64,000 bases of DNA from an uncultured Muribaculaceae bacterium (GTDB lineage: Bacteria > Bacillota_I > Bacilli_A > RF39 > UBA660): contig CAYNFP010000004.1 in NCBI GenBank assembly GCA_964396655.1, forward strand, positions 47,310 to 111,309. Direction: 5' to 3'. The translations under genes were made by a program, and so were the position numbers. This document shows positions 1-64,000 of the stretch, one piece after another. Every line of letters begins with the position of its first letter. Positions within the stretch are counted from its first letter, which is position 1. The notes beneath the pieces are model-generated. The model ran no database searches and was not told the origin of the DNA. It saw only the letters and a program-made list of their open reading frames with translations.

Positions 1-446
1 TCAATAAACTTAAATTTGCAAATTGCTTCATCAAGACTTAATCTAATGTTTTTTTCAGTTACTTTATTGATTATTATTATATCAAAAAGCATACCTATAA
101 TTGTGTTCAAAACATTTTTAGGTAATTCAATATAATCCTTGTGTTTTTCAAATACTTCAATGCAACCCAAAATGTTTTTTAATCCATTTCTTCCAAGATT
201 TATATTTTTAAAACCCACTATTAATAATTCTTTAATTTTTTCTTTGTTTTCATATTTTGAATTTGATAAAACTAGCATTACTACAATAAAAATAAATTTT
301 AATCTTTCAAGGTAATTAAATTCAATTTTAACTAATTTTAATATAGCTTCAGTCGCTAAAATCATTTCTTCCTTTAAAATTTTTTCTGCTTCTTTAAAAC
401 TTGATAACAAATCAATTAATATATTTAATTCTTCAACGCTTTCCAT
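1..446 (-). CDS. hypothetical protein, 3' end cut by the window edge (148 codons visible, MESVEELNILIDLLSSFKEAEK...)
   Basis: Hand translation of the minus strand from the ATG at 446-444 stays open to position 1. An AAAGGGGA Shine-Dalgarno-like motif lies upstream. It is absent from the ORF track because no stop falls in the window. No domain recognised. Confidence 0.5.
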   Translation of the reverse strand, partial: MESVEELNILIDLLSSFKEAEKILKEEMILATEAILKLVKIEFNYLERLKFIFIVVMLVLSNSKYENKEKIKELLIVGFKNINLGRNGLKNILGCIEVFEKHKDYIELPKNVLNTIIGMLFDIIIINKVTEKNIRLSLDEAICKFKFI

Positions 447-524
447 AGTATCCCCTTTAATAAGGACATATTATATAAAAAAAATGACTAAAAGTCAATT
501 TTTTCATTGTTGTATGTAGAAATT

Positions 525-1076
525 TTATGATAATGTCAATATAGATATCATTTCCTCTGTATCAGTTTCTATCTTGTCCATAAACTCTTGTTCTGTAAGA
601 TTTATATCATCATTAGGGATATAATTTATAAAATTTCTGCTGTTATATAAAATCTCTTCTCTTTTATTTAAACATGCAAATCTTACAACTTGTATTTTTT
701 CTATGCTTATAATATTTACATATAAATTTTTCAAAAAAAGATAGTCATTTACTTTAACCATTTTATTTAAAATATAATATAATTTTTTTAAACAATCTTT
801 TTCAAATGAAATTTCATATAAATATTCATCTAAAAAATCTTCAAAATCTTCTTTATAATCCGATTCTGAATAAAATAAAAATAACAATGCTTTTTGATAA
901 TAATAGTATAAGAAACCTCTAAAATTTGTAATTGTTAATTCTTTTAATTTTAATTCCAAATATTCAATCATTTTATAAATTCTTGGATTTTTTGTATCAA
1001 CAAGACTCATTATGTATTCTATTTCTTTAATAATTTTATTATATATGATTTCTTCTTCTGTTATTTCTTCTTCCAT
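525..1076 (-). CDS. hypothetical protein (183 aa, acidic N-terminus, K/E/Y/I-rich)
   Basis: ORF track entry. AGGAGGG SD upstream of the ATG. No recognisable motif. Confidence 0.6.
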   Translation of the reverse strand: MEEEITEEEIIYNKIIKEIEYIMSLVDTKNPRIYKMIEYLELKLKELTITNFRGFLYYYYQKALLFLFYSESDYKEDFEDFLDEYLYEISFEKDCLKKLYYILNKMVKVNDYLFLKNLYVNIISIEKIQVVRFACLNKREEILYNSRNFINYIPNDDINLTEQEFMDKIETDTEEMISILTLS

Positions 1077-1102
1077 AAACCCTCCTAATTACTAATTACT
1101 TA

Positions 1103-1714
1103 TTATTTATTTCTTTTTAATACATTATTAATTTTTTCTTTTATATATTTGACATATGATATAAAAACATATTTTTTTATTTCTTTAATTTCTTTTTTCA
1201 TTAAATCAACAATTGATTTTACATTATTAAAAAGTTCCTCATCATTTTCATATTTGCACCCATCTATAAATTCTATATATTCACTATTACAAGCAACCTT
1301 AACATCAAGAACTTTAAAATAATCGTAAATTTCTTCTTGAATTAAAGCTAGCCCACATAAAACGGATATTTCCTTGTACAAAAAATCATTATCAATCATT
1401 TCAGATGCACCATAAATAACTATGTATTCATTGAGACTTTTCAAAGCATTAAACAAAAAATTTAACATCTTACAAATTTTAACAATATCTTTTTCGTATT
1501 TTAATTGTTTATAATTATTGACTTCTCTAATATAGATTGTAACAATTTCTTCAAAAGCTAAACAGATAGCTACTTCTCTAGAAAGTAATTCTTTTCCATA
1601 AGCATATACTTCATTTAAAAATTTGAAATTAAATTTATTCTTTTTGCCATTTTTATTTAATTTATTCAAATATTTTGATATTAAATCATAGTCGATTCCT
1701 AATTTATCATCCAT
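1103..1714 (-). CDS. hypothetical protein (203 aa)
   Basis: ORF track entry. AGGAAA SD-like motif upstream. No recognisable motif. Confidence 0.6.
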   Translation of the reverse strand: MDDKLGIDYDLISKYLNKLNKNGKKNKFNFKFLNEVYAYGKELLSREVAICLAFEEIVTIYIREVNNYKQLKYEKDIVKICKMLNFLFNALKSLNEYIVIYGASEMIDNDFLYKEISVLCGLALIQEEIYDYFKVLDVKVACNSEYIEFIDGCKYENDEELFNNVKSIVDLMKKEIKEIKKYVFISYVKYIKEKINNVLKRNK

Positions 1715-1752
1715 AAACTTATTTCCTATATTTTTATTATAATATAATAACT

Positions 1753-1781
1753 AAAAAAAACAAACCTAAAGTTGTTTGTTT
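1753..1781 (-). terminator. putative intrinsic terminator downstream of the LigD-Pol gene
   Basis: aaacaaac (1758-1765) pairs with gtttgttt (1774-1781). An A-run on the plus strand gives a T-tract on the minus strand. Confidence 0.5.
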
Positions 1782-1792
1782 AAATTAATAAT

Positions 1793-2659
1793 TTATCTAA
1801 TTTCTTGATTAACATTAAAGAAGTCTACCCAAGGATCTTTTTTCTGAATTCTTTTAATTGCTTCATACATTGTAATACCATTAGGAGCTATAGAATCAAG
1901 TTCTTTCCATGATATAGGCATAGATACTGTAGCAGTTTTTCTGGCTCTTAATGAATAAGGTGCAACACTAGTAGCGCCTTTAATATTTCTAATCCAATCA
2001 ACAAAAATTTTGTTTTTTCTATTTATCTTTCTAACATTTGAAACATATTTATCTGGCCATTTTTGTTCCATAACTATTGCTATATTTTTTGAAAACTCTC
2101 TGATTTTTTTCCAACTTGCTGATGGATTTATAGGTACTACTATATGATATCCTTTTCCTCCACTCGTTTTTAAAAACGATTTAAGTGAAAGTTCATCAAG
2201 TATACTTTTTAAATCTCTTACTCCTTCTCTTATTTTATCTAAATTCATTCCTTCATCAGGATCTAAATCAAATACTATTATATCTGGTTTATTTAAAGCT
2301 TTTACAGTACTACCCCATATGTGAAATTCTATTGTGTCCATTTGAACTTCAGAAATAAAACCAGAAATATTTTTTATGTAATAATAGTCCTCTTTCTCAC
2401 CATCTTTATTTAAAATATCCAATTTACCAATTCCCTTATTTTTAGTAATCAAATGCTTTTTAAAAAAGCAAGATTCATTAACACCATCTGGACAACGAAT
2501 AGTGCTTATAAGTCTGTTATCTAAAAAAGGTTTCATTATAGGATATACTTTTTGATAATATTTAACAACTTCTTCTTTAGTTGTTTTAGATTTTTTATAA
2601 AGTATTTTATCTGGGTTTGATATTTTAATTTTTTCAATAATAAATTCACTATTTTTCAT
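1793..2659 (-). CDS. stand-alone LigD-type NHEJ polymerase/primase (AEP) domain protein
   Basis: Full-length resemblance to the LigD PolDom: IVFDLDP, KTSGGKGYHIVVP, KIFVDWIRNIKGATSVAPYSLRA. Overlaps the upstream PE gene by 11 nt. Confidence 0.85.
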   Translation of the reverse strand: MKNSEFIIEKIKISNPDKILYKKSKTTKEEVVKYYQKVYPIMKPFLDNRLISTIRCPDGVNESCFFKKHLITKNKGIGKLDILNKDGEKEDYYYIKNISGFISEVQMDTIEFHIWGSTVKALNKPDIIVFDLDPDEGMNLDKIREGVRDLKSILDELSLKSFLKTSGGKGYHIVVPINPSASWKKIREFSKNIAIVMEQKWPDKYVSNVRKINRKNKIFVDWIRNIKGATSVAPYSLRARKTATVSMPISWKELDSIAPNGITMYEAIKRIQKKDPWVDFFNVNQEIR

Positions 2660-3203
2660 CTTTTTCTATCCTTTTCATACTAAAACCAGTTCTAATACTT
2701 GTTTTAAATTTTTCAATATATGAAACTTCCTTACTATATTCATCTCTTTCTTTAATAAGAAGCCAATTATTATCTTCCATTCTCACCATTGCCCACTTTC
2801 CTTTAAGTCTTTTACCATTTAAAGCAAATTTTAAAGAGCCTTCACTTAAACCTTCTTTAGGATTATTTATTGGTTCCCAAGAACCTTCATCCCAAATCAT
2901 AACAGTTCCGCTACCATACTCACCTTTAGGAATAATGCCTTCAAAATTGCGATAATCAAGCGGATGATCTTCAACTTCTATAGCGAGTCTTTTATCAAGA
3001 GGATTATAAGAAGGTCCTTTTGGTATAGCCCAACTTTTTAAAACTCCAGCCCATTCTAAACGAAAATCATAATGATCTTTTCTTGCAATATGATGTTGAA
3101 CAACAAATTTTAGTTTTTTAGAGATTTTACCAACTTTGCCAATAGGCTCACTTGTTTTTTCAAAAGTTCTTTTTAATTTATATTTAATTAATTTATCTTT
3201 CAT
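2649..3203 (-). CDS. stand-alone LigD-type 3'-phosphoesterase (PE) domain protein
   Basis: FVVQHHIARKDHYDFRLEWAGVLKSWAIPKGPS...EDHPLDYRNFEGIIPKGEYGSGTVMIWD matches the LigD PE signature. AAGGAG SD. Confidence 0.85.
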   Translation of the reverse strand: MKDKLIKYKLKRTFEKTSEPIGKVGKISKKLKFVVQHHIARKDHYDFRLEWAGVLKSWAIPKGPSYNPLDKRLAIEVEDHPLDYRNFEGIIPKGEYGSGTVMIWDEGSWEPINNPKEGLSEGSLKFALNGKRLKGKWAMVRMEDNNWLLIKERDEYSKEVSYIEKFKTSIRTGFSMKRIEKDEK

Positions 3204-3308
3204 TTAATAACTCCTTATTATTACTCTTTGAATTTTAATTAAAATTATTCGTAAAATAAAAATTTAAAATTTATTATTTCTTATAATAATTATAAGATAA
3301 ATCTATAT

Positions 3309-3337
3309 AAAAAAACAACATAGTAATTATGTTGTTT
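3309..3337 (-). terminator. intrinsic terminator after the 3350..4123 gene
   Basis: 9-bp stem aaacaacat/atgttgttt with a 7-nt loop, followed by a T-run on the minus strand. Confidence 0.65.
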
Positions 3338-3349
3338 AAATAAAAACTT

Positions 3350-4123
3350 TTATTCTAATGTCCTTTTAGGAATATTAGATACTTCCCATTGCATTGGTCT
3401 TATTTTACGAAGTTTTTTTACAAATTCTATTTCTTTTATAACTTGTGAAGCCATTTCAAAAGGTAATCTATTATATACTTCCTCAGGACTAATATATAAT
3501 ATTTCATCTATGTAAATTACTGGTACTTCTTTTGGACAACAAAAATTAACAATATCCCACTCCCAAGTTTCAAGGTAATCATCATATTCTTCAGCATTAG
3601 CATAAAAATCAAAAACCAACTGTTCGATTTTATCAGCAAAATTATGATTTTTTAATATATAACAACGAATATCATATGCACCCAAACCGTGTGCTTGACT
3701 TCTATTCATGGCTTCAGATATTATAAACTCTTTTTGTTCTTCAGTTAATTCAAGTTCATCATTGAATAAAACATATAATAAAAATGAATAATGTGCAGTT
3801 CCATATAAAACACTTTGTAATCCAATTTTTGCAAGATCTGCGTTGGAACAAATTTTATTCACTAATTTTTGATACAATTCTTTATCTACATTTGTATAAT
3901 CAATCAAAATAGATTCCACTATTGCGTTAGCTTTAAATATATCATCACCAAATTTAGTCTTTACAACTTCCGTTGCAAGTTCTAGAATTTTTTTATCTTT
4001 TCTTATTTCGCCCCATAGTTTTTCAAATTTTTGTTTTTGTTCTTTAGAATATTTTATACCATTATATTGTAATGTGAGTAATGCATCATCAGTCTCTTTT
4101 AATCTTTGAGCTAAATCATTCAT
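3350..4123 (-). CDS. hypothetical protein (257 aa)
   Basis: ORF track entry. AAGGAGG SD. No motif recognised. Confidence 0.65.
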   Translation of the reverse strand: MNDLAQRLKETDDALLTLQYNGIKYSKEQKQKFEKLWGEIRKDKKILELATEVVKTKFGDDIFKANAIVESILIDYTNVDKELYQKLVNKICSNADLAKIGLQSVLYGTAHYSFLLYVLFNDELELTEEQKEFIISEAMNRSQAHGLGAYDIRCYILKNHNFADKIEQLVFDFYANAEEYDDYLETWEWDIVNFCCPKEVPVIYIDEILYISPEEVYNRLPFEMASQVIKEIEFVKKLRKIRPMQWEVSNIPKRTLE

Positions 4124-4260
4124 GTAATAAAACCTCCTTGTTTATATGTATTTAATATTTATGTTAAACTAATTTTAAAAAAAGTCAACAATATTAATTT
4201 GATGTCCAGTTCCATTATCATAGGTGATTGCCTCAAACAAATTATAAATTTTTTTTAAAA

Positions 4261-4287
4261 CAAAAAAAATCTAGTACTAACTAGATT
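4261..4287 (-). terminator. intrinsic terminator after tRNA-Met
   Basis: aatctagt (4268-4275) pairs with actagatt (4280-4287), loop acta, followed by a T-run on the minus strand. Confidence 0.65.
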
Positions 4288-4299
4288 TAAATTTACTAT

Positions 4300-4376
4300 T
4301 GGTAGCGAGAGTGAGGATCGAACTCACGACCTCACGGGTATGAACCGTGCGCTCTAACCAGCTGAGCTACCTCGCC
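4300..4376 (-). tRNA. tRNA-Met (anticodon CAT); could instead be the lysidine-modified tRNA-Ile2. Not initiator-like.
   Basis: Manual cloverleaf on the minus strand: acceptor GGCGAGG/TCTCGCT, D arm GCTC-AGCTGGTTA-GAGC, anticodon arm CACGG-TTCATAC-CCGTG, T arm GTGAG-TTCGATC-CTCAC, encoded CCA. Confidence 0.9.
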
Positions 4377-4416
4377 ATTTCAGCAAAGGTATTATACCAA
4401 ATACTGAATTAAATTG

Positions 4417-5715
4417 CTATATTTTTTTATTTTTTTCTTTATAAAATATTGTAATCATAAAGAACATTGCTAAAGTTACTGCTGAAATTAATAAAAATAC
4501 ACTTTTATAAGTATCTATTAAATTTGTTTTATTTAATAATTGGAAAATATATGCATATATTTTATCTCCAAAAAATATTCCTACTGCAAAGAAAGTTTGA
4601 AAAATACTCATTGATACTTCTCTATAATCTTTTTCAAATGGTTCCATAGCAAGACCTATTAATATATTATAAGTAATACCATAACCAAATCCATTTAATG
4701 AATATGCTAAGAATAACAATAATGAATTATTACTTAAAACAGGAATTGTTGTAAATAATAAAGTTAATGCTAAACCTAGTAATAAAGTATTTTTTATACC
4801 TATTTTCTTTTTCAAATAAGTGCCAACTAACACACCAGATATAAGCTGTGCGAAGGAAAATATAACATCTGCATAAGCAAGCCCTAAAGGACTCATATGC
4901 ACTTGCGCTAAGTTAGCTAAAGCTACAAAATTTGCTCCAGATGAACCAAATTTTATAAATGATATAATAATTCCTAATAAACAAAATAATAAGAATAATT
5001 TATTTTTCATAACAGATTTTACTTTATCCCAAGTAAAATTTCTAACTTTTTCTTTATTATCTTTAAAGAATAAACAAGCTATAAATGCTATTAAAGCAAG
5101 AATAGCACTTGCTAACCATAAATAATTATAATTTTTTACAACACCTTTTGTAAAAATATATTGAATTGGAGCTGATAAAAATTCTCCAAATAAAGGTGCT
5201 ATTGATAAAATTGAAACAGATTTAATTGCATTTTCTTTACTAAATGTCTCAGCAAACATTACATTAAATAAAGATATAAATGAAGCTCCTATACCAATTG
5301 CTAAAGATGACATAAATATTGTGGTATATGTAGGATGTAAAAATGCTATTAAAGAACTTACTCCTATAAAGAATATTGATAATAATATAAAGAATTTTCT
5401 ACTTTTAAAATAATCACTTAAGAAAAATATTGGCAATCTTACAAATATAGAAATCAATCCATATATAGCCACAACAGCTACAGCAGCCATTTCTCCTAAT
5501 CCAAGACCTCCAGTAGAAGGATCTCCTATTATATAAACTTTTCTATAACTTCTTGTAACTATAATAGACATCCAGAATATTACAAATAAACTAAATATTA
5601 ATATTTGGTACTTAGTAAGTTTATATTTTTTTGCCAGTATAGCAAATATTATAATAGCTATTAAAGCTACTACTATAGAAAACATTGCTTTGTTATTTAA
5701 CAAAAATTCACTCAT
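4417..5715 (-). CDS. MFS-type transporter (about 12 TM segments)
   Basis: 432 aa, hydrophobic throughout, with a central loop (FKDNKEKVRNF) between two 6-TM halves. Confidence 0.7.
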   Translation of the reverse strand: MSEFLLNNKAMFSIVVALIAIIIFAILAKKYKLTKYQILIFSLFVIFWMSIIVTRSYRKVYIIGDPSTGGLGLGEMAAVAVVAIYGLISIFVRLPIFFLSDYFKSRKFFILLSIFFIGVSSLIAFLHPTYTTIFMSSLAIGIGASFISLFNVMFAETFSKENAIKSVSILSIAPLFGEFLSAPIQYIFTKGVVKNYNYLWLASAILALIAFIACLFFKDNKEKVRNFTWDKVKSVMKNKLFLLFCLLGIIISFIKFGSSGANFVALANLAQVHMSPLGLAYADVIFSFAQLISGVLVGTYLKKKIGIKNTLLLGLALTLLFTTIPVLSNNSLLLFLAYSLNGFGYGITYNILIGLAMEPFEKDYREVSMSIFQTFFAVGIFFGDKIYAYIFQLLNKTNLIDTYKSVFLLISAVTLAMFFMITIFYKEKNKKI

Positions 5716-5767
5716 TTCAAATCACCAAAATTATTTTACCATAAAAAAACAAAAAAGAAATATATTT

Positions 5768-6517
5768 TTATTTTTTGGATATTTCTTTTATATATTCTTT
5801 AATTATTATTTTAAATTTATTAAATCTAATTTCATTTATCTTATTATCATCTAAATATACCCTTTTATTTATTTCAATCATTATAGATTTAAATCTTATA
5901 TTTTTGTTTTTATAAAATATATTAGGAACCATAGTACCAACATATGGATAATTTATTTTAACACTATATCCTAAATTTTTAAAATATGCTTCAGTAAATT
6001 TAGTTATATTTTTATCTTCAAAATTAATATCTACTCCTATACAAATATCGGGATTATTTTCCAAATTTAATAATTTTTTTATTTTAGTATCAGAAAAACT
6101 ATGTAAATCAACTAATAAGCATTTGTTATACTTATCAATAATTTCATTAGATAAATTATCTAACTCATTATGATGCTTATCATAATATTTATTTATTACA
6201 TAATTTTTATATTCATCACTATAATTAATAAACTTCTCTTTATCAGAAGTATGAGTATAAATAAATCCCATACCTATTTTAGACATACTTTCTAAATTAT
6301 CATCTTTAAATCTTTCAACATCACAAAACAATCTACTATATTTAAATATTAGTTTATTTACTTTTAAATTTTTAATTAATTTATCTACATATAAATCACA
6401 TAACTCTAAATTTTCTTTATTTATTTTCTCTTCATTTAATATAATATTTTTATAAAATATTTTAGGTAACTTTAAAGATGAATGTGGTATATGTATTAAT
6501 ATAAATGAATTTTCCAT
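5768..6517 (-). CDS. N-formylglutamate amidohydrolase (FGase) family zinc amidohydrolase
   Basis: Family motifs: IHIPHSS near the N-terminus, CDVERF, DLHSF, MIEINK. AAGGAGA SD. Starts 1 nt after the upstream gene. Confidence 0.65.
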   Translation of the reverse strand: MENSFILIHIPHSSLKLPKIFYKNIILNEEKINKENLELCDLYVDKLIKNLKVNKLIFKYSRLFCDVERFKDDNLESMSKIGMGFIYTHTSDKEKFINYSDEYKNYVINKYYDKHHNELDNLSNEIIDKYNKCLLVDLHSFSDTKIKKLLNLENNPDICIGVDINFEDKNITKFTEAYFKNLGYSVKINYPYVGTMVPNIFYKNKNIRFKSIMIEINKRVYLDDNKINEIRFNKFKIIIKEYIKEISKK

Positions 6518-6518
6518 A

Positions 6519-7721
6519 CTATTTTATCTCCTTTAAAATTTTATAATAACCGGTTTTAAAATATTTGAATCCATTTTTTTTAATCATATTAGGAACTCTA
6601 TTGCTTTTTGTAGAATCAGTACAAACAGTAATTGTCTCAATTTTATCTTCAAAAGCTTTATTTTTTATATAATTAAATAGTAGGCTCCCTATTCCTTTAG
6701 ATCTGAATTCCGGAAGTGTATAACCTAGATATATATGAAGATTATCTTCTCTTTCAACGGTATAAGTTAAAACACTAATAATTTTGTCACCATCAAAATA
6801 AGCGATACAATTTTCTCCGCATTTTTCCCAATCCATTTCTTCTCCATTTTGGTCAAACATTTCTGGTGTTCTTTTAGATAATTCATGTTCTTGTTCGATT
6901 AGCAAATCAATAATTTTTTCCCTATCTTCAATTATTTTTATATTAGGATCAACACTTTCTTTTTTATTTGGTCTATATATAAACCAATCATAATCAGAAA
7001 TAAAAGAATTCTTTTTTAATATTTTACTTATTATAATATTATTTTTATTTACTGTTATTTCTATTGAGTCTTCTTTTATTTTATTTAGATTTTTTATAAT
7101 CTTTTTCAATGTAAAATAATTTTGTTTATCATATATACAAAAAGATGAAATTTCTTTAAATTTAAAATAAATAGTGGATTTTTCTATTTCTTTAAATTTT
7201 TTTATTAACTCATCATATCTCATGTTTATATCATATCTTATTATTGCTATAATTGTTGAAACCAAGAATAATGAGTCTCCTATAAATGCGGTATAAGCTC
7301 CAACTAAAATATCAAAAGTTGTATAAAATAACAAGAAAATAAAAGTAAATAATCTTACATCTTTTTCTTTCTTTTGTATTAACATAAATATAAATGGTAT
7401 ACAAGATAATATTGAAAAAAGATCTACCCAAGTTTTATAAAATATAGAAGAAATACCTAATGATGTAATTAATAAAATTATTATTAACCATTTAGGTATA
7501 GTTTTATTTTTTCTGTCAAATTGATAATTAATAATAGTTTCTATTGCCATTATAAAACAAGTTATAACACCACTATAAGCTTTAAGAAAATAAAAACTAA
7601 TAACAAAAAATGAACAGGCAATTATGTATGATATTAATATTTGTTTTTTAGTTTTAAGTTGTATTCCTATAATATTGGTTAAAGTGGCTAAAGCTCCGGA
7701 TATTTGTGCTATTATATTCAT
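6519..7721 (-). CDS. fusion protein: YgjV-like multi-TM membrane module (N-terminus) + linker + GNAT acetyltransferase (C-terminus)
   Basis: Residues 1-165 resemble E. coli YgjV in overall pattern, ending ...GAYTAFIGDSLFLVSTIIAIIRYD. The C-terminus has GNAT motif A (LPEFRSKGIGSLLFNYI). Confidence 0.6.
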   Translation of the reverse strand: MNIIAQISGALATLTNIIGIQLKTKKQILISYIIACSFFVISFYFLKAYSGVITCFIMAIETIINYQFDRKNKTIPKWLIIILLITSLGISSIFYKTWVDLFSILSCIPFIFMLIQKKEKDVRLFTFIFLLFYTTFDILVGAYTAFIGDSLFLVSTIIAIIRYDINMRYDELIKKFKEIEKSTIYFKFKEISSFCIYDKQNYFTLKKIIKNLNKIKEDSIEITVNKNNIIISKILKKNSFISDYDWFIYRPNKKESVDPNIKIIEDREKIIDLLIEQEHELSKRTPEMFDQNGEEMDWEKCGENCIAYFDGDKIISVLTYTVEREDNLHIYLGYTLPEFRSKGIGSLLFNYIKNKAFEDKIETITVCTDSTKSNRVPNMIKKNGFKYFKTGYYKILKEIK

Positions 7722-7734
7722 AATAAAGTTCCTT

Positions 7735-8606
7735 TCACTTAGTATACTTATTTTTTACACAATAAGAAATTAATTCTACAAAATATTTTATTTCGTTTTC
7801 TTCAAGAGGTCTTTCTTTAGGAATATTATACCATTTTTTTAAACTTTCCTACAACAAGTACCAGTAGCGTGTTGCGCTAAATAAATTATATTTCCACTAA
7901 AAGGGGTTTGTCTTCCATCATTTTCTTTACATATATAAATACTTTCTATTAACCTTCTTTTTATTTCATCTTTTGAAATTTCTTTATCTAAAATTTTATT
8001 ATTGCAATAATAATTTATCCAATCATAATTCCATTTTGATTTTTCAAGTTCTTTAATTACTAAATCAAATTTTGTATTTAATTTTGAAAGTTCTTCTTTA
8101 TTTATAATGCAATTATTACATTTTTCACACTTTAAATCTTCATTAACTAAATGATGGTTGTTTCCACAATCATATAATTTTTTCTTTATTTGTTTGTTAT
8201 ATAGCAAAAAAGTATCTTTTATATTATTAAAAGAAATAAAAGCTTGCCTATTTTTCTTGATTATTGAAAATGATTTAATAAATTTTGGATTATTAATATA
8301 AATTAAAGTTGCATATTTACTATCTTTTTTAGATTCCCAGAACTTGTTTGGAGCAGTTATTAAATTATTATATTTATTTTTTATTTCATTTATTTTTTTA
8401 GAATTTAAATTATCAAAAAACATAACATCTTTAACTTCAAAAGAAGCTAAAATATTACCTCCGCTTTTTTTTAAATACACAATATCATTTTTATTAATAT
8501 TATTAAATGGAGTTATTTTATTTTTTGAAAATCTACTTTCTATTTTTTTTATACCATTAACTATATTATTTATAGTTAATTCATCCATTATTGCTATATG
8601 TTCCAT
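7735..8606 (-). pseudogene. ASCH domain + Cys-cluster/DUF4186-like protein, reading frame broken by a 1-nt frameshift at a T3A7 run
   Basis: The ORF 7839..8606 ends ...AQHATGTCCRKV*. A second frame continues directly as KKWYNIPKERPLEENEIKYFVELISYCVKNKYTK* (stop at 7735-7737). Together these reconstruct the DUF4186 C-terminal motif CCRxCLxKW... Confidence 0.6.
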
Positions 8607-8607
8607 A

Positions 8608-9057
8608 TTAAATAAATTCTATGTCAGAAGTTTCTAATTTTAAAGCATAAACATCAGCTTCTTTTTTCTTATCTTCTAAATATCCCAAAGAAATAACATG
8701 ATCATCTCCATCATAATCCGTAAAAGAACATTTACCTTCAACTAATTCTTCTTCTCCAAATTCTATATTTTTTATATATTGATGACCTTCTCCAACTTTT
8801 TTAAATATCTCATTTTTATATTCTATAGTTTCATCATCTGTTTTTTGATAATTCATATTATCTATAACTTCCCCAATATAAATAATATTATCACTAGGAA
8901 TAACAACTAAAACTTTACCCTCACTAAGTTCACATTTAATATAACTCACACTTTCATCTTCCATAATTGAGTACCAAGTTTTTGTTTTTATTTTATACTT
9001 TTCTCCTTTTACAACTATTACATTATTTTCTTTTAAATTTTCAATTATTTCTTTCAT
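8608..9057 (-). CDS. hypothetical protein, possibly DUF4178-like
   Basis: 149-aa ORF abutting both neighbours (1-nt gap downstream, 17-nt overlap upstream). The domain guess rests on general pattern only. Confidence 0.55.
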   Translation of the reverse strand: MKEIIENLKENNVIVVKGEKYKIKTKTWYSIMEDESVSYIKCELSEGKVLVVIPSDNIIYIGEVIDNMNYQKTDDETIEYKNEIFKKVGEGHQYIKNIEFGEEELVEGKCSFTDYDGDDHVISLGYLEDKKKEADVYALKLETSDIEFI

Positions 9058-9448
9058 ATATTTCTCCTTTATAATCCCATAAACCCAAATTACCCTTAAT
9101 ATTTATTCGTTCTATTTCTTTAACATCTTCTAGCTTAAATGCATAACCTTCCCAATCATTTTTGGTTATTGTCCATTTATAAACATTTGGATTTTTTTTA
9201 TATAAATATTGTCCAAATTCATCTGTTAAAGTAATACAATCAACAAGATTAACTTTAGCAATTATTTGACCTCTTGGATAATCTAATTTTAAATATTCAA
9301 ATCTTTTCATGGCTTCAGCATCTATATTATTACCTGCATGTATTAAAAGCTGCCCTCTATATTTTGTGTTCCAAGTTCTAAATTCATATTCTTTATATCC
9401 TTTTGCTATTAATGTTGCCCAGGGTTGTTTTATAGTTATTACTTTCAT
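9041..9448 (-). CDS. ASCH (ASC-1 homology, PUA-like) domain protein
   Basis: N-terminal MKVITIKQPWATLIAKGYKEYEFR is the typical ASCH start. 135 aa. Confidence 0.75.
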   Translation of the reverse strand: MKVITIKQPWATLIAKGYKEYEFRTWNTKYRGQLLIHAGNNIDAEAMKRFEYLKLDYPRGQIIAKVNLVDCITLTDEFGQYLYKKNPNVYKWTITKNDWEGYAFKLEDVKEIERINIKGNLGLWDYKGEIYERNN

Positions 9449-9479
9449 ATTATTTATCCATCCTTACAATTAAATTTTA

Positions 9480-10085
9480 TCATAAATTATCTTTTATTTC
9501 TGGAAATAAATCATACAGATTATGTCCTAAAAGATTATCAAAATATTTTTTTAATTTAATAGTTTGTTCAATGTGATAATGTGTTTTAGAATAAACACCG
9601 TGCCTTAAAAGTAAATCTATCATTCTCTTATCTACTGTGTATATTTTTTGAGCACACATTAAATCACATAAATTAATTATTTTCTCATATATCGTATATT
9701 CTTTTTTTATATATTCTTTTATAAATTCATAATTAGAGTTTGTCTTATCTGTCTCATCTCTATCATTCGCTAAACAATCAATATCGTTGTTTAAAAATGA
9801 ATGCTTAATACATATTCCTACATAATCTTCATCATATCCTAATTCTTTTAGATAATTATAACCATTAATAGCATGTGGAATTACGCCTCCACCTTTTTTG
9901 AATTGTTTACCAATATCATGAATATATCCCAAAGTTTTTGCATATTCACTATCTAAGTTTAAAGCTTTTGCAATTTTACAAGCCGCATTCCCAACACATA
10001 TACTATGTTCTACCCAAAATTTGTTATCTTCATTAATATGTAATTTATTTAATAAATCCAATGCAGTTTCATTTTTTAATTCCAT
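9480..10085 (-). CDS. HD-domain metal-dependent phosphohydrolase
   Basis: H...HDIGK motif (HSICVGNAA...GYIHDIGK). 201 aa. Confidence 0.75.
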   Translation of the reverse strand: MELKNETALDLLNKLHINEDNKFWVEHSICVGNAACKIAKALNLDSEYAKTLGYIHDIGKQFKKGGGVIPHAINGYNYLKELGYDEDYVGICIKHSFLNNDIDCLANDRDETDKTNSNYEFIKEYIKKEYTIYEKIINLCDLMCAQKIYTVDKRMIDLLLRHGVYSKTHYHIEQTIKLKKYFDNLLGHNLYDLFPEIKDNL

Positions 10086-10138
10086 TCCTTCACCTAACTT
10101 TCTAAAATTTTTTTCATTTATATTTTAAAATACTATAT

Positions 10139-11323
10139 CTAACATTTATTTAAAACACATAAACATTCAATATGATGGGTATAAGGAAACATATCTAATA
10201 TATAAGTATTATTTAAGTTATAATAATTTAATAATTCCTTTAAGTCTCTAACTAATGTAAATGCGTCACATGAAACATATATTATTTTATCTGGTAAAAC
10301 TTTTATAACATTACTTAGCGTTTCTTTATTTAAGCCGGATCTTGGGGGATCTAATATTAAAGTATCTATTTTTTCTATATAATTTATGAATGTAGATGAA
10401 TCACCCAATTCAAACTTTATATTATTTATTCCATTTAATATTTTATTTTCATTAGCGTCATCAATATTGCTTTCTTGGTCATCAATTCCAATGACTTCCT
10501 TAGCTTTTTTGCTAGCCACCATACCAAGAGTACCAACCCCACAAAATAAATCCAATACAGTGCCACTATTTGAGTTCTCTTCAATTATATTAAAAAGCTT
10601 AGAAGAAATAGAATTATTAATTTGAAAAAATGATTTATATGATACTTTGAATTTTAAATCGTTTATTTTTTCAATAAAATAATTATTGCCATAAATAACT
10701 TTATCATTTACAATTATTCCTACTACATTATCGATTTTTAATTTATTAAAATCTATTTTTTCAAAAGTATTTATTGAAATAATTATTTTATTATCAGAAT
10801 TTTTTCTTATTAAAATTTCTGCATTCTTAATTTTTAAAGACTTAATTAAATTTATTATATTATTAATTTCATCAGAAACTAATAAACATTTATTTATTTC
10901 AAATACTTTATTTTCTTCGTTAAATAAACCAACTATTCTATTCTTGATATGAATAATTATCTTATTCCTATATTCTAAAGTTTTATCACTTTTAATTACA
11001 TTTATATTATTTAAATCTATATTTAAAAATCTTTTAAATATTTCTTTAGCTTTAGTCTCTTTATATTTAATGGTATCTTCATATTTTAAATTAAGTAAAT
11101 TACACCCTCCACATATATCAAAATAAGGACAAACACTATCAATTCTATTATTAGATTTTTTTATTATTTTTGTTATTTTGCCTTCATAAAATTTTTTAGT
11201 TTCTTTTGTTACCTCTACCTCTATAATATCTCCGGGCAAAGATTTAGGCACAAAAATTACTTTACCATCAATGTAAGATATTCCCCTACCCATATTGTCT
11301 AGTTTTTCTATTTTTATTTCCAT
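10139..11323 (-). CDS. RNA (uracil-C5)-methyltransferase, RumA/RlmCD/TrmA family, with TRAM domain and Fe-S Cys cluster
   Basis: N-terminal TRAM-like segment, CPYFDICGGC cluster, SAM motif VLDLFCGVGTLG, DPPRSG, catalytic YVSCD. Confidence 0.8.
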   Translation of the reverse strand: MEIKIEKLDNMGRGISYIDGKVIFVPKSLPGDIIEVEVTKETKKFYEGKITKIIKKSNNRIDSVCPYFDICGGCNLLNLKYEDTIKYKETKAKEIFKRFLNIDLNNINVIKSDKTLEYRNKIIIHIKNRIVGLFNEENKVFEINKCLLVSDEINNIINLIKSLKIKNAEILIRKNSDNKIIISINTFEKIDFNKLKIDNVVGIIVNDKVIYGNNYFIEKINDLKFKVSYKSFFQINNSISSKLFNIIEENSNSGTVLDLFCGVGTLGMVASKKAKEVIGIDDQESNIDDANENKILNGINNIKFELGDSSTFINYIEKIDTLILDPPRSGLNKETLSNVIKVLPDKIIYVSCDAFTLVRDLKELLNYYNLNNTYILDMFPYTHHIECLCVLNKC

Positions 11324-11336
11324 ACTTAAATTATAA

Positions 11337-11366
11337 ATAAAAAAGATAACTTTTACAAGTTATCTT
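11337..11366 (-). terminator. intrinsic terminator after the CofE-like gene
   Basis: 10-bp stem aagataactt/aagttatctt, loop ttac, followed by TTTTTTATTT on the minus strand. Confidence 0.75.
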
Positions 11367-12558
11367 AGTCTTCATCTGAATAGTTTTTAAAATATCTTTG
11401 AACTAATACTACAGGTGTTCCTTTATCTCCACTACCTGATGTAAGGTCACAAAGAGAACCGATTAAATCAACATATCTTCTAGGGGTTGTTCCCTGAGTT
11501 TCAATCTTACCAATTAAATTATGTTCTTTTTCTCTAATTTCTCCCCTAATAGCATCATTTAAAGCTTCACCATCTAAATTTTTATATTTATTATCAGATA
11601 AATATTTTAATTTAAGCTCATTTGGTCCACCTTCAAGTCCACTAGTATAAGCCGGACTTACCACTGGGTCTGCAAGTTCCCAAATCTGACCAACTGGATC
11701 TTTAAATGCTCCATCTCCATAAATCATTACTTCAACAGTTTTTCCTGTTTTTTCTTTGATTTTATTTTGTATAGCACGAACTATTATATCTCCGTTAGCT
11801 GGAAATAATTTTACTCTTTCTTCGGTAGATCTGTTTGATCCAAGTAAACCATATTGTGGATTGCATCCACTTCCATCAATACTTCTATTCATTATTTCAT
11901 CTAAGCCAAGAACTACTCTTCCACCATTATTTTTTAATACCTTTTTTGTTTCTTTTCTTGTATGAATATCTGCACATATTACGTCTTTTGTATAATTTAT
12001 TATACTTACTGGATTATTACTTAATACAAACTCGATTTCACAACCTTCTTTTTGAACCACTTCTCTATAAAAATCAATCATATTTACACCAGTAAACATA
12101 TGTTTGAAATCACCAAATTTTTCTTCATACTCTTCTTCTGTTATAACATCACTAAATGGATTTATTCCATAATACTTAAGTTTAGTTCTATCTAATATAT
12201 CATTTCCAACTTCATCAGACGGATAACTTACAAGCATGGTTATTTTTTTGGTTGCTCTTGCAAAAGCTTGGAGACAAACAGCAAATCTATTTCTGCTAAG
12301 TATAGGAAATACTATACCCAAGTGATCTGTATTAAATTTCATTCTAACGTCTTTAGCAATTTGATCTAGTGTAGCATAGTTTCCAGAACTAATACCAACA
12401 ACCGCTTCTGTAATTGCAATTACATCTCTATCTTCTAATTCAAATTCTTCAGTTAAAGAAGCATTTATTACAGAATTAACAACTATTTCTACTAAATCGT
12501 CCCCCTCATTTATTATTGGAGTTCTTATACCCCTTACAACTGTTCCAACACTACTCAT
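11365..12558 (-). CDS. CofE-like (F420-0:gamma-glutamyl ligase family) protein of unknown role
   Basis: N-terminal VRGIRTPIINEGDDLVEIV...DRDVIAITEAVVGISSG fits the CofE fold pattern. 397 aa. Confidence 0.6.
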   Translation of the reverse strand: MSSVGTVVRGIRTPIINEGDDLVEIVVNSVINASLTEEFELEDRDVIAITEAVVGISSGNYATLDQIAKDVRMKFNTDHLGIVFPILSRNRFAVCLQAFARATKKITMLVSYPSDEVGNDILDRTKLKYYGINPFSDVITEEEYEEKFGDFKHMFTGVNMIDFYREVVQKEGCEIEFVLSNNPVSIINYTKDVICADIHTRKETKKVLKNNGGRVVLGLDEIMNRSIDGSGCNPQYGLLGSNRSTEERVKLFPANGDIIVRAIQNKIKEKTGKTVEVMIYGDGAFKDPVGQIWELADPVVSPAYTSGLEGGPNELKLKYLSDNKYKNLDGEALNDAIRGEIREKEHNLIGKIETQGTTPRRYVDLIGSLCDLTSGSGDKGTPVVLVQRYFKNYSDED

Positions 12559-12622
12559 GTTTGGTTCCTCCTATCTTATAGTAACATTATAACATTAGTT
12601 TATAATTTTTTAAATTAATTAA

Positions 12623-12652
12623 CAAAAAATCCATAATTTTTTATTATGGATT
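12623..12652 (-). terminator. intrinsic terminator after the LysM lipoprotein gene
   Basis: 10-bp stem aatccataat/attatggatt, loop ttttt, followed by a T-run on the minus strand. Confidence 0.65.
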
Positions 12653-12667
12653 CTATTTTATACAATT

Positions 12668-13258
12668 TTATAAATTAGTAATTTTTAGTTCTCTTAACAT
12701 AGAAACTTGTTTATAACAATCAGAATAATCTCTTGATTTTACTTTATCAAGTTTATCCTTTGATGGTATTTTTAATTCTTGACCTATTTTTATAAAATTT
12801 GGGTCTTCTAAATTATTAAAAGTAGCAAGTTTATTTACTGTATCTCTACTACCATCTCCATCATAATAATTTTCACATATTTCTGATAAAGTATCTCCTT
12901 TTTGTACAGTATAAATTTTAACTTCTCCTTCTTCATATCCATAACAAGCTTGAAATAATTCTCTTAAAGTTTTAGGAACATATATTTTTTGACCTATTCT
13001 TATAAAATTTGGATCCTCTATACTATTATATATTGCAAGTTCTTTATAGTATTGTGAATCATCATAAAATTTTCTGGAAATTTTTCTTAGTGTATCTCCT
13101 TTTTCAACAATATAGCATTTATCATCTTTGAATTTTGCTCCTATATATACTGTTTCTCCTTCTGAACCTCTATTTTGATTTTTACCACAAGCTGAAAAAC
13201 CAAATAACATACCTGCTGCTAATACTAAAGCAAGTGCTTTTTTACCATTTGTACTCAT
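12668..13258 (-). CDS. lipoprotein with two LysM domains
   Basis: Lipobox LFGFSAC. Two copies of the Y.V.KGDTL..I......Y...N.L.DPN.I.IGQ.L.IP pattern. Confidence 0.8.
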   Translation of the reverse strand: MSTNGKKALALVLAAGMLFGFSACGKNQNRGSEGETVYIGAKFKDDKCYIVEKGDTLRKISRKFYDDSQYYKELAIYNSIEDPNFIRIGQKIYVPKTLRELFQACYGYEEGEVKIYTVQKGDTLSEICENYYDGDGSRDTVNKLATFNNLEDPNFIKIGQELKIPSKDKLDKVKSRDYSDCYKQVSMLRELKITNL

Positions 13259-13318
13259 AGTGCCCTCCTTGCGAGTATTATATTATAAATTAACAAAAAA
13301 ATAAAGTAGAATTTTTTT

Positions 13319-14308
13319 CTACTTTATTAATGCTACTGTTGATGTTGATGATGCTATTTGAAGTAATTCTTCTTCAGTTAAATTTTGACCTATTATATAA
13401 TAATCCATTCCATCTTTAGTCCAACTAACTGATGTATCTGTTAAAGCTCCTAATATTGTTTCATAAAATATTAAGTCTCCTGATGCTGATGTTACTTCAA
13501 ATTCTTTAGATGCATTTGCCATTTCTTCAACTAATATAAATGATTTATCTCCACCAAATGTTAATATTACTCTTTCTGAATCCTCATTTTTTACAACTTC
13601 TTGATTTTGAAAAGTTGTTCCAATTGGTAAATACATTGGATAAATAATATCTTCTATTTTACCTGTTGATTCACTTTCTTCACAGCAATCTTCTTTTATA
13701 CTGGAACTAAGTACAAAATATTCTTTGTCAAATTTTTTGTTCCATTCTATTTTAGTAATAGTCATAGTAATTTGAGCTGAACCACTTTCATTTAATATTT
13801 CTATTTTTTCAGGCTCCATTTTTTTATTAAATGTTACTCTTTGACTAACAAGATTACTATTATTTGGATAGTTTACATTACTGGTAAAAACATATTTATT
13901 ATCAACTTTTTGAAAATTTCTATTACTATCATTTTCAATATCATTAAGTATTGTTTCTAATATATATGCTTGAGAACTATTATTTGGCCAATCACTTTGG
14001 AATTTAAAACTTTTGTTTAGATTAGGTGTAATTACATAAACTCCTTCATCATTTTTTAGTATTATTTGTTCGTGTGAGTTTTCAGTATTTATTAAATCAA
14101 CTCTGTAATAATCACCCTCTTTATATGAAACTTCCACATCATAAGTAAATTTCTTTTCATTGCTTAAAATTTGCATTGTTCCTTCTAATTGATATGTTGT
14201 ATTTTCATTTATTTGTTTTTTGAAATCTTCTAAAGCTTTTTTAGAATTATAACCTCCACACCCAGTTAACATTAAGCAAAATCCAAGCAATAACAATAAT
14301 TTTTTCAT
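13319..14308 (-). CDS. lipoprotein, LolA/RseB-like fold (YdcC-type)
   Basis: Lipobox LMLTGCGG. The N-terminal half resembles LolA-like lipoprotein-sorting domains of Firmicutes. Confidence 0.55.
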   Translation of the reverse strand: MKKLLLLLGFCLMLTGCGGYNSKKALEDFKKQINENTTYQLEGTMQILSNEKKFTYDVEVSYKEGDYYRVDLINTENSHEQIILKNDEGVYVITPNLNKSFKFQSDWPNNSSQAYILETILNDIENDSNRNFQKVDNKYVFTSNVNYPNNSNLVSQRVTFNKKMEPEKIEILNESGSAQITMTITKIEWNKKFDKEYFVLSSSIKEDCCEESESTGKIEDIIYPMYLPIGTTFQNQEVVKNEDSERVILTFGGDKSFILVEEMANASKEFEVTSASGDLIFYETILGALTDTSVSWTKDGMDYYIIGQNLTEEELLQIASSTSTVALIK

Positions 14309-14437
14309 AACCCTCCCTTTTTATTTGTCAATAAATTATATTTTTTTTTATATTATTTATGAATAAAAACTTTAAAAATGGTAAAACTAACTAATGATTA
14401 TTAAGGATAATGATTAAACCCTTGGGAAGGAGGGAAA

Positions 14438-14659
14438 ATGAGCATATTACAGAAAATAGCATTAGTATTAACAATAATAGGTGCACTTAACTGGGGAATG
14501 ATTGGATTATTTGATTTTAGCTTAGTAAGTAGTATTTTTGGAGTAGATACTGCAATGACAAGAATTGTGTATACATTAGTTGGTATTGCTGGCTTAATTA
14601 ATATTGGATTATTATTTGTCCGTGATCATGATAAAGATGTTCATAGAGAAATTAAATAA
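14438..14659 (+). CDS. DUF378 family small membrane protein
   Basis: LTIIGALNWGMIGLFDFSLV motif. GGAGGG SD. 73 aa. Confidence 0.8.
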   Translation: MSILQKIALVLTIIGALNWGMIGLFDFSLVSSIFGVDTAMTRIVYTLVGIAGLINIGLLFVRDHDKDVHREIK

Positions 14660-14686
14660 AAAAAAAGAATAATAATTTCTTTTTTT

Positions 14687-15871
14687 TTACTTTGAAAAGT
14701 TTAAAAATTTATATTTTTCATTAAAGAAAATAAATATTATTTTTAATAAGGCAACTACTGGTGTTGCTATTATCATTCCTATTATACCAAAGAAGTATCC
14801 AAATATTAATAATGCTATTAGTATTGTTACAGGATGTAAGTGCATCTTTTTACTCATAAATAGTGGAGTTAAAAAGTTACCTTCTAATGTTTGAGTTATT
14901 AAAATAAATACTAATGTTAAAATTCCCACTACATTTGATTGAGTAAATCCTATTGCTCCTGCCACAGCAGCTCCCATATATGGTCCGATGTATGGAATTA
15001 AATTTGTTACTCCACAAACAACCGCTATTAACAATGCTGCTTTTAATCCTATAATAGAAAATCCTATAAATGATATAACTGTTAAAATAAGAGATAATAG
15101 TAAAGTCCCATTAACATATTCACGTACAGTAGAACTTATTTTTCCTAATAAATCAGAAGCTTCATCTCTATATCTCAAAGGGAGTAAATTTAAAAATCCT
15201 TTTGAAACATTATTAAAATTAAATAACATATAGAATCCAACAACAAAACTTAATAATATTACCCCTATTCCACTTATCATACTTGATATAAAATTTATTG
15301 TTTTAGTAGGTAAATTTGTTTGAACTCCATTTGCAACTTTTTCAATTGATTCAAAAAATTGTATTTTAACATTATCCAAGTTTTCCAAACTCAAATCAGA
15401 CAATTTATCAAATATGTTTTCTACCCATGATTTTAAATCTGCTAATATTGAAGGTATTGTCGCAACAATATCTTTAATTTGATTTGCTAAAGCTGGTAAA
15501 ATTGCTAATGTAAATAAATATAAAACTCCAATTAAAAGAGCAAAAACAATTATTACTGCTAATGTTCTATTAACTTTCCATTTTGTTAATTTATTTACTA
15601 AAGGATTTAAAATCCACGCAATAACAAATCCTATAAATAAAGGACTTATTATAGATAATGTTTTTAATATAAAAGGAAATATTTTAAATTCTTTTAAAAC
15701 TAACACTCCTATATAAACTAGTAATATAATAAGTACTATATACAAAATTCTCATTATTTTTTCTCCAGTACCTATCATATTATTTAAGTTAGAAACATTT
15801 ATTCTATTTAAAAACGATTTTTTTTCTTCTTTGTTATTTTTATCACTTGGCTTTTCCATATATCTCTCCAT
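14687..15871 (-). CDS. AI-2E family transporter (PerM/YtvI-like, UPF0118)
   Basis: Multi-TM protein with IPYIGPYMGA and the typical family length. Confidence 0.75.
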   Translation of the reverse strand: MERYMEKPSDKNNKEEKKSFLNRINVSNLNNMIGTGEKIMRILYIVLIILLVYIGVLVLKEFKIFPFILKTLSIISPLFIGFVIAWILNPLVNKLTKWKVNRTLAVIIVFALLIGVLYLFTLAILPALANQIKDIVATIPSILADLKSWVENIFDKLSDLSLENLDNVKIQFFESIEKVANGVQTNLPTKTINFISSMISGIGVILLSFVVGFYMLFNFNNVSKGFLNLLPLRYRDEASDLLGKISSTVREYVNGTLLLSLILTVISFIGFSIIGLKAALLIAVVCGVTNLIPYIGPYMGAAVAGAIGFTQSNVVGILTLVFILITQTLEGNFLTPLFMSKKMHLHPVTILIALLIFGYFFGIIGMIIATPVVALLKIIFIFFNEKYKFLNFSK

Positions 15872-15915
15872 TCTAAGAGAATTATATCATATTAATATCT
15901 TAAAAAAAAGTCCTT

Positions 15916-16047
15916 TTAAGAACTCTTTTTTGTGCTTTGCGGTTTTAATTTCTCAATATTTTTTACTATTTTTTTATTATACTTAGTTGCTAAATAACCT
16001 GCACCTAATCCTATACCCATCCAAAGTAAGTTCTTCATACCCTTCAT
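15916..16047 (-). CDS. small membrane protein (43 aa, MKGMKNLLWMGIGLGAGYLATKYNKKIVKNIEKLKPQSTKKSS)
   Basis: Found by hand; below the ORF-track size cut-off. AAAGGAGAG SD 8 nt upstream of the ATG. Gly-zipper TM segment followed by a basic tail. Confidence 0.5.
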   Translation of the reverse strand: MKGMKNLLWMGIGLGAGYLATKYNKKIVKNIEKLKPQSTKKSS

Positions 16048-16097
16048 AACACCCACTCTCCTTTAGTATTATTATTTACTATAAAAGTTATTTTATA

Positions 16098-18245
16098 CTA
16101 TAAGAGATTTTGTAAATAAGTAATTCTTTTAGAGGAATAATTAGATAATATAGAAAAGTTAAGACTTTCTTTTTGTCCTATAATCATTAAACTCTTTTTA
16201 GCTCTAGTACATCCGGTATAAACAAGTTTATTATAAAACATCCTCTTATGAGAATTAGCGAGTATTACTACTACATTATCATATTCACTGCCTTGACTTT
16301 TATGAATACTCATTGCATATGATAAATTTATTTTATCAAAGTTATCTGATTCATAAGTAACTATATTTCCAGAAAAATCTATTTCAATACTTTTTTTAGG
16401 ATATAAATTAATTTGTTTTATATACCCAATATCGCCATTATATATATTATTATCTATGTCATTTACTAATTGTATAACTTTATCATCTTCTCTAAATGTT
16501 ATATTTGAAAAATTTAATTCTCTTTTGCCTTCTATATATGGATTAAACACTTGTTGCATAACTAAATTTAAATTATCTATACCATTTATTCCACTATACA
16601 TTGGTACAAGTACTTGAAATTCATCTAATGAAATATTTTTATTTTTTATTTTATTACAAATTAATAATAAATATTTAATAATATCATTATCACTAGATTC
16701 TATAAATTTAAAATCATCATAATTTATTATTTCATTTAAAACTTCTTTGTTTTTAATCTTTTCAGCAAGTATATTAATATATGAATCATGACTTGTTCTA
16801 TAAATTGTAGTTAAATATTTTTTATTAATATTTTCAGAATTCAAAATATCATGTAATAAATTACCTGGATTAATACTAGGTAATTGATTAGCATCTCCAA
16901 CTAATATTAATTTTACTGTGTCGTTTAAAGATTCTAATAAAGAAGAAAATAAAAATATATCCACCATACTAAATTCATCTACTATAACTATTTTTGCATT
17001 ACTTTTATTATTTTGATTTAAACCAAAAGTCCCTTCCTCTTTATTCCATTTTAAAAATTTATGTATTGTTGAAGCTGGTAAAATAACACTTTCTGACAAT
17101 CTTTTTGCACTTCTTCCAGTAGGCGCTAAAAGAGCTATAGAATTTTTATCTTCATAAAAATCAACTATTGCTTTAATAATAGTGGTTTTACCAGTACCAG
17201 GCCCTCCACTTATAATAAACAAATTATTAATTATACTTCCTTTGATAGCGTCTTTTTGATCTTTATTTAAAACTATTTTATTAATATTCTCAAACATTTC
17301 TATTTGATTATTTATTATAGAAGTTTTTGTATTACTTTTTACTTTATTGTATATTCTTAAATGCCCTGAAATTAAATTTTCACAATCATAAAATATATTT
17401 AGCATTAAATAATTATCAAATTTATATATTTTATACTGCGCAATTAAATTTTCTAAATATAATTCTAAATTTGATACATTAAATTCACTTTTAAAATAAC
17501 TTTTAAATTCTAAATGTAAAGATTCTTCACTAACCATTGTATTTCCAGTTTTATAACATATTTTTTTAATACAATATAATATAATATTTTCAATACGAAG
17601 ATCACTATTAGATTCATTATATTTTAAATATATATTATCAATCTTTTCAAAATCTATAATATTGGTTAAAATATATAAATTAGTTTTTAAAATATCAGGT
17701 ATATTTAACTTATAATTTTTTATTATTTTAATACTCTCATTAACACTAAATCCAAGCTTAGTTAAATCAATTATCATCTTTTCTTCTTCATTAGTAGTGT
17801 TTATTTTTTTGTTCAAAGCTTCTGCTTTTTTCAAACTTAATCCATATACTGTTGAAATAGATAAAGGATCATTTTTAATAACATCTAAAGTTTTATCTCC
17901 AAATTTATCAACTATTCTCTTAGCAAGTTTTAACCCTATACCTTCAAAATATCCACTTCCTAAATATGATATAATTTCTTCATTATTTGAAGGATTAATT
18001 ATTTCATAATTATTAACACTAAACTGAAGCCCATATTTAGGATGATTAATTAAAGTACCATAAAATTTATAATTTAATTCGGTATTTAAAGAATTAAAGT
18101 TTCCTACAAAATATATAGTGTGATTAACATATTCAACTAATTCTTCATAGCTTGTTTCTCTCACTTTAAAAATTCCTACTTTGTAGGAATTAGCGTCATT
18201 TTCATAAATTATTCTTCTAATATTTCCAATAATATATGTATCCAT
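16098..18245 (-). CDS. recD2: ATP-dependent RecD2-like SF1B DNA helicase
   Basis: Walker A GGPGTGKTT, DEFSMVD, C-terminal SIHKSQGSEY. 715 aa. Confidence 0.85.
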   Translation of the reverse strand: MDTYIIGNIRRIIYENDANSYKVGIFKVRETSYEELVEYVNHTIYFVGNFNSLNTELNYKFYGTLINHPKYGLQFSVNNYEIINPSNNEEIISYLGSGYFEGIGLKLAKRIVDKFGDKTLDVIKNDPLSISTVYGLSLKKAEALNKKINTTNEEEKMIIDLTKLGFSVNESIKIIKNYKLNIPDILKTNLYILTNIIDFEKIDNIYLKYNESNSDLRIENIILYCIKKICYKTGNTMVSEESLHLEFKSYFKSEFNVSNLELYLENLIAQYKIYKFDNYLMLNIFYDCENLISGHLRIYNKVKSNTKTSIINNQIEMFENINKIVLNKDQKDAIKGSIINNLFIISGGPGTGKTTIIKAIVDFYEDKNSIALLAPTGRSAKRLSESVILPASTIHKFLKWNKEEGTFGLNQNNKSNAKIVIVDEFSMVDIFLFSSLLESLNDTVKLILVGDANQLPSINPGNLLHDILNSENINKKYLTTIYRTSHDSYINILAEKIKNKEVLNEIINYDDFKFIESSDNDIIKYLLLICNKIKNKNISLDEFQVLVPMYSGINGIDNLNLVMQQVFNPYIEGKRELNFSNITFREDDKVIQLVNDIDNNIYNGDIGYIKQINLYPKKSIEIDFSGNIVTYESDNFDKINLSYAMSIHKSQGSEYDNVVVILANSHKRMFYNKLVYTGCTRAKKSLMIIGQKESLNFSILSNYSSKRITYLQNLL

Positions 18246-18266
18246 ATATATATTTTACCAAATTAT

Positions 18267-19511
18267 TTACTTATACTCTATATTATATATAGAATTTAGT
18301 TCATAATTACCCTTTGTTTTTACTTCAATATAATTTGAACTATGTCCATAATAATATCCATCTTTATATGTTTCTATTAATACTTCTAGATATTTCCCAA
18401 CAAATTTAATTTCATATTTCTTCTTTAATTCATCTGATAATTTCATTAATCTTCTAACTCTGTCTTTTTTTATACCATTATCTACTTTATCAGTCATCTT
18501 AGACGCAACTGTTCCCATTCTATCAGAATAAGGAAATACATGTATTTTAGAAAATTCTATTTTTTTACAGAAATTATATGTTTTTTTAAAATCTTCTTCT
18601 GTTTCTCCAGGAAATCCAACAATAACATCAGTAGTTATAGAAATATATGGACATTTATTTCTTATTTCTTTTAATTTATCTTCAAAATACTTTGTATCAT
18701 ATCTTCTATTCATTAATTTTAAAATTTTATCACATCCGCTTTGAAGAGGTAAATGCAAATGATTAGCTATTTTAGGATTACTTAATAAATTTATAATATC
18801 CTTATTTATTTCAACAATTTCTATAGATGATATTCTTATCCTATTTAATCCATCTATTTTAATTAAATCTAATAATAAATTATATAGTTTATAATCTTCA
18901 TTGTCTTTATATTGACCTGTATGTATACCAGTTAAAACTATTTCTTTATAATTGTTTTTTACTAATTTTGTTGCTTCTTTTAACACATTAACTTTAGATT
19001 TACTTCTAACTCTCCCTCTTACATAAGGAATAATGCAGTAACTACAAAAATTGTTACAACCATCTTCTATTTTTATAAATCCTCTTTTATGATTATTTAA
19101 ATGCTCTATTTCCATATCTTCAAAACATTGATTAGACATATCATAAAATTTAACTATTTGATTTTTATTTTTTATATATTCATTTAAATAGTCTATTATC
19201 TTACTTTTATCTTTATTTCCTAAGATTATATCTGCATTTATATCAATATTTTTATTTGTATTATATAAATTTTGTGTATAACAGCCCATTGCTATAACAA
19301 TACTATCAGGATTATTCTTTTTAATACTATTTATTAATCTCTTGCTTTTTTTATCGCTTTCATTAGTAACAGTACAAGTATTTATTATGTATACATCAGC
19401 ATTTTCTTCTACAAGTTTATAACCTTCTAGCAAAAAAAGACTTATGATAAATTCACTTTCATAAGCATTTACTTTGCAACCTAAATTTTTAACACAGAAC
19501 TTCTTATCCAT
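18267..19511 (-). CDS. mtaB: radical-SAM methylthiotransferase, MtaB (YqeV-type)
   Basis: UPF0004 N-domain Cys residues, radical-SAM CNNFCSYCIIP. Lies next to rsmE, as in B. subtilis yqeU-yqeV. Confidence 0.8.
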   Translation of the reverse strand: MDKKFCVKNLGCKVNAYESEFIISLFLLEGYKLVEENADVYIINTCTVTNESDKKSKRLINSIKKNNPDSIVIAMGCYTQNLYNTNKNIDINADIILGNKDKSKIIDYLNEYIKNKNQIVKFYDMSNQCFEDMEIEHLNNHKRGFIKIEDGCNNFCSYCIIPYVRGRVRSKSKVNVLKEATKLVKNNYKEIVLTGIHTGQYKDNEDYKLYNLLLDLIKIDGLNRIRISSIEIVEINKDIINLLSNPKIANHLHLPLQSGCDKILKLMNRRYDTKYFEDKLKEIRNKCPYISITTDVIVGFPGETEEDFKKTYNFCKKIEFSKIHVFPYSDRMGTVASKMTDKVDNGIKKDRVRRLMKLSDELKKKYEIKFVGKYLEVLIETYKDGYYYGHSSNYIEVKTKGNYELNSIYNIEYK

Positions 19512-20154
19512 TAGACATCAAATTCATTCTAAATTCTTTTAATATTTTTAAATATTCTTCTTCAGCTGCATATGAAACTCCTTTTAAAGGTTGCTCTTTG
19601 ATTTCAACCTGTTTAATAACCGGAGCTGCTTCATCAACTTTTGGCTTCTCTATATAATTAAGTTCAAGAGAACAGGCATTTCTTAATAATTCATCGTAAC
19701 TTATTATTGCTTTCTTTTCCTGATTTTCTTCATATTCTTCTATTAATTTAGCATTATTTTCTTTACCATATATTTCGTCTCTCTCTTTTTCAATTTTTTC
19801 TAAATCTTTAGTACTTATAATTGCATTTTGTTCTTCATCTTCTTCATATTTTTCAATTGGATTTTTCATATTAACTTCATGACTAACTTTTAAATTTAAA
19901 ACCAAATCCGCTTGAGTATTATTTAAAGCCTCAATATCTAAAATTGAATCATTATTGTCGTTTTTATTTTCAATAATATCAAAATTATTTTCTTCATTCA
20001 TTATAGGACTATCATTTTTATAACTGTGTTGCAGTTTAATTAAATAAGATAACAACATAAGTAATATCATAGCTAATACTACAATTACAATTAAAAAATA
20101 TTCACTACTAAAAAACATATTTAAAAAATCATTAAAACTCTGCATATTATTCAC
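19504..20154 (-). CDS. hypothetical membrane-anchored acidic protein
   Basis: One N-terminal TM segment and a D/E/N-rich body. 8-nt overlaps with both neighbours suggest translational coupling. Confidence 0.6.
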   Translation of the reverse strand: MNNMQSFNDFLNMFFSSEYFLIVIVVLAMILLMLLSYLIKLQHSYKNDSPIMNEENNFDIIENKNDNNDSILDIEALNNTQADLVLNLKVSHEVNMKNPIEKYEEDEEQNAIISTKDLEKIEKERDEIYGKENNAKLIEEYEENQEKKAIISYDELLRNACSLELNYIEKPKVDEAAPVIKQVEIKEQPLKGVSYAAEEEYLKILKEFRMNLMSNG

Positions 20155-20857
20155 ATCCTTCTAGATACTTAATTATTGATACAATAAATAACGGAACAGT
20201 CTCAGTTCTCAAAACATTCTTACCTAAACTTATTTTTTGAAATCCATTATTTTCTATAATATCTTCTTCCTTGCTAGAAAGTCCTCCCTCTGGTCCAAAT
20301 ACTACACTTATTTTATCACATATATTATGGTGATTTAATACCTCATTTATACTTTTTACATGCTTAGTGTCAAGTGAACAAAGTATGTTCATTCCTTTTA
20401 CACTCTTGATTTCTGATGCTTTGATAAATTCATTTAACTCTGGTATATCATTTCTATAAGATTGTTCAGATGCTTCAACTATTATTTTTTGCCATCTTTC
20501 TAATTTCTTTTGCTTTTTGGAATCCTCTAGCTTGTATTTGCAATGTTCAAATTCAACAGGAATAAATTTAGTAACTCCAAGTTCTGTACCTTTTTGAAAT
20601 ATCAAGCTCATTTTTTCATCATTCAAAAATGGTGCATATAAAATAACTTCTTTATCTCTTGTTTTAACTTTTAATTCTTCTTTTATTGAAACAGATTTTA
20701 AATCTTCATTTAATAAACCAATATATCTTTTATTATTATATACCACAAAAACTTCTTCATCTATTTTCATTCTCATAACATTTTTAACGTGATTATAATC
20801 CTTAGAATTAAGAAATATAATATTTTTTTCTTTAGAATCTCCAAAATATTGTTGCAT
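20147..20857 (-). CDS. rsmE: 16S rRNA (uracil1498-N3)-methyltransferase
   Basis: MQQYF start, C-terminal GPEGGLS...LGKNVLRTETV SPOUT motif. Confidence 0.85.
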   Translation of the reverse strand: MQQYFGDSKEKNIIFLNSKDYNHVKNVMRMKIDEEVFVVYNNKRYIGLLNEDLKSVSIKEELKVKTRDKEVILYAPFLNDEKMSLIFQKGTELGVTKFIPVEFEHCKYKLEDSKKQKKLERWQKIIVEASEQSYRNDIPELNEFIKASEIKSVKGMNILCSLDTKHVKSINEVLNHHNICDKISVVFGPEGGLSSKEEDIIENNGFQKISLGKNVLRTETVPLFIVSIIKYLEGCE

Positions 20858-20927
20858 TTAAACCTCCTAAATAAAAATTAATATCATTATCATAACAAAT
20901 AAAATAAAAAGATACAATAATGTATCT

Positions 20928-21446
20928 TTAATCTGATAATTCTGTTTTCATTACATCCATATCTTCTGTATAGCTTACTATCTTTCCATTTTTAATTTTA
21001 ATTAAAGTCGGAACTTTTATTGCGAGGTCTTCAAAATTATTAGCATTAGGATTTCCTTTATCACTAATATATTTAGAATTAATCCCTAAAGACATATCAA
21101 CTTTATATAAAGCTGTGTCTTTTGAATAATTATTAACTAATAATTTAAAATATACATTAATTTGATCATTATCAAAATAATCAAACGCTACGTAATAAGT
21201 TTTTTCTGGTCTATTAAATATTGTTCCCATAATAGCTTTATTATAAGAAATCTCTACTTCTTCACTAGTTGGTTTTTCATAACCTTTTTCAAAAAATCCC
21301 GCTTTACCTAAAAGTATTATTGCTACATATGATAAAGCAAAGAATGCTACAACCAAAACACTAGTTTTAATTATAGAGTTTGCTTCATCTGATAAATTAT
21401 TTTTTATTTTTAAATTGGTTTTAATATTTTTTATTTTGTTTTTCAT
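20928..21446 (-). CDS. hypothetical membrane-anchored protein
   Basis: ORF with a single TM segment. No motif recognised. Confidence 0.55.
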   Translation of the reverse strand: MKNKIKNIKTNLKIKNNLSDEANSIIKTSVLVVAFFALSYVAIILLGKAGFFEKGYEKPTSEEVEISYNKAIMGTIFNRPEKTYYVAFDYFDNDQINVYFKLLVNNYSKDTALYKVDMSLGINSKYISDKGNPNANNFEDLAIKVPTLIKIKNGKIVSYTEDMDVMKTELSD

Positions 21447-21496
21447 AATATCACTCCATAAAGTATTATATCATTAAAATAAAATATGTAAAATAT

Positions 21497-22498
21497 TTAT
21501 TTCTTTTTATATACTAAAACAGCATCTTTAACGCCACGATCACAATATTCTGATCCTTTAGCTTTAGCTAATCTAATCAATTCCCAAATACTCCTAAATT
21601 TTATATATTGAAATTTATTTTTGGGGAAAACTTTTTTTCTTGCGTAAGGTCTATCAATAAAACACCAAGAGATATCATAAAATTTATCATCACAATATTC
21701 ATATAAATACGCTATAACAATAATTCCGTTTTCATTAAGAGATTTTGATAACTCCATTACAATTTCTTTATATTTATATAAAGCTTTCATTTCATCATCT
21801 TCCGTATCTTCACAAAAAGATATATAACTAACAATATTTGATAAATGTATGAAATCATATGATTTCTTTATTTTATCCTTAAGTTCTTTAATATCAGTAT
21901 TTATAAACTTTACTGGGCATTTATCAATTATATCTCTTAATTTATAATAGTTTTCTTTATCAAGATATGGATTTGATAAAATAACTTCTTTTTCAAGACC
22001 AATATCATCAGAAAATAATTCTGATGTTCTAATTTCAAACCCATCAAATTCTAAATATAAAGAATCCCAAAAAAATTTAGTATCAGGATCTAAATACTGA
22101 CTTATTTTCCAATAATTTTTTATATTCATAGCATTAGGGTATTTCTCTTTTTCTTCACCAAATCCATCTTTCAAATAGAAATATTCTATAAATTCTTCGT
22201 ATGATAATGCTTTTATAGCTGCTTTTTTTAAATTAAAATACATATAAGAATATACATTTATATCAAATGCATCTACTGATTTTGCGCCTAAAAGAATAGC
22301 GTTTAATATATGGTCACCACTTCCACATATTGTTAATATTCTTTTATCTTTAAAATCAAAATAATTAAATGTCCCAGTCAAGTTTTCGGTAGTAAATGGA
22401 TACACACTGGAATATTTATAAAATTTTGTTTTATGATTACCCCAAAAAGCAACTCTAAGTAAGGCTTCGGATATTTCTATATAATCTATTTTTCCCAT
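21497..22498 (-). CDS. BtaA/DUF3419-like SAM-dependent enzyme, paralog 1
   Basis: ILTICGSGDHILNAILLGAKSVDAFDIN (SAM-binding GxGxx pattern), LKKAAIKALSYEEF and FWDSLYLEF blocks, as in the DUF3419 family. Confidence 0.5.
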   Translation of the reverse strand: MGKIDYIEISEALLRVAFWGNHKTKFYKYSSVYPFTTENLTGTFNYFDFKDKRILTICGSGDHILNAILLGAKSVDAFDINVYSYMYFNLKKAAIKALSYEEFIEYFYLKDGFGEEKEKYPNAMNIKNYWKISQYLDPDTKFFWDSLYLEFDGFEIRTSELFSDDIGLEKEVILSNPYLDKENYYKLRDIIDKCPVKFINTDIKELKDKIKKSYDFIHLSNIVSYISFCEDTEDDEMKALYKYKEIVMELSKSLNENGIIVIAYLYEYCDDKFYDISWCFIDRPYARKKVFPKNKFQYIKFRSIWELIRLAKAKGSEYCDRGVKDAVLVYKKK

Positions 22499-22500
22499 AA

Positions 22501-23487
22501 TTATAACTCTCTTTTTAATTCTGTATTCTCATAGTATAAAATTGAATTTTTTAAACTTGGATTATAAAAACTTTTTGTTACTTCAAAACACATTATTTTT
22601 AATTCACCTAACTTTTCAAAGAAATATGATAAATATGCTAAATCTAAATCATATTTATTCCAAGCATAATCAATAATAATAACACCATTTTTATTTAACA
22701 TTTTCCCTAATTTTACAATTTCATTTTCCAATGTTTCTTTTTCACTCGTCCAAACTCTTGAATATATATTAGAAAGTCCTATAAAATCATAATCATTTCT
22801 ACAAACTTCACTTAAAGATAAAATATCACAATTAAAAAATCTTACTTCACAATTATCAATTACTTCTCTTAATTTATAATATTCTGTTTCATTAAGATAT
22901 AAATTTGTTTTTAATATAGAATCTTCATCTGTAAAATGAGAAAAAGTTTGCTCAAATAAATCAGATTTTCTAATTTGATAACCAGAAAATTCTAAATATA
23001 ATGAATCCCAAAACTTTTTGATTTCTGGACTTAAATATTTACATATTTTTGAATATAATTTAATTTCAAAAACAGTATTATACTCTATAAAAAAATCTAA
23101 AAATTCTTCATATGTTAAAGCTTTTATAGCGGCTTTCTTTAAAGCAAAATAAAAGTTAGCAAATATACTTATATCAAAACAATCTATTTCTTTAGCACCT
23201 AATAAAATAGCATTTAATACTTGATCTCCACTACCCAATACAGTTAATATTCTTTTATCTTTAAAGTCAAATTTACTGTAATATGCTGCGATATTTTCAT
23301 TTGTGAATGGATAAATTGAAGATAATTCACTAAAACCTGTACAACTGGATTTTTTCCTATCAATTCTATCCTTGTATTCATATAATTTTCCAACTTCAAT
23401 TAATGCTTTTAATATTATGTTTTCTAAATTATCCATAAACCCCTCATTAATGCTGGATATTATATCATAAAAATTTTTACTTGTCAA
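22501..23487 (-). CDS. BtaA/DUF3419-like SAM-dependent enzyme, paralog 2
   Basis: Roughly 50-60% identical by eye to the 21497..22498 product across the same motif blocks. 2-nt intergenic gap. Confidence 0.5.
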   Translation of the reverse strand: MTSKNFYDIISSINEGFMDNLENIILKALIEVGKLYEYKDRIDRKKSSCTGFSELSSIYPFTNENIAAYYSKFDFKDKRILTVLGSGDQVLNAILLGAKEIDCFDISIFANFYFALKKAAIKALTYEEFLDFFIEYNTVFEIKLYSKICKYLSPEIKKFWDSLYLEFSGYQIRKSDLFEQTFSHFTDEDSILKTNLYLNETEYYKLREVIDNCEVRFFNCDILSLSEVCRNDYDFIGLSNIYSRVWTSEKETLENEIVKLGKMLNKNGVIIIDYAWNKYDLDLAYLSYFFEKLGELKIMCFEVTKSFYNPSLKNSILYYENTELKREL

Positions 23488-23510
23488 AAAAGCACTAATA
23501 ATAGTGCTTG

Positions 23511-24284
23511 TTATCGATTCATTTGTTTCTTTATAAATTTTATTGCTTTTTTAGGATTCAATTTATATAGAAAATTCATAAATTTTGAATCATTACCTAC
23601 AAATAATTGAAATTCATTTTCTTCTATACCTTCTATAATAATAGAAGCTGCTTTTTCTGGAGATAGCATCTTCATTTTAGAATTATTAGGCTCTGTCATT
23701 TCTACATTTGAGTTTTTCATAATGTTAGTTGCAGTAGCACCAGGAAATACTACCATTACATGAACATTAGTGTCTAATAATTCAGCATATAATCCTTCTG
23801 TAAATAGTTTTAAAGCCGCCTTTGAAGCACCATATATAGATTGTCCTGGAAAAGGGAAAAATCCTCCCATACTTGATACATTTACTATATAGCCTTCTGG
23901 TCTTTTTAACATTTCTGGTAAAAATAATTTTGTCAATCTTAATGGTCCATAGAAGTTAATATTCATTACCTTAAATATTGCAGATTCTTCAAGCTTATCA
24001 ACATTAACAAAAGGTTGGATAATACCTGCATTATTTATTAAAATATCTACTTTAGAATTATAATCTTTTTTAAATTTATTAATTGATTCTTCATTTGAAA
24101 TATCTACTTTGTATAATGACATCCTTTTATTATTGCCAGATTTTTCTTTAGTTATATTTAATTCTTTTTCATTTATATCTAAAGCAATTACATAAGCACC
24201 TTTTTCTAATAATTGAAGCGCTAATTCTCTTCCAATACCACTACCTGCTCCTGTTAAAATAATTTTTTTATTTTTTATTTCCAT
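23511..24284 (-). CDS. short-chain dehydrogenase/reductase (SDR)
   Basis: TGAGSGIGRE cofactor motif, NAG, catalytic YGASKAAL. Confidence 0.85.
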   Translation of the reverse strand: MEIKNKKIILTGAGSGIGRELALQLLEKGAYVIALDINEKELNITKEKSGNNKRMSLYKVDISNEESINKFKKDYNSKVDILINNAGIIQPFVNVDKLEESAIFKVMNINFYGPLRLTKLFLPEMLKRPEGYIVNVSSMGGFFPFPGQSIYGASKAALKLFTEGLYAELLDTNVHVMVVFPGATATNIMKNSNVEMTEPNNSKMKMLSPEKAASIIIEGIEENEFQLFVGNDSKFMNFLYKLNPKKAIKFIKKQMNR

Positions 24285-24383
24285 AATTATATTCTCCTAT
24301 TATTTATTATAACACACTAGAAATTATTTAAACATTTTCAAACAAAAAAATATAGATTACTCTATATTTTTAATTTACATATT

Positions 24384-24459
24384 TGGTGATTCCTCAGGGG
24401 ATCGAACCCTGGACCCACAGATTAAGAGTCTGTTGCTCTACCGGCTGAGCTAAGGAACC
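24384..24459 (-). tRNA. tRNA-Lys (anticodon CTT)
   Basis: Manual cloverleaf: GGTTCCT acceptor, GCTC-AGCCGGTA-GAGC, ACAGA-CTCTTAA-TCTGT, CAGGG-TTCGATC-CCCTG, encoded CCA. Confidence 0.9.
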
Positions 24460-24510
24460 ATACAAAGCATTATGTATTATAACACTTTATTTTTATTTTG
24501 TATATATTTT

Positions 24511-25782
24511 TTACTTTATTTCTCGAACAACGACACCAGGCTCTAAATTATAATTTTTATACTTTGCTAGTTCTGAAACTGTAACTAATTCATATCCTCT
24601 AGCTTTTAATTCTGGAACTATTATTTTTGCTAATTCTACTGAACTATTATATATATCATGCATTAATATTATATCTCCATCTTTTACATAATCCAAAACT
24701 ATTGGTGCTGACACTTCGGCATCTCTATATAGCCAGTCTTTTGTATCAATATTCCAAGCAATTATTGGAAATGGAGCATTTTGTCTTATAGTTGAATTAA
24801 TACTTCCATATGGCACTCTCATTAAATGCATATTATCTCCAGTAATTTGATTGTATAAAATTGATGTTGAATTAATTTCATTAAGAGCTCTGCTTAATTT
24901 TAATTTTGTTAAATACTTATGTGAATATGTATGATTTCCAACTTCCATTCCACTATCATATAATCTTTTTGTTACTTCTTTGAATTTATTCATATGAATG
25001 CCTAATTCAAAAAAAGTACCTTTTGAATTATTTAATTTTAAACATTTTAAAATTTCCATTGTGTATTCACTTGGGCCATCATCAAAAGTTAATGCTATCA
25101 TTTTCTTGCTTGTATCTATATTATAATTTTCTTCTATTACATTCTCATTTAAAGTTACTTTTAAATTTGGAATATAACTTATATTCTTATCATATTTTAA
25201 ATTCGTAAAATATATAGTAAACCCTTCTTCAGTAATTAAATAATTAAAATCAGTTTTATTTTGATTTAAAATAACATTACTTACATATGAAGGATATTTA
25301 TCTTTTAAAGTTTGTAATTTTTCATTTAATAAATCTTCATTATATATTTCACTAATATTAGATAATTTACGCTTGTTTAAATCTATTAATATACTTTTAT
25401 TAATATCTTTAGCGTCTATTGAATTATTTATTTCAAAAAATATATTTACATGTTTATTTATAAAAAATAATGAATAGTTTATTTCTAATTTTGTTTTCAT
25501 TTCAATGTCTTTACTATTTTTTTCAAAACTTTTTATATAAGGATAAATCAAATTAGTCACTATTCTATTTATTTCAGAATCCTTAAATTTTGGATAATAT
25601 ACATTTACTAAATAATTATCATTGTCAATTAATATATTATTTTTAATATAAATATCTTCATTTGTATAAGCTAAAGTATTATTATTCATCACTATTGTTC
25701 TTATTAATAATAGACAAATAAAAAGCAAGGCTATACATAATAAATATTTGGTGAAATAATTCTGTTTATTAAACCATTTCAT
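24511..25782 (-). CDS. polysaccharide (peptidoglycan GlcNAc) deacetylase, NodB domain with an N-terminal DUF3298/RsiV-like domain
   Basis: FDDGPS, HTYSH and LMHD NodB motifs. N-terminal signal anchor. Confidence 0.8.
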   Translation of the reverse strand: MKWFNKQNYFTKYLLCIALLFICLLLIRTIVMNNNTLAYTNEDIYIKNNILIDNDNYLVNVYYPKFKDSEINRIVTNLIYPYIKSFEKNSKDIEMKTKLEINYSLFFINKHVNIFFEINNSIDAKDINKSILIDLNKRKLSNISEIYNEDLLNEKLQTLKDKYPSYVSNVILNQNKTDFNYLITEEGFTIYFTNLKYDKNISYIPNLKVTLNENVIEENYNIDTSKKMIALTFDDGPSEYTMEILKCLKLNNSKGTFFELGIHMNKFKEVTKRLYDSGMEVGNHTYSHKYLTKLKLSRALNEINSTSILYNQITGDNMHLMRVPYGSINSTIRQNAPFPIIAWNIDTKDWLYRDAEVSAPIVLDYVKDGDIILMHDIYNSSVELAKIIVPELKARGYELVTVSELAKYKNYNLEPGVVVREIK

Positions 25783-25809
25783 ATATATATACCTCCTTTT
25801 TTATTATGT

Positions 25810-26448
25810 TCATAATTCTTTTAAATAATTAATTCTGCTTTCCATTTCTTCATTTTGGATATAACTTGCACTTACTATCATATCAATATTTAATTCTTTT
25901 AGTTTTAAACTATTTTCTTCGTTGATTCCACCATCTACTGATATTATAGTTTTTGATTGTTCTTTTATTATTTCTTCTTTTAAGTTTTTTATTTTTAATA
26001 AACTATCATCAATAAATACTTGCCCACTTTTACCTGGGTGTACACTCATAATTAATATTAAATCTATATTATTTAAATATGGAAATAATAAAGATTCATC
26101 TGTACCAGGATTAATACTTATTCCAACTTTTATTCCACAGTTTTTTATTTCTTCTATTAATTTATTTATATTTTTTACTGCTTCAAAATGAAATGTTATA
26201 TATTCAACATTTAACATTGATAATTCTGATATATATTTTTCAGGATTTTTTACCATTAAATGAACATCTAATTTTTTATTAGAAATATCATTAAATTTTT
26301 TTATTTCACTTATGGTATAAGATTTATTATCAACAAATTTACCATCCATAACATCTAAATGTATATAATCAACTTTTGTGTTATTGAATTTTCTAATTAA
26401 TTCATCTGGTTTTAAATTTTGGGATAATATAGATGCACTTACTTTCAT
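25810..26448 (-). CDS. rpe: ribulose-phosphate 3-epimerase
   Basis: SILS...D..H.DVMDG.FV, MSV.PG..GQ.F, DGGI. Conserved position after rsgA. Confidence 0.85.
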   Translation of the reverse strand: MKVSASILSQNLKPDELIRKFNNTKVDYIHLDVMDGKFVDNKSYTISEIKKFNDISNKKLDVHLMVKNPEKYISELSMLNVEYITFHFEAVKNINKLIEEIKNCGIKVGISINPGTDESLLFPYLNNIDLILIMSVHPGKSGQVFIDDSLLKIKNLKEEIIKEQSKTIISVDGGINEENSLKLKELNIDMIVSASYIQNEEMESRINYLKEL

Positions 26449-27278
26449 TTTTTTACCTCTTCAACTAATTTTAAATAATTTTCATATCTTTCTTTATAAA
26501 TATCAGATGATTTTTCTAAATGTTCTTTTACCATACAACCATCTTCTTTAATATGAATGCAACTTTTATATCTACAGTTTAAATTAAATTCTTTGTAAAA
26601 ATTCTTTATTTCATTTGCATTTATATTTATTTCTAGTAATGAGAAACCTGGGGTGTCAGCGACTAAACCTCCATATAAATTATATAATTCTACTAATCTT
26701 GTTGTGTGTTTACCTCTTCCTAAAGCAAAAGATATTTCATTTGTTTCTAATTTTAAATTTTTATCAAGTTTATTAAGAAGAGTACTTTTACCTGCTCCAG
26801 TTTGTCCCGCTAAAGCTACTATAGAATTTTTAAATTCTTTTTTTATTTTATTTAATTCTTTATTACTATATACTTTATATCCTAATTTTTTATAATATTT
26901 TTTATATTTATTTATAGTTTTTCTTTCTTTAAAAGATAATAAATCTTCTTTAGTAAATACTATTATAGGATTAATTTTATTAAAAGTAGCTATTATTATA
27001 AATTTATCTAATAAATATGAAGAAAATTTAGGCTGATCTGCACTTACCACAATTATTAATTTATCTATATTAGAAACCAAAGGTCTTATAAGAGTGTTTT
27101 TTCTAGGCAATAATTCTTCTATTCTAGATGTTTCAATATTAAAAATAACATAATCCCCCACAGTGGGTTTTATATTATTTTTATATAATTTTCCGCTTTC
27201 TTCACAAATAAATATTTTATTATTAGAATACACTGAATATAAGTTTTTGTTTATTTTTATAATAATGCCTTTATTCAT
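26445..27278 (-). CDS. rsgA: ribosome small-subunit-dependent GTPase A
   Basis: GQTGAGKSTLLNKL, GRGKHTTR, DTPGF, C-terminal Zn Cys/His cluster. Confidence 0.9.
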   Translation of the reverse strand: MNKGIIIKINKNLYSVYSNNKIFICEESGKLYKNNIKPTVGDYVIFNIETSRIEELLPRKNTLIRPLVSNIDKLIIVVSADQPKFSSYLLDKFIIIATFNKINPIIVFTKEDLLSFKERKTINKYKKYYKKLGYKVYSNKELNKIKKEFKNSIVALAGQTGAGKSTLLNKLDKNLKLETNEISFALGRGKHTTRLVELYNLYGGLVADTPGFSLLEININANEIKNFYKEFNLNCRYKSCIHIKEDGCMVKEHLEKSSDIYKERYENYLKLVEEVKK

Positions 27279-27283
27279 AAAAG

Positions 27284-29032
27284 TTATTCTCCTTCAGCAG
27301 TACTTCCTGTTTCAGGTTTAGAAGAAACTGTTACAGTTAATGTTGTTCCAGGAAGAGCTTTTGTATCAGCTGACCTATCTTGTCTAATAATAGTGCCTTC
27401 ATCTAAAGTTGAATCTTCTTGATATCTTACCTGAACAGTTATATTGTTTTTTTCACAAAATGTATAAACATCATCTAAAGAATATATTCCATTTGTAAAA
27501 TCAGGATAAGTTACTTCAATTTGAGGAATAAATATAGTTATAGTACATGTATGTTCGGTACTTCCTTGTCTTACCTTACTTCCCGCAACTGGAGAAGTTC
27601 TTAATACAGTATCTTCTTTAATATCATCATCTTTAGAAACTGTTTCTGTTTCTTTTAACACATTACAATTATACATTTCTTTTAATATCGTTTCTACTTC
27701 TATATAATTTCTTCCAGCATAATCTTCTAAAGTAAATGTTTCTGGTCCATTTGAAACATATAAGGTTATAGAAGAACCATCTTTAACTTTTCTGCCTATT
27801 TCAGGACTAGTCTTAATCACATAGCCTTCTTCTATTTCATCAGAAGGAGTATATTCAACTTTTTCTTTTACTATAAATCCTTCATCTGTAAGTATATTTG
27901 AAGCTTCAACAACTGTTTTTGCAGATACATCGGGGATAGTAACATTTTTTACTTTTGATTTATCAAAATATAATAATAAACCTACAGTAGTTATTAGTAC
28001 TAAACCAGTAAAAATAGAAGCTAAAATTATTAAAAATTTATTTTGATTTTTACTTTCTTCTTTTTCTTCTTTTTCTATTTCTTTTACTAATTTTTTATTT
28101 TTATCTTTTACCTCTTTTACTACATCATCAAGAACTTTTGTTTCTTCAAGTTCTTTTTCGGAATGTTTATATACATATCTTGGTTCATTTGTTCTAGCAG
28201 GATCTAAAGCTGTTTTTATATCTTCATACATTTCTCTAGCATCTGCATATCTGTTTTTAGGATTTTTTGCAGTTGATTTTAAAATTATATTTTCAATAGA
28301 TTGAGGTAAATTAGGTAATTTATTTTTAATACTAGGTAATGGTTCTTTTAAATGTTTAAGTGCGATTTCAACAGCGTTATCACCTTTATAAGGTATTGTT
28401 CCTGTTAATAATTCATACATTAATATACCCATTGAATATATATCACTTCTAATAGTAGAACCTTTTCCATTAGCTTGCTCTGGTGGTAAATAATGCACAC
28501 TACCCATTACTGAATTAGTTTGAGTTAATTGAGTTGAATTAAGTGCCATCGCAATACCAAAGTCAGTTATTTTTATAATACCATTTTCTAATATAATTAT
28601 ATTTTGAGGTTTAATATCTCTGTGAATTATATAAGAATCATGAGCATGAGCCATACCATCAGTTATCTGAAGCATAATATCTATTACTTCACTTATAGTT
28701 AAATTACCTCTTTTTTTAAGAAGTTGTTTTAAAGTTTTACCTGGACAATATTCCATTACTATATAGTATTGACCATTATCTTCTCCAACATCATAAACTT
28801 CAACAATATTTGGATGTGATAATGAAGATGCTGATAAAGCTTCTCTTTGAAATCTTCTAACAAATTTATCATCATTTGCTAAATCTCCACGTAATACTTT
28901 TACAGCAACTTCTCTATCTAAAATAGTATCATACGCTAAATAAACATTAGCCATACCACCTTCACCTAATGTTCTTATTATCTCATATCTATCGTTAATT
29001 TTAGCTCCTTTGACTATCAACTGTATCACCAC
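27284..29032 (-). CDS. prkC: Ser/Thr protein kinase with TM segment and PASTA repeats
   Basis: GEGGMANVYLA, HRDIKPQN, DFGIA, then a TM segment and three PASTA-like repeats. The start may lie slightly downstream of the ORF-track start. Confidence 0.9.
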   Translation of the reverse strand: MVIQLIVKGAKINDRYEIIRTLGEGGMANVYLAYDTILDREVAVKVLRGDLANDDKFVRRFQREALSASSLSHPNIVEVYDVGEDNGQYYIVMEYCPGKTLKQLLKKRGNLTISEVIDIMLQITDGMAHAHDSYIIHRDIKPQNIIILENGIIKITDFGIAMALNSTQLTQTNSVMGSVHYLPPEQANGKGSTIRSDIYSMGILMYELLTGTIPYKGDNAVEIALKHLKEPLPSIKNKLPNLPQSIENIILKSTAKNPKNRYADAREMYEDIKTALDPARTNEPRYVYKHSEKELEETKVLDDVVKEVKDKNKKLVKEIEKEEKEESKNQNKFLIILASIFTGLVLITTVGLLLYFDKSKVKNVTIPDVSAKTVVEASNILTDEGFIVKEKVEYTPSDEIEEGYVIKTSPEIGRKVKDGSSITLYVSNGPETFTLEDYAGRNYIEVETILKEMYNCNVLKETETVSKDDDIKEDTVLRTSPVAGSKVRQGSTEHTCTITIFIPQIEVTYPDFTNGIYSLDDVYTFCEKNNITVQVRYQEDSTLDEGTIIRQDRSADTKALPGTTLTVTVSSKPETGSTAEGE

Positions 29033-29762
29033 TTTCTTTAACTAAATAAGCGATTGTTATATTGTCATTGCCACCCCTTGCATTAGCTTTTAAAATCAAT
29101 TTATTCACTTTTTCTTCTATATTTAATTCATCATCATTTAATACTCTTTCAATTTGTTCCTCATTTAATAGATTGGTAACCCCATCAGAACATAAAAATA
29201 TTTGATCTATATCTTTTTCTACATCAAAAATATCTATAGTTACTTTTTCACTAGCACCTAAAGCTTTCATTAAAACATTTTTTTGGGGATGATTAGCTGC
29301 TTCTTCGGGACTAAGTTCACCTGTTTCAACTAATACATTTACTAAAGTATGATCTTTAGTAACTTTATATATTTTTCTATTTTTCATTACATAAGCTCTT
29401 GAATCCCCAATATTACCAAATATTAAATAATCTTTGGTTAAAATTGAGCATACACAAGTTGTTCCCAAACCACTTGCTTCAGGATTCTTTTCAGCATATT
29501 TCAATATTTTTAAATTTACTTCATCAGTTATTTCTTTTAACCAGTTAACAGCTTCTTCTTTAGTTCCTATACTACTAATTGAAGAAAAACGTTTACCCAT
29601 TTCAGTTACAGTTAAAGATGAAGCAACCTCACCAGCTTTGTGTCCCCCCATACCATCCGCAACTACAAGAAGATATTCTCCTCCAACATTTTTTACTATA
29701 GTAACACTGTCTTCATTATGACTTCTAACTTTTCCTGCATCAGTTTGATAATATGTTAACAT
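29001..29762 (-). CDS. prpC: PP2C-family Ser/Thr phosphatase
   Basis: GKVRSHNEDS, VADGMGGH, LCSDG, DNIT. Start moved to MLTYYQTD, overlapping the rlmN stop. Confidence 0.9.
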   Translation of the reverse strand: MLTYYQTDAGKVRSHNEDSVTIVKNVGGEYLLVVADGMGGHKAGEVASSLTVTEMGKRFSSISSIGTKEEAVNWLKEITDEVNLKILKYAEKNPEASGLGTTCVCSILTKDYLIFGNIGDSRAYVMKNRKIYKVTKDHTLVNVLVETGELSPEEAANHPQKNVLMKALGASEKVTIDIFDVEKDIDQIFLCSDGVTNLLNEEQIERVLNDDELNIEEKVNKLILKANARGGNDNITIAYLVKESGDTVDSQRS

Positions 29763-30784
29763 ATATCTTCCTCCCTTTTTCTGGCTCTTAATTGACCACA
29801 AGCGGCTGATAAACCACTACCCATTTCTCTTCTTACTGTACACTCTATTCCATTCTTAATTAGTATATCATAAAATTCCATAATTTTACAATGCTCTGAT
29901 CTTTTAAATTGTATATTTTCTGTTTCATTATAAGGTATTATATTTACATAAACTAATTTACCTTTTAAAAGTTTAGAAAGCTCAGTAGCATACTTTTTAC
30001 TATCATTTACATTCTTTAACATTATATATTCTATAGTTACTCTTCTATTTGTCTTTTCAATATAATAATCAACCGCTTCCATTAATTCTTTAATTTTATA
30101 TGTTTTATTTATTCCCATTAAAGTACTTCTTAATTCATCACTCGGGGCATGCAAAGATATGGCAAGATTAATTTGAGTTTTTAAATCAGCAAATTCATAT
30201 ATTTTAGGAATTATACCACAAGTAGAAACAGTGATTTTTCTTCCTCCTAAACCTATCATTTTAGGATTATTTATTATAGAAATAAATTTAATAAAATTAT
30301 CATAATTATCAAATGGTTCACCAATACCCATTATAACTATATTATCTATTCTAGAATTTATAGCATTCTCAATCATCAAAACTTGAAGAATCATCTCAGA
30401 AACAGTCAAGTTTCTTACTTTTTTCAATCTGCCACTTTCACAAAAAGCACATCCCATATTACATCCAACTTGAGATGATATACACAAACTTTTTCCATAA
30501 TCATGAAACATTAGAACACATTCTATTTTATTTTCATCTTTTAATTTTAATAAATATTTTGAAGTTTCTTTTCCTTTTTCTTCAACTTCTATTTCTAAGA
30601 AATCAAATATAAATTTTTCATTCAAAAACTTTATTAAGTTTTTACTTAAATTAGTCATTAAATTAAAATCATATACTTTTTTTCTGTAAATCCAATCTAT
30701 TAATTGAGAAGCATTAAATTTTTTAAATCCATTTCTTATTAAAATATCTTCTATTTCATATAAAGTATAATCAAAAATATTCAT
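29756..30784 (-). CDS. rlmN: 23S rRNA/tRNA (adenine-C2)-methyltransferase, radical SAM
   Basis: CNMGCAFCESG, GIGEP, C-terminal ...AACGQLR. Confidence 0.9.
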   Translation of the reverse strand: MNIFDYTLYEIEDILIRNGFKKFNASQLIDWIYRKKVYDFNLMTNLSKNLIKFLNEKFIFDFLEIEVEEKGKETSKYLLKLKDENKIECVLMFHDYGKSLCISSQVGCNMGCAFCESGRLKKVRNLTVSEMILQVLMIENAINSRIDNIVIMGIGEPFDNYDNFIKFISIINNPKMIGLGGRKITVSTCGIIPKIYEFADLKTQINLAISLHAPSDELRSTLMGINKTYKIKELMEAVDYYIEKTNRRVTIEYIMLKNVNDSKKYATELSKLLKGKLVYVNIIPYNETENIQFKRSEHCKIMEFYDILIKNGIECTVRREMGSGLSAACGQLRARKREEDIC

Positions 30785-30785
30785 A

Positions 30786-32573
30786 TTATTCCATCACTAT
30801 TTTAAGACGTCTAACACCTGCTGATGAAGACTCTTCTTTTATTATTTTAAATTTACCAAGTTCATTTGTATTTTTAACATGTGGCCCTCCACATATTTCT
30901 TTAGAAACATTAGGAATAGTATAAACAGAAACTAAAGAACCATATTTGTCAGTAAATATTCCTTCTGCGCCACTTTTTTTAGCTTCTTCATAACTCATTT
31001 CTTCCCTTATTACAGGAAGTGAACCATCGATTACTTTATTAACTTTTTCAGTAAGTATTTCTTTTTCTTCATCTGTCATTTTATGGTCTAGTGGAAAATC
31101 TAATCTAAGTCTTTCTGGAGTTATATTGGCTCCTCTTTGTATTACAGAGTCACCAAACATTTCTTTAAGGCAAGCTAATGTAATATGAGCTAGGGTATGA
31201 TATTTAGTGCTCTCATAAGAATCATCTGCAAGACCACCCTTAAATTCACCTACAGAGGCTGTTCTGGATTTTTCTTGATGTTCTTTAAACTTATCATTAA
31301 ATCCATTTACATCTACTTTTATATTATTTTCTTTAGCAAGTTCAATAGTAAATTCTAAGGGAAAACCAAAAGTATCAAATAACTTAAATGCATTGGTGCC
31401 ATCTATTTCATTATTATTAATATTTTTAGTTATTTTATTAAACATTTTAAGTCCAGAATTAAGAGTTTTATTAAATTTTTCTTCTTCTTTTAATAACTCT
31501 TCTATAATAAAATTCTTATTTCTAATTAATTCATTATAATCCATTCCATAATCATTTATAAACACTGTAGCTAAATCTTCTAAAATAGAATGATTTATAT
31601 TCAAACTTTTAATATATCTGATAGCCCTTCTTATTAATCTTCTTAATACATAGCCACTTCCAGTATTTGAAGGAGTTAATTTATGATCATCACCTAAAAT
31701 AAATACACTTGTTCTAACATGATCCATAATAATTCTAAAAGCTTTTTTATTATCTTCATATTTTAATTTACTTAATTCTTCTAATTTTAATATACTATTT
31801 CTAAATATTTCTGTATCATAAACACTCTTTTTACCATTTAAAACCGTAAGAGTTCTTTCAACTCCCATACCAGTATCAACATTTTTATTTTGAAGAGGTG
31901 TATATACTCCATTATTGGAATTAAATTCCATAAAAACATCATTCCAAATTTCTAAATATTTTCCACAACTACATGAAGGATTACAATTATCAGAACATTT
32001 TTCCTTACCTGTATCATAAAACATCTCTGAATCAGGTCCACAAGGACCACTTCCACTACCTAATTCCCACCAATTATGTTCTTTACTTAAAAAGAATATA
32101 TGACTTTCTTCTACTCCACATTCTTTCCATAAATTATAACTTTCTGTGTCTTTTGGAGCATTTTCATTACCAGCAAATACAGTAAAATAAAGTTTATCTT
32201 TAGGTAAACTTAAGTATTCATCACTTGTTAAAAATTCAAATGACCAAGGAATCATACTCTCTTTAAAATAATCCCCAAAAGACCAATTTCCTAACATTTC
32301 AAAAAATGTGCAGTGAGAATCATCTCCAACTCCATCTATATCACTTGTTCTTATACATTTTTGAACATCACAAACTCTCTTTCCTTCTGGATGAGGTGTT
32401 CCAAGTAAATATGGAACTAAAGGATGCATACCTGCAGTTGTAAATAAAACAGTTGGGTCATTTTCTGGTATTAAACTAGCACTCGGTATTATTTTATGTC
32501 CTTTATTTTCAAAAAATTTTAAATACATATCTATTAAGTATCTTCTTGTTAATTCTTTCATAAATTCCTCCAA
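30786..32573 (-). CDS. alaS: alanine--tRNA ligase, short form (catalytic + tRNA-recognition + editing domains, no C-Ala domain)
   Basis: FTTAGM, FFEMLGNWSFGDYFK, editing HxxxH (HTLAHITL) and CGGPHV. The protein ends right after ...AGVRRLKIV at 595 aa. Confidence 0.75.
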   Translation of the reverse strand: MEEFMKELTRRYLIDMYLKFFENKGHKIIPSASLIPENDPTVLFTTAGMHPLVPYLLGTPHPEGKRVCDVQKCIRTSDIDGVGDDSHCTFFEMLGNWSFGDYFKESMIPWSFEFLTSDEYLSLPKDKLYFTVFAGNENAPKDTESYNLWKECGVEESHIFFLSKEHNWWELGSGSGPCGPDSEMFYDTGKEKCSDNCNPSCSCGKYLEIWNDVFMEFNSNNGVYTPLQNKNVDTGMGVERTLTVLNGKKSVYDTEIFRNSILKLEELSKLKYEDNKKAFRIIMDHVRTSVFILGDDHKLTPSNTGSGYVLRRLIRRAIRYIKSLNINHSILEDLATVFINDYGMDYNELIRNKNFIIEELLKEEEKFNKTLNSGLKMFNKITKNINNNEIDGTNAFKLFDTFGFPLEFTIELAKENNIKVDVNGFNDKFKEHQEKSRTASVGEFKGGLADDSYESTKYHTLAHITLACLKEMFGDSVIQRGANITPERLRLDFPLDHKMTDEEKEILTEKVNKVIDGSLPVIREEMSYEEAKKSGAEGIFTDKYGSLVSVYTIPNVSKEICGGPHVKNTNELGKFKIIKEESSSAGVRRLKIVME

Positions 32574-32851
32574 TTAATTTTGTATACTTTATCTATTTTA
32601 AATTTAAATGGTATTTTTACAGCAATCATATCATATTTTTTATCTTTTATAACATTATCATCGACTTCAAAAATATCTAATGAAATTTTAATATAGTATT
32701 TTACTATATCTTGCATATTATTATCATTTAAAAATTTTTTTAAACCTTTTAAAGAAAGATTAATAGCTTTATTATTATAATTTTTATTTTTATTATAAAT
32801 CAACTCTTTTAACTTTGATTCTTCTTTTGTTAATCCATAATATACAATCAT
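32558..32851 (-). CDS. hypothetical protein (97 aa from MIVYYGL...)
   Basis: AGGTGG SD 7 nt before the internal ATG. 16-nt overlap with the alaS start. Confidence 0.5.
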   Translation of the reverse strand: MIVYYGLTKEESKLKELIYNKNKNYNNKAINLSLKGLKKFLNDNNMQDIVKYYIKISLDIFEVDDNVIKDKKYDMIAVKIPFKFKIDKVYKINWRNL

Positions 32852-32896
32852 AACAATCCACCTAATCAAATAAATTATATCATTATTTATTTAATT

Positions 32897-32918
32897 AAAA
32901 AAGAGTTTATTAACTCTT
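32897..32918 (-). terminator. intrinsic terminator after pilin-like gene A
   Basis: aagagtt/aactctt stem, loop tatt, T-rich tail on the minus strand. Confidence 0.55.
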
Positions 32919-32920
32919 TA

Positions 32921-34276
32921 TTATTCTAAAGTTGAAGTATAACCTTCAGGACAAGATGTTTGATTATATAAATATTTTGTTCCTGTATAATCCCATTTAG
33001 TATAGCCAGACTCTGATCTAGCCCAAGCCTCACATCTTCCAGTTCCTACATTTGTTGATTCGCTTAACCTAATATCATCTTCATCTCCACCAGACCAATA
33101 TAGAGTTACCCCATTACAACTATTGTAATCTAAATCTTGTATTCCATCATTACCTGATATCAATAATTCTTTTATATTTGAAACAGTACAAAGCCTTGAC
33201 ATATTTTGAGAAGTTCGTCCCTGAACAACACAGTTAGTATATAAAGTACCGTTATTTACAAGACTAAATGTATAATTATATGTCCATAAGTCTGATTCAC
33301 AGCCCACAGCAGAGCAATTAGTATTACCATCCGTTTGACAAGCCGTAATTGCAGATGACTCAGATGTATAACTACATGTAGTACTTGTATTTACTTTTGA
33401 ACATGTGTAAGTTATTAATTTTGTTATAGCATAATATGTTACATTTGAAGAAATAGCCAGACTTTGAGATGCATCATACTGCTTAGTAGTTGCAGATAAG
33501 TTTGTATTCCATCCTATAACTGAATATCCAGAATTTGGAGTTATTGAAGGAAGAGTTATTAAGCAAGAAGTTTGAGTATTATACATATTACAATTTAATG
33601 ATGTAGCCGATATTGAAGCTGCAGTATTTTTATCAAATGTTGCGACTATATTCTTACTAGTTATGGCATAATATGTTACATTATTATCATTTGCTCCAAT
33701 TTCTATATTAGAACTAACATCATAAGTTGAAGTAGTTGAAGAAGGTGATTTACCCCATCCAATTATGGTATGTCCCTCTCTTGTAATTGTTGGAATTGTT
33801 ACTGTACATGTACTTCCATTTAATGTCTTACAACCTACCCCTTCTGCACTTATATTTGTAGCACCATTTGCATCAAAGTTTATTGCCACTTCAATTTCCA
33901 TTGGTCCTTTAAAAGCTTGAATGACTGAGCTTTTTAATTTTATTGTTATAGCATCATCATTCATTATTGAATTATCTCTTGGATCTAACACACAGCCAAA
34001 AGCTCTTTCACAAGTTTCATCTTCATCTAAATATCCTGTTGCCAATAAAGTTTCCACACTTATTTGTATAGTATCAGCTTCTCCAAAAGCATCTTTATTA
34101 TTTTTTCCATATAATTCTGCAGCTCTTAAAATTGAGTTCATTTTTGAATCATATGCTCTTTCTTTAATTGATTTACTTATTAAAATAGCTGTAGGTATAG
34201 CAACAGATAATATTATTCCTATTGTAACTATTACTAATAATATTTCAGTTATTGTAAAGCCTTTTTTATTTTTCAT
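32921..34276 (-). CDS. prepilin-type N-terminal cleavage/methylation domain protein with two Listeria-Bacteroides-type (Flg_new-like) repeats and a Cys-rich C-terminal domain (paralog A, 451 aa)
   Basis: MKNKKG|FTITE leader with hydrophobic helix. Two repeats of FDxN....C......C.(I/V)T.P.IT..G(Y/H).(I/V)(I/L)GW......T..YD.......(V/T)YYA(I/V). Confidence 0.8.
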   Translation of the reverse strand: MKNKKGFTITEILLVIVTIGIILSVAIPTAILISKSIKERAYDSKMNSILRAAELYGKNNKDAFGEADTIQISVETLLATGYLDEDETCERAFGCVLDPRDNSIMNDDAITIKLKSSVIQAFKGPMEIEVAINFDANGATNISAEGVGCKTLNGSTCTVTIPTITREGHTIIGWGKSPSSTTSTYDVSSNIEIGANDNNVTYYAITSKNIVATFDKNTAASISATSLNCNMYNTQTSCLITLPSITPNSGYSVIGWNTNLSATTKQYDASQSLAISSNVTYYAITKLITYTCSKVNTSTTCSYTSESSAITACQTDGNTNCSAVGCESDLWTYNYTFSLVNNGTLYTNCVVQGRTSQNMSRLCTVSNIKELLISGNDGIQDLDYNSCNGVTLYWSGGDEDDIRLSESTNVGTGRCEAWARSESGYTKWDYTGTKYLYNQTSCPEGYTSTLE

Positions 34277-34313
34277 ATTAACACCTATGTTAATAATATC
34301 ATAATTTTTATAC

Positions 34314-34345
34314 TAAAAAAAGTAAACAACTTCTAGTTGTTTACT
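34314..34345 (-). terminator. intrinsic terminator after pilin-like gene B
   Basis: 10-bp stem agtaaacaac/gttgtttact, 5-nt loop, T7 tail on the minus strand. Confidence 0.7.
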
Positions 34346-34352
34346 TTTATAA

Positions 34353-35633
34353 TTATTGTTCTGTCCATCCAGCAGGACAATAAGCTTGATTATATAAATA
34401 ACATGTACTTCCTGATAATGTTCCGGTAGAACAACTATAAGTTGTTGTTGCGGTAGCAGCAGTATAAGTTGAACAAGTCGAAGAACTTACAACAGTACCA
34501 TTACATACATAATCACTAGTACAAGCATATCTGCAATAATAATAATTGTTTGCAGTATCACAACCATGACTATCTTCACATAATAATGCGTAGCTTCCTC
34601 CATGTGTTCCTGTACAGTAAACTCTGTCATTATCATCTCTATCCCAACATTTCCAATAGGTATGTTCTTCAACGTCAGCCTCTGTAGTTGTTATACATTG
34701 ATTACCTGATAATGTTCCAACACTACAAGAATATGTTGTAGTTGATGTTGCAACTTTAGTACATGTAACTGGTGTTTTTTGTACTGCATAATAAGTAATA
34801 TTTGATGTTATTGGAATTAATTCTGATTGGTCATATTGCTTAGTTGTTGCAGCTGAATTTGTATTCCATCCAACAGCAACATAACCAGAAGCGGCTGTTA
34901 TAGTAGGAGAAGTTATTGTACACCCTGTTTGAGTATTATATATTGTACAATTAGCTGATGTAGCACTAATTGAACTTGCATTATTTTTATTAAATGTTGC
35001 CACTAAATTTTTACTAGTTACAGCATAATATGTTGAATCGTTATCAGTTGAACCAATTTCTATATTAGAACTCACATCATAACTTGAAGTTGTTGCGGAT
35101 GATGACTTACTCCATCCTAATATTGTATATCCATCTCTTGTAATTGTGGGAGCTGTAACTATACATGTACTTCCATTTAATGTGTTACATCCCACCGCTT
35201 CTGCTCCTATAGAAGTTGCACCATTTGCATTAAAATTTAAAGATAATGTAACTTCCATCGGACCTACAAAAGCTTGAACAACTAGTTTTTTTATTTTTAT
35301 TGTTATAGGATCATCATTCATTATTGAATCATCTCTTGGATCAAGCACACAACCAAAAGTTCTTTCACAAGCCTCATCTTCATCTACATATCCATTTGCT
35401 AATAGAGTCTCTACACTTATTTGTATTACTTCTGATTCTCCAAAAACGTCTTTATTGTTCTTTCCATATAGTTCTGCAGCCACTATAATTGAATCCATTT
35501 TTGAGTCATATGATCTTTCTTTTATTGATTTGCTTATTAAAATAGCTGTAGGTATAGCTATGGATAATATTATACCTATTATAACTATTACTAATAATAT
35601 TTCAGTTAATGTAAAGCCTTTTTTATTTTTCAT
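34353..35633 (-). CDS. prepilin-type N-terminal cleavage/methylation domain protein with Flg_new-like repeats and a Cys-rich C-terminal domain (paralog B, 426 aa)
   Basis: MKNKKG|FTLTE leader. About 75% identical by eye to paralog A over the first ~285 aa, then divergent. Both end in YLYNQxxCPxG(Y/W)T. Confidence 0.8.
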   Translation of the reverse strand: MKNKKGFTLTEILLVIVIIGIILSIAIPTAILISKSIKERSYDSKMDSIIVAAELYGKNNKDVFGESEVIQISVETLLANGYVDEDEACERTFGCVLDPRDDSIMNDDPITIKIKKLVVQAFVGPMEVTLSLNFNANGATSIGAEAVGCNTLNGSTCIVTAPTITRDGYTILGWSKSSSATTSSYDVSSNIEIGSTDNDSTYYAVTSKNLVATFNKNNASSISATSANCTIYNTQTGCTITSPTITAASGYVAVGWNTNSAATTKQYDQSELIPITSNITYYAVQKTPVTCTKVATSTTTYSCSVGTLSGNQCITTTEADVEEHTYWKCWDRDDNDRVYCTGTHGGSYALLCEDSHGCDTANNYYYCRYACTSDYVCNGTVVSSSTCSTYTAATATTTYSCSTGTLSGSTCYLYNQAYCPAGWTEQ

Positions 35634-35673
35634 AAGAATCTCCTATAATAATAATACCATATTTTTTATAATA

Positions 35674-35707
35674 AAAAAAGTAAACACTCTTTTTAGGTTG
35701 TTTACTT
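35674..35707 (-). terminator. possible terminator after cdaR (imperfect copy of the 34314..34345 hairpin)
   Basis: agtaaaca/tgtttact stem with a 12-nt loop and an A-run on the plus strand. Confidence 0.4.
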
Positions 35708-35715
35708 TTATTAAT

Positions 35716-37074
35716 TTATTGAATGATTATTGTTACTTTAGATGTTTTTGAAGTATATGATAATTTTAAATCATTTCCAGTTACTTTTACTGGTACTTCC
35801 CATTCTCCGGCTGTTAAATCTGTTAAGTCAACATAAGCTTTAATATCTTCTGTTGTAAGTGAATTTAACAATGTAGAAGTACCCTTTACTACAACAGTTA
35901 CTGAAGTACTTGTTTTACCATAAGCTTTTAAACCATCACCCAAGTTACGAAGTTCTATACTTACATCTTGAAATTCCTTAGAAGTTTCTTTTTCCATTTG
36001 AACTTTAACAGTTATATTCTTTTCACTCATAGATCTTACCCCAAGAGGTTTTTCTATAGAAGTTTGGAATGTTTTATCATCGTTTAAACCATTAACATCA
36101 ATTTGAACTTCAATACTCTCTATTCCAGAAAGAACTGTTTCATCAGCATATATAGTTACTTTTGTAACACTTGATGTTATAGACGCGATAGCGGCACCAC
36201 TTGCAACTTCTCCTACAGGGACTATTTTAATTGGAACAGTCTTACTTGGAGAATTTATTACTACAGTAGCAGTTAATGTCTCTGGTAATATTTCTATATT
36301 CTTAATTTCTTTACCTTTTTCATCATAAGCAATTAATTTTACATTATCTAATGTATAAGTTCCTGCCGCATTAGCATTTAATGCATTAACATCTACAATT
36401 GCTTTTACTGAAGCTACTTTTTCTAACTTCTCAGCATAACTTTTAATTATTACTTCATCTCTTCCTAAAGTTACATTACTTACTACTAATTTTTCATCTA
36501 GTTTATCTGTATTTAATATATCAGTTGTTACTGTTCTAACCTCTCTAACAATTGGATAAATAACAACCGTTACTGATGAAGGATCCAATTTATATTGTAA
36601 TGTGTTTATAGGATTATTATATTTTAATTTAACTTTATGAGTTCCAGTACTAAGTCCAGATAAATCCAAAGTTACTTTATGCTCACCTAATTGTTGAGCT
36701 AAATATAAGTCACTTTTTCTACCCATTAATACTATATCAACTGTCGAAGGGATTCCCTCAACAATATAAGATTCTTCATTATATTCAACTTCTACTTTTT
36801 GATTAGAAATAACTGTGGCTTCTGTTTCTACCAAAGTCACTACCTTTCTATCTATTACGAAAAATGTTACGAATGCTAATATTAATGAAATATATACTAT
36901 CATGTTGGGTTTATTTAACATTCTATCTATTAAACTAGGTCCATTTGGATTTTTATTCATTAATTTATATATTAATTTACTAATAGGAGTAATTAATATA
37001 ACATCTATTACTTTATATATACCAAGACCAATTTTTTTAAAGAAGGAACCTGTCTTAGATATGATTTTCTTCAT
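35716..37074 (-). CDS. cdaR: YbbR-domain protein, regulator of diadenylate cyclase
   Basis: N-terminal TM segment and repeated YbbR-like beta domains. Start placed at MKKIISK, 9 nt after the AAGGAGG SD inside the cdaA 3' end. Confidence 0.8.
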   Translation of the reverse strand: MKKIISKTGSFFKKIGLGIYKVIDVILITPISKLIYKLMNKNPNGPSLIDRMLNKPNMIVYISLILAFVTFFVIDRKVVTLVETEATVISNQKVEVEYNEESYIVEGIPSTVDIVLMGRKSDLYLAQQLGEHKVTLDLSGLSTGTHKVKLKYNNPINTLQYKLDPSSVTVVIYPIVREVRTVTTDILNTDKLDEKLVVSNVTLGRDEVIIKSYAEKLEKVASVKAIVDVNALNANAAGTYTLDNVKLIAYDEKGKEIKNIEILPETLTATVVINSPSKTVPIKIVPVGEVASGAAIASITSSVTKVTIYADETVLSGIESIEVQIDVNGLNDDKTFQTSIEKPLGVRSMSEKNITVKVQMEKETSKEFQDVSIELRNLGDGLKAYGKTSTSVTVVVKGTSTLLNSLTTEDIKAYVDLTDLTAGEWEVPVKVTGNDLKLSYTSKTSKVTIIIQ

Positions 37075-37891
37075 TAGAATCATCCTCCTTCTTAACTTCT
37101 TCATCAGCCTCATAGAATACTTCTTTCTTAGGTTGAAGTTCTTCCATTAATAACATTTTAGCATCATCAACTGATAAATTATAATTTAACTCACTTTTTA
37201 CTGCAATACTAATTCTACCAGTTTCTTCAGATACAACTATTGCTATTGCATCTGTTATTTCCGAAATACCTAAAGCAGCTCTATGTCTAGTTCCGAGTCT
37301 TTTAGAAACTCCAGGATTCATACTTGTTGGAAATATTACACTAGCACAAGTTATCTTTTCGCCTTGAATAATTACAGCTCCATCATGTAAAGGATTATTT
37401 GGGAAAAATATTGAAACTAATAACTCACTTGATATATCTGCATATATTTTATTTGCGGGTTCTATATATTGATGCAAACTATAATCTCTTTCTATTGCGA
37501 TTAAAGCACCTATTCTGTTTTTCTTTAAATAATCTAAAGCTTGAGTAATTTCATAAACTAATTTTTCTCTTTGATCTACTGTTAATACTTTATGTCTTCC
37601 TAATAGTTTACTTCTACCAATACTTTCTAATACAGTTCTAATTTCGGGTTGAAATATAACTATTAAGGCTATTGGAGCCCATTCAATTACATATTCTAGT
37701 ATTATACCTATAGTATTTAAATTTAATAATTGGCTTACTACTTTTATCAAAATTAATACAAGAACACCCTTAAAAATTAATATTAATTTTACGTTATTCC
37801 TTAAATATTTTAATATAAAATAAAATAACATCCATACAAAAGCTATATCTATTATTTTTGTTATTACATTTAAAATGGCATTGTAATCCAT
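37055..37891 (-). CDS. cdaA: diadenylate cyclase (c-di-AMP synthase), membrane-bound
   Basis: Three N-terminal TM segments, then a DAC domain with DGAVII and GTRHRAALG. Confidence 0.9.
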   Translation of the reverse strand: MDYNAILNVITKIIDIAFVWMLFYFILKYLRNNVKLILIFKGVLVLILIKVVSQLLNLNTIGIILEYVIEWAPIALIVIFQPEIRTVLESIGRSKLLGRHKVLTVDQREKLVYEITQALDYLKKNRIGALIAIERDYSLHQYIEPANKIYADISSELLVSIFFPNNPLHDGAVIIQGEKITCASVIFPTSMNPGVSKRLGTRHRAALGISEITDAIAIVVSEETGRISIAVKSELNYNLSVDDAKMLLMEELQPKKEVFYEADEEVKKEDDSNEENHI

Positions 37892-37929
37892 GGTTTTTCC
37901 TCCATCTCACTCATAATAAATTATACATC

Positions 37930-37958
37930 AAAAAAGATATATTTTCTATATCTTTTTT
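37930..37958 (-). terminator. intrinsic terminator after the 37972..38349 gene
   Basis: aaaagatata/tatatctttt 10-bp AT-rich stem with a 5-nt loop. Confidence 0.5.
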
Positions 37959-37971
37959 ATTTTAATGTAAA

Positions 37972-38349
37972 CTACTTTAATTCTTCTATTTCAATTCTGG
38001 GTTGTTCTTGTTCTGGTTTTACTTCGGGTTCTATTTCAACTGGAGCCACATTTACTTCAGTAGGCACTACTGGTGTTGAATCTAGTTCAAATTCTGGCAT
38101 TGGTGGTGCCGGATTGAACTCTTCTGTAGGAACTGTTGGTACAGGATTAACCGGTACATCATTAATCTCTACATTTTCTTGAATTGGTTCTACAGGCACT
38201 GTTACTTCTGGAGTAACACTGTCTTCTTCCTCTGATTTATTTCTTTTTCTAAGATCTACTATAAAACCTATTAATGCAAAAAATAATATTCCTGCAGCTA
38301 TTAAAAAGTAGATATAATTACCAGCCAAAAAATCTAAAAACTTTTCCAT
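37972..38349 (-). CDS. hypothetical membrane-anchored Pro/Glu/Val-rich protein
   Basis: One TM segment, then a PV/PE-rich low-complexity region. Confidence 0.6.
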   Translation of the reverse strand: MEKFLDFLAGNYIYFLIAAGILFFALIGFIVDLRKRNKSEEEDSVTPEVTVPVEPIQENVEINDVPVNPVPTVPTEEFNPAPPMPEFELDSTPVVPTEVNVAPVEIEPEVKPEQEQPRIEIEELK

Positions 38350-38435
38350 AAATATATTGCCTCCTTATTCTAAAATTATTTTAACATTTAAACTTTAATT
38401 ATTCAAGTTATGTCATTAATTTATATGTTTTTTTA

Positions 38436-39533
38436 TTAATTTGTAGAACTATTTTCACTAATTCCTTCAATTTTTAATGTTTTTCCAACGGGTTGTATCT
38501 GAATCCAAGTAATTCCATCATTAACATCTATCTCTTCACCATTTAGATATTTGTATACAGTTTGTGCACTTCTACTTGTTTTTTCCCATGTAATAGGAAT
38601 TGCATATCCTTCAGTTATATAATAACCGTTCCCAGTCCCAATATTCTCAAGAGTTTGTCTACCTTTACTTCCAAAATTTGTATTTTTTATTTGATAAGTA
38701 ATAATATTTTTACTTGTATATTGTTCTTTAGTAACATAATCTGTATGTGCTACTCCGCTCATAAATCTTTTATATAATTTTGTTTCTTTATCATATTCAT
38801 AAGATGTATTTGTATAAGAAGAATATTCAATATATACTTTATCTGCCTTTTGTGAAGTAATATATTTAGATAAATCAACTTCATCTGTTGTGTAATTTAA
38901 TAGCATATCTTGATCAGATGTAGTCCTATATCCTTTTTCAGAAATTAAATTATTTATTTTTTCCATACTTGTAAATGCAGTATGTTCACTTGGTTTATTT
39001 AAAGATTTATCTCTCCAATAAAGACCAGAACTATATAAACCATTTAAATTGTTTATTCCCAAAGATTTTATATCACTTAAAGCTTGAGGACTTTGACCAA
39101 AATGCACATAAATTGCATCACTTTCTAATGCATAATCTAAAAAATAATGTCTTGCACTTCTTATAGATCCTATTCTTTCAGTAGTTTGATCCCTAAATAA
39201 AGATAATATTCTAGTAATACCACCTTCTACGATTATTTCATAATTTAAAAATGCATCTTGAAGTCCAGAATGAGGTCTAGCTAACTTATGATTGTTAATC
39301 ATAACAGCTATTACCCTAGTATCAGAATCTTCATCTATTATTTTTAATTTAGGAATTACTACAGGCTCTTCCTCTTCAGGTTTATTATTTTTTATATTTC
39401 CCACACCAAAAATATCTTTAATTTTTGAACTTAAATCAAATTGTTTGTTTAAAAAAAACAAAACTCCAACCAATATTACTAAAAATATTATAAATTTTAA
39501 AAATTTATGTTTCTTTTTTACCATAATTATCAT
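38436..39533 (-). CDS. DUF3048 domain protein (YerB-like)
   Basis: VIAVMINNHKLARPHSGLQDA...VEGGITRILSLF matches the DUF3048 N-terminal signature. Confidence 0.65.
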   Translation of the reverse strand: MIIMVKKKHKFLKFIIFLVILVGVLFFLNKQFDLSSKIKDIFGVGNIKNNKPEEEEPVVIPKLKIIDEDSDTRVIAVMINNHKLARPHSGLQDAFLNYEIIVEGGITRILSLFRDQTTERIGSIRSARHYFLDYALESDAIYVHFGQSPQALSDIKSLGINNLNGLYSSGLYWRDKSLNKPSEHTAFTSMEKINNLISEKGYRTTSDQDMLLNYTTDEVDLSKYITSQKADKVYIEYSSYTNTSYEYDKETKLYKRFMSGVAHTDYVTKEQYTSKNIITYQIKNTNFGSKGRQTLENIGTGNGYYITEGYAIPITWEKTSRSAQTVYKYLNGEEIDVNDGITWIQIQPVGKTLKIEGISENSSTN

Positions 39534-39599
39534 ATACCTCTATATTAATTATATTACTTGAAATAAACTTGTCAAACAAATTATATAAAAAAACAAGTT

Positions 39600-40049
39600 T
39601 TATCTTGCTTTTTTAATTTCATCTTTTTCGAGTCCATAAAATGCTTCATAAATTATATCTTTTTCATCAAAATTAAATTCCCCCGAACCAAAACGACTTA
39701 TAAGTATTAAATCCATATCTGTTGGTTCTTGTCCATAAAAGTTTGCAGAGTAGAACATATATTTACCTATAATATCAAAAGCTTCATGCTCTAATTCTTC
39801 TCCATTAAGATAAGCCTTTATTACTTCTCTAATTGCTATTTCACATTTAATTTTAAGATATTCAAAATAATTAAATTTTTTTTGAATTTCCTCTATTTTT
39901 TTAGTAATCTTTTTTGCTTGAATAAGTCCCCAAAAATTGGGATATATAAAGTTGAGATATTCAAAATCTTTAAGTAATTCTTCTTTTTCTGGACTAACTT
40001 TTTGATATAACTCTTCTAATCTTTTATTATTTTGTTCAATAATTTCCAT
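39600..40049 (-). CDS. hypothetical protein (149 aa)
   Basis: ORF track entry. GGAGGAGC SD. No motif recognised. Confidence 0.6.
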   Translation of the reverse strand: MEIIEQNNKRLEELYQKVSPEKEELLKDFEYLNFIYPNFWGLIQAKKITKKIEEIQKKFNYFEYLKIKCEIAIREVIKAYLNGEELEHEAFDIIGKYMFYSANFYGQEPTDMDLILISRFGSGEFNFDEKDIIYEAFYGLEKDEIKKAR

Positions 40050-40096
40050 TTAAGCTCCTCCACAAAGAAAGTATATATTTTTTTTGCAAAAAAGTC

Positions 40097-40119
40097 AAAA
40101 AAAAGAGATAAATCTCTTT
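40097..40119 (-). terminator. putative terminator after the M23 peptidase gene
   Basis: aaagaga/tctcttt stem, followed by a T-run on the minus strand. Confidence 0.5.
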
Positions 40120-40120
40120 T

Positions 40121-40939
40121 TTATAAAATTAATAATTTGTAAGTATTTAATTCACTTATAACTTGATTTGGGTAAATGTATATATATTCTAAAGGATTTT
40201 TTAAATAACTATATCTTTGGGAAAAAGAATAATTATAATTTTTTGGCACTATCCAAACTTCAAAGTGTAAATGATTTCCTGTACTTCTTCCGGTATTTCC
40301 CATTACTGCAAAAGAACTATTCATAGGTATTACATCATATTTTTTTAATTTAGGGGTTTCTTTCAGATGCAAAAATCTAAATAACATATCATTGATTTCA
40401 TTATAATCAGCAGAAGCTACAATATAATTTCCAGCATCATTTGCGGAAGAATTCACAAGTATTCTCATATCTAAGGGGGCATATATTAAAGGATTTTTAC
40501 CACCATGTTCTTTATTCCAACCCAAATCTATACCGTTATGGGTTTTAAATTTAAAACCTTGAGTTATTCCTATATAATTTAGAGGATATCTTGGTTTTAT
40601 TTTATTTAAATATCTCAATTTCTTCAAATTTATTTTATCTAAAATTCCATTGACTTCTAAATTGTTCTTTTGTTGAAAAGTTTTTATTTCATTAATGGTT
40701 TTATTTCCAACTATGCCATCTATTTTCAATTTTAATTTATTTAGTTTTAATTGAATTAATTTCCAAGTTTCCAACATTTTATTTGTTGTATTACTACCAA
40801 ATATTCCATCTATTTTTAAACCATAATCTTTTTGAAATTCTTTAGTGGCTTTTTTAGAAAGATTACCAAATATTCCATCTATTTTATATTTATAGTAACC
40901 TAAATATTTTAATTCTTTTTGTTTTAATTTATTGTCCAT
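40121..40939 (-). CDS. peptidoglycan-binding (PG_binding_1 repeats) + M23 metallopeptidase
   Basis: Three to four IDGIFG..T......FQ repeats, then HNGIDLG and GNTGRSTGNHLHFEV. Confidence 0.8.
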   Translation of the reverse strand: MDNKLKQKELKYLGYYKYKIDGIFGNLSKKATKEFQKDYGLKIDGIFGSNTTNKMLETWKLIQLKLNKLKLKIDGIVGNKTINEIKTFQQKNNLEVNGILDKINLKKLRYLNKIKPRYPLNYIGITQGFKFKTHNGIDLGWNKEHGGKNPLIYAPLDMRILVNSSANDAGNYIVASADYNEINDMLFRFLHLKETPKLKKYDVIPMNSSFAVMGNTGRSTGNHLHFEVWIVPKNYNYSFSQRYSYLKNPLEYIYIYPNQVISELNTYKLLIL

Positions 40940-41135
40940 CTATCTCACTCTCACTAACTTGATCTCCGTTATCTTTACAACGTCGTGTAAAATAATAAGT
41001 TATAATAGCCATAGTCACTGTCATAAAAGTTTCCATCTCTATCATACCTTTTAAAGCTAAAAAACAAGTGGTCAAACTGAATAAAATACTTAATATTGAT
41101 TTAACTTTTAATAGTTCATATAAGTATTTTTTCAT
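40929..41135 (-). CDS. small two-TM protein with charged C-terminal tail (holin-like)
   Basis: 68 aa, two hydrophobic segments, tail RRCKDNGDQVSESEIDGQ. Overlaps the peptidase gene start by 11 nt. AAGGAAG SD. Confidence 0.5.
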   Translation of the reverse strand: MKKYLYELLKVKSILSILFSLTTCFLALKGMIEMETFMTVTMAIITYYFTRRCKDNGDQVSESEIDGQ

Positions 41136-41240
41136 AATTCACTTCCTTTTGTATTATTTATTAATACAATATATTTTATTTTATTTAATTTTTATTGAAT
41201 ATACTAATATAATAAAAGTTATTTAAAATAGTTAAATATA

Positions 41241-41269
41241 TTGATAAAATCAATGTTTTTTGATATAAT
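41241..41269 (+). promoter_or_regulatory. sigma-A type promoter for ssrA
   Basis: TTGATA (41241-46), 17 nt, TATAAT (41264-69), with an upstream TG (extended -10). Lies about 18 nt before the mature tmRNA 5' end. Confidence 0.65.
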
Positions 41270-41286
41270 TATATGCATACAACTAT

Positions 41287-41637
41287 GGGGCTGAATTGAT
41301 TCGACAATTTATTAGACTTTAAAATGCAAGTAGTAGACATACTATAAATGTTATCCGAAAATAAACGGAGAAAAAAATAATTTTGCACCTGCTTTTGCCT
41401 AATTTAGCATAGCAAGTGGTTCCACCTTACCTTTGTTTGCGAGGTAAGCCATGGGACTCATAAAAGCAAACTATATTGTTTATTTGTTTAGGATAAATAA
41501 TGAAAATTACTAAACTTAGATAATTAATGGAAAGATAGTAATCCATATTAGTTATTGAAATATAAAACTATCTAAACTTGTAGATATTTTTTAGAATAAT
41601 ACTTTGGACACGAGTTCGATACTCGTCAGCTCCACCA
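41287..41637 (+). ncRNA. ssrA: tmRNA (SsrA)
   Basis: 5' GGGGCTGAATTGATTCGACA and 3' GGACACGAGTTCGATACTCGTCAGCTCCACCA form a tRNA-Ala-like acceptor with G3:U70. The tag reading frame at 41367-41402 reads GGA GAA AAA AAT AAT TTT GCA CCT GCT TTT GCC TAA. Confidence 0.92.
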
Positions 41638-41648
41638 AATGATAATTC

Positions 41649-41673
41649 AACTTCTTTTAATAGAAGTTTTTTT
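41649..41673 (+). terminator. intrinsic terminator after ssrA
   Basis: aacttct/agaagtt stem, loop tttaat, T5+ tail. Confidence 0.7.
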
Positions 41674-41703
41674 ATGCTAAAATTAAATAAAGGAAATAAT
41701 ACT

Positions 41704-42181
41704 ATGGAAGTTAATAAAGAATATATAAATGAGTATAAAAAAATTATGAAAACAACCAATATACAAAAAGGATATCAAGAATTAATTAAGTTTTTTCGCT
41801 ATTTAAAAATATATTTGGAAAAAGAATTAAAAGAATATACTTTTGCTGGTAATATAGTTGAAAACAGTATGGATTATTCATATTTTCAATTTACTAATAA
41901 AAAATTAAAATCTAATGGATTGAAAATTGTAATTGCTTTTGTACATAAAGTATTTTAATTATGAAATTTGGTTATCTGGATTTAATAGAGATATTCAAAA
42001 TAAATACTTTAAAATATTAAAAGAAAAAAGTCAAAAGTATACTTTGACTAATAATCCTAATAAAACAGATTATATACTAAAAACAGATATAAATTCCAAT
42101 CATGATTATGATAATTTGCATGAGTTATTAAAGCAAATGAAAGTTAGTATTACTGAGTTTATAAGTGATTTAACAATATGA
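41704..42181 (+). pseudogene. hypothetical gene split by a +1 frameshift at a T4 run (41953-41956)
   Basis: ORFs 41674..41958 and 41933..42181 overlap by 26 nt. The second has no ATG or SD. Removing one T joins ...LKIVIAFVHKVF to NYEIWLSGFNRDIQNKYF... Confidence 0.5.
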
Positions 42182-42186
42182 ATATA

Positions 42187-42214
42187 TTGACTTAAAATAA
42201 AAGTAGTATATAAT
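42187..42214 (+). promoter_or_regulatory. near-consensus sigma-A promoter
   Basis: TTGACT, 16 nt, TATAAT, about 30 nt upstream of the 42247 ATG. Confidence 0.5.
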
Positions 42215-42246
42215 AAATGTTAAATTTATAAAGGAGAAAATTTAAT

Positions 42247-42897
42247 ATGTCAAAAGAAAATGAAAGACCCTATAATGATGAACAAACTATTGCAATTAAT
42301 GATGAAGCAAAATTAATTATAAGATCTTTTTGGTGTTACAGTGATCTTTGTGCTCATGGATTTATAAAATATGATAATCAAGAAGAAATTAAGTTTGGAT
42401 TTATTGATACGGCTTCACCAAGTGATTTTTTTGTTCCATCTTATTTTAAAACAACAAATAATTATGTTGCTATTTGCCACCCTACTCATGATGGTAGTTT
42501 TGAAGTAGAAGAGATATTTGATGTTCAAAAGAAGCGCAAATTAGAAATCGGACTAACAGAAAGAATACAAGCTATTAAAAATTTTAAAATAGAAGTTTTT
42601 AAAGCAAGTTGGGATAAATTAGATAATAGAGATAAAGAGATAATAAAACAAAACTATGAAAATCCAGACAATGATGAAACTGATTGTTTCCGTTTAATGA
42701 TTAAAAGTATAGCAAAAGCTATGAATACCATTTCAGATTTAGAATGTGATTCAAAAGAGAGAGAAGATAATATTCATGAATTCTTACATTCATTATTAAG
42801 TCTTGGATTTTTAAAAAACGAAGCAAAACAATTATTAATTGATTGTGTAATTAATGGTAACGAAAAAAACAATTTAATTTTAAAGCATCTTATTTAA
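42247..42897 (+). CDS. hypothetical protein (216 aa)
   Basis: AAAGGAGAAA SD. No motif recognised. Confidence 0.65.
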   Translation: MSKENERPYNDEQTIAINDEAKLIIRSFWCYSDLCAHGFIKYDNQEEIKFGFIDTASPSDFFVPSYFKTTNNYVAICHPTHDGSFEVEEIFDVQKKRKLEIGLTERIQAIKNFKIEVFKASWDKLDNRDKEIIKQNYENPDNDETDCFRLMIKSIAKAMNTISDLECDSKEREDNIHEFLHSLLSLGFLKNEAKQLLIDCVINGNEKNNLILKHLI

Positions 42898-42907
42898 AGA
42901 TGTTTTT

Positions 42908-43348
42908 TTAATCTAAGGATAAAGTTAATTTAGATATTGTAAATTCATTTGAAACTTCTCTTAAATATCTGATAAATGCTTCTGTATACCTAAATGAAAA
43001 TTTATTTTCAGTAGATGAAATTTCTATATCAGTTTTAATACATAGTTCTAAATCTTCACAAAAAATATTGCTTTTAATTAGATTTTCAATTGAGTATATT
43101 AATTCATTAATATACTTTGTGTATATTAACAATTCTTTTTCAAGATCTTTACCTAATCCGATTTCTATTTTTTTGTATATTAAAGAAACTAGATATTTCA
43201 TAGTTCTTACCATATAATTAGATATTCCTTCTTTGCTTTTTAAATACCAATTATTATCTATACCTAGAAGCACTCTAAATTCTTCTAATCCAAAATTATT
43301 CTTGATTTCTTCTATTATATCTTGTTTTTGTTTTTTTATATTTTCCAT
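42908..43348 (-). CDS. hypothetical protein (146 aa)
   Basis: AAAGGAGAAA SD. No motif recognised. Confidence 0.6.
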   Translation of the reverse strand: MENIKKQKQDIIEEIKNNFGLEEFRVLLGIDNNWYLKSKEGISNYMVRTMKYLVSLIYKKIEIGLGKDLEKELLIYTKYINELIYSIENLIKSNIFCEDLELCIKTDIEISSTENKFSFRYTEAFIRYLREVSNEFTISKLTLSLD

Positions 43349-43423
43349 TAAATTTCTCCTTTTAAATAGTATTTATTATATTATAATATTTAACATTGTC
43401 AATAATGACCAAATATACAAATA

Positions 43424-43451
43424 TTGACAAAATTATATTTTTTGATATAAT
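43424..43451 (+). promoter_or_regulatory. consensus sigma-A promoter
   Basis: TTGACA, 16 nt, TATAAT, with TG two bases upstream of the -10. Confidence 0.55.
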
Positions 43452-43479
43452 AATAATCAAAATTTATTGGAGGTATTGT

Positions 43480-43749
43480 ATGTCATTAAGTAGAAAAAGT
43501 GTATGGGATTTTGATTTAAAAGAGCCTAGTGATGAAGATATTAGACAAATAGAGTTAGAAAAAGAATATGATTATGATGGTATACCAGAATTAGGATTAG
43601 AAAGAGAATTCGGTTGTATAGATACATCAAAAACAGTTTTAGATTCATTAGAAGTACACTCAAGAGATGAAAACGAAGAAGATCTTGGATTTGCAGATTC
43701 AGTTATAGGAAATTTTACTGAAAAAGCAATAAGAAGAATTTTAAGATAA
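43480..43749 (+). CDS. small acidic hypothetical protein (89 aa, MSLSRKSVWDFDLKEPSDED...)
   Basis: Start moved to the ATG preceded by a GGAGG SD; the ORF-track start sits inside the promoter. Confidence 0.6.
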   Translation: MSLSRKSVWDFDLKEPSDEDIRQIELEKEYDYDGIPELGLEREFGCIDTSKTVLDSLEVHSRDENEEDLGFADSVIGNFTEKAIRRILR

Positions 43750-43750
43750 T

Positions 43751-43776
43751 AAAAGAACTCAAAAATGAGTTCTTTT
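43751..43776. terminator. bidirectional intrinsic terminator between convergent genes
   Basis: 11-bp stem aaaagaactca/tgagttctttt, 4-nt loop, A/T runs on both sides. Confidence 0.7.
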
Positions 43777-43779
43777 ATT

Positions 43780-44907
43780 TTATTCTAAAGTTTCATTGAT
43801 TAAATTATATATTTTTAATAAAGAGTTATTGCTATCTATATTATTGTAACTATCTTGATATTTTTTAAATTTATTTGAGCCTTGCATAAACTTTGTTATA
43901 TTAGATTTAAAGGTAAACATAAAGTTAATAGAAAATCCGTGATTATTTTTAGATACAAATTTTGCATTATATCTTTCTACTGCCATACTTGGTAAAAGCA
44001 TCATTACTTTTTTCATTTCTATGCATTCTGTTACAGTTGCTCCACCAGGTTTTGTTATAATTAAATTTGCAATTTTCATTAATTCTAATACTTCTGTTAT
44101 AAAGCCATAAACATGAACATGTTTTTTATGTAATTTTTTTTGTAAATCTAAAGCTCTTTCTTTTAATTTTTTATCTTTTCCAGCCACAAATATAATTTCT
44201 GCTGAAGTATTCATTTTTAAAAGTTCTTTATAATACTTAAAGTAAGATTGTTTACCTTCTCCACCTCCACCAAAAAATAATATAACTTTTCTGGTTGGAT
44301 TAATATTATATTTTTTATATATTTTTTTATCAGAAGGAAGTTTATTTAATTGAAATATATTAAATGGTAACCCATATGGATAAATCTTTTTAGAAAAGCA
44401 TTTTTTCTTTATCATTTCTTCTTTTACTATATCATTTGCTACTATAAACATTTCATTTTTATCTTTACATGAAAGCCAAAAATCATGAATTTTATAATCA
44501 GTTACTATAGTCATTAACTTGCTTTCTATTTTATGACTTTTATTTAATTTTGCTATAATATTATTTGCATAAAAATGAGTTGCTATTGTTAAATCTGGAT
44601 TTATATCACATATTACTTTTTCTAACTTTTTATTTGAAATAATGTTTTTAGAATATATATTATTTAATAATCTAAATATTTTATTATCTGTTAATTTATA
44701 AACACTTGTTATTAAATAATCAAATCTATGACTAAAAAGATAAATATATATTTTTGCTGAAAGTTTTGTAAGTCTATCAACATAATCTAATATATCTATT
44801 GCGGTTACTTCATATTTATTTTCTATTTCAATATAGTTTTTTATATAATTGGCAATTGATTTATGTCCATTTCCATAAGAAGCATATATTATTAAAATTT
44901 TTTTCAT
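43780..44907 (-). CDS. diacylglycerol glycosyltransferase (MGDG synthase/UgtP-like, GT28 family)
   Basis: N-terminal KILIIYASYGNGHKSIA. C-terminal ITKPGGATVTE typical of the family. Confidence 0.7.
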   Translation of the reverse strand: MKKILIIYASYGNGHKSIANYIKNYIEIENKYEVTAIDILDYVDRLTKLSAKIYIYLFSHRFDYLITSVYKLTDNKIFRLLNNIYSKNIISNKKLEKVICDINPDLTIATHFYANNIIAKLNKSHKIESKLMTIVTDYKIHDFWLSCKDKNEMFIVANDIVKEEMIKKKCFSKKIYPYGLPFNIFQLNKLPSDKKIYKKYNINPTRKVILFFGGGGEGKQSYFKYYKELLKMNTSAEIIFVAGKDKKLKERALDLQKKLHKKHVHVYGFITEVLELMKIANLIITKPGGATVTECIEMKKVMMLLPSMAVERYNAKFVSKNNHGFSINFMFTFKSNITKFMQGSNKFKKYQDSYNNIDSNNSLLKIYNLINETLE

Positions 44908-44990
44908 TTTTTTCTCTCTTCTAAATTATATTTGCAATAACAATATTATAACACTTTTTTAAAAATTAAAAGATATATTTTCATATATCT

Positions 44991-45935
44991 TTACGGTCTA
45001 AGTCTCAAAACTATTTCCTCGTTTTTTGGAATATATTGTCTATATTTTATTCCTGATTTATCAAATATTCTTTTAGACGCAATTACACCATCTGTATCTT
45101 TATATTTATCAGATAAATATATTACCTCTTTAATTCCTGATTGCACAATTAATTGAGCACATTGATTACAAGGAAATAATGCAACATATATTCTAGAATT
45201 TTTTAGACTTTGTCCTTGCCCTACACAATGCATAATTGCATTAGCTTCAGCATGTACAACCAATGGATATTTATTATCGTGATATCCTCCATCTCTTCCC
45301 CAAGGAAATATATCATCATCCCAATTTGATGGAGCTCCATTATATCCAGTAGCAAGTATTATATTGTCTTCATTTACTATACAAGCTCCAACTTGTGTTG
45401 AAGGGTCTTTACTTCTTAAAGCTGTAAGCTTTGCTACCGCCATAAAATATTCATCCCAACTTATACAATCATCTCTTTGTAAATCGTGTATTTTTGACTT
45501 TTCAGATTCTTCATATTCTTGAATTTCAAGACTTTTTGTAAATCCTATTTCTTCATATCCAAGAGATTTTAATTCTCTTTCAATAATAAATTGTGCTTCT
45601 TCAATAGATTTTAAATCAAAATCATCTCTAACAAATCCAAAACAAATCATAATTTTATTATTTTTTGTTCTTTTTACTAATTCTTTTCTAGTATTTAATA
45701 ATTGTCTACACACACTTCTTATAGTGGCCTCTATTAAATCAGAACACTCAAGTTTAAATTTTTGTTTATCTTTTTCATAGATATTAAAATAAACAGGTAT
45801 ATATAATTCATCTATCCCAGGTTTATTAATAAGAAAAGTTTTTAAAGTTAAATTATCTTTTTTTTCAAAATTATTAACTACAACTCCTGTTTTTTCACAT
45901 TTATAAACCCCATTGTTTTTTAAATTAAAATTCAT
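44991..45935 (-). CDS. dCMP deaminase (eukaryote/phage-like CDA fold) with an unrecognised ~150-aa N-terminal extension
   Basis: WDEYFM, GYNG, HAEANAI and PCNQCAQLI zinc motifs in the C-terminal half. The N-terminal half has no motif I recognise. Start placed at the ATG 8 nt after the GGGAGG SD. Confidence 0.75.
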   Translation of the reverse strand: MNFNLKNNGVYKCEKTGVVVNNFEKKDNLTLKTFLINKPGIDELYIPVYFNIYEKDKQKFKLECSDLIEATIRSVCRQLLNTRKELVKRTKNNKIMICFGFVRDDFDLKSIEEAQFIIERELKSLGYEEIGFTKSLEIQEYEESEKSKIHDLQRDDCISWDEYFMAVAKLTALRSKDPSTQVGACIVNEDNIILATGYNGAPSNWDDDIFPWGRDGGYHDNKYPLVVHAEANAIMHCVGQGQSLKNSRIYVALFPCNQCAQLIVQSGIKEVIYLSDKYKDTDGVIASKRIFDKSGIKYRQYIPKNEEIVLRLRP

Positions 45936-45961
45936 AATCAAAACCTCCCTTTAGAATATAA

Positions 45962-46381
45962 TTAAAATTCTCTTCTTTGAATATCTCTTTCTTTAATTGT
46001 TTGTCTTTTATCATAAAGTTTTTTACCTTTACATAAACCCAAAAGTATCTTTGCTTTACCTCTTAAAAAATATAATTTTAGTGGTATTAAAGTGTAATTA
46101 TTAAGCTCAACTTGTTTAGATAATTTCTTTATTTCACTTTTATGAAGTAATAATTTTCTTTCTCTAGTTTCATCATGATTGAAATTATTTCCTTCTTTAT
46201 ACTTGGATATAAACATATTAATTAAATATATTTCATTATCTTTTACTCTTCCATAAGAATCATTTATATTAGCAGAACCTTCTCTTATACTTTTTACTTC
46301 TGTACCAACAAGCTCTATTCCACATTCTATTTCTTCTTCTATAAAGTAATTAAATCTTGCTTTTCTATTGAATATTTCCAT
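45962..46381 (-). CDS. smpB: SsrA-binding protein
   Basis: NRKARFNYFIEE...GIELVGTEVKS...LLLHK. Start trimmed to MEIFNRKA. Confidence 0.9.
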   Translation of the reverse strand: MEIFNRKARFNYFIEEEIECGIELVGTEVKSIREGSANINDSYGRVKDNEIYLINMFISKYKEGNNFNHDETRERKLLLHKSEIKKLSKQVELNNYTLIPLKLYFLRGKAKILLGLCKGKKLYDKRQTIKERDIQRREF

Positions 46382-48482
46382 TACTTTCCTCATAAATAGT
46401 AAAGTCAACTTGCCTTTTAATTTTAGAAGCTCCAATACACTTTACTTTAACTTTATCGCCTATTCTAAAACACACTCTTTTCTTTTTATCTAAATAAGCC
46501 ATTAACTCTTCATCATATGTATAGAATTTTTTTAATGAATCAAGTGAAACAAAACCACTTATTAAATTTTTAGTTATTACAAAGAAACCTTTTGATAAAC
46601 ATCCATCTATTGTGCCTTCATAAATTTCGCCTATATGATTTTCCATATATTCAGCAATTTTCATATCATCTACTTCTCGTTCACAGTCTTCAGCATCTAC
46701 TTCTGTTTTTGATATATGCTCACAAATATAAGGTAGAGAATTATTCCAAAAACTTATAAAATCTTTTGAATAATTATTATTTACTAAATATTCTGTTAAG
46801 AAAAAATGTACCATTGTGTCACTATATCTTCTTATTGGAGAAGTAAAATGACTATAATTATCTAAAGCTAATCCAAAGTGACCAATATTATCTGGTGAGT
46901 AAGCAGCTTTTTTCATACATCTTAATAATTTTTTATTTAATATTTCATATTCTTTAAAATCTTTTAATTGATTCAAAATATTTTGTAGTTCCTTAGGTTT
47001 TATTCCTTCATATACACTTTTACCTGTTAATCTATGTCCTAATATTGAAACAAAAGAAACGAATTCTTTAATCTTTTCTGGACTAGGTATATCATGAACA
47101 CGATATACAAAAGGTAAATTCATATTATAAATATGGGTTCCAACTGTAGTGTTAGCTGCAATCATAAAGTTCTCTATTAATTTTTGGCCTACACCAGTTT
47201 CATATTTTTTTACTTCTTTTACTTTACCAAGTTCATCTACTACTAATTTTATTTCATCAGATATAAAATCTAACTTACCATTTTTAATAGCGGCACTTTC
47301 TAATATTTCATATAATTCTCTCATTAAATTTAAAGGTTCTTCAAATTCTTTATAATCTTCTGGAGTGTTTTTATCAAAAACCTTATTAACATTATCATAT
47401 GTCATTTTCTTTCTGCTTTTTATTACAGATTTAAAAATATCATACTTAACTGTTTTACCATTAGAATCAATTTCCATAACTGAGGAAAATGCTAGTCTAT
47501 CAACATCTGGATTTAATGAACATATTCCATTAGAAAGCTCAACTGGTAGCATAGGTATTACTCTATCAGCAAGATATACTGAATTACCTCTATTTAGTGC
47601 TGTCTTTTTAATTGCACTTCCTTCTCTTACATAATGAGACACATCTGCAATATGAACTCCTAATTCATAATTACCATTTTCTAGTTTTTTAATACTTATA
47701 GCATCATCTACATCTTTTGTGTCAGCTCCATCTATAGTAAATATAACTTCATTTCTTAAATCTCTTCTATTTGCTATCTCTTTTTCATCTATAACACTAG
47801 GAATAGTTTTTATTTCTTCCAAGACTTCATTATTCCACTCAGTTTCAATATTAAATTCACTACATATTTTTAATGTATCTATATCGGGACTATTTTTATG
47901 TCCTATTACTTTTACTACTTTTACTTCAAAATCTTTTTTATTTAGTTCTTTAGTAATCTCTATTTTTACTATTAAACCCTCTACTAAATTTAATTCATTA
48001 TTTACTAATATTAAATTATATTTTTTAGACAATTCTTGATCTGCTAATTTCAAATATGGTTTTCCATTATTGAAATATACTTCCGCTAAAGAAGAACCTA
48101 GATTTCTTCCTAATATTCTTAATATTCTTCCTTCTTTTTTATCACCTTTATTTTTAGTAACTTCCGCTATTACAAAATCTTTGTCATTAGCGCCATTTAA
48201 GTTGTTTTTTGGAATATATAAATCATTTTCTTCAAGCAAAACAAAACCAGCACCAGAAGTAGTTATTTGTAATTGTCCTTTTAGTAAATTGCTTTTACTA
48301 AATAACATATAATTTCCATCGTTCCTTTGATACAAAGTTCCATCTTTGCATAAATCTTCTAAATCCGTCAATAAAATTTGTAATTCCATTGGTGTATATT
48401 CGATTTTTATAGAATTCATTATAGAAGAAGCATCTAAACTTCTTTCTGACTCGGTTAATATTTTTATTATCTCTTCTTTCAT
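46365..48482 (-). CDS. rnr: ribonuclease R
   Basis: RNB domain motifs (TIDGADTKDVDDAIS, FTSPIRRYSD) and a C-terminal S1 domain. Confidence 0.9.
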   Translation of the reverse strand: MKEEIIKILTESERSLDASSIMNSIKIEYTPMELQILLTDLEDLCKDGTLYQRNDGNYMLFSKSNLLKGQLQITTSGAGFVLLEENDLYIPKNNLNGANDKDFVIAEVTKNKGDKKEGRILRILGRNLGSSLAEVYFNNGKPYLKLADQELSKKYNLILVNNELNLVEGLIVKIEITKELNKKDFEVKVVKVIGHKNSPDIDTLKICSEFNIETEWNNEVLEEIKTIPSVIDEKEIANRRDLRNEVIFTIDGADTKDVDDAISIKKLENGNYELGVHIADVSHYVREGSAIKKTALNRGNSVYLADRVIPMLPVELSNGICSLNPDVDRLAFSSVMEIDSNGKTVKYDIFKSVIKSRKKMTYDNVNKVFDKNTPEDYKEFEEPLNLMRELYEILESAAIKNGKLDFISDEIKLVVDELGKVKEVKKYETGVGQKLIENFMIAANTTVGTHIYNMNLPFVYRVHDIPSPEKIKEFVSFVSILGHRLTGKSVYEGIKPKELQNILNQLKDFKEYEILNKKLLRCMKKAAYSPDNIGHFGLALDNYSHFTSPIRRYSDTMVHFFLTEYLVNNNYSKDFISFWNNSLPYICEHISKTEVDAEDCEREVDDMKIAEYMENHIGEIYEGTIDGCLSKGFFVITKNLISGFVSLDSLKKFYTYDEELMAYLDKKKRVCFRIGDKVKVKCIGASKIKRQVDFTIYEESNGNIQ

Positions 48483-48522
48483 TTATTGTTTACCTCTAAT
48501 ATCAATTTTAACATAATAAAAT

Positions 48523-48548
48523 AAAAAAAACATCAATTAAGATGTTTT
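48523..48548 (-). terminator. intrinsic terminator after secG
   Basis: aaacatc/gatgttt stem, loop aattaa, T8 tail on the minus strand. Confidence 0.6.
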
Positions 48549-48559
48549 GATATTAAATA

Positions 48560-48787
48560 TTATATAAGTGATAATACAAGAGATATAAGAATAAAAATAA
48601 TTCCTAATGAATAAGTAAATCTACTTATAAATCTTTCTCCGCCTCTTTCTTTTCTGTTAGATAAAAGCATACTGTTACCACCTGTAATAATTTGACTAGC
48701 ATCTGATGCCTTATTACTTTGTAATAAAACTATTACTATCATTAATATTGATACTACAATAAGAGTTATTTGTAAAAATTGTTCCAT
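48560..48787 (-). CDS. secG: preprotein translocase subunit SecG
   Basis: Two TM segments with LLQ..K... between them. Start trimmed to MEQFLQ, after a GAGGAGAG SD. Confidence 0.8.
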   Translation of the reverse strand: MEQFLQITLIVVSILMIVIVLLQSNKASDASQIITGGNSMLLSNRKERGGERFISRFTYSLGIIFILISLVLSLI

Positions 48788-48828
48788 AATTTCTCTCCTC
48801 GCTAAATATTTTAACATAAATATATACT

Positions 48829-49176
48829 TTAAACAATATCTATTATTTCATTACCCTTTATTTCTAGATATATTAATATTAAACTCCCTATTATATATAA
48901 ACCAGTGGCTCCCATATCCAAATTATTTTCTATTTCAGAAATATAATTATTATTTTTGTATTTATCATATAAAAAATATACACTGCCCAATAAAAATATC
49001 ACCAATAAAAGTACTTTGATATTTTTTATTAATTCTGCGTGTTCTTTAGTATTATTAATTATATCTTCCTTTTCAAGATTATTCAATATTATAGAAACAA
49101 TCCAAACAACAATAAAAGCACCATATATTAAATTTAAAATATCAAGTCTAGTTATTTTATCTTGTTTATCTTTCAT
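48829..49176 (-). CDS. hypothetical membrane protein (3 TM)
   Basis: ORF track entry with hydrophobic segments. No clear SD. Confidence 0.5.
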   Translation of the reverse strand: MKDKQDKITRLDILNLIYGAFIVVWIVSIILNNLEKEDIINNTKEHAELIKNIKVLLLVIFLLGSVYFLYDKYKNNNYISEIENNLDMGATGLYIIGSLILIYLEIKGNEIIDIV

Positions 49177-49189
49177 AGTAAAATATATG

Positions 49190-49462
49190 TCATTTTAAAT
49201 TTACTATTGTCATACCATTATTAAAATTGTCTGTTTTATAATCAGATACATATTTATTGATTTTTAATTCTTCATAAACGGCACTTTTAATTATTCCTTG
49301 ACCTTTACCATGTATTATAACTATTTTTTTGTTTTTTAATTTTATATTATCTTCAATAAATATTTTAGTTAATACTCTAGAAGTCTGGTATATTTCACCA
49401 TGTAAATCTAATATTGGTACATTATATAAAAAAGGGTCATTTATTTTTTGAGTAAATTTCAT
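49190..49462 (-). CDS. Smr domain protein
   Basis: LDLHG......IIHGKGQGI pattern. 90 aa. Confidence 0.65.
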   Translation of the reverse strand: MKFTQKINDPFLYNVPILDLHGEIYQTSRVLTKIFIEDNIKLKNKKIVIIHGKGQGIIKSAVYEELKINKYVSDYKTDNFNNGMTIVNLK

Positions 49463-50207
49463 ATACTTCCTTCAATTCTGGTATAAAGATTGATTTATCT
49501 GATTTCTTTAATGATAAATATTCAGATATTGTTGCTATTCTTATACTCTTGTCTATTTCCAAATCACTATTTATTCCATATAATAAAGCTCCATAAAAAA
49601 CATCTTTATTTCTTTTTTGATAATTAGATTTTGTTTTAATTTTTCCCATTAACTTAATCTTTTCAGAATTTTCAAATACCGTACCATTTGCTTCCAAATC
49701 TAAAATTATATTTTTATTATATTTTTCTTTTATTTTATAAAATATTTCTTCTAAAGTATCTTTATTTTCAGAATCAAACTTAATATTAGTTATATTTTCC
49801 GCTACAGACAAAGTAAAAATAATATAATCAGATAACTCACAAACTTTAAATAAATTTAAATCTTTATGATCAATATAAATTATTTTTATTGCGCTTTTAT
49901 ATTTTTCAAATATTTTTGAAATAGTTTTAGGACTTGATCCATCACTAAAAATAATTTCGGGTATAAAATTGTATTCTTTATATTTTAATTCTTCTGTATT
50001 TGATTTCTGCACATATTTTATTTTAACATTAGCAGATTTTAATTCTTTTATTATTTTTTCTCCAAAAGCATCTTTACTAACAATACCTTGGTAATAAACA
50101 TTTTGCTTCCAAGAACCGAGTAAATATGCCGATATTAAAGATATACCAAAATCACCTTTATTATTTTCTTCTTTTAATCTACTTTCTCCAATACAAAGTA
50201 TATTCAT
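49437..50207 (-). CDS. PfkB/ribokinase-like protein with degenerate active-site motifs
   Basis: Overall ribokinase-like layout, but the C-terminal DTxGAGD signature is replaced by NKDVFYGALLYG. Confidence 0.4.
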   Translation of the reverse strand: MNILCIGESRLKEENNKGDFGISLISAYLLGSWKQNVYYQGIVSKDAFGEKIIKELKSANVKIKYVQKSNTEELKYKEYNFIPEIIFSDGSSPKTISKIFEKYKSAIKIIYIDHKDLNLFKVCELSDYIIFTLSVAENITNIKFDSENKDTLEEIFYKIKEKYNKNIILDLEANGTVFENSEKIKLMGKIKTKSNYQKRNKDVFYGALLYGINSDLEIDKSIRIATISEYLSLKKSDKSIFIPELKEVYEIYSKNK

Positions 50208-50316
50208 AAAAACCTCTATTCTATATTAAAATTTTATCAAATTTAATATAAAAAGTATATTATTTTAAAATATATCTTTTTAGTTTATGCTTTAATTAAA
50301 ACATAAATATTAATTG

Positions 50317-50344
50317 AAAAAAAACTTAAGTTAACTTAAGTTTT
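50317..50344 (-). terminator. intrinsic terminator after rbfA
   Basis: Perfect palindrome aaaacttaagttaacttaagtttt, followed by a T-run on the minus strand. Confidence 0.6.
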
Positions 50345-50684
50345 AATTCTCATTTATTTCATTTATAATTGATTCAATCTTTTTAGCATATTCAATTGAT
50401 TCATCATAAACAAATTTTAATTCTGGAGTATGTCTAATATCTAATCTACTTGCTAATTCTGATCTAAAAAATCCCGCCGCTTTATTTAAATCATTTTCAA
50501 TTTTTTTTCTATCAGCATTATCATCTAATGTTGTAAAGTATACTTTTGCAAAGCTTAAATCATTAGTTACTTTAACATAAGTTATTGTTACTAGTTTAAA
50601 ATCTTTATCTTTGCTTTCAGTAAGAAGTATATTTGATATTTCTTTTCTAAAATCAGAAGCTACTCTTTCACCTTTTAAGTTCAT
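50343..50684 (-). CDS. rbfA: ribosome-binding factor A
   Basis: R..R....I...........D.......VTIT.V.V..DL..A.VY pattern. Conserved position after infB. Confidence 0.85.
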   Translation of the reverse strand: MNLKGERVASDFRKEISNILLTESKDKDFKLVTITYVKVTNDLSFAKVYFTTLDDNADRKKIENDLNKAAGFFRSELASRLDIRHTPELKFVYDESIEYAKKIESIINEINEN

Positions 50685-52816
50685 TATTTTTTCACTTCTT
50701 TCATTTCGTATGATTCAATTATGTCTCTTTCTTTGATATCATTGAAGTTTTCAACTGTTATTCCACAATCAAATCCACTTTTTACTTCTTTTACTTCATT
50801 TTTTTCTCTTTGAATTGATTTAATCTTACTGTCAAATATAACAACTCCATCTCTTATTATTCTTACATTAGAGTTTGTTTTTACTAATCCATTTATAACA
50901 TGAGAGCCTGCGATTGTACCAACTTTAGAAAATTTAAATAATTGTCTAACTTCTGCTTTTCCTAAAACTATTTCTTCAAATTCAGGATCTAGCATACCCT
51001 TCATTGCAGCTTCAATATCTTCTATAACTTTATAAATTATATTATATAATCTTATTTCTACATCATACAAATCAGCGACTTCTTTAGTATTACCAGTAGG
51101 CACAACATTAAATCCTATAATTATAGCATTACTTGCACTAGCTAAAATAACATCACTTTCTGTTATAGCTCCTACACCACTTCTTATTACAGAAATTTTA
51201 ACACCTTCTACATTAATTTTTTCTAAAGAATTTTTAACAGCCTCTTCAGAACCTTTAACATCTGCTTTTAATATAATGCTGACTTCTTTTCTTCCTTCTT
51301 TAATATGGTCAAATAAATCTTCTAAAGAAAGAGCTTTCTTCTCAGACTTTTTAGATTTCTCTGCTATTTGTCTTTTAAGAGCAACTTCTTTAGCTTCTTT
51401 TTCAGTTTCAAAGGCCATAAATTTATTTCCTGAAACTGGTACAGAATTTAATCCAGTTATTTCAACTGGTGTGCTTGGAAGAGCTTCAATTATTTCTTTT
51501 CCTGAATCATTTTTAAGAGTTCTTACTTTTCCAAAAGTAGTTCCAACAACAATAGGGTCTCCTATTCTTAAAGTACCGCTTTGAATTAATAATGTTGCGA
51601 TAGGTCCGATTTGTTTATCAAGTCTTGCTTCTACAACTGTGCCTGTACTATATCTATTTGGATTAGCTTTTAATTCTTTAATTTCAGAAAGAGCAATAAT
51701 ATTATCTAATAATAAATCTACACCTTCTCCGGTATGAGCACTAATTTTAACATATATAGTGTCTCCACCCCATTCTTCAGGACTTAATCCAAGGTCAGAT
51801 AATTCACTCATTATTCTTTCAAGATTTTTTATACCTTTATCTATTTTATTAATTGCAACTATAATAGGAACTTTTGCTGCTTTAGCATGTTCAACTGCTT
51901 CTTTTGTTTGTGGCATAACACCATCATCAGCAGCAACTATTATTATTACTATATCTGTAATACTAGCTCCTCTAGCTCTCATTTCAGTAAATGCTGCATG
52001 TCCTGGAGTATCTATAAATGTTATCTTTTTACCTTTTTGTTCAACTTGATAAGCTCCAATATGTTGAGTAATTCCGCCTGCTTCACCACCAACTACATTA
52101 GATTTTCTAATATAATCTAGCAATGTTGTTTTACCATGGTCTACATGTCCCATAATTGTAACTACCGGAGGTCTTTCTACTAATTCATCTGGATTATCAA
52201 TTATTTCAAATTCTTCAAAATTAGAAATATCTCTAGTTTCTTCTTTTTTTAATTCTTTGTTATAATACAAAGATATTAAAGCAGCGTCTTCAAAAGAAAT
52301 GGTTTGATTAACTGATATCATTAAGCCCATCATTACTAATCTTTTTACTAAATCACTTGAATTTATTTCTAAAGCATTAGCTAAATCCAAAACTGTCATA
52401 TTTTCTTTGTATAAAATTATATTTTTTTCTGTATCTTCAGAATTTTTTTCTAATTTTTGTTTGTTTTTATAAATATTCTTTTTATTTTTTAAGAATTCTT
52501 CTCTTTCTTTGTAACCATCTTTCTTCTTTATTTTTTGTTTTTTTTCAACTGTTTCATCTAATAAAGAATCTTCTAGAATGCTTTCTACTCTTTCTTCAAA
52601 TTCAAATTTACTTTCTAAATTTTCATCTACTTCAAATTCTTTCTTTTCCTCTTCTGTTTTATTAACATTTCCACATAAAATATCAAGTAAAACTATAGAA
52701 TCAGCATCTAATTCATCATTTTCATTATTTGCTGGAATATCATTTTCTTTACATAAATTCAAAATATACTTAACATCTCTATGAACTTCTAGAGCATATG
52801 CTTTAACTGTCATCAT
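50684..52816 (-). CDS. infB: translation initiation factor IF-2
   Basis: [17 protein letters not shown] and NKID G-domain motifs. Start set at the ATG after the AGAAGGTG SD. Confidence 0.92.
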
Positions 52817-52837
52817 AAGTAGCACCTTCTTTCTTTT

Positions 52838-53095
52838 TTATATTCTATTTAATAATTCCTCATATATTTCATCATTAACTAAAATATTTAAATTTCTATC
52901 TAAAGCTTTAGATTTCTTAGCTTTTAAAATTACCTCTTTATCTTTTTTTAAATAACACCCTCTGCCATTAGCTTTCAAACTTTCGTCAATAAAAACCTTT
53001 CCATCAGGACTTTTTACTATTCTTATTAAATCCTTTTTTTCAAGTTTTTCATGAGTTACTACACAAGTTCTTAATACAGTATCTTTCTTATTCAT
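52838..53095 (-). CDS. ylxR: YlxR/RnpM (DUF448) RNA-binding protein
   Basis: RTCVVT......L.R.V........D......GRG.YL pattern. Confidence 0.85.
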   Translation of the reverse strand: MNKKDTVLRTCVVTHEKLEKKDLIRIVKSPDGKVFIDESLKANGRGCYLKKDKEVILKAKKSKALDRNLNILVNDEIYEELLNRI

Positions 53096-53103
53096 AAATT
53101 ACC

Positions 53104-54186
53104 TTATTTTTTTTCGTTAATTTCTCTGTTAATATCTTCTAAAGTCTTAATATTGATTTTAACTCTTGTCAATTTACTTGCTAATTTAATGTTTACACCT
53201 TTTTTACCAATAGCTAAAGATAAATTTTCATTATCTGCGATTACTAATGCTTCATTTTCATCTGTCATTGATACATTTAAATTTTTAGCTGGACTTAAAG
53301 CATTTGTTACAAATTTTTCGATATCTGGATCATAAGCTATTAAATCTATTTTTTCACCATTTAATTCTTTAATTATATTAGCTATTCTTCTTCCTTTTTC
53401 ACCAATACATGATCCTATTGCATCAACTTTTGAATTTGTTGAATATACAGCTACTTTGCTTCTAATTCCAGCTTCTCTAGCAACAGCATACATTACTAAA
53501 GTTCCATCAGCAAATTCTGGTATTTCTAATTCAAATAATCTTTTTACAAATCCATAATGTTTTCTAGATAAAAGTATTAGTGGTCCTTTGGGTGTACTTT
53601 CTATCTTTGTAATATATACTTTTAAAGTATCTCCCATTTTTAATATTTCTCCAGGAATTAATTCGGTTCTTGGTAAAATACCTCTTGTTTTTCCTAAATC
53701 AACATAATAATTTCTAGCATCTTCCATAGCTAAAAAACCAACCATTAATTCATTTTCTTTATCTTCAAAATCCTTCATTATTAGATTTCTTTCAGCTTCT
53801 CTTAATTTTTGTATTACAACTTGTTTTGCTACAGAAACTGCAACTCTGTCAAAATCATCTGGAGTTACTTCATTTATAATTTCATCTCCTATTTCATATG
53901 ATTTATCAATTAATTTTGCATCCTTTAATAATATTAATGAATTTGGATCAACTGGATTCTCTTCATCTTCAATTTCAGGAATTTCCTTAACAACTGTTCT
54001 AACTTTATAAACTCTTATTTCTCCTGTATTAGTATCTATAACTGTTCTAATATTAGCGGTTTCATTAAAATTCTTTTTATAAGCTGTGCTTAATGCCGCA
54101 CTCATTGCATCTAGTAAAACATTTGGTTCTAATTTTTTTTCCGCAACTATCATATCAAATGCTTTTTTAAATTCTCTTGCATTCAT
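53104..54186 (-). CDS. nusA: transcription termination/antitermination factor NusA
   Basis: NTD, S1 and two KH domains. GSCIGEKGRRI motif. Confidence 0.92.
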   Translation of the reverse strand: MNAREFKKAFDMIVAEKKLEPNVLLDAMSAALSTAYKKNFNETANIRTVIDTNTGEIRVYKVRTVVKEIPEIEDEENPVDPNSLILLKDAKLIDKSYEIGDEIINEVTPDDFDRVAVSVAKQVVIQKLREAERNLIMKDFEDKENELMVGFLAMEDARNYYVDLGKTRGILPRTELIPGEILKMGDTLKVYITKIESTPKGPLILLSRKHYGFVKRLFELEIPEFADGTLVMYAVAREAGIRSKVAVYSTNSKVDAIGSCIGEKGRRIANIIKELNGEKIDLIAYDPDIEKFVTNALSPAKNLNVSMTDENEALVIADNENLSLAIGKKGVNIKLASKLTRVKINIKTLEDINREINEKK

Positions 54187-54188
54187 TT

Positions 54189-54428
54189 TTATTCACCTTT
54201 ACTTCCTACATCTAAAACATATTCTTCAATTTCTAAATTTAAACCATCAATTATTGGGCTAACTATTTTCATGGCTTTTTCACACAAATCTGTATCAACT
54301 CCTGATTCACTATCAATTGTTACAAATAGTGTTTTTACATTATCTTCTTTCCCAAAATGTACGCTAACTAACTCAATCTTTTCTTCGCTAAGTTTTTCTG
54401 CTATAGCATTCTTAATTTTTTCTTCCAT
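54189..54428 (-). CDS. rimP: ribosome maturation factor RimP, N-terminal domain only (79 aa)
   Basis: Aligns with B. subtilis RimP up to the YFLEVSSPG block (here YVLDVGSKGE*). The nusA ATG follows 3 nt after the stop. Confidence 0.7.
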   Translation of the reverse strand: MEEKIKNAIAEKLSEEKIELVSVHFGKEDNVKTLFVTIDSESGVDTDLCEKAMKIVSPIIDGLNLEIEEYVLDVGSKGE

Positions 54429-54448
54429 ATCTCCTCCTTCTTAATTAA

Positions 54449-54472
54449 AGAGTGGGGAAAAATCCCCACTCT
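54449..54472 (-). terminator. intrinsic terminator between the 54528..55055 gene and rimP
   Basis: GC-containing 9-bp stem agagtgggg/ccccactct with a 6-nt loop. Confidence 0.6.
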
Positions 54473-54527
54473 TCGTCTTGTACTAAAATTATAGCATTAA
54501 TATTAATCAAATACAATATAAAGATTA

Positions 54528-55055
54528 TTATCTTAGTATTGGAGAACCTGAATCTTCTAAATCAAGAATTCCTCCAAGTTTACTTTCTAACGCATGAGCT
54601 TTCTCTATTGATAAGTGATAGATTTGAAGAAATTTTAATGCTTCACTTAGCATATTTTTATTTATACTAATTCCTTCTTTTTGATTTCCTTGCTTTTCAA
54701 TAATGTCTATTATTGTTTTTACATTCTCCATTAAATTATATACTAAAGTTAATTTATCTTCTAAAGCTACCAATTTTATTTGATCTAAAATATAATTAAA
54801 ATACTTTTCTTCTAAAATTATTTGTTCATTATTTTTTCTTACTTCTAATTTTATTAATGATTCTGCATATTTATCAATATACATTGATGTTTTATGGTTA
54901 ACTGAAGGAGATAACATTAAATTTCTTTCATTTTTAATTGCTTCGTCAATTTCATTATTAATAATTTCCATTAATTTATAAATTAAAAATATTTTATCTT
55001 CTAGTAACATTCTTTTTGATTTTTCTAATACTTCATAATACATTAAATTTTTCAT
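54528..55055 (-). CDS. hypothetical helical protein with an internal duplication
   Basis: LEDKIFLIYKLMEIINNEID and LEDKLTLVYNLMENVKTIID lie about 80 residues apart. Confidence 0.6.
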   Translation of the reverse strand: MKNLMYYEVLEKSKRMLLEDKIFLIYKLMEIINNEIDEAIKNERNLMLSPSVNHKTSMYIDKYAESLIKLEVRKNNEQIILEEKYFNYILDQIKLVALEDKLTLVYNLMENVKTIIDIIEKQGNQKEGISINKNMLSEALKFLQIYHLSIEKAHALESKLGGILDLEDSGSPILR

Positions 55056-55111
55056 ATTTTTTACCTCTTCGTAGAAAATATAATATAATATTTTAATAAA
55101 AAACTCAAGAA

Positions 55112-55261
55112 TTATCTTAAGTTTTTTCCTTTATTAAATCTTGTTGTTTTATAAAAGTCTTCTTTTTCAGCTTTATTTTCCATATTTTCTACATTTGAAT
55201 TCCAGAATTTTTTAGTAAAATTTGAATATTCTAAATTTATATTTTTACTTCTTTCTTTCAT
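55112..55261 (-). CDS. possible small protein (49 aa, MKERSKNINLEYSNFTKKFWNSNVENMENKAEKEDFYKTTRFNKGKNLR)
   Basis: Hand-found ORF in a 240-nt gap. Only a weak GGTGAT SD. Confidence 0.3.
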   Translation of the reverse strand: MKERSKNINLEYSNFTKKFWNSNVENMENKAEKEDFYKTTRFNKGKNLR

Positions 55262-55296
55262 TAATGGATCACCATTAATATTTTATACACCTTTAA

Positions 55297-56481
55297 TTAT
55301 AAATATTCATTATAATCATTTTCTTTTACTTCATTTAATTTTATTATTTGAAAATTTGTAGTTGCTTCTTTTAATAATTCATTAAAATCATATTTTGACT
55401 CTTCTTCATGAATTATATTTAAGTTGGGGTTGATTATAGGGTGCTTTGGGACAAACACAGTACAGCAATCTTCATAAGGCTCTATACTTATATCATAAGC
55501 ATTTATTTTTTTTGAAATTTCTATAATTTCAAGTTTATCAAAAGACGCTAAAGGTCTTATAATAGGATAATTTGTTACATCATTAACAGCTCTAATACTG
55601 GTTAATGTTTGACTTGCAACCTGCCCTATGCTTTCACCATTAATAATAGCTAAATATTTATTCCTTTTAGATATAATTTCCGCTATTCTATACATCATTC
55701 TTCTCATAATGGTAATTAAATAATCTGATTTTAAATTCTTATATATTTCTTCTTGTATTTTAGTAAAATTAATTACATAAAGTTTTCCATTATTATTATA
55801 CTTTTCCAATATTTTTGCTAATTTTATTACTTTATTTCTAGCTTCCAAACTAGTATGAGGTAAACTTTCAAAATATATATAATCTAATTTAACACCTTTT
55901 TTGATTGTTAAATAACCCGCTACTGGACTATCTATTCCTCCGGATAACATTAGTAGTCCTTTTCCTAAACTACCTACCGGATAACCTTTTAATCCATCAA
56001 TTACTTTAGAATAAATATATATATATTTTTGCCTTATTTCAATAACAACATTAATTTCAGGACTATGTACGTCAACTGACATTCCTTTTACATTACGTAA
56101 TATTTCACCAGCAATTATCCTATTAAACTCCATACTTTCAATAGGATACATTTTATCACTTCTTTTAGTATATACTTTAAATGTTTTGTTAGTAATTCCT
56201 TCTAATGATTCAAGAACATATTTTTTAATTGTTTCAACATCTCTATTTTCTATTTCATAAGCTATAACTATTTCAAATATTCCAAATACTTCTTGTAATC
56301 TTTTAACGCATTCATCAATATTATCAGAATATATAAACATTCTTGTTAAATCATCTTTAATTTCAAAATTTAAACCCTCTAATTTCCTTTCAATATTATC
56401 TTTTAATATTTTAATAAAGAAATTTCTGTTTCCCTTTTTTAAAATTAAATCCCCATATTTTATTAATATTATTTCTTTCAT
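55297..56481 (-). CDS. thiI: tRNA 4-thiouridine(8) synthase
   Basis: THUMP domain, then the PP-loop LSGGIDSPVA. Confidence 0.9.
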   Translation of the reverse strand: MKEIILIKYGDLILKKGNRNFFIKILKDNIERKLEGLNFEIKDDLTRMFIYSDNIDECVKRLQEVFGIFEIVIAYEIENRDVETIKKYVLESLEGITNKTFKVYTKRSDKMYPIESMEFNRIIAGEILRNVKGMSVDVHSPEINVVIEIRQKYIYIYSKVIDGLKGYPVGSLGKGLLMLSGGIDSPVAGYLTIKKGVKLDYIYFESLPHTSLEARNKVIKLAKILEKYNNNGKLYVINFTKIQEEIYKNLKSDYLITIMRRMMYRIAEIISKRNKYLAIINGESIGQVASQTLTSIRAVNDVTNYPIIRPLASFDKLEIIEISKKINAYDISIEPYEDCCTVFVPKHPIINPNLNIIHEEESKYDFNELLKEATTNFQIIKLNEVKENDYNEYL

Positions 56482-56518
56482 AAATTTTACCCTTCTTAAA
56501 TATTATAGCATAAAACTT

Positions 56519-57340
56519 TTACTTTTTATTTATGTTATTTCCTTTAATAATAACTGTCTCTCCAATATTTTCTTCTAATTCTTTTTTTGCAACTTTAGCA
56601 ATGTTCCCACCAATTCTAGCAACTCCAATATTTTCTTTTAAACCTTGGGGTTTATTTTTAATTGCAATTATTTTAGTGGCTTCTTCAGATAAATCTGTAA
56701 GTATTAATTCTATATTATCCATATTATCTCTAAGATTTTCTTTCTTTAAACCTTTAAATTCTTTATATTCTTTTACATTCATTCCAGACCAAGTCTTATA
56801 TATTTCATTTGTAAGAACAGCGTATTCAATATCTCCATTTACTCCATTTTCTTTCCACACATCTGTAAGAGATTTTCTTTCTTGTAGAGTTCTTATTCTT
56901 TTAGAAATCCAAGATTCATCATAACCCTTTGCTCTATAATTATTTATAGCTCTTTCCAAAGCAATTGACGGATCAATTGTTTCATCAATTCTCTCACTAC
57001 CAAGTCTAGCTAACCATTGCTTAATCGGCTCCGCATTCTTAGAGGAAATCGATTCTATAACTCTAAACATATTTTCAATATCACATACATCGGTATTATA
57101 ATACTTTCCATCAGAAGATTTAAGTTTCAGTTGTCCGATTTTTTCGGACAACTTACTGCCTTCTTCTTTTAACTTGTTTTTTAAATCTCCCCAATACTTT
57201 CTTGGCCTATCACTTTGAGAAAGTATGCCTACAACATCAACAATACTTACATAATATTTCTCTTCTTCTTTATCCCAAACAACTCTTATATTATTCTCTC
57301 CAAATATTTTATTAATTAAATGCATCTTATTTTCATTCAT
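56519..57340 (-). CDS. Bro-N domain / DinD-like DNA-damage-inducible protein
   Basis: N-terminal IRVVWDKEEEKYYVSIVDVVGIL (Bro-N pattern). The C-terminal half resembles E. coli DinD (KGLKKENLRDNMDNIELILTDL). Confidence 0.6.
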   Translation of the reverse strand: MNENKMHLINKIFGENNIRVVWDKEEEKYYVSIVDVVGILSQSDRPRKYWGDLKNKLKEEGSKLSEKIGQLKLKSSDGKYYNTDVCDIENMFRVIESISSKNAEPIKQWLARLGSERIDETIDPSIALERAINNYRAKGYDESWISKRIRTLQERKSLTDVWKENGVNGDIEYAVLTNEIYKTWSGMNVKEYKEFKGLKKENLRDNMDNIELILTDLSEEATKIIAIKNKPQGLKENIGVARIGGNIAKVAKKELEENIGETVIIKGNNINKK

Positions 57341-57404
57341 AAAAAAACCTCCATATTTATCATACGGAAGTTTTATTTAAATCTCTTTTAAAATAATTTC
57401 TAAA

Positions 57405-58532
57405 TTATTGTTTTAATAATAAATCATTATATACTTTATCAAAAGCATTTAAAAATTTATTAATATCCTCTACACTTGTAGAGTGGCTTATACTTATTCT
57501 AATTGAAGTTGTACTTATATTTGAATCATTAGTTATTGCTTTCAATACAGTGCTTTCATCTAAAGAAGAACACGCTGTATTTGTTGAAATATAAATACCT
57601 TCTTTTTCAATAGCTCTAACAAATGTTTCTGCCTTAATTTTTATTAAACTTAAATTAACAATATGAGGAACACATAATTCATTTGAATTTATAATAATAT
57701 CTTTATATTTTTTTAAGCCATTTAATAAAATTGTTTTTAATTTATCTACTTTTTTAATATTCTTTTCTAAATCATCAGTCATTATTCTTAAGGCTTTACT
57801 AAAACTTACTATAAGAGGTAATGCTGGAGTTCCTCCTCTAAAAGGAGTATTTTCAGTAAGTCCATAAATAAGTGGCTCTATACTAAGATTTTCTCTTTTA
57901 TATAATAATCCAATTCCTTTAGGAGCATATATTTTATGACCAGAAAAAGAAGCTAAATCAACATCATTTAAACATATTTTTGTCTTGCCAAGAGCTTGAG
58001 TCATATCACTATGAAATATTACTTTATCATTCTTTTTATTTATAATTTGTTTTATTGTTTTTAAAGGTGCTTTAAAACCAACCTCTGAATTAACAGCGCA
58101 TATACTAACTAATATAGTATCTTTGGTTATTAGTTCTTCTAAATCCTTTAAATCAACTTGTCCATTAGGTAATAATTTTACATAATTTATTTTAAATCCA
58201 ATACTTTCTAAATGATCCATTACATCCATTACACTTTTATGTTCTAGATTAGATGTTATTATATGTTTTCCAACAGATGCATATTTATAGGCCACACCTT
58301 TTATAGCAGTAGAATTAGATTCACTTGCTCCCGAAGTAAATATTATCTCTTTAGGTTTTACTCCTAATATATCACTTATTTGCTTAGTTGCTTTTAAAAA
58401 CAATTCTTTAGATTTCATCCCTAAAGTATGAATGCTATTAGCATTACCAATAAAATCTTTAGTAACTTTTATATAAGATTCTAGCACTTCTTCATTTACT
58501 GGAGTAGTTGCTGAATAATCTAAATATACCAT
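57405..58532 (-). CDS. cysteine desulfurase (NifS/NifZ/IscS class V aminotransferase)
   Basis: YLDYSATTP start, SGHKIYAPKGIG PLP-lysine motif, C-terminal Cys loop. Confidence 0.88.
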   Translation of the reverse strand: MVYLDYSATTPVNEEVLESYIKVTKDFIGNANSIHTLGMKSKELFLKATKQISDILGVKPKEIIFTSGASESNSTAIKGVAYKYASVGKHIITSNLEHKSVMDVMDHLESIGFKINYVKLLPNGQVDLKDLEELITKDTILVSICAVNSEVGFKAPLKTIKQIINKKNDKVIFHSDMTQALGKTKICLNDVDLASFSGHKIYAPKGIGLLYKRENLSIEPLIYGLTENTPFRGGTPALPLIVSFSKALRIMTDDLEKNIKKVDKLKTILLNGLKKYKDIIINSNELCVPHIVNLSLIKIKAETFVRAIEKEGIYISTNTACSSLDESTVLKAITNDSNISTTSIRISISHSTSVEDINKFLNAFDKVYNDLLLKQ

Positions 58533-58545
58533 ATTTACCTCCTTT

Positions 58546-60195
58546 TTATATTTCTCCTATTACTGTTAAAATAACTGGTCTACTTTCTGTTTCTTTAAAT
58601 AAGAAATTTCCTACTTCTTCTCTTACACTTGTTCTTATATTATTATAATCTGCATAAGAAGAATTAAACGTATTTTTTACAATTATTTCTAAAGCAATAT
58701 TTTTAATTTCATCTATTAATTCATTATTTTCTTTTTGGTATACAAAACCTCTTGTAGTTATTTCTGGGCCTACTAAAACTTTTTTAGTTTTTTTATCAAG
58801 AGTTGCGCTTATTAGAACTAAACCATTAGAACTTAACATTTCTCTATCTTTTAAAACTAATTCTCCAACATCTTCTGTACTTTTACCATCTATTAATACA
58901 TCATCTACAAATATGTTTTTTGGTTCATTAGCTAATTTACCATTTTCTATTGTTACAAAGTAACCATTTTCTTTTAATAAAATATTAGCTGGTTTTATTC
59001 CAACTTTTTCTGCTAAAGCACCATTTTCTACTTGATAACGATATTCTCCCTTTATAGGCATATAATACTTTGGATTAAATAATTTAATTAAAAGCATTAT
59101 ATCCTCACTTGAGGCATGATGTCTAACGCTCATTTCTTTAGGAACTAATTCTATATTTACTCCTTTTATAGCAATATCATTTAATAATTTAACAACTGTT
59201 TTTTCATAAGCATCATAGCTTGGTTCTGCAAAACAAATAGTATCTGTATCTAAAAGTGTTATAAATTTATCGTATCCTCCAACTATTCTATTTATGTTAG
59301 AATATGGTGTTTCTCTATCATTACTTACTAAAATAATAGAATCAGGATCTTTTAAATGAGTTAAATCTCCAATCATTCTTTTATCTATATCTAAATAACC
59401 TTCATCAATACTCATATTAACAATATTATAAAGTTCTTTACCCATTATTACAACTTTTCTATTTTTGTTTTTTAATGCATTAAATATTTCTTGTATTGTA
59501 TAAATATGCAAAGACAAAATACTAAAAATAATTCTACCTTTATTTTTATCTATAACTGATTTAAAAAAGTTTTCAAGTTTATGATTAGGTGAAGTATGAC
59601 CTTTTTTAGATGCAAATACACTTTCACACATTAAACAAAGAACGCCTTGTTTACCTATGTACGCTATTTTACCCAAATCCATATCATAGTTACCTTTCAT
59701 AGTTGGATCTATTAAAAAGTCTCCCATATAAATAATGCTTCCATCTCTAGTGTTAACACTATATCCAACTGATTCTGGTGTTGAATGAGTCACACTAAAA
59801 GGAAACACACTAAAACTTCCAAATTCTATTTTCTTATGTGCTTCTATCACTTTAAGATTTTTAATTTCAACTCCGTCTTCTTTAGAATCCATTTCTATTA
59901 TTTTTGATGTATATTTAGTAGCATAAACATCTATTTCTGGAATTTCCCTTACTAAATCTGTTAAAGCTCCCATATTTTCTCTGTGTGGATGTGATATAAA
60001 TATACCTACTATATCTTTTCTATTATCTTTTAAATATTTAAAATCTGGAATTACATAGTCTACACCATACATTTTGTCTGGCGCAAACTTTATTCCGCAA
60101 TCAAATATTAATATTTTTCCATCAACACTAATAGTGTAAATGTTTTTTCCATTTTCATTAAGACCACCTAAGGCCATTATATTAATTTTACTCAT
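58546..60195 (-). CDS. rnj: ribonuclease J
   Basis: Beta-lactamase HPHRENMG (HxHxDH-like) motif, beta-CASP and C-terminal domains. 549 aa. Confidence 0.88.
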   Translation of the reverse strand: MSKINIMALGGLNENGKNIYTISVDGKILIFDCGIKFAPDKMYGVDYVIPDFKYLKDNRKDIVGIFISHPHRENMGALTDLVREIPEIDVYATKYTSKIIEMDSKEDGVEIKNLKVIEAHKKIEFGSFSVFPFSVTHSTPESVGYSVNTRDGSIIYMGDFLIDPTMKGNYDMDLGKIAYIGKQGVLCLMCESVFASKKGHTSPNHKLENFFKSVIDKNKGRIIFSILSLHIYTIQEIFNALKNKNRKVVIMGKELYNIVNMSIDEGYLDIDKRMIGDLTHLKDPDSIILVSNDRETPYSNINRIVGGYDKFITLLDTDTICFAEPSYDAYEKTVVKLLNDIAIKGVNIELVPKEMSVRHHASSEDIMLLIKLFNPKYYMPIKGEYRYQVENGALAEKVGIKPANILLKENGYFVTIENGKLANEPKNIFVDDVLIDGKSTEDVGELVLKDREMLSSNGLVLISATLDKKTKKVLVGPEITTRGFVYQKENNELIDEIKNIALEIIVKNTFNSSYADYNNIRTSVREEVGNFLFKETESRPVILTVIGEI

Positions 60196-60289
60196 AATTT
60201 ATTTCCTCCTCTTTATATATAAAAGTTAAAATGGTATACATATTATATCAAATAATATAAAAAAAGTACAGTATTTTGATACTATACCA

Positions 60290-60910
60290 TTATTTAAAAG
60301 GCCAAAATGTTCTCTTTCTTGTAAAACTTTTTTGTCTTTCATCTTCTTGTTTTCTAATTCTCTTCATGTCTTCATCTATTTCGTGACGTCTTGCTTCTTT
60401 TTCTTCTTTAGTTCTTGTATCTTTTTTTGTATATACGATTAAATCAGCACCTTGTTTTTTTCTATCATAACTTTCAACCTGTTTAGGAAAGTATTCATAA
60501 TATACTTTTAAAATCATTTCTTTCATATCTTCAAAAGAAATTTTTGGATTTGCATAACACTCTACTATTGTACCTGGTTCTAATTCAAACATTCTTTCAA
60601 AAGTCAATCCAGCATATATAGCATCTTGTTGCTTATCCGAAAATTCAGGATTATTTATATATTTAGCTCTAATTCCTGACTCAAGACCATCCTCCAACTC
60701 TGATTCCAATACTCTTTTAATTAAATTCACGTGAGAAATTCTTAGATTTGAATTAAGACAAAAACTTAAATTCAATCCCTCTTCTTTTATTTCTTCTAAT
60801 AATTCAATAGCCTCTTTTGTATAAGATTTTGGACACCCAGTGCAAAAATATTTATCAGCATAAGGGTCAAAATCCAATAGTCTTCCACATGACGGACAAA
60901 ATTTTCTCAT
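60290..60910 (-). CDS. hypothetical protein with N-terminal zinc ribbon and K/R/E-rich tail
   Basis: CPSCG...CTGCP at the N-terminus. GGGAGTGAGG SD. Confidence 0.6.
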   Translation of the reverse strand: MRKFCPSCGRLLDFDPYADKYFCTGCPKSYTKEAIELLEEIKEEGLNLSFCLNSNLRISHVNLIKRVLESELEDGLESGIRAKYINNPEFSDKQQDAIYAGLTFERMFELEPGTIVECYANPKISFEDMKEMILKVYYEYFPKQVESYDRKKQGADLIVYTKKDTRTKEEKEARRHEIDEDMKRIRKQEDERQKSFTRKRTFWPFK

Positions 60911-60974
60911 AAATAAACCTCACTCCCTCTTAGATTCATTATTATACATATTTTTTTAATTATGTCAATTTTCT

Positions 60975-61568
60975 TTATTCACATGTAGTGCATACACTAG
61001 GTGCTACTTTTTTCATCATTGTAGTTAATTCTGTTTTTAAACTAGTTATTTTTTCATTAGTCCAATATTCTTTAGGGGTTAAATTTTCATCTGTTATCAC
61101 TGATGTTTCATTGTTATGACCTAATATAACTCCATCTTTAACTATTGTAACATCAGGAACAAATATTCTATGATTCCCATCTTCATCAAATAATAAATTA
61201 TCTCCTAATAATGACACGATTTTCTTGTATTCTTTTGTATTATTTTCTCTTATTTTTTTTATATTTAAATAATTTATTTTATCTACTCCAACTTCTTTTG
61301 CAACTTCATTTAAGTAAGAGGCATATGCTTGACACCAAGGACATTCTGGGAATCCCAAATATACAACTCCAGTTCCGTTTTCTAATATATCTATTACTTC
61401 TTTAGGATTTTTATATATAAACAAATTATCTTCATTTACTTTTGTATATTCAGAACTAAATCTTTCTGCATCTGTTTTATTATAATAAAGTAAATATACT
61501 CCTAAAGCTCCTAATAAAACTACAGCAGATATTATAATTAATACTATCCTTTTTTTCATCTTTATCAC
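60975..61568 (-). CDS. membrane-anchored thioredoxin-fold protein (CPWC active site)
   Basis: Signal anchor plus VYLGFPECPWCQ. Confidence 0.7.
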   Translation of the reverse strand: MIKMKKRIVLIIISAVVLLGALGVYLLYYNKTDAERFSSEYTKVNEDNLFIYKNPKEVIDILENGTGVVYLGFPECPWCQAYASYLNEVAKEVGVDKINYLNIKKIRENNTKEYKKIVSLLGDNLLFDEDGNHRIFVPDVTIVKDGVILGHNNETSVITDENLTPKEYWTNEKITSLKTELTTMMKKVAPSVCTTCE

Positions 61569-61632
61569 ATCCTTTAAATTATTTTATCATAATATTATTA
61601 TAAAAATCAATTCATAATAGGTAAAAGGAATC

Positions 61633-61660
61633 ACTCTTTAATGAATCAAGGCATAAATTA
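61633..61660 (+). promoter_or_regulatory. possible sigma-K-type (late mother-cell) promoter
   Basis: AC (61633-34), 17 nt, CATAAATTA (61652-60), compared with the consensus AC-16/17-CATAnnnTA. Lies 34 nt upstream of the CotZ-like ATG. Confidence 0.3.
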
Positions 61661-61693
61661 TAAGTGAAAAGAAATGAAGGGGTGGATTTATAA

Positions 61694-62119
61694 ATGAATA
61701 CTAATACATGTCCAGAAAATAGAGAATGCAGTGAATGTCTTGCCGAAATTCTTCGAGTAATACATATTCTTCAAGAAAACGCTTGTCCTGAGAATTGCTT
61801 AAATGCATGTGATAGACCAGCACTTGGTGGAGGAGCCAACTGTGTAATATGTAACACAAGACCTATAATGATATATACTTGCTGTGGAAATGGTGTTCCT
61901 TGGGCTATGCCGATAACAAGAACAGCAGCAGGTACAACAAGCACTGTGTTTAGAGTAGAAAAACTTGATGATTGCTGCTGTACATTTAGAGTTTTAGCAC
62001 CTAATCCAGATGAAACAAGTTTATATCCTTATGTATCAACAGATTCTATATTTACAATGGATATAAGTTGCATGTGTGCTCTTAGATGCTTAAATGACAC
62101 TTTTGTAGAGTGTTTATAA
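61694..62119 (+). CDS. CotY/CotZ-family Cys-rich spore coat/crust protein
   Basis: FRVEKLDDCCCTFRVL and DISCMCALRCLND parallel B. subtilis CotZ FRVERVHGSCATLSLL / DLDCFCAINCLNP. Confidence 0.75.
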   Translation: MNTNTCPENRECSECLAEILRVIHILQENACPENCLNACDRPALGGGANCVICNTRPIMIYTCCGNGVPWAMPITRTAAGTTSTVFRVEKLDDCCCTFRVLAPNPDETSLYPYVSTDSIFTMDISCMCALRCLNDTFVECL

Positions 62120-62121
62120 CT

Positions 62122-62149
62122 AGAGTTCAATTGAGCTCTTTTTATTTTT
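62122..62149 (+). terminator. intrinsic terminator after the CotZ-like gene
   Basis: agagttc/gagctct stem (one G-U pair), loop aatt, TTTTTATTTTT tail. Confidence 0.65.
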
Positions 62150-62199
62150 GTGGTTTTTTATTACAAAATGTAGTATAATGTTAACAGGTGAATAAAATT

Positions 62200-62511
62200 A
62201 TGAATTGGCAATATGTCATTATAGTTATTATTCTTCTAATAATTTCTCTAGTAATAATAAAATTAAGAAGGAAAGATTTTTCAATAGAAATAAATAAACT
62301 TATACAATGCCTAGGTGGTAAAGATAATATATTAGATGTAGAAGTAAATATGTCCAGATTAAAAGTAACTCTTAAAGATATGGAAATAGTTGATAAAGAT
62401 GGAATTCAAAAATTAGGTGCTAGGGGAATAGTAGAAGTTGATAACCAACTAAAAATTATTTTTGGGGCAAATTCGAAAGAACTCAAAAAATACATTGTAG
62501 ATTTAAAGTGA
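62200..62511 (+). CDS. membrane-anchored PTS EIIB-like domain protein lacking the phospho-Cys
   Basis: N-terminal TM segment, then LIQCLGGKDNILDVEVNMSRLKVTLKD, compared with the EIIB(Glc) consensus GGxxNI....HCxTRLR..LKD. Start set at the ATG after the AGGTGA SD. Confidence 0.65.
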   Translation: MNWQYVIIVIILLIISLVIIKLRRKDFSIEINKLIQCLGGKDNILDVEVNMSRLKVTLKDMEIVDKDGIQKLGARGIVEVDNQLKIIFGANSKELKKYIVDLK

Positions 62512-62537
62512 TAAAAATTATCACTTTTTTCTTTTTT
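62508..62537 (+). terminator. intrinsic terminator after the EIIB-like gene
   Basis: gtgataa/ttatcac stem, loop aaa, T6 tail. Confidence 0.6.
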
Positions 62538-62588
62538 TCGACAATTTTTGACAAATAAAAATGTTATTCTCATAATAGAGGTGGCCAA

Positions 62589-63797
62589 ATGTTGAATTTT
62601 GAAGGGTTAATTGTTAATATTATATTTATTTTATTTCCCAGTTTACTGCATACTATATATACTGCTAATAAACAAATATTAAAGGAATCAGAAAATTATA
62701 TTGTACTTGATTTCACTATAACTTTTTCTCTTTTATTAATATTAATTTATAATAAATTTTTTAATACTAATTATATTTTATATTATTTTTTAATATTATT
62801 AATGTTATCTTTTATAAAAAAAAGAGGAATAACTTCATTAATAATATCTATTATTTCTTTAGAATACTTAGCTTTTAATTACAATTTTAATAATATTTTA
62901 TTGATTATATTATTTGCTGGAAATATTATAATATATTTTTTAATCAGAAAAAAAGAGAAATATCCTATTATATTATTTTATATATTTTCAATAATCATAT
63001 CTTTTATTATTTATTATTCAAGTAAAGATTTTAATTTATTATATTTTATTATAAATTCAATAATACTCTATTTAATGCTTTTGGTTTTAATTGTTTGGTT
63101 AAAAAAGTCAAAGGAAATATTAGAATTGCAAAATGTTTTAAAAGAATATAAAAAACAAAAGCAATTAAAAGAATCTTTATTTAAAATAACTCATGAAATA
63201 AAAAATCCTTTAGCGGTTGTAAAAGGATATTTAAGTATGCTTAATATTGATAACAAAGAAAAAGCTTTAAAATATATTGGAATTATTAAAAGCGAAGTCG
63301 AAAGAACCGTAAATTTATTAGAAGACTTTATGCAGTTTAGTAAAATTCAATTAAAATGTGAAAAATTTAATTATAATATTTTATTAGAAGAAATCAAAAA
63401 TTTAGTAATACCTCTTTTTGAATCAAAAGGTATTAAATACGAATTTAAAAGTGAAGAAAAGATATTTATTAAAGGCGATTTTTTAAGACTTAAACAAGTT
63501 ATAGTTAATATAATAAAAAATTCTGTTGAGGCTTGTGATAAAAATGGTGTTGTTTATATTACTTGCTTTATAGATCAGAAATTTTTAAATATAATTATAA
63601 AAGATAATGGTGTCGGTATGAATAAAGAAACTTTAAATAAAATACTTACTCCTTTTTATACAACTAAGGAAAAAGGAACGGGTTTAGGAGTATGCTTGTC
63701 CAGAGAGATAATAGAAGCACATAAGGGAAAACTGATATATACTTCTTCTTTGGGTAAAGGTACAACGGCCAAAATTGTGCTTCCAATACTTAATTAG
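62589..63797 (+). CDS. sensor histidine kinase with a polytopic membrane sensor domain (orphan; no response regulator adjacent)
   Basis: About 6 TM segments, HisKA H-box ITHEIKNPL, N-box NIIKNSVEA, G-boxes DNGVGM and GTGLGV. Confidence 0.85.
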   Translation: MLNFEGLIVNIIFILFPSLLHTIYTANKQILKESENYIVLDFTITFSLLLILIYNKFFNTNYILYYFLILLMLSFIKKRGITSLIISIISLEYLAFNYNFNNILLIILFAGNIIIYFLIRKKEKYPIILFYIFSIIISFIIYYSSKDFNLLYFIINSIILYLMLLVLIVWLKKSKEILELQNVLKEYKKQKQLKESLFKITHEIKNPLAVVKGYLSMLNIDNKEKALKYIGIIKSEVERTVNLLEDFMQFSKIQLKCEKFNYNILLEEIKNLVIPLFESKGIKYEFKSEEKIFIKGDFLRLKQVIVNIIKNSVEACDKNGVVYITCFIDQKFLNIIIKDNGVGMNKETLNKILTPFYTTKEKGTGLGVCLSREIIEAHKGKLIYTSSLGKGTTAKIVLPILN

Positions 63798-63955
63798 TAA
63801 TAGTAAGGATATGTTGGATAATAAGGATAATATGGTCTGGGTCTATATGGATTAAATGCAGCATAAGCAGCTCCACCAGTTAAAGCCCCTAATAAAAATG
63901 GTGCCCCTATTCCTACAAATCTTTCATTAGTATAATTAAAATTATTAAATTTCAT
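63794..63955 (-). CDS. small Tyr/Pro-rich protein (53 aa, MKFNNFNYTNERFVGIGAPFLLGALTGGAAYAAFNPYRPRPYYPYYPTYPYYY)
   Basis: Hand-found ORF with a strong GGAGGAG SD. Its stop overlaps the convergent kinase stop. Confidence 0.5.
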   Translation of the reverse strand: MKFNNFNYTNERFVGIGAPFLLGALTGGAAYAAFNPYRPRPYYPYYPTYPYYY

Positions 63956-64000
63956 TAAAAATCTCCTCCATATCTTATAATATGAAAGAGACTTTTTTAT

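Follow-up and report, generated by a model that had tools for sequence, protein, structure and literature searches.

Two large genes whose products begin like type IV prepilins stand in tandem between housekeeping genes, with no pilus machinery nearby. What kind of proteins do they encode, and how might these be displayed on the cell? Our answer, to which we give a probability of roughly 0.6, is that they are paralogous modular type IV pilins encoded in tandem, which would be presented on a filament made by unlinked machinery, and which occupy a chromosomal slot where heads are exchanged and stalks are homogenised.

Gene organisation and transcription signals

The window, by which we mean the whole stretch of DNA analysed, is 64,000 nucleotides long and comes from an uncultured, very AT-rich gut bacterium. 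Gene B, the upstream copy (34353..35633, minus strand), is an open reading frame for a modular prepilin of 426 aa whose Cys-rich head is of type B. Gene A, the downstream copy (32921..34276, minus strand), encodes a modular prepilin of 451 aa, with a Cys-rich head of type A. An earlier sequence-only reading of this DNA had described two ORFs of 426-451 aa, and both are where it placed them; its observation has proved right in all checkable details. No other ORF in the window has a prepilin-type N-terminus. The pair was said to be wedged between cdaA-cdaR and an AlaRS gene, and the flanks are indeed cdaA (with its DAC domain), ybbR/cdaR and alaS. The left border of the slot (35716..37891, minus strand) is formed by cdaA (37055-37891) and ybbR/cdaR (35716-37113), assigned from the Pfam matches CdaA_N+DAC and YbbR on homologues. 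The right border (30786..32869, minus strand) is formed by a conserved 103-aa ORF (32558-32869), which has no Pfam match, and alaS (30786-32573). The GC content of the pilin genes is slightly higher than elsewhere (0.29-0.30 against approximately 0.21-0.28), which fits the Thr/Ser/Gly/Cys-rich composition of the two proteins.

All of the transcription signals described here are on the minus strand. After ybbR, and upstream of gene B, there is a terminator-like hairpin followed by a U-run (35671..35711; -11.1 kcal/mol, z -4.55). Gene B is preceded by an extended -10-like box, TGGTATTAT (35651-35659), and an AGGAG ribosome binding site (35640-35644), the two together spanning 35640..35659. The same arrangement is duplicated between the two genes, with a terminator-like hairpin (34315..34348; 14-bp stem, -13.7 kcal/mol, z -4.62) and, for gene A, an extended -10-like box TGATATTAT (34293-34301) and an AGGTG ribosome binding site (34282-34286), spanning 34282..34301. 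A weaker terminator-like hairpin follows gene A (32897..32919; -6.4 kcal/mol, z -3.17). The DNA upstream of A is 77-88% identical to that upstream of B, and a conserved TGnTAnnAT box precedes the first pilin gene at loci L002, L003, L024 and L026. A generic sigma-70 scan gave 45 promoter-like sites, compared to 41.4 +/- 6.7 in shuffled sequences, which is no excess, and the promoter assignment is therefore based on the conserved TGnTAnnAT box and not on the scan. Given that hairpins bracket each gene and that each has its own -10-like box, A and B are probably monocistronic units. Membership of a cdaA-cdaR operon was considered as the main reading and rejected, since the terminator-like hairpin and the separate -10-like box argue against it.

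Domain structure of the two proteins

Each protein is predicted to consist of a class III signal peptide, a small pilin module, two InlB-type B-repeat spacer domains and a Cys-rich head. Both begin MKNKKGFT(I/L)TE, rightly described in the sequence-only reading as a textbook type IV prepilin leader, and F1, E5, G14 and P22 are present in the mature sequence. F1 and E5 are kept in all of the relatives examined, while every close member of the family also has G14 and P22. The leader MKNKKG of B (35616..35633, minus strand) is assigned to class III, with predicted cleavage after Gly6, from its sequence and hallmark residues and from TIGR02532 (30.1 bits); that of A (34259..34276, minus strand) is assigned to the same class from its sequence, with a borderline TIGR02532 score of 16.3 bits that lies exactly at the cutoff of 16.3. 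For the Pfam N_methyl family (PF07963, cutoff 21.2) the scores are 21.8 bits for A and 30.7 bits for B. Both by leader and by profile score (PF07963, TIGR02532, IPR012902), these are type IV pilins with a class III signal peptide.

The pilin module covers aa 7-125 in each protein. In B (35259..35615, minus strand), where it contains the Cys89-Cys95 pair, it was delimited using AF2 and PDB sequence matches, and in A (33902..34258, minus strand) using AF2, the PDB pilin matches here being to the α1 helix only. Indeed, the PDB sequence matches of both proteins are to pilins only, and only via the N-terminal helix. Both AF2 models predict a helix at 9-59, followed by strands at 69-73, 109-115 and 118-123, and thus the pilin fold, in which an α1 helix of approximately 50 residues is packed on a β-sheet. 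The model for A has a 51-residue α1 helix, a β-sheet, two β-repeat domains and a folded head. Mean pLDDT is 83.5 for A and 67.7 for B, from shallow alignments (8 sequences for A and 5 for B); in B the stalk is predicted confidently and the head has values below 50 (~30), and folds were compared with model A.

The spacer comprises two Flg_new repeats (PF09479), located by Pfam at 34779..35258 in B and 33422..33901 in A (both minus strand), and scoring 50.6 bits in B and 34.9 bits in A against a gathering threshold of 27. They correspond to IPR013378, the Internalin B-like B-repeat. The profile-HMM check that had been suggested was thus run, and both proteins pass the thresholds for N_methyl and Flg_new. 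As had been noticed, there are two repeat stretches per protein, each with a Cys pair (149/157 and 229/238); these pairs, together with 89/95, are common to A and B. Non-pilin relatives, P0019-P0021, carry this Cys-pair form of the repeat too. Cysteine makes up 3.5% of A and 4.7% of B, compared to 1.3% of the window proteome. The order of N_methyl and two Flg_new domains is that of a modular pilin in the sense of Raynaud et al. 2021, and beyond it there is a C-terminal head of ~140-166 aa.

The head domains

The head of A (32924..33421, minus strand; ~166 aa), delimited by AF2 and alignment, has 10 Cys and ends YLYNQTSCPEGYTSTLE. The head of B (34356..34778, minus strand) has 14 Cys, an internal YSCS.GTLSG..C repeat, present as YSCSVGTLSGNQC at 301 and YSCSTGTLSGSTC at 399, and the terminal sequence YLYNQAYCPAGWT. 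The Cys-rich character of the C-terminal domains, the repeat within B and the terminal motif YLYNQ..CP.G[YW]T shared by the two proteins had all been picked out previously. So had the contrast between stalk and tail: the identity of about 75% estimated by eye over the first ~285 aa is 74% when measured over aa 1-288, and the tails are almost unrelated, at 24% identity from aa 289 to the end.

Here that interpretation needs to be corrected. The two tails had been regarded as a diverging pair, but the head of A shares 56-64% identity with those of P0006-P0012, and in this comparison it is as conserved as the stalk of A. In an alignment of 7 type-A heads there are 65 invariant columns, including 9 Cys. 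The type-B head is also present elsewhere, in P0004, P0013 and P0024. Judged by these alignments, the tails of A and B are separate head families, each kept across genomes, and not diverged copies of one another.

Neither head has a Pfam match or a sequence-level match in the PDB. A word-indexed homology search with tail A alone found nothing, and with tail B alone it found one fragment (P0024). In an exhaustive HMMER search with head A, no more than 3 of 1.84 billion cluster representatives matched at E<=1e-10. AF2 predicts for head A a mixed β fold with two helices, with pLDDT mostly 72-90 and one 10-residue block at 59. A Foldseek search of the PDB with the whole of model A gave no convincing match (best E 4e-4, TM below 0.2), and a lectin fold for head A was rejected, the galectin-like matches appearing only at E above 1. 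By Pfam and PDB sequence searches for both heads, and by structure for A, the C-terminal domains match no characterised family. Foldseek against a viral library did match phage tail proteins, with E down to 1.7e-12, because these contain InlB B-repeats. It is worth adding that P0025 bears head A on a plain N-terminal membrane anchor, without a G|FTxxE cleavage site, which implies that a pilin carrier is not strictly required for head A.

A fixed slot with a rapidly evolving occupant

Comparison of the loci reveals a slot that is fixed in the chromosome, cdaA-ybbR-[1 or 2 pilins]-alaS, and the comparison of copy number across strains proposed earlier thus gives one or two copies. At least 10 loci with the same slot contain an intact pilin ORF. 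Genes of the family are found in three slots, ybbR-alaS, engB-der and nusG-rplK, and in all of them they are orphans among housekeeping genes. The wider pilin family of the lineage includes proteins of ~206-212 aa (in genome-scan loci) and of 242-250 aa and, in a related organism, a stand-alone 135-aa pilin adjoining a 588-aa modular pilin.

The pilin gene is the fastest-evolving gene in its neighbourhood: across genomes the stalk is 39-66% identical, compared to 75-93% for CdaA, YbbR and AlaRS. Identity matrices cluster the stalks by genome and the heads by type, with sharp mosaic breakpoints near aa 300. Within one genome, the stalks of paralogues have a dS of 0.40-0.48, compared to 0.79-1.13 for housekeeping genes between the same genomes. 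From these patterns we conclude that heads of several unrelated types have been exchanged by recombination at the stalk-head junction, and that the stalks have been homogenised within the genome. The stalk dS and the breakpoints near aa 300 indicate that recombination or gene conversion produces the pattern of conserved stalk and variable tip. The dN/dS ratio is about 0.26-0.35 (~0.35 for the stalk), with dS near saturation between genomes, and gene-wide positive selection is therefore unsupported. The proposal that this is a diversifying surface module thus stands as regards the conserved stalk, the swappable heads and the fast evolution, but the diversity arises via recombination, gene-wide positive selection being unsupported. 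The intact ORFs, the dN/dS below 1 and the conserved promoter- and terminator-like elements are all signs of functional genes.

Assembly machinery and alternative explanations

The sequence-only reading found no PilB/PilC/PilD or ComG genes in the 64 kb, and our searches agree. Using phmmer, no PilB/GspE-type ATPase or PilC/GspF-type platform protein was detected in the window (positive controls worked in other loci) and no GspO-type peptidase (here without a positive control). Pfam scans of 30 otherwise unassigned ORFs of the window also revealed no machinery, and none is present in about 8-10 kb beyond either end of the window. The search among relatives used scans of genome and metagenome contigs and seven context look-ups; in the lineage loci (roughly 240 kb plus the metagenome-scan loci, a small part of any genome) there is no ATPase, platform protein or peptidase.

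These results could mean that the proteins are never polymerised, the prepilin-like N-terminus being a membrane anchor, or a cleavable export or anchor signal, for single stalked adhesins on the cell surface. We give this a real but minor chance. It agrees with the lack of linked machinery in any lineage locus examined, with the orphan position of the genes in all three slots, with the simple TM anchor that carries head A in P0025, where there is no prepilin cleavage motif, and with the InlB B-repeats, a typical feature of the ordinary surface adhesins of Firmicutes. However, pilin genes unlinked to their machinery are common, and the related organism mentioned above has a small free-standing pilin whose module is of the same family. 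In addition, the residues required for recognition by the peptidase and for packing in the filament (Gly-1, F1, E5, G14 and P22) are all strictly conserved, while identity over the remainder of the stalk is only 39-66%, a pattern that is not easily explained if the N-terminus is no more than an anchor. A variant that we consider unlikely is that the lineage is without type IV pilus machinery, that the prepilin N-terminus has been repurposed as a stand-alone base for display, and that heads are exchanged at a dedicated chromosomal hot spot, through recombination at a conserved junction of stalk and head. If true, this would be a system for cell-surface receptor variation, comparable to the swapping of receptor-binding proteins in phages, with head folds that are previously unknown, disulfide-rich and exchanged between strains.

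The proteins might also be parts of a Com (competence) pseudopilus, as minor pilins of the ComG type that are unusually large and use their heads to capture DNA or a partner cell. The best named NCBIfam matches are to ComGC, ComGE and ComGD, via the N-terminal 40-85 residues, and the organism is a monoderm member of the Bacillota, with the spore coat protein CotZ; Com pili are widespread in this group (PMC12153270). We nevertheless regard it as very improbable, since A and B are outside any comG operon and their size and Cys-rich heads are unlike those of known ComG pilins. Identity with the ComGC competence major pilin (NF040999) is rejected: the scores are 25.7 and 31.9 bits, against an equivalog cutoff of 75, and there are no comGA- or comGB-like genes nearby. 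In Thermoactinomycetaceae, the ComGC-like matches directly follow ATPase and platform genes. The type II secretion pseudopilin GspG (TIGR01710) is likewise rejected, at 21.7 and 26.4 bits against the 88.85 needed, with a match to the N-terminal helix only, and so is a sortase-assembled pilin or adhesin, in that the C-termini (...CPEGYTSTLE and ...CPAGWTEQ) contain neither LPXTG nor a C-terminal TM segment. Finally, it is hardly credible that the genes are decaying or derived from a mobile element, such as receptor-binding or tail-fibre modules that were captured from phages and have no cellular function. The viral structural neighbours, the slightly higher GC and the mosaic head content might suggest this, but the viral matches are explained by the InlB B-repeat, a domain common to many surface proteins, and the GC shift fits the amino acid composition. 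Moreover, the reading frames are uninterrupted, their dN/dS is below 1, and their promoter and terminator elements are conserved. Genes of phages or mobile elements are absent from the vicinity and the housekeeping synteny is kept, and a prophage origin was accordingly rejected.

Proposed mode of display and significance

We therefore return to the modular pilin reading, and infer that A and B are displayed on a filament. A prepilin peptidase encoded elsewhere would cut after Gly6, and the α1 helix would then dock the subunit into a type IV filament made by unlinked machinery. Such a bulky subunit would most probably sit at the tip of the filament, in a small number of copies. The B-repeats would hold the head, which is probably disulfide-bonded, off the filament, where it could bind its ligand.

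Proteins of this kind are known and their architecture has already been catalogued; the heads are new and extremely rare. No new category is opened and the result has no bearing on a long-standing question. What the locus adds is a well-documented modular pilin from an uncultured, very low-GC, spore-forming Bacillota lineage of the gut, with heads that match nothing in Pfam or, by sequence, in the PDB, and for which no structural match is convincing. It also provides direct sequence evidence for separate histories of stalk and head, by head exchange and stalk homogenisation, and a stable slot, unlinked to machinery, in which the resident gene changes several times faster than the genes around it. 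Should the heads be adhesins, they would be candidate determinants of attachment to the host, to mucus or to other bacteria in a poorly known gut group.

Comparison with known systems

In Streptococcus sanguinis, the genes for PilB and PilC lie within the pil locus. A and B, unlike the S. sanguinis pilins, are encoded far from machinery and in tandem, and have mosaic stalk and head histories. PilB, with a vWA module, and PilC, with a lectin module, are modular pilins (PMC8179133; Shahin et al. 2023, PMC9934059), a class that was defined and functionally validated by Raynaud et al. 2021 (PMC8179133), and whose members, in the accepted model, are displayed for adhesion at the tip of the pilus (PMC8179133). 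PilB has in common with A and B a class III signal peptide, a small pilin module and grafted C-terminal modules, and its mature length of 454 residues (PMC8179133) is similar to theirs; in place of the vWA or lectin module, A and B have two InlB B-repeats and an orphan Cys-rich head. Dataset S1 of the same work lists IPR012902-IPR013378-IPR013378 in 9 proteins, along with x1, x3 and x5 variants (PMC8179133). This is the same N_methyl plus two InlB B-repeat architecture as in A and B, the likeness being one of Pfam-visible architecture, as the dataset gives counts only and no current domain model picks up the heads.

The type IVb minor pilin CofB of ETEC, located at the tip, consists of a pilin module, a β-repeat domain and a terminal β-sandwich domain (PMC8179133), and so has a comparable base-spacer-head layout. 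It differs in belonging to the type IVb system of a diderm, and in being a trimer and an adaptor for a secreted protein, and neither PDB sequence search nor Foldseek with model A detected similarity of sequence or fold between CofB and the heads of A and B. Major pilins and pseudopilins of the ComGC/GspG type share the N-terminal methylation motif and the α1 helix, whereas A and B have ~300 extra residues and no operon context, and miss the equivalog cutoffs widely. Firmicutes adhesins and phage tail proteins with InlB B-repeats use the same repeat as a stalk or spacer, but these have Sec signal peptides and cell-wall anchors, or attachment to a virion, where A and B have a prepilin N-terminus.

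The variation of pilin by pilE and pilS in Neisseria, in which the N-terminus is constant and the C-terminus recombines, resembles the present case in that a constant assembly part is combined with an exposed variable part reshuffled by homologous recombination. It is distinguished by its silent cassettes, none having been seen for A and B, and by its exchange of mini-cassettes, whereas here whole head domains are exchanged, the variation being seen between strains and between paralogues.

The two pilin genes

With a GC of about 0.21-0.30 the window is very rich in AT, and nearly all its genes lie on the minus strand. These include ORF B (34353-35633, minus strand, 426 aa) and, downstream of it, ORF A (32921-34276, minus strand, 451 aa), both intact and both beginning with an N-terminus of the type MKNKKGFT(L/I)TE. 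The sequence-only reading took this to be a prepilin leader, and indeed both proteins pass the curated Pfam N_methyl threshold and reach the TIGR02532 cutoff, A only just; no other prepilin-type N-terminus is present in the window. In mature numbering, both carry the type IVa-like pilin hallmarks F1, E5, G14 and P22, which all close relatives retain. Each protein contains two Listeria-Bacteroides-type repeats passing the curated Flg_new threshold. They are 74% identical over residues 1-288 and 24% thereafter, close to the by-eye estimate of about 75% over the first ~285 residues. Both have the cysteine pairs 89/95, 149/157 and 229/238, with 10 further cysteines in the tail of A and 14 in that of B, making cysteine about three times as frequent as in the window proteome. 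The common terminal motif YLYNQ..CP.G[YW]T and the internal repeat YSCS.GTLSG..C of B are real. The earlier description of the pair is accurate and confirmed, and the finding is real.

Elsewhere in the window, a 197-aa protein (60975-61568, minus strand) combines a CPWC motif (LGFPECPWCQAY) with a membrane anchor at its N-terminus. It weakly matches PedC/BrcD-type bacteriocin-maturation disulfide isomerases (E 4.6e-4, far below cutoff), and the precomputed call for a homologue of identical length reads 'PedC-like (weak)'. As a candidate extracytoplasmic thiol-disulfide oxidoreductase, the protein could serve the Cys-rich heads.

Predicted structure

AlphaFold2 was run with 8 input sequences for A (mean pLDDT 83.5) and 5 for B (67.7). 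In both, a 51-residue N-terminal helix (9-59) and a small β-sheet form a pilin module extending to about residue 125, followed by two β-rich repeat domains (126-285). Head A is predicted to be folded, with about 166 residues, long β-hairpins and two helices (pLDDT mostly 72-90); head B has a pLDDT of about 30 and no usable model. Sequence comparison with the PDB matched only the N-terminal helix of A and B, and only to pilins. A Foldseek search of model A against the PDB gave nothing convincing (TM <0.2; best E 4e-4, Gram-positive surface proteins). Against viral structures it matched phage tail proteins bearing the InlB B-repeat, a similarity that lies in the stalk repeat rather than in the head.

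As judged from profile searches, the two heads are orphan Cys-rich domains. Neither matches Pfam at E<=1, and a head A profile searched against 1.84 billion cluster representatives matched 5 proteins at E<=1e-3. Three of these reach E<=1e-10, namely the family representative, P0026 (a fragment with B-repeats) and P0025 (705 aa).

Relatives and chromosomal slots

A word-indexed search found 23 related proteins, 13 of them close (45-69% identical, 298-494 aa), with the Pfam architecture of A and B present in 12 of the 13. In public records the relatives come from gut samples and are labelled as uncultured Bacilli, Bacillota or Clostridia. A single MAG (GCA_964492595.1) of the 185,579 species-representative genomes has a full-length relative; its contig CAZBKY010000002.1 (loci L002/L004) runs collinear with the window and encodes neighbouring proteins that are 75-93% identical, and the title of the MAG, 'uncultured Muribaculaceae bacterium', is probably wrong as a taxonomic label. 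Metagenome contigs add larger single-copy members (488-878 aa), some carrying Ephrin_rec_like Cys-rich repeats or a glycine-rich domain.

Wherever there is enough flanking DNA the slot is the same: cdaA-ybbR, one or two pilin genes, sometimes a small ORF, and alaS. In the window a 103-aa ORF with no Pfam match (32558-32869, minus strand) lies between gene A and alaS, overlapping the alaS start; L001 and L026 have ORFs of similar size (96-97 aa), and L002 has two unknown ORFs (311 and 269 aa) in its place. The alanyl-tRNA synthetase has 589-595 aa in this lineage (window 30786-32573, minus strand; L002, L024 and L026), tRNA-synt_2c and tRNA_SAD being the only domains called. A typical bacterial AlaRS has about 870 aa, and the lineage enzyme appears to be without its C-terminal domain.

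Related genomes have a second conserved slot, engB-der, with shorter proteins sharing only the pilin module (L005 10001-10636; L027 5174-5926; L029 481-3273). These have about 206-212 aa in the genome-scan loci and 242-250 aa in P0016-P0018, and range over 211-250 aa in the slot as listed for L005, L027 and L029. In L029 a stand-alone pilin of only 135 aa sits beside a modular pilin of 588 aa, and the slot also contains a 179-aa ORF; the small protein is a candidate for the structural pilin of the putative filament. The 581-aa N_methyl protein P0022 (L023 10001-11746), inserted between nusG and rplK beside an HTH_38 gene, has a Cys-rich end (…GYYYCPNGGTLSGSTCNY) and is another orphan modular pilin within a highly conserved gene cluster.

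How stalks and heads evolved

Across relatives the C-termini vary by head type, and copy number is 1 or 2. Stalks cluster by genome (73-80% identical within a locus, 45-66% between genomes), while heads cluster by type. The head of A is 56-64% identical to those of P0006-P0012 and about 30% to that of B, which is nearest those of P0013 and P0004 and 78% identical to P0024 over the fragment. Mosaics are sharp: P0007 and P0008 are 90-100% identical to about residue 300 and 27-53% thereafter, and P0006 and P0008 show the reverse.

Stalk dS (Nei-Gojobori) is 0.48 for A/B and 0.40 for the L002 pair, compared to 0.79-1.13 for housekeeping genes between the same genomes, implying that the stalks of one genome share an ancestor younger than the genome split. 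Given that head types are shared across genomes, this requires that stalks were homogenised (through gene conversion or renewed duplication), that heads were exchanged, or that both happened. Stalk dN/dS is about 0.35, against 0.06-0.11 for neighbours, and amino-acid identity across genomes is 39-66% against 75-93%; all dS and dN/dS values are approximate because of the extreme base composition and near-saturated dS. In a near-identical single-copy pair (L024 2825-4288 and L031), dS is 0.25 for the pilin module, 0.013 for the repeats and 0.085 for the head, and therefore recombination also reaches the 5' part of the gene. The sequence comparisons thus make a mosaic history clear. The outline of the sequence-only reading stands, but "diverging" and "diversifying" do not: the identity groupings and mosaics indicate distinct head families reshuffled by recombination.

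Transcription signals

After cdaA-ybbR(cdaR) (35634-37891, minus strand) come a terminator-like hairpin and then the pilin genes. Stable hairpins with U-runs occur after ybbR, between B and A (z-score against shuffles -4.6 for each) and after A (-3.2), and downstream of each of the first two is a TGnTATTAT box followed by an RBS. DNA identity between B and A is 77-95% from -77 through the 5' end, reaching random level by about nucleotide 900, so that the duplicated unit includes terminator, promoter-like box and stalk. Four related loci also have a similar terminator and TGnTAnnAT box upstream of the first pilin gene. Judging from these sequence signals as a whole, A and B are probably transcribed on their own, outside the cdaA-cdaR transcript. 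A generic promoter scan gave no enrichment over shuffles. In Bacillus and Listeria, glmM completes the cdaA-cdaR operon; it was not recognised among the window ORFs examined, in scans not aimed at that gene.

Assembly machinery and function

The window was described as having no pilus machinery, and this holds: no PilB/GspE-like ATPase, PilC/GspF-like platform protein or GspO-like peptidase was found, in a screen that recovered positive controls in other loci for ATPase and platform and had none for the peptidase. Machinery domains were also absent from a Pfam scan of 30 unassigned window ORFs, from about 8-10 kb past each window end, and from every lineage locus examined.

We consider it reasonably probable (about 0.6) that A and B are minor, tip-presented modular pilins. 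The filament machinery would be encoded elsewhere than this locus, A and B would sit as minor pilins at the filament tip, and their heads would bind ligand and be swappable between stalks. The main alternative is that the prepilin N-terminus is merely an anchor, a reading favoured by the consistently missing linked machinery and by P0025, in which head A follows a plain membrane anchor at the N-terminus that has no prepilin cleavage site. It is nevertheless unlikely, in that all processing and packing residues are strictly conserved in an otherwise fast-evolving protein.

Other features of the window

A homologue of the spore coat protein CotZ (61694-62119, plus strand) and a 53-aa Tyr/Pro-rich ORF (…PYRPRPYYPYYPTYPYYY; 63794-63955, minus strand), taken with the SpoVIF and Coat_F genes of related loci, show that the lineage forms spores. 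Tandem paralogous DUF3419-family ORFs (333 and 328 aa) lie at 21497-23487 (minus strand). At 1793-3203 (minus strand) a LigD primase-polymerase ORF (1793-2659) adjoins a LigD_N (phosphoesterase) ORF, as assigned from the annotation that the identical genes carry in L060; no Pfam match was obtained for the neighbouring ORF of 257 aa (3350-4123). The surrounding region is uniformly minus-strand, but in a short block at about 41600-43800 genes lie on the plus strand. This block has a reversed GC skew (+0.13 at 42001-44000) and includes small ORFs that match nothing in Pfam, and it may be an insertion.

Comparison with known systems

A and B failed the tests that define ComGC, GspG and sortase pilins. 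Raynaud et al. (2021; PMC8179133) defined modular pilins as proteins in which a functional module is grafted onto a pilin module, and counted 1,219 of them in 264 architectures. Adhesion via the vWA module was shown for PilB of S. sanguinis, and a tip location was argued. Dataset S1 of that work lists IPR012902-IPR013378-IPR013378 (9 proteins), with variants having one, three and five copies, IPR013378 being the Internalin B-like B-repeat. A and B have the composition that defines modular pilins, and hence belong to an already known kind of protein.
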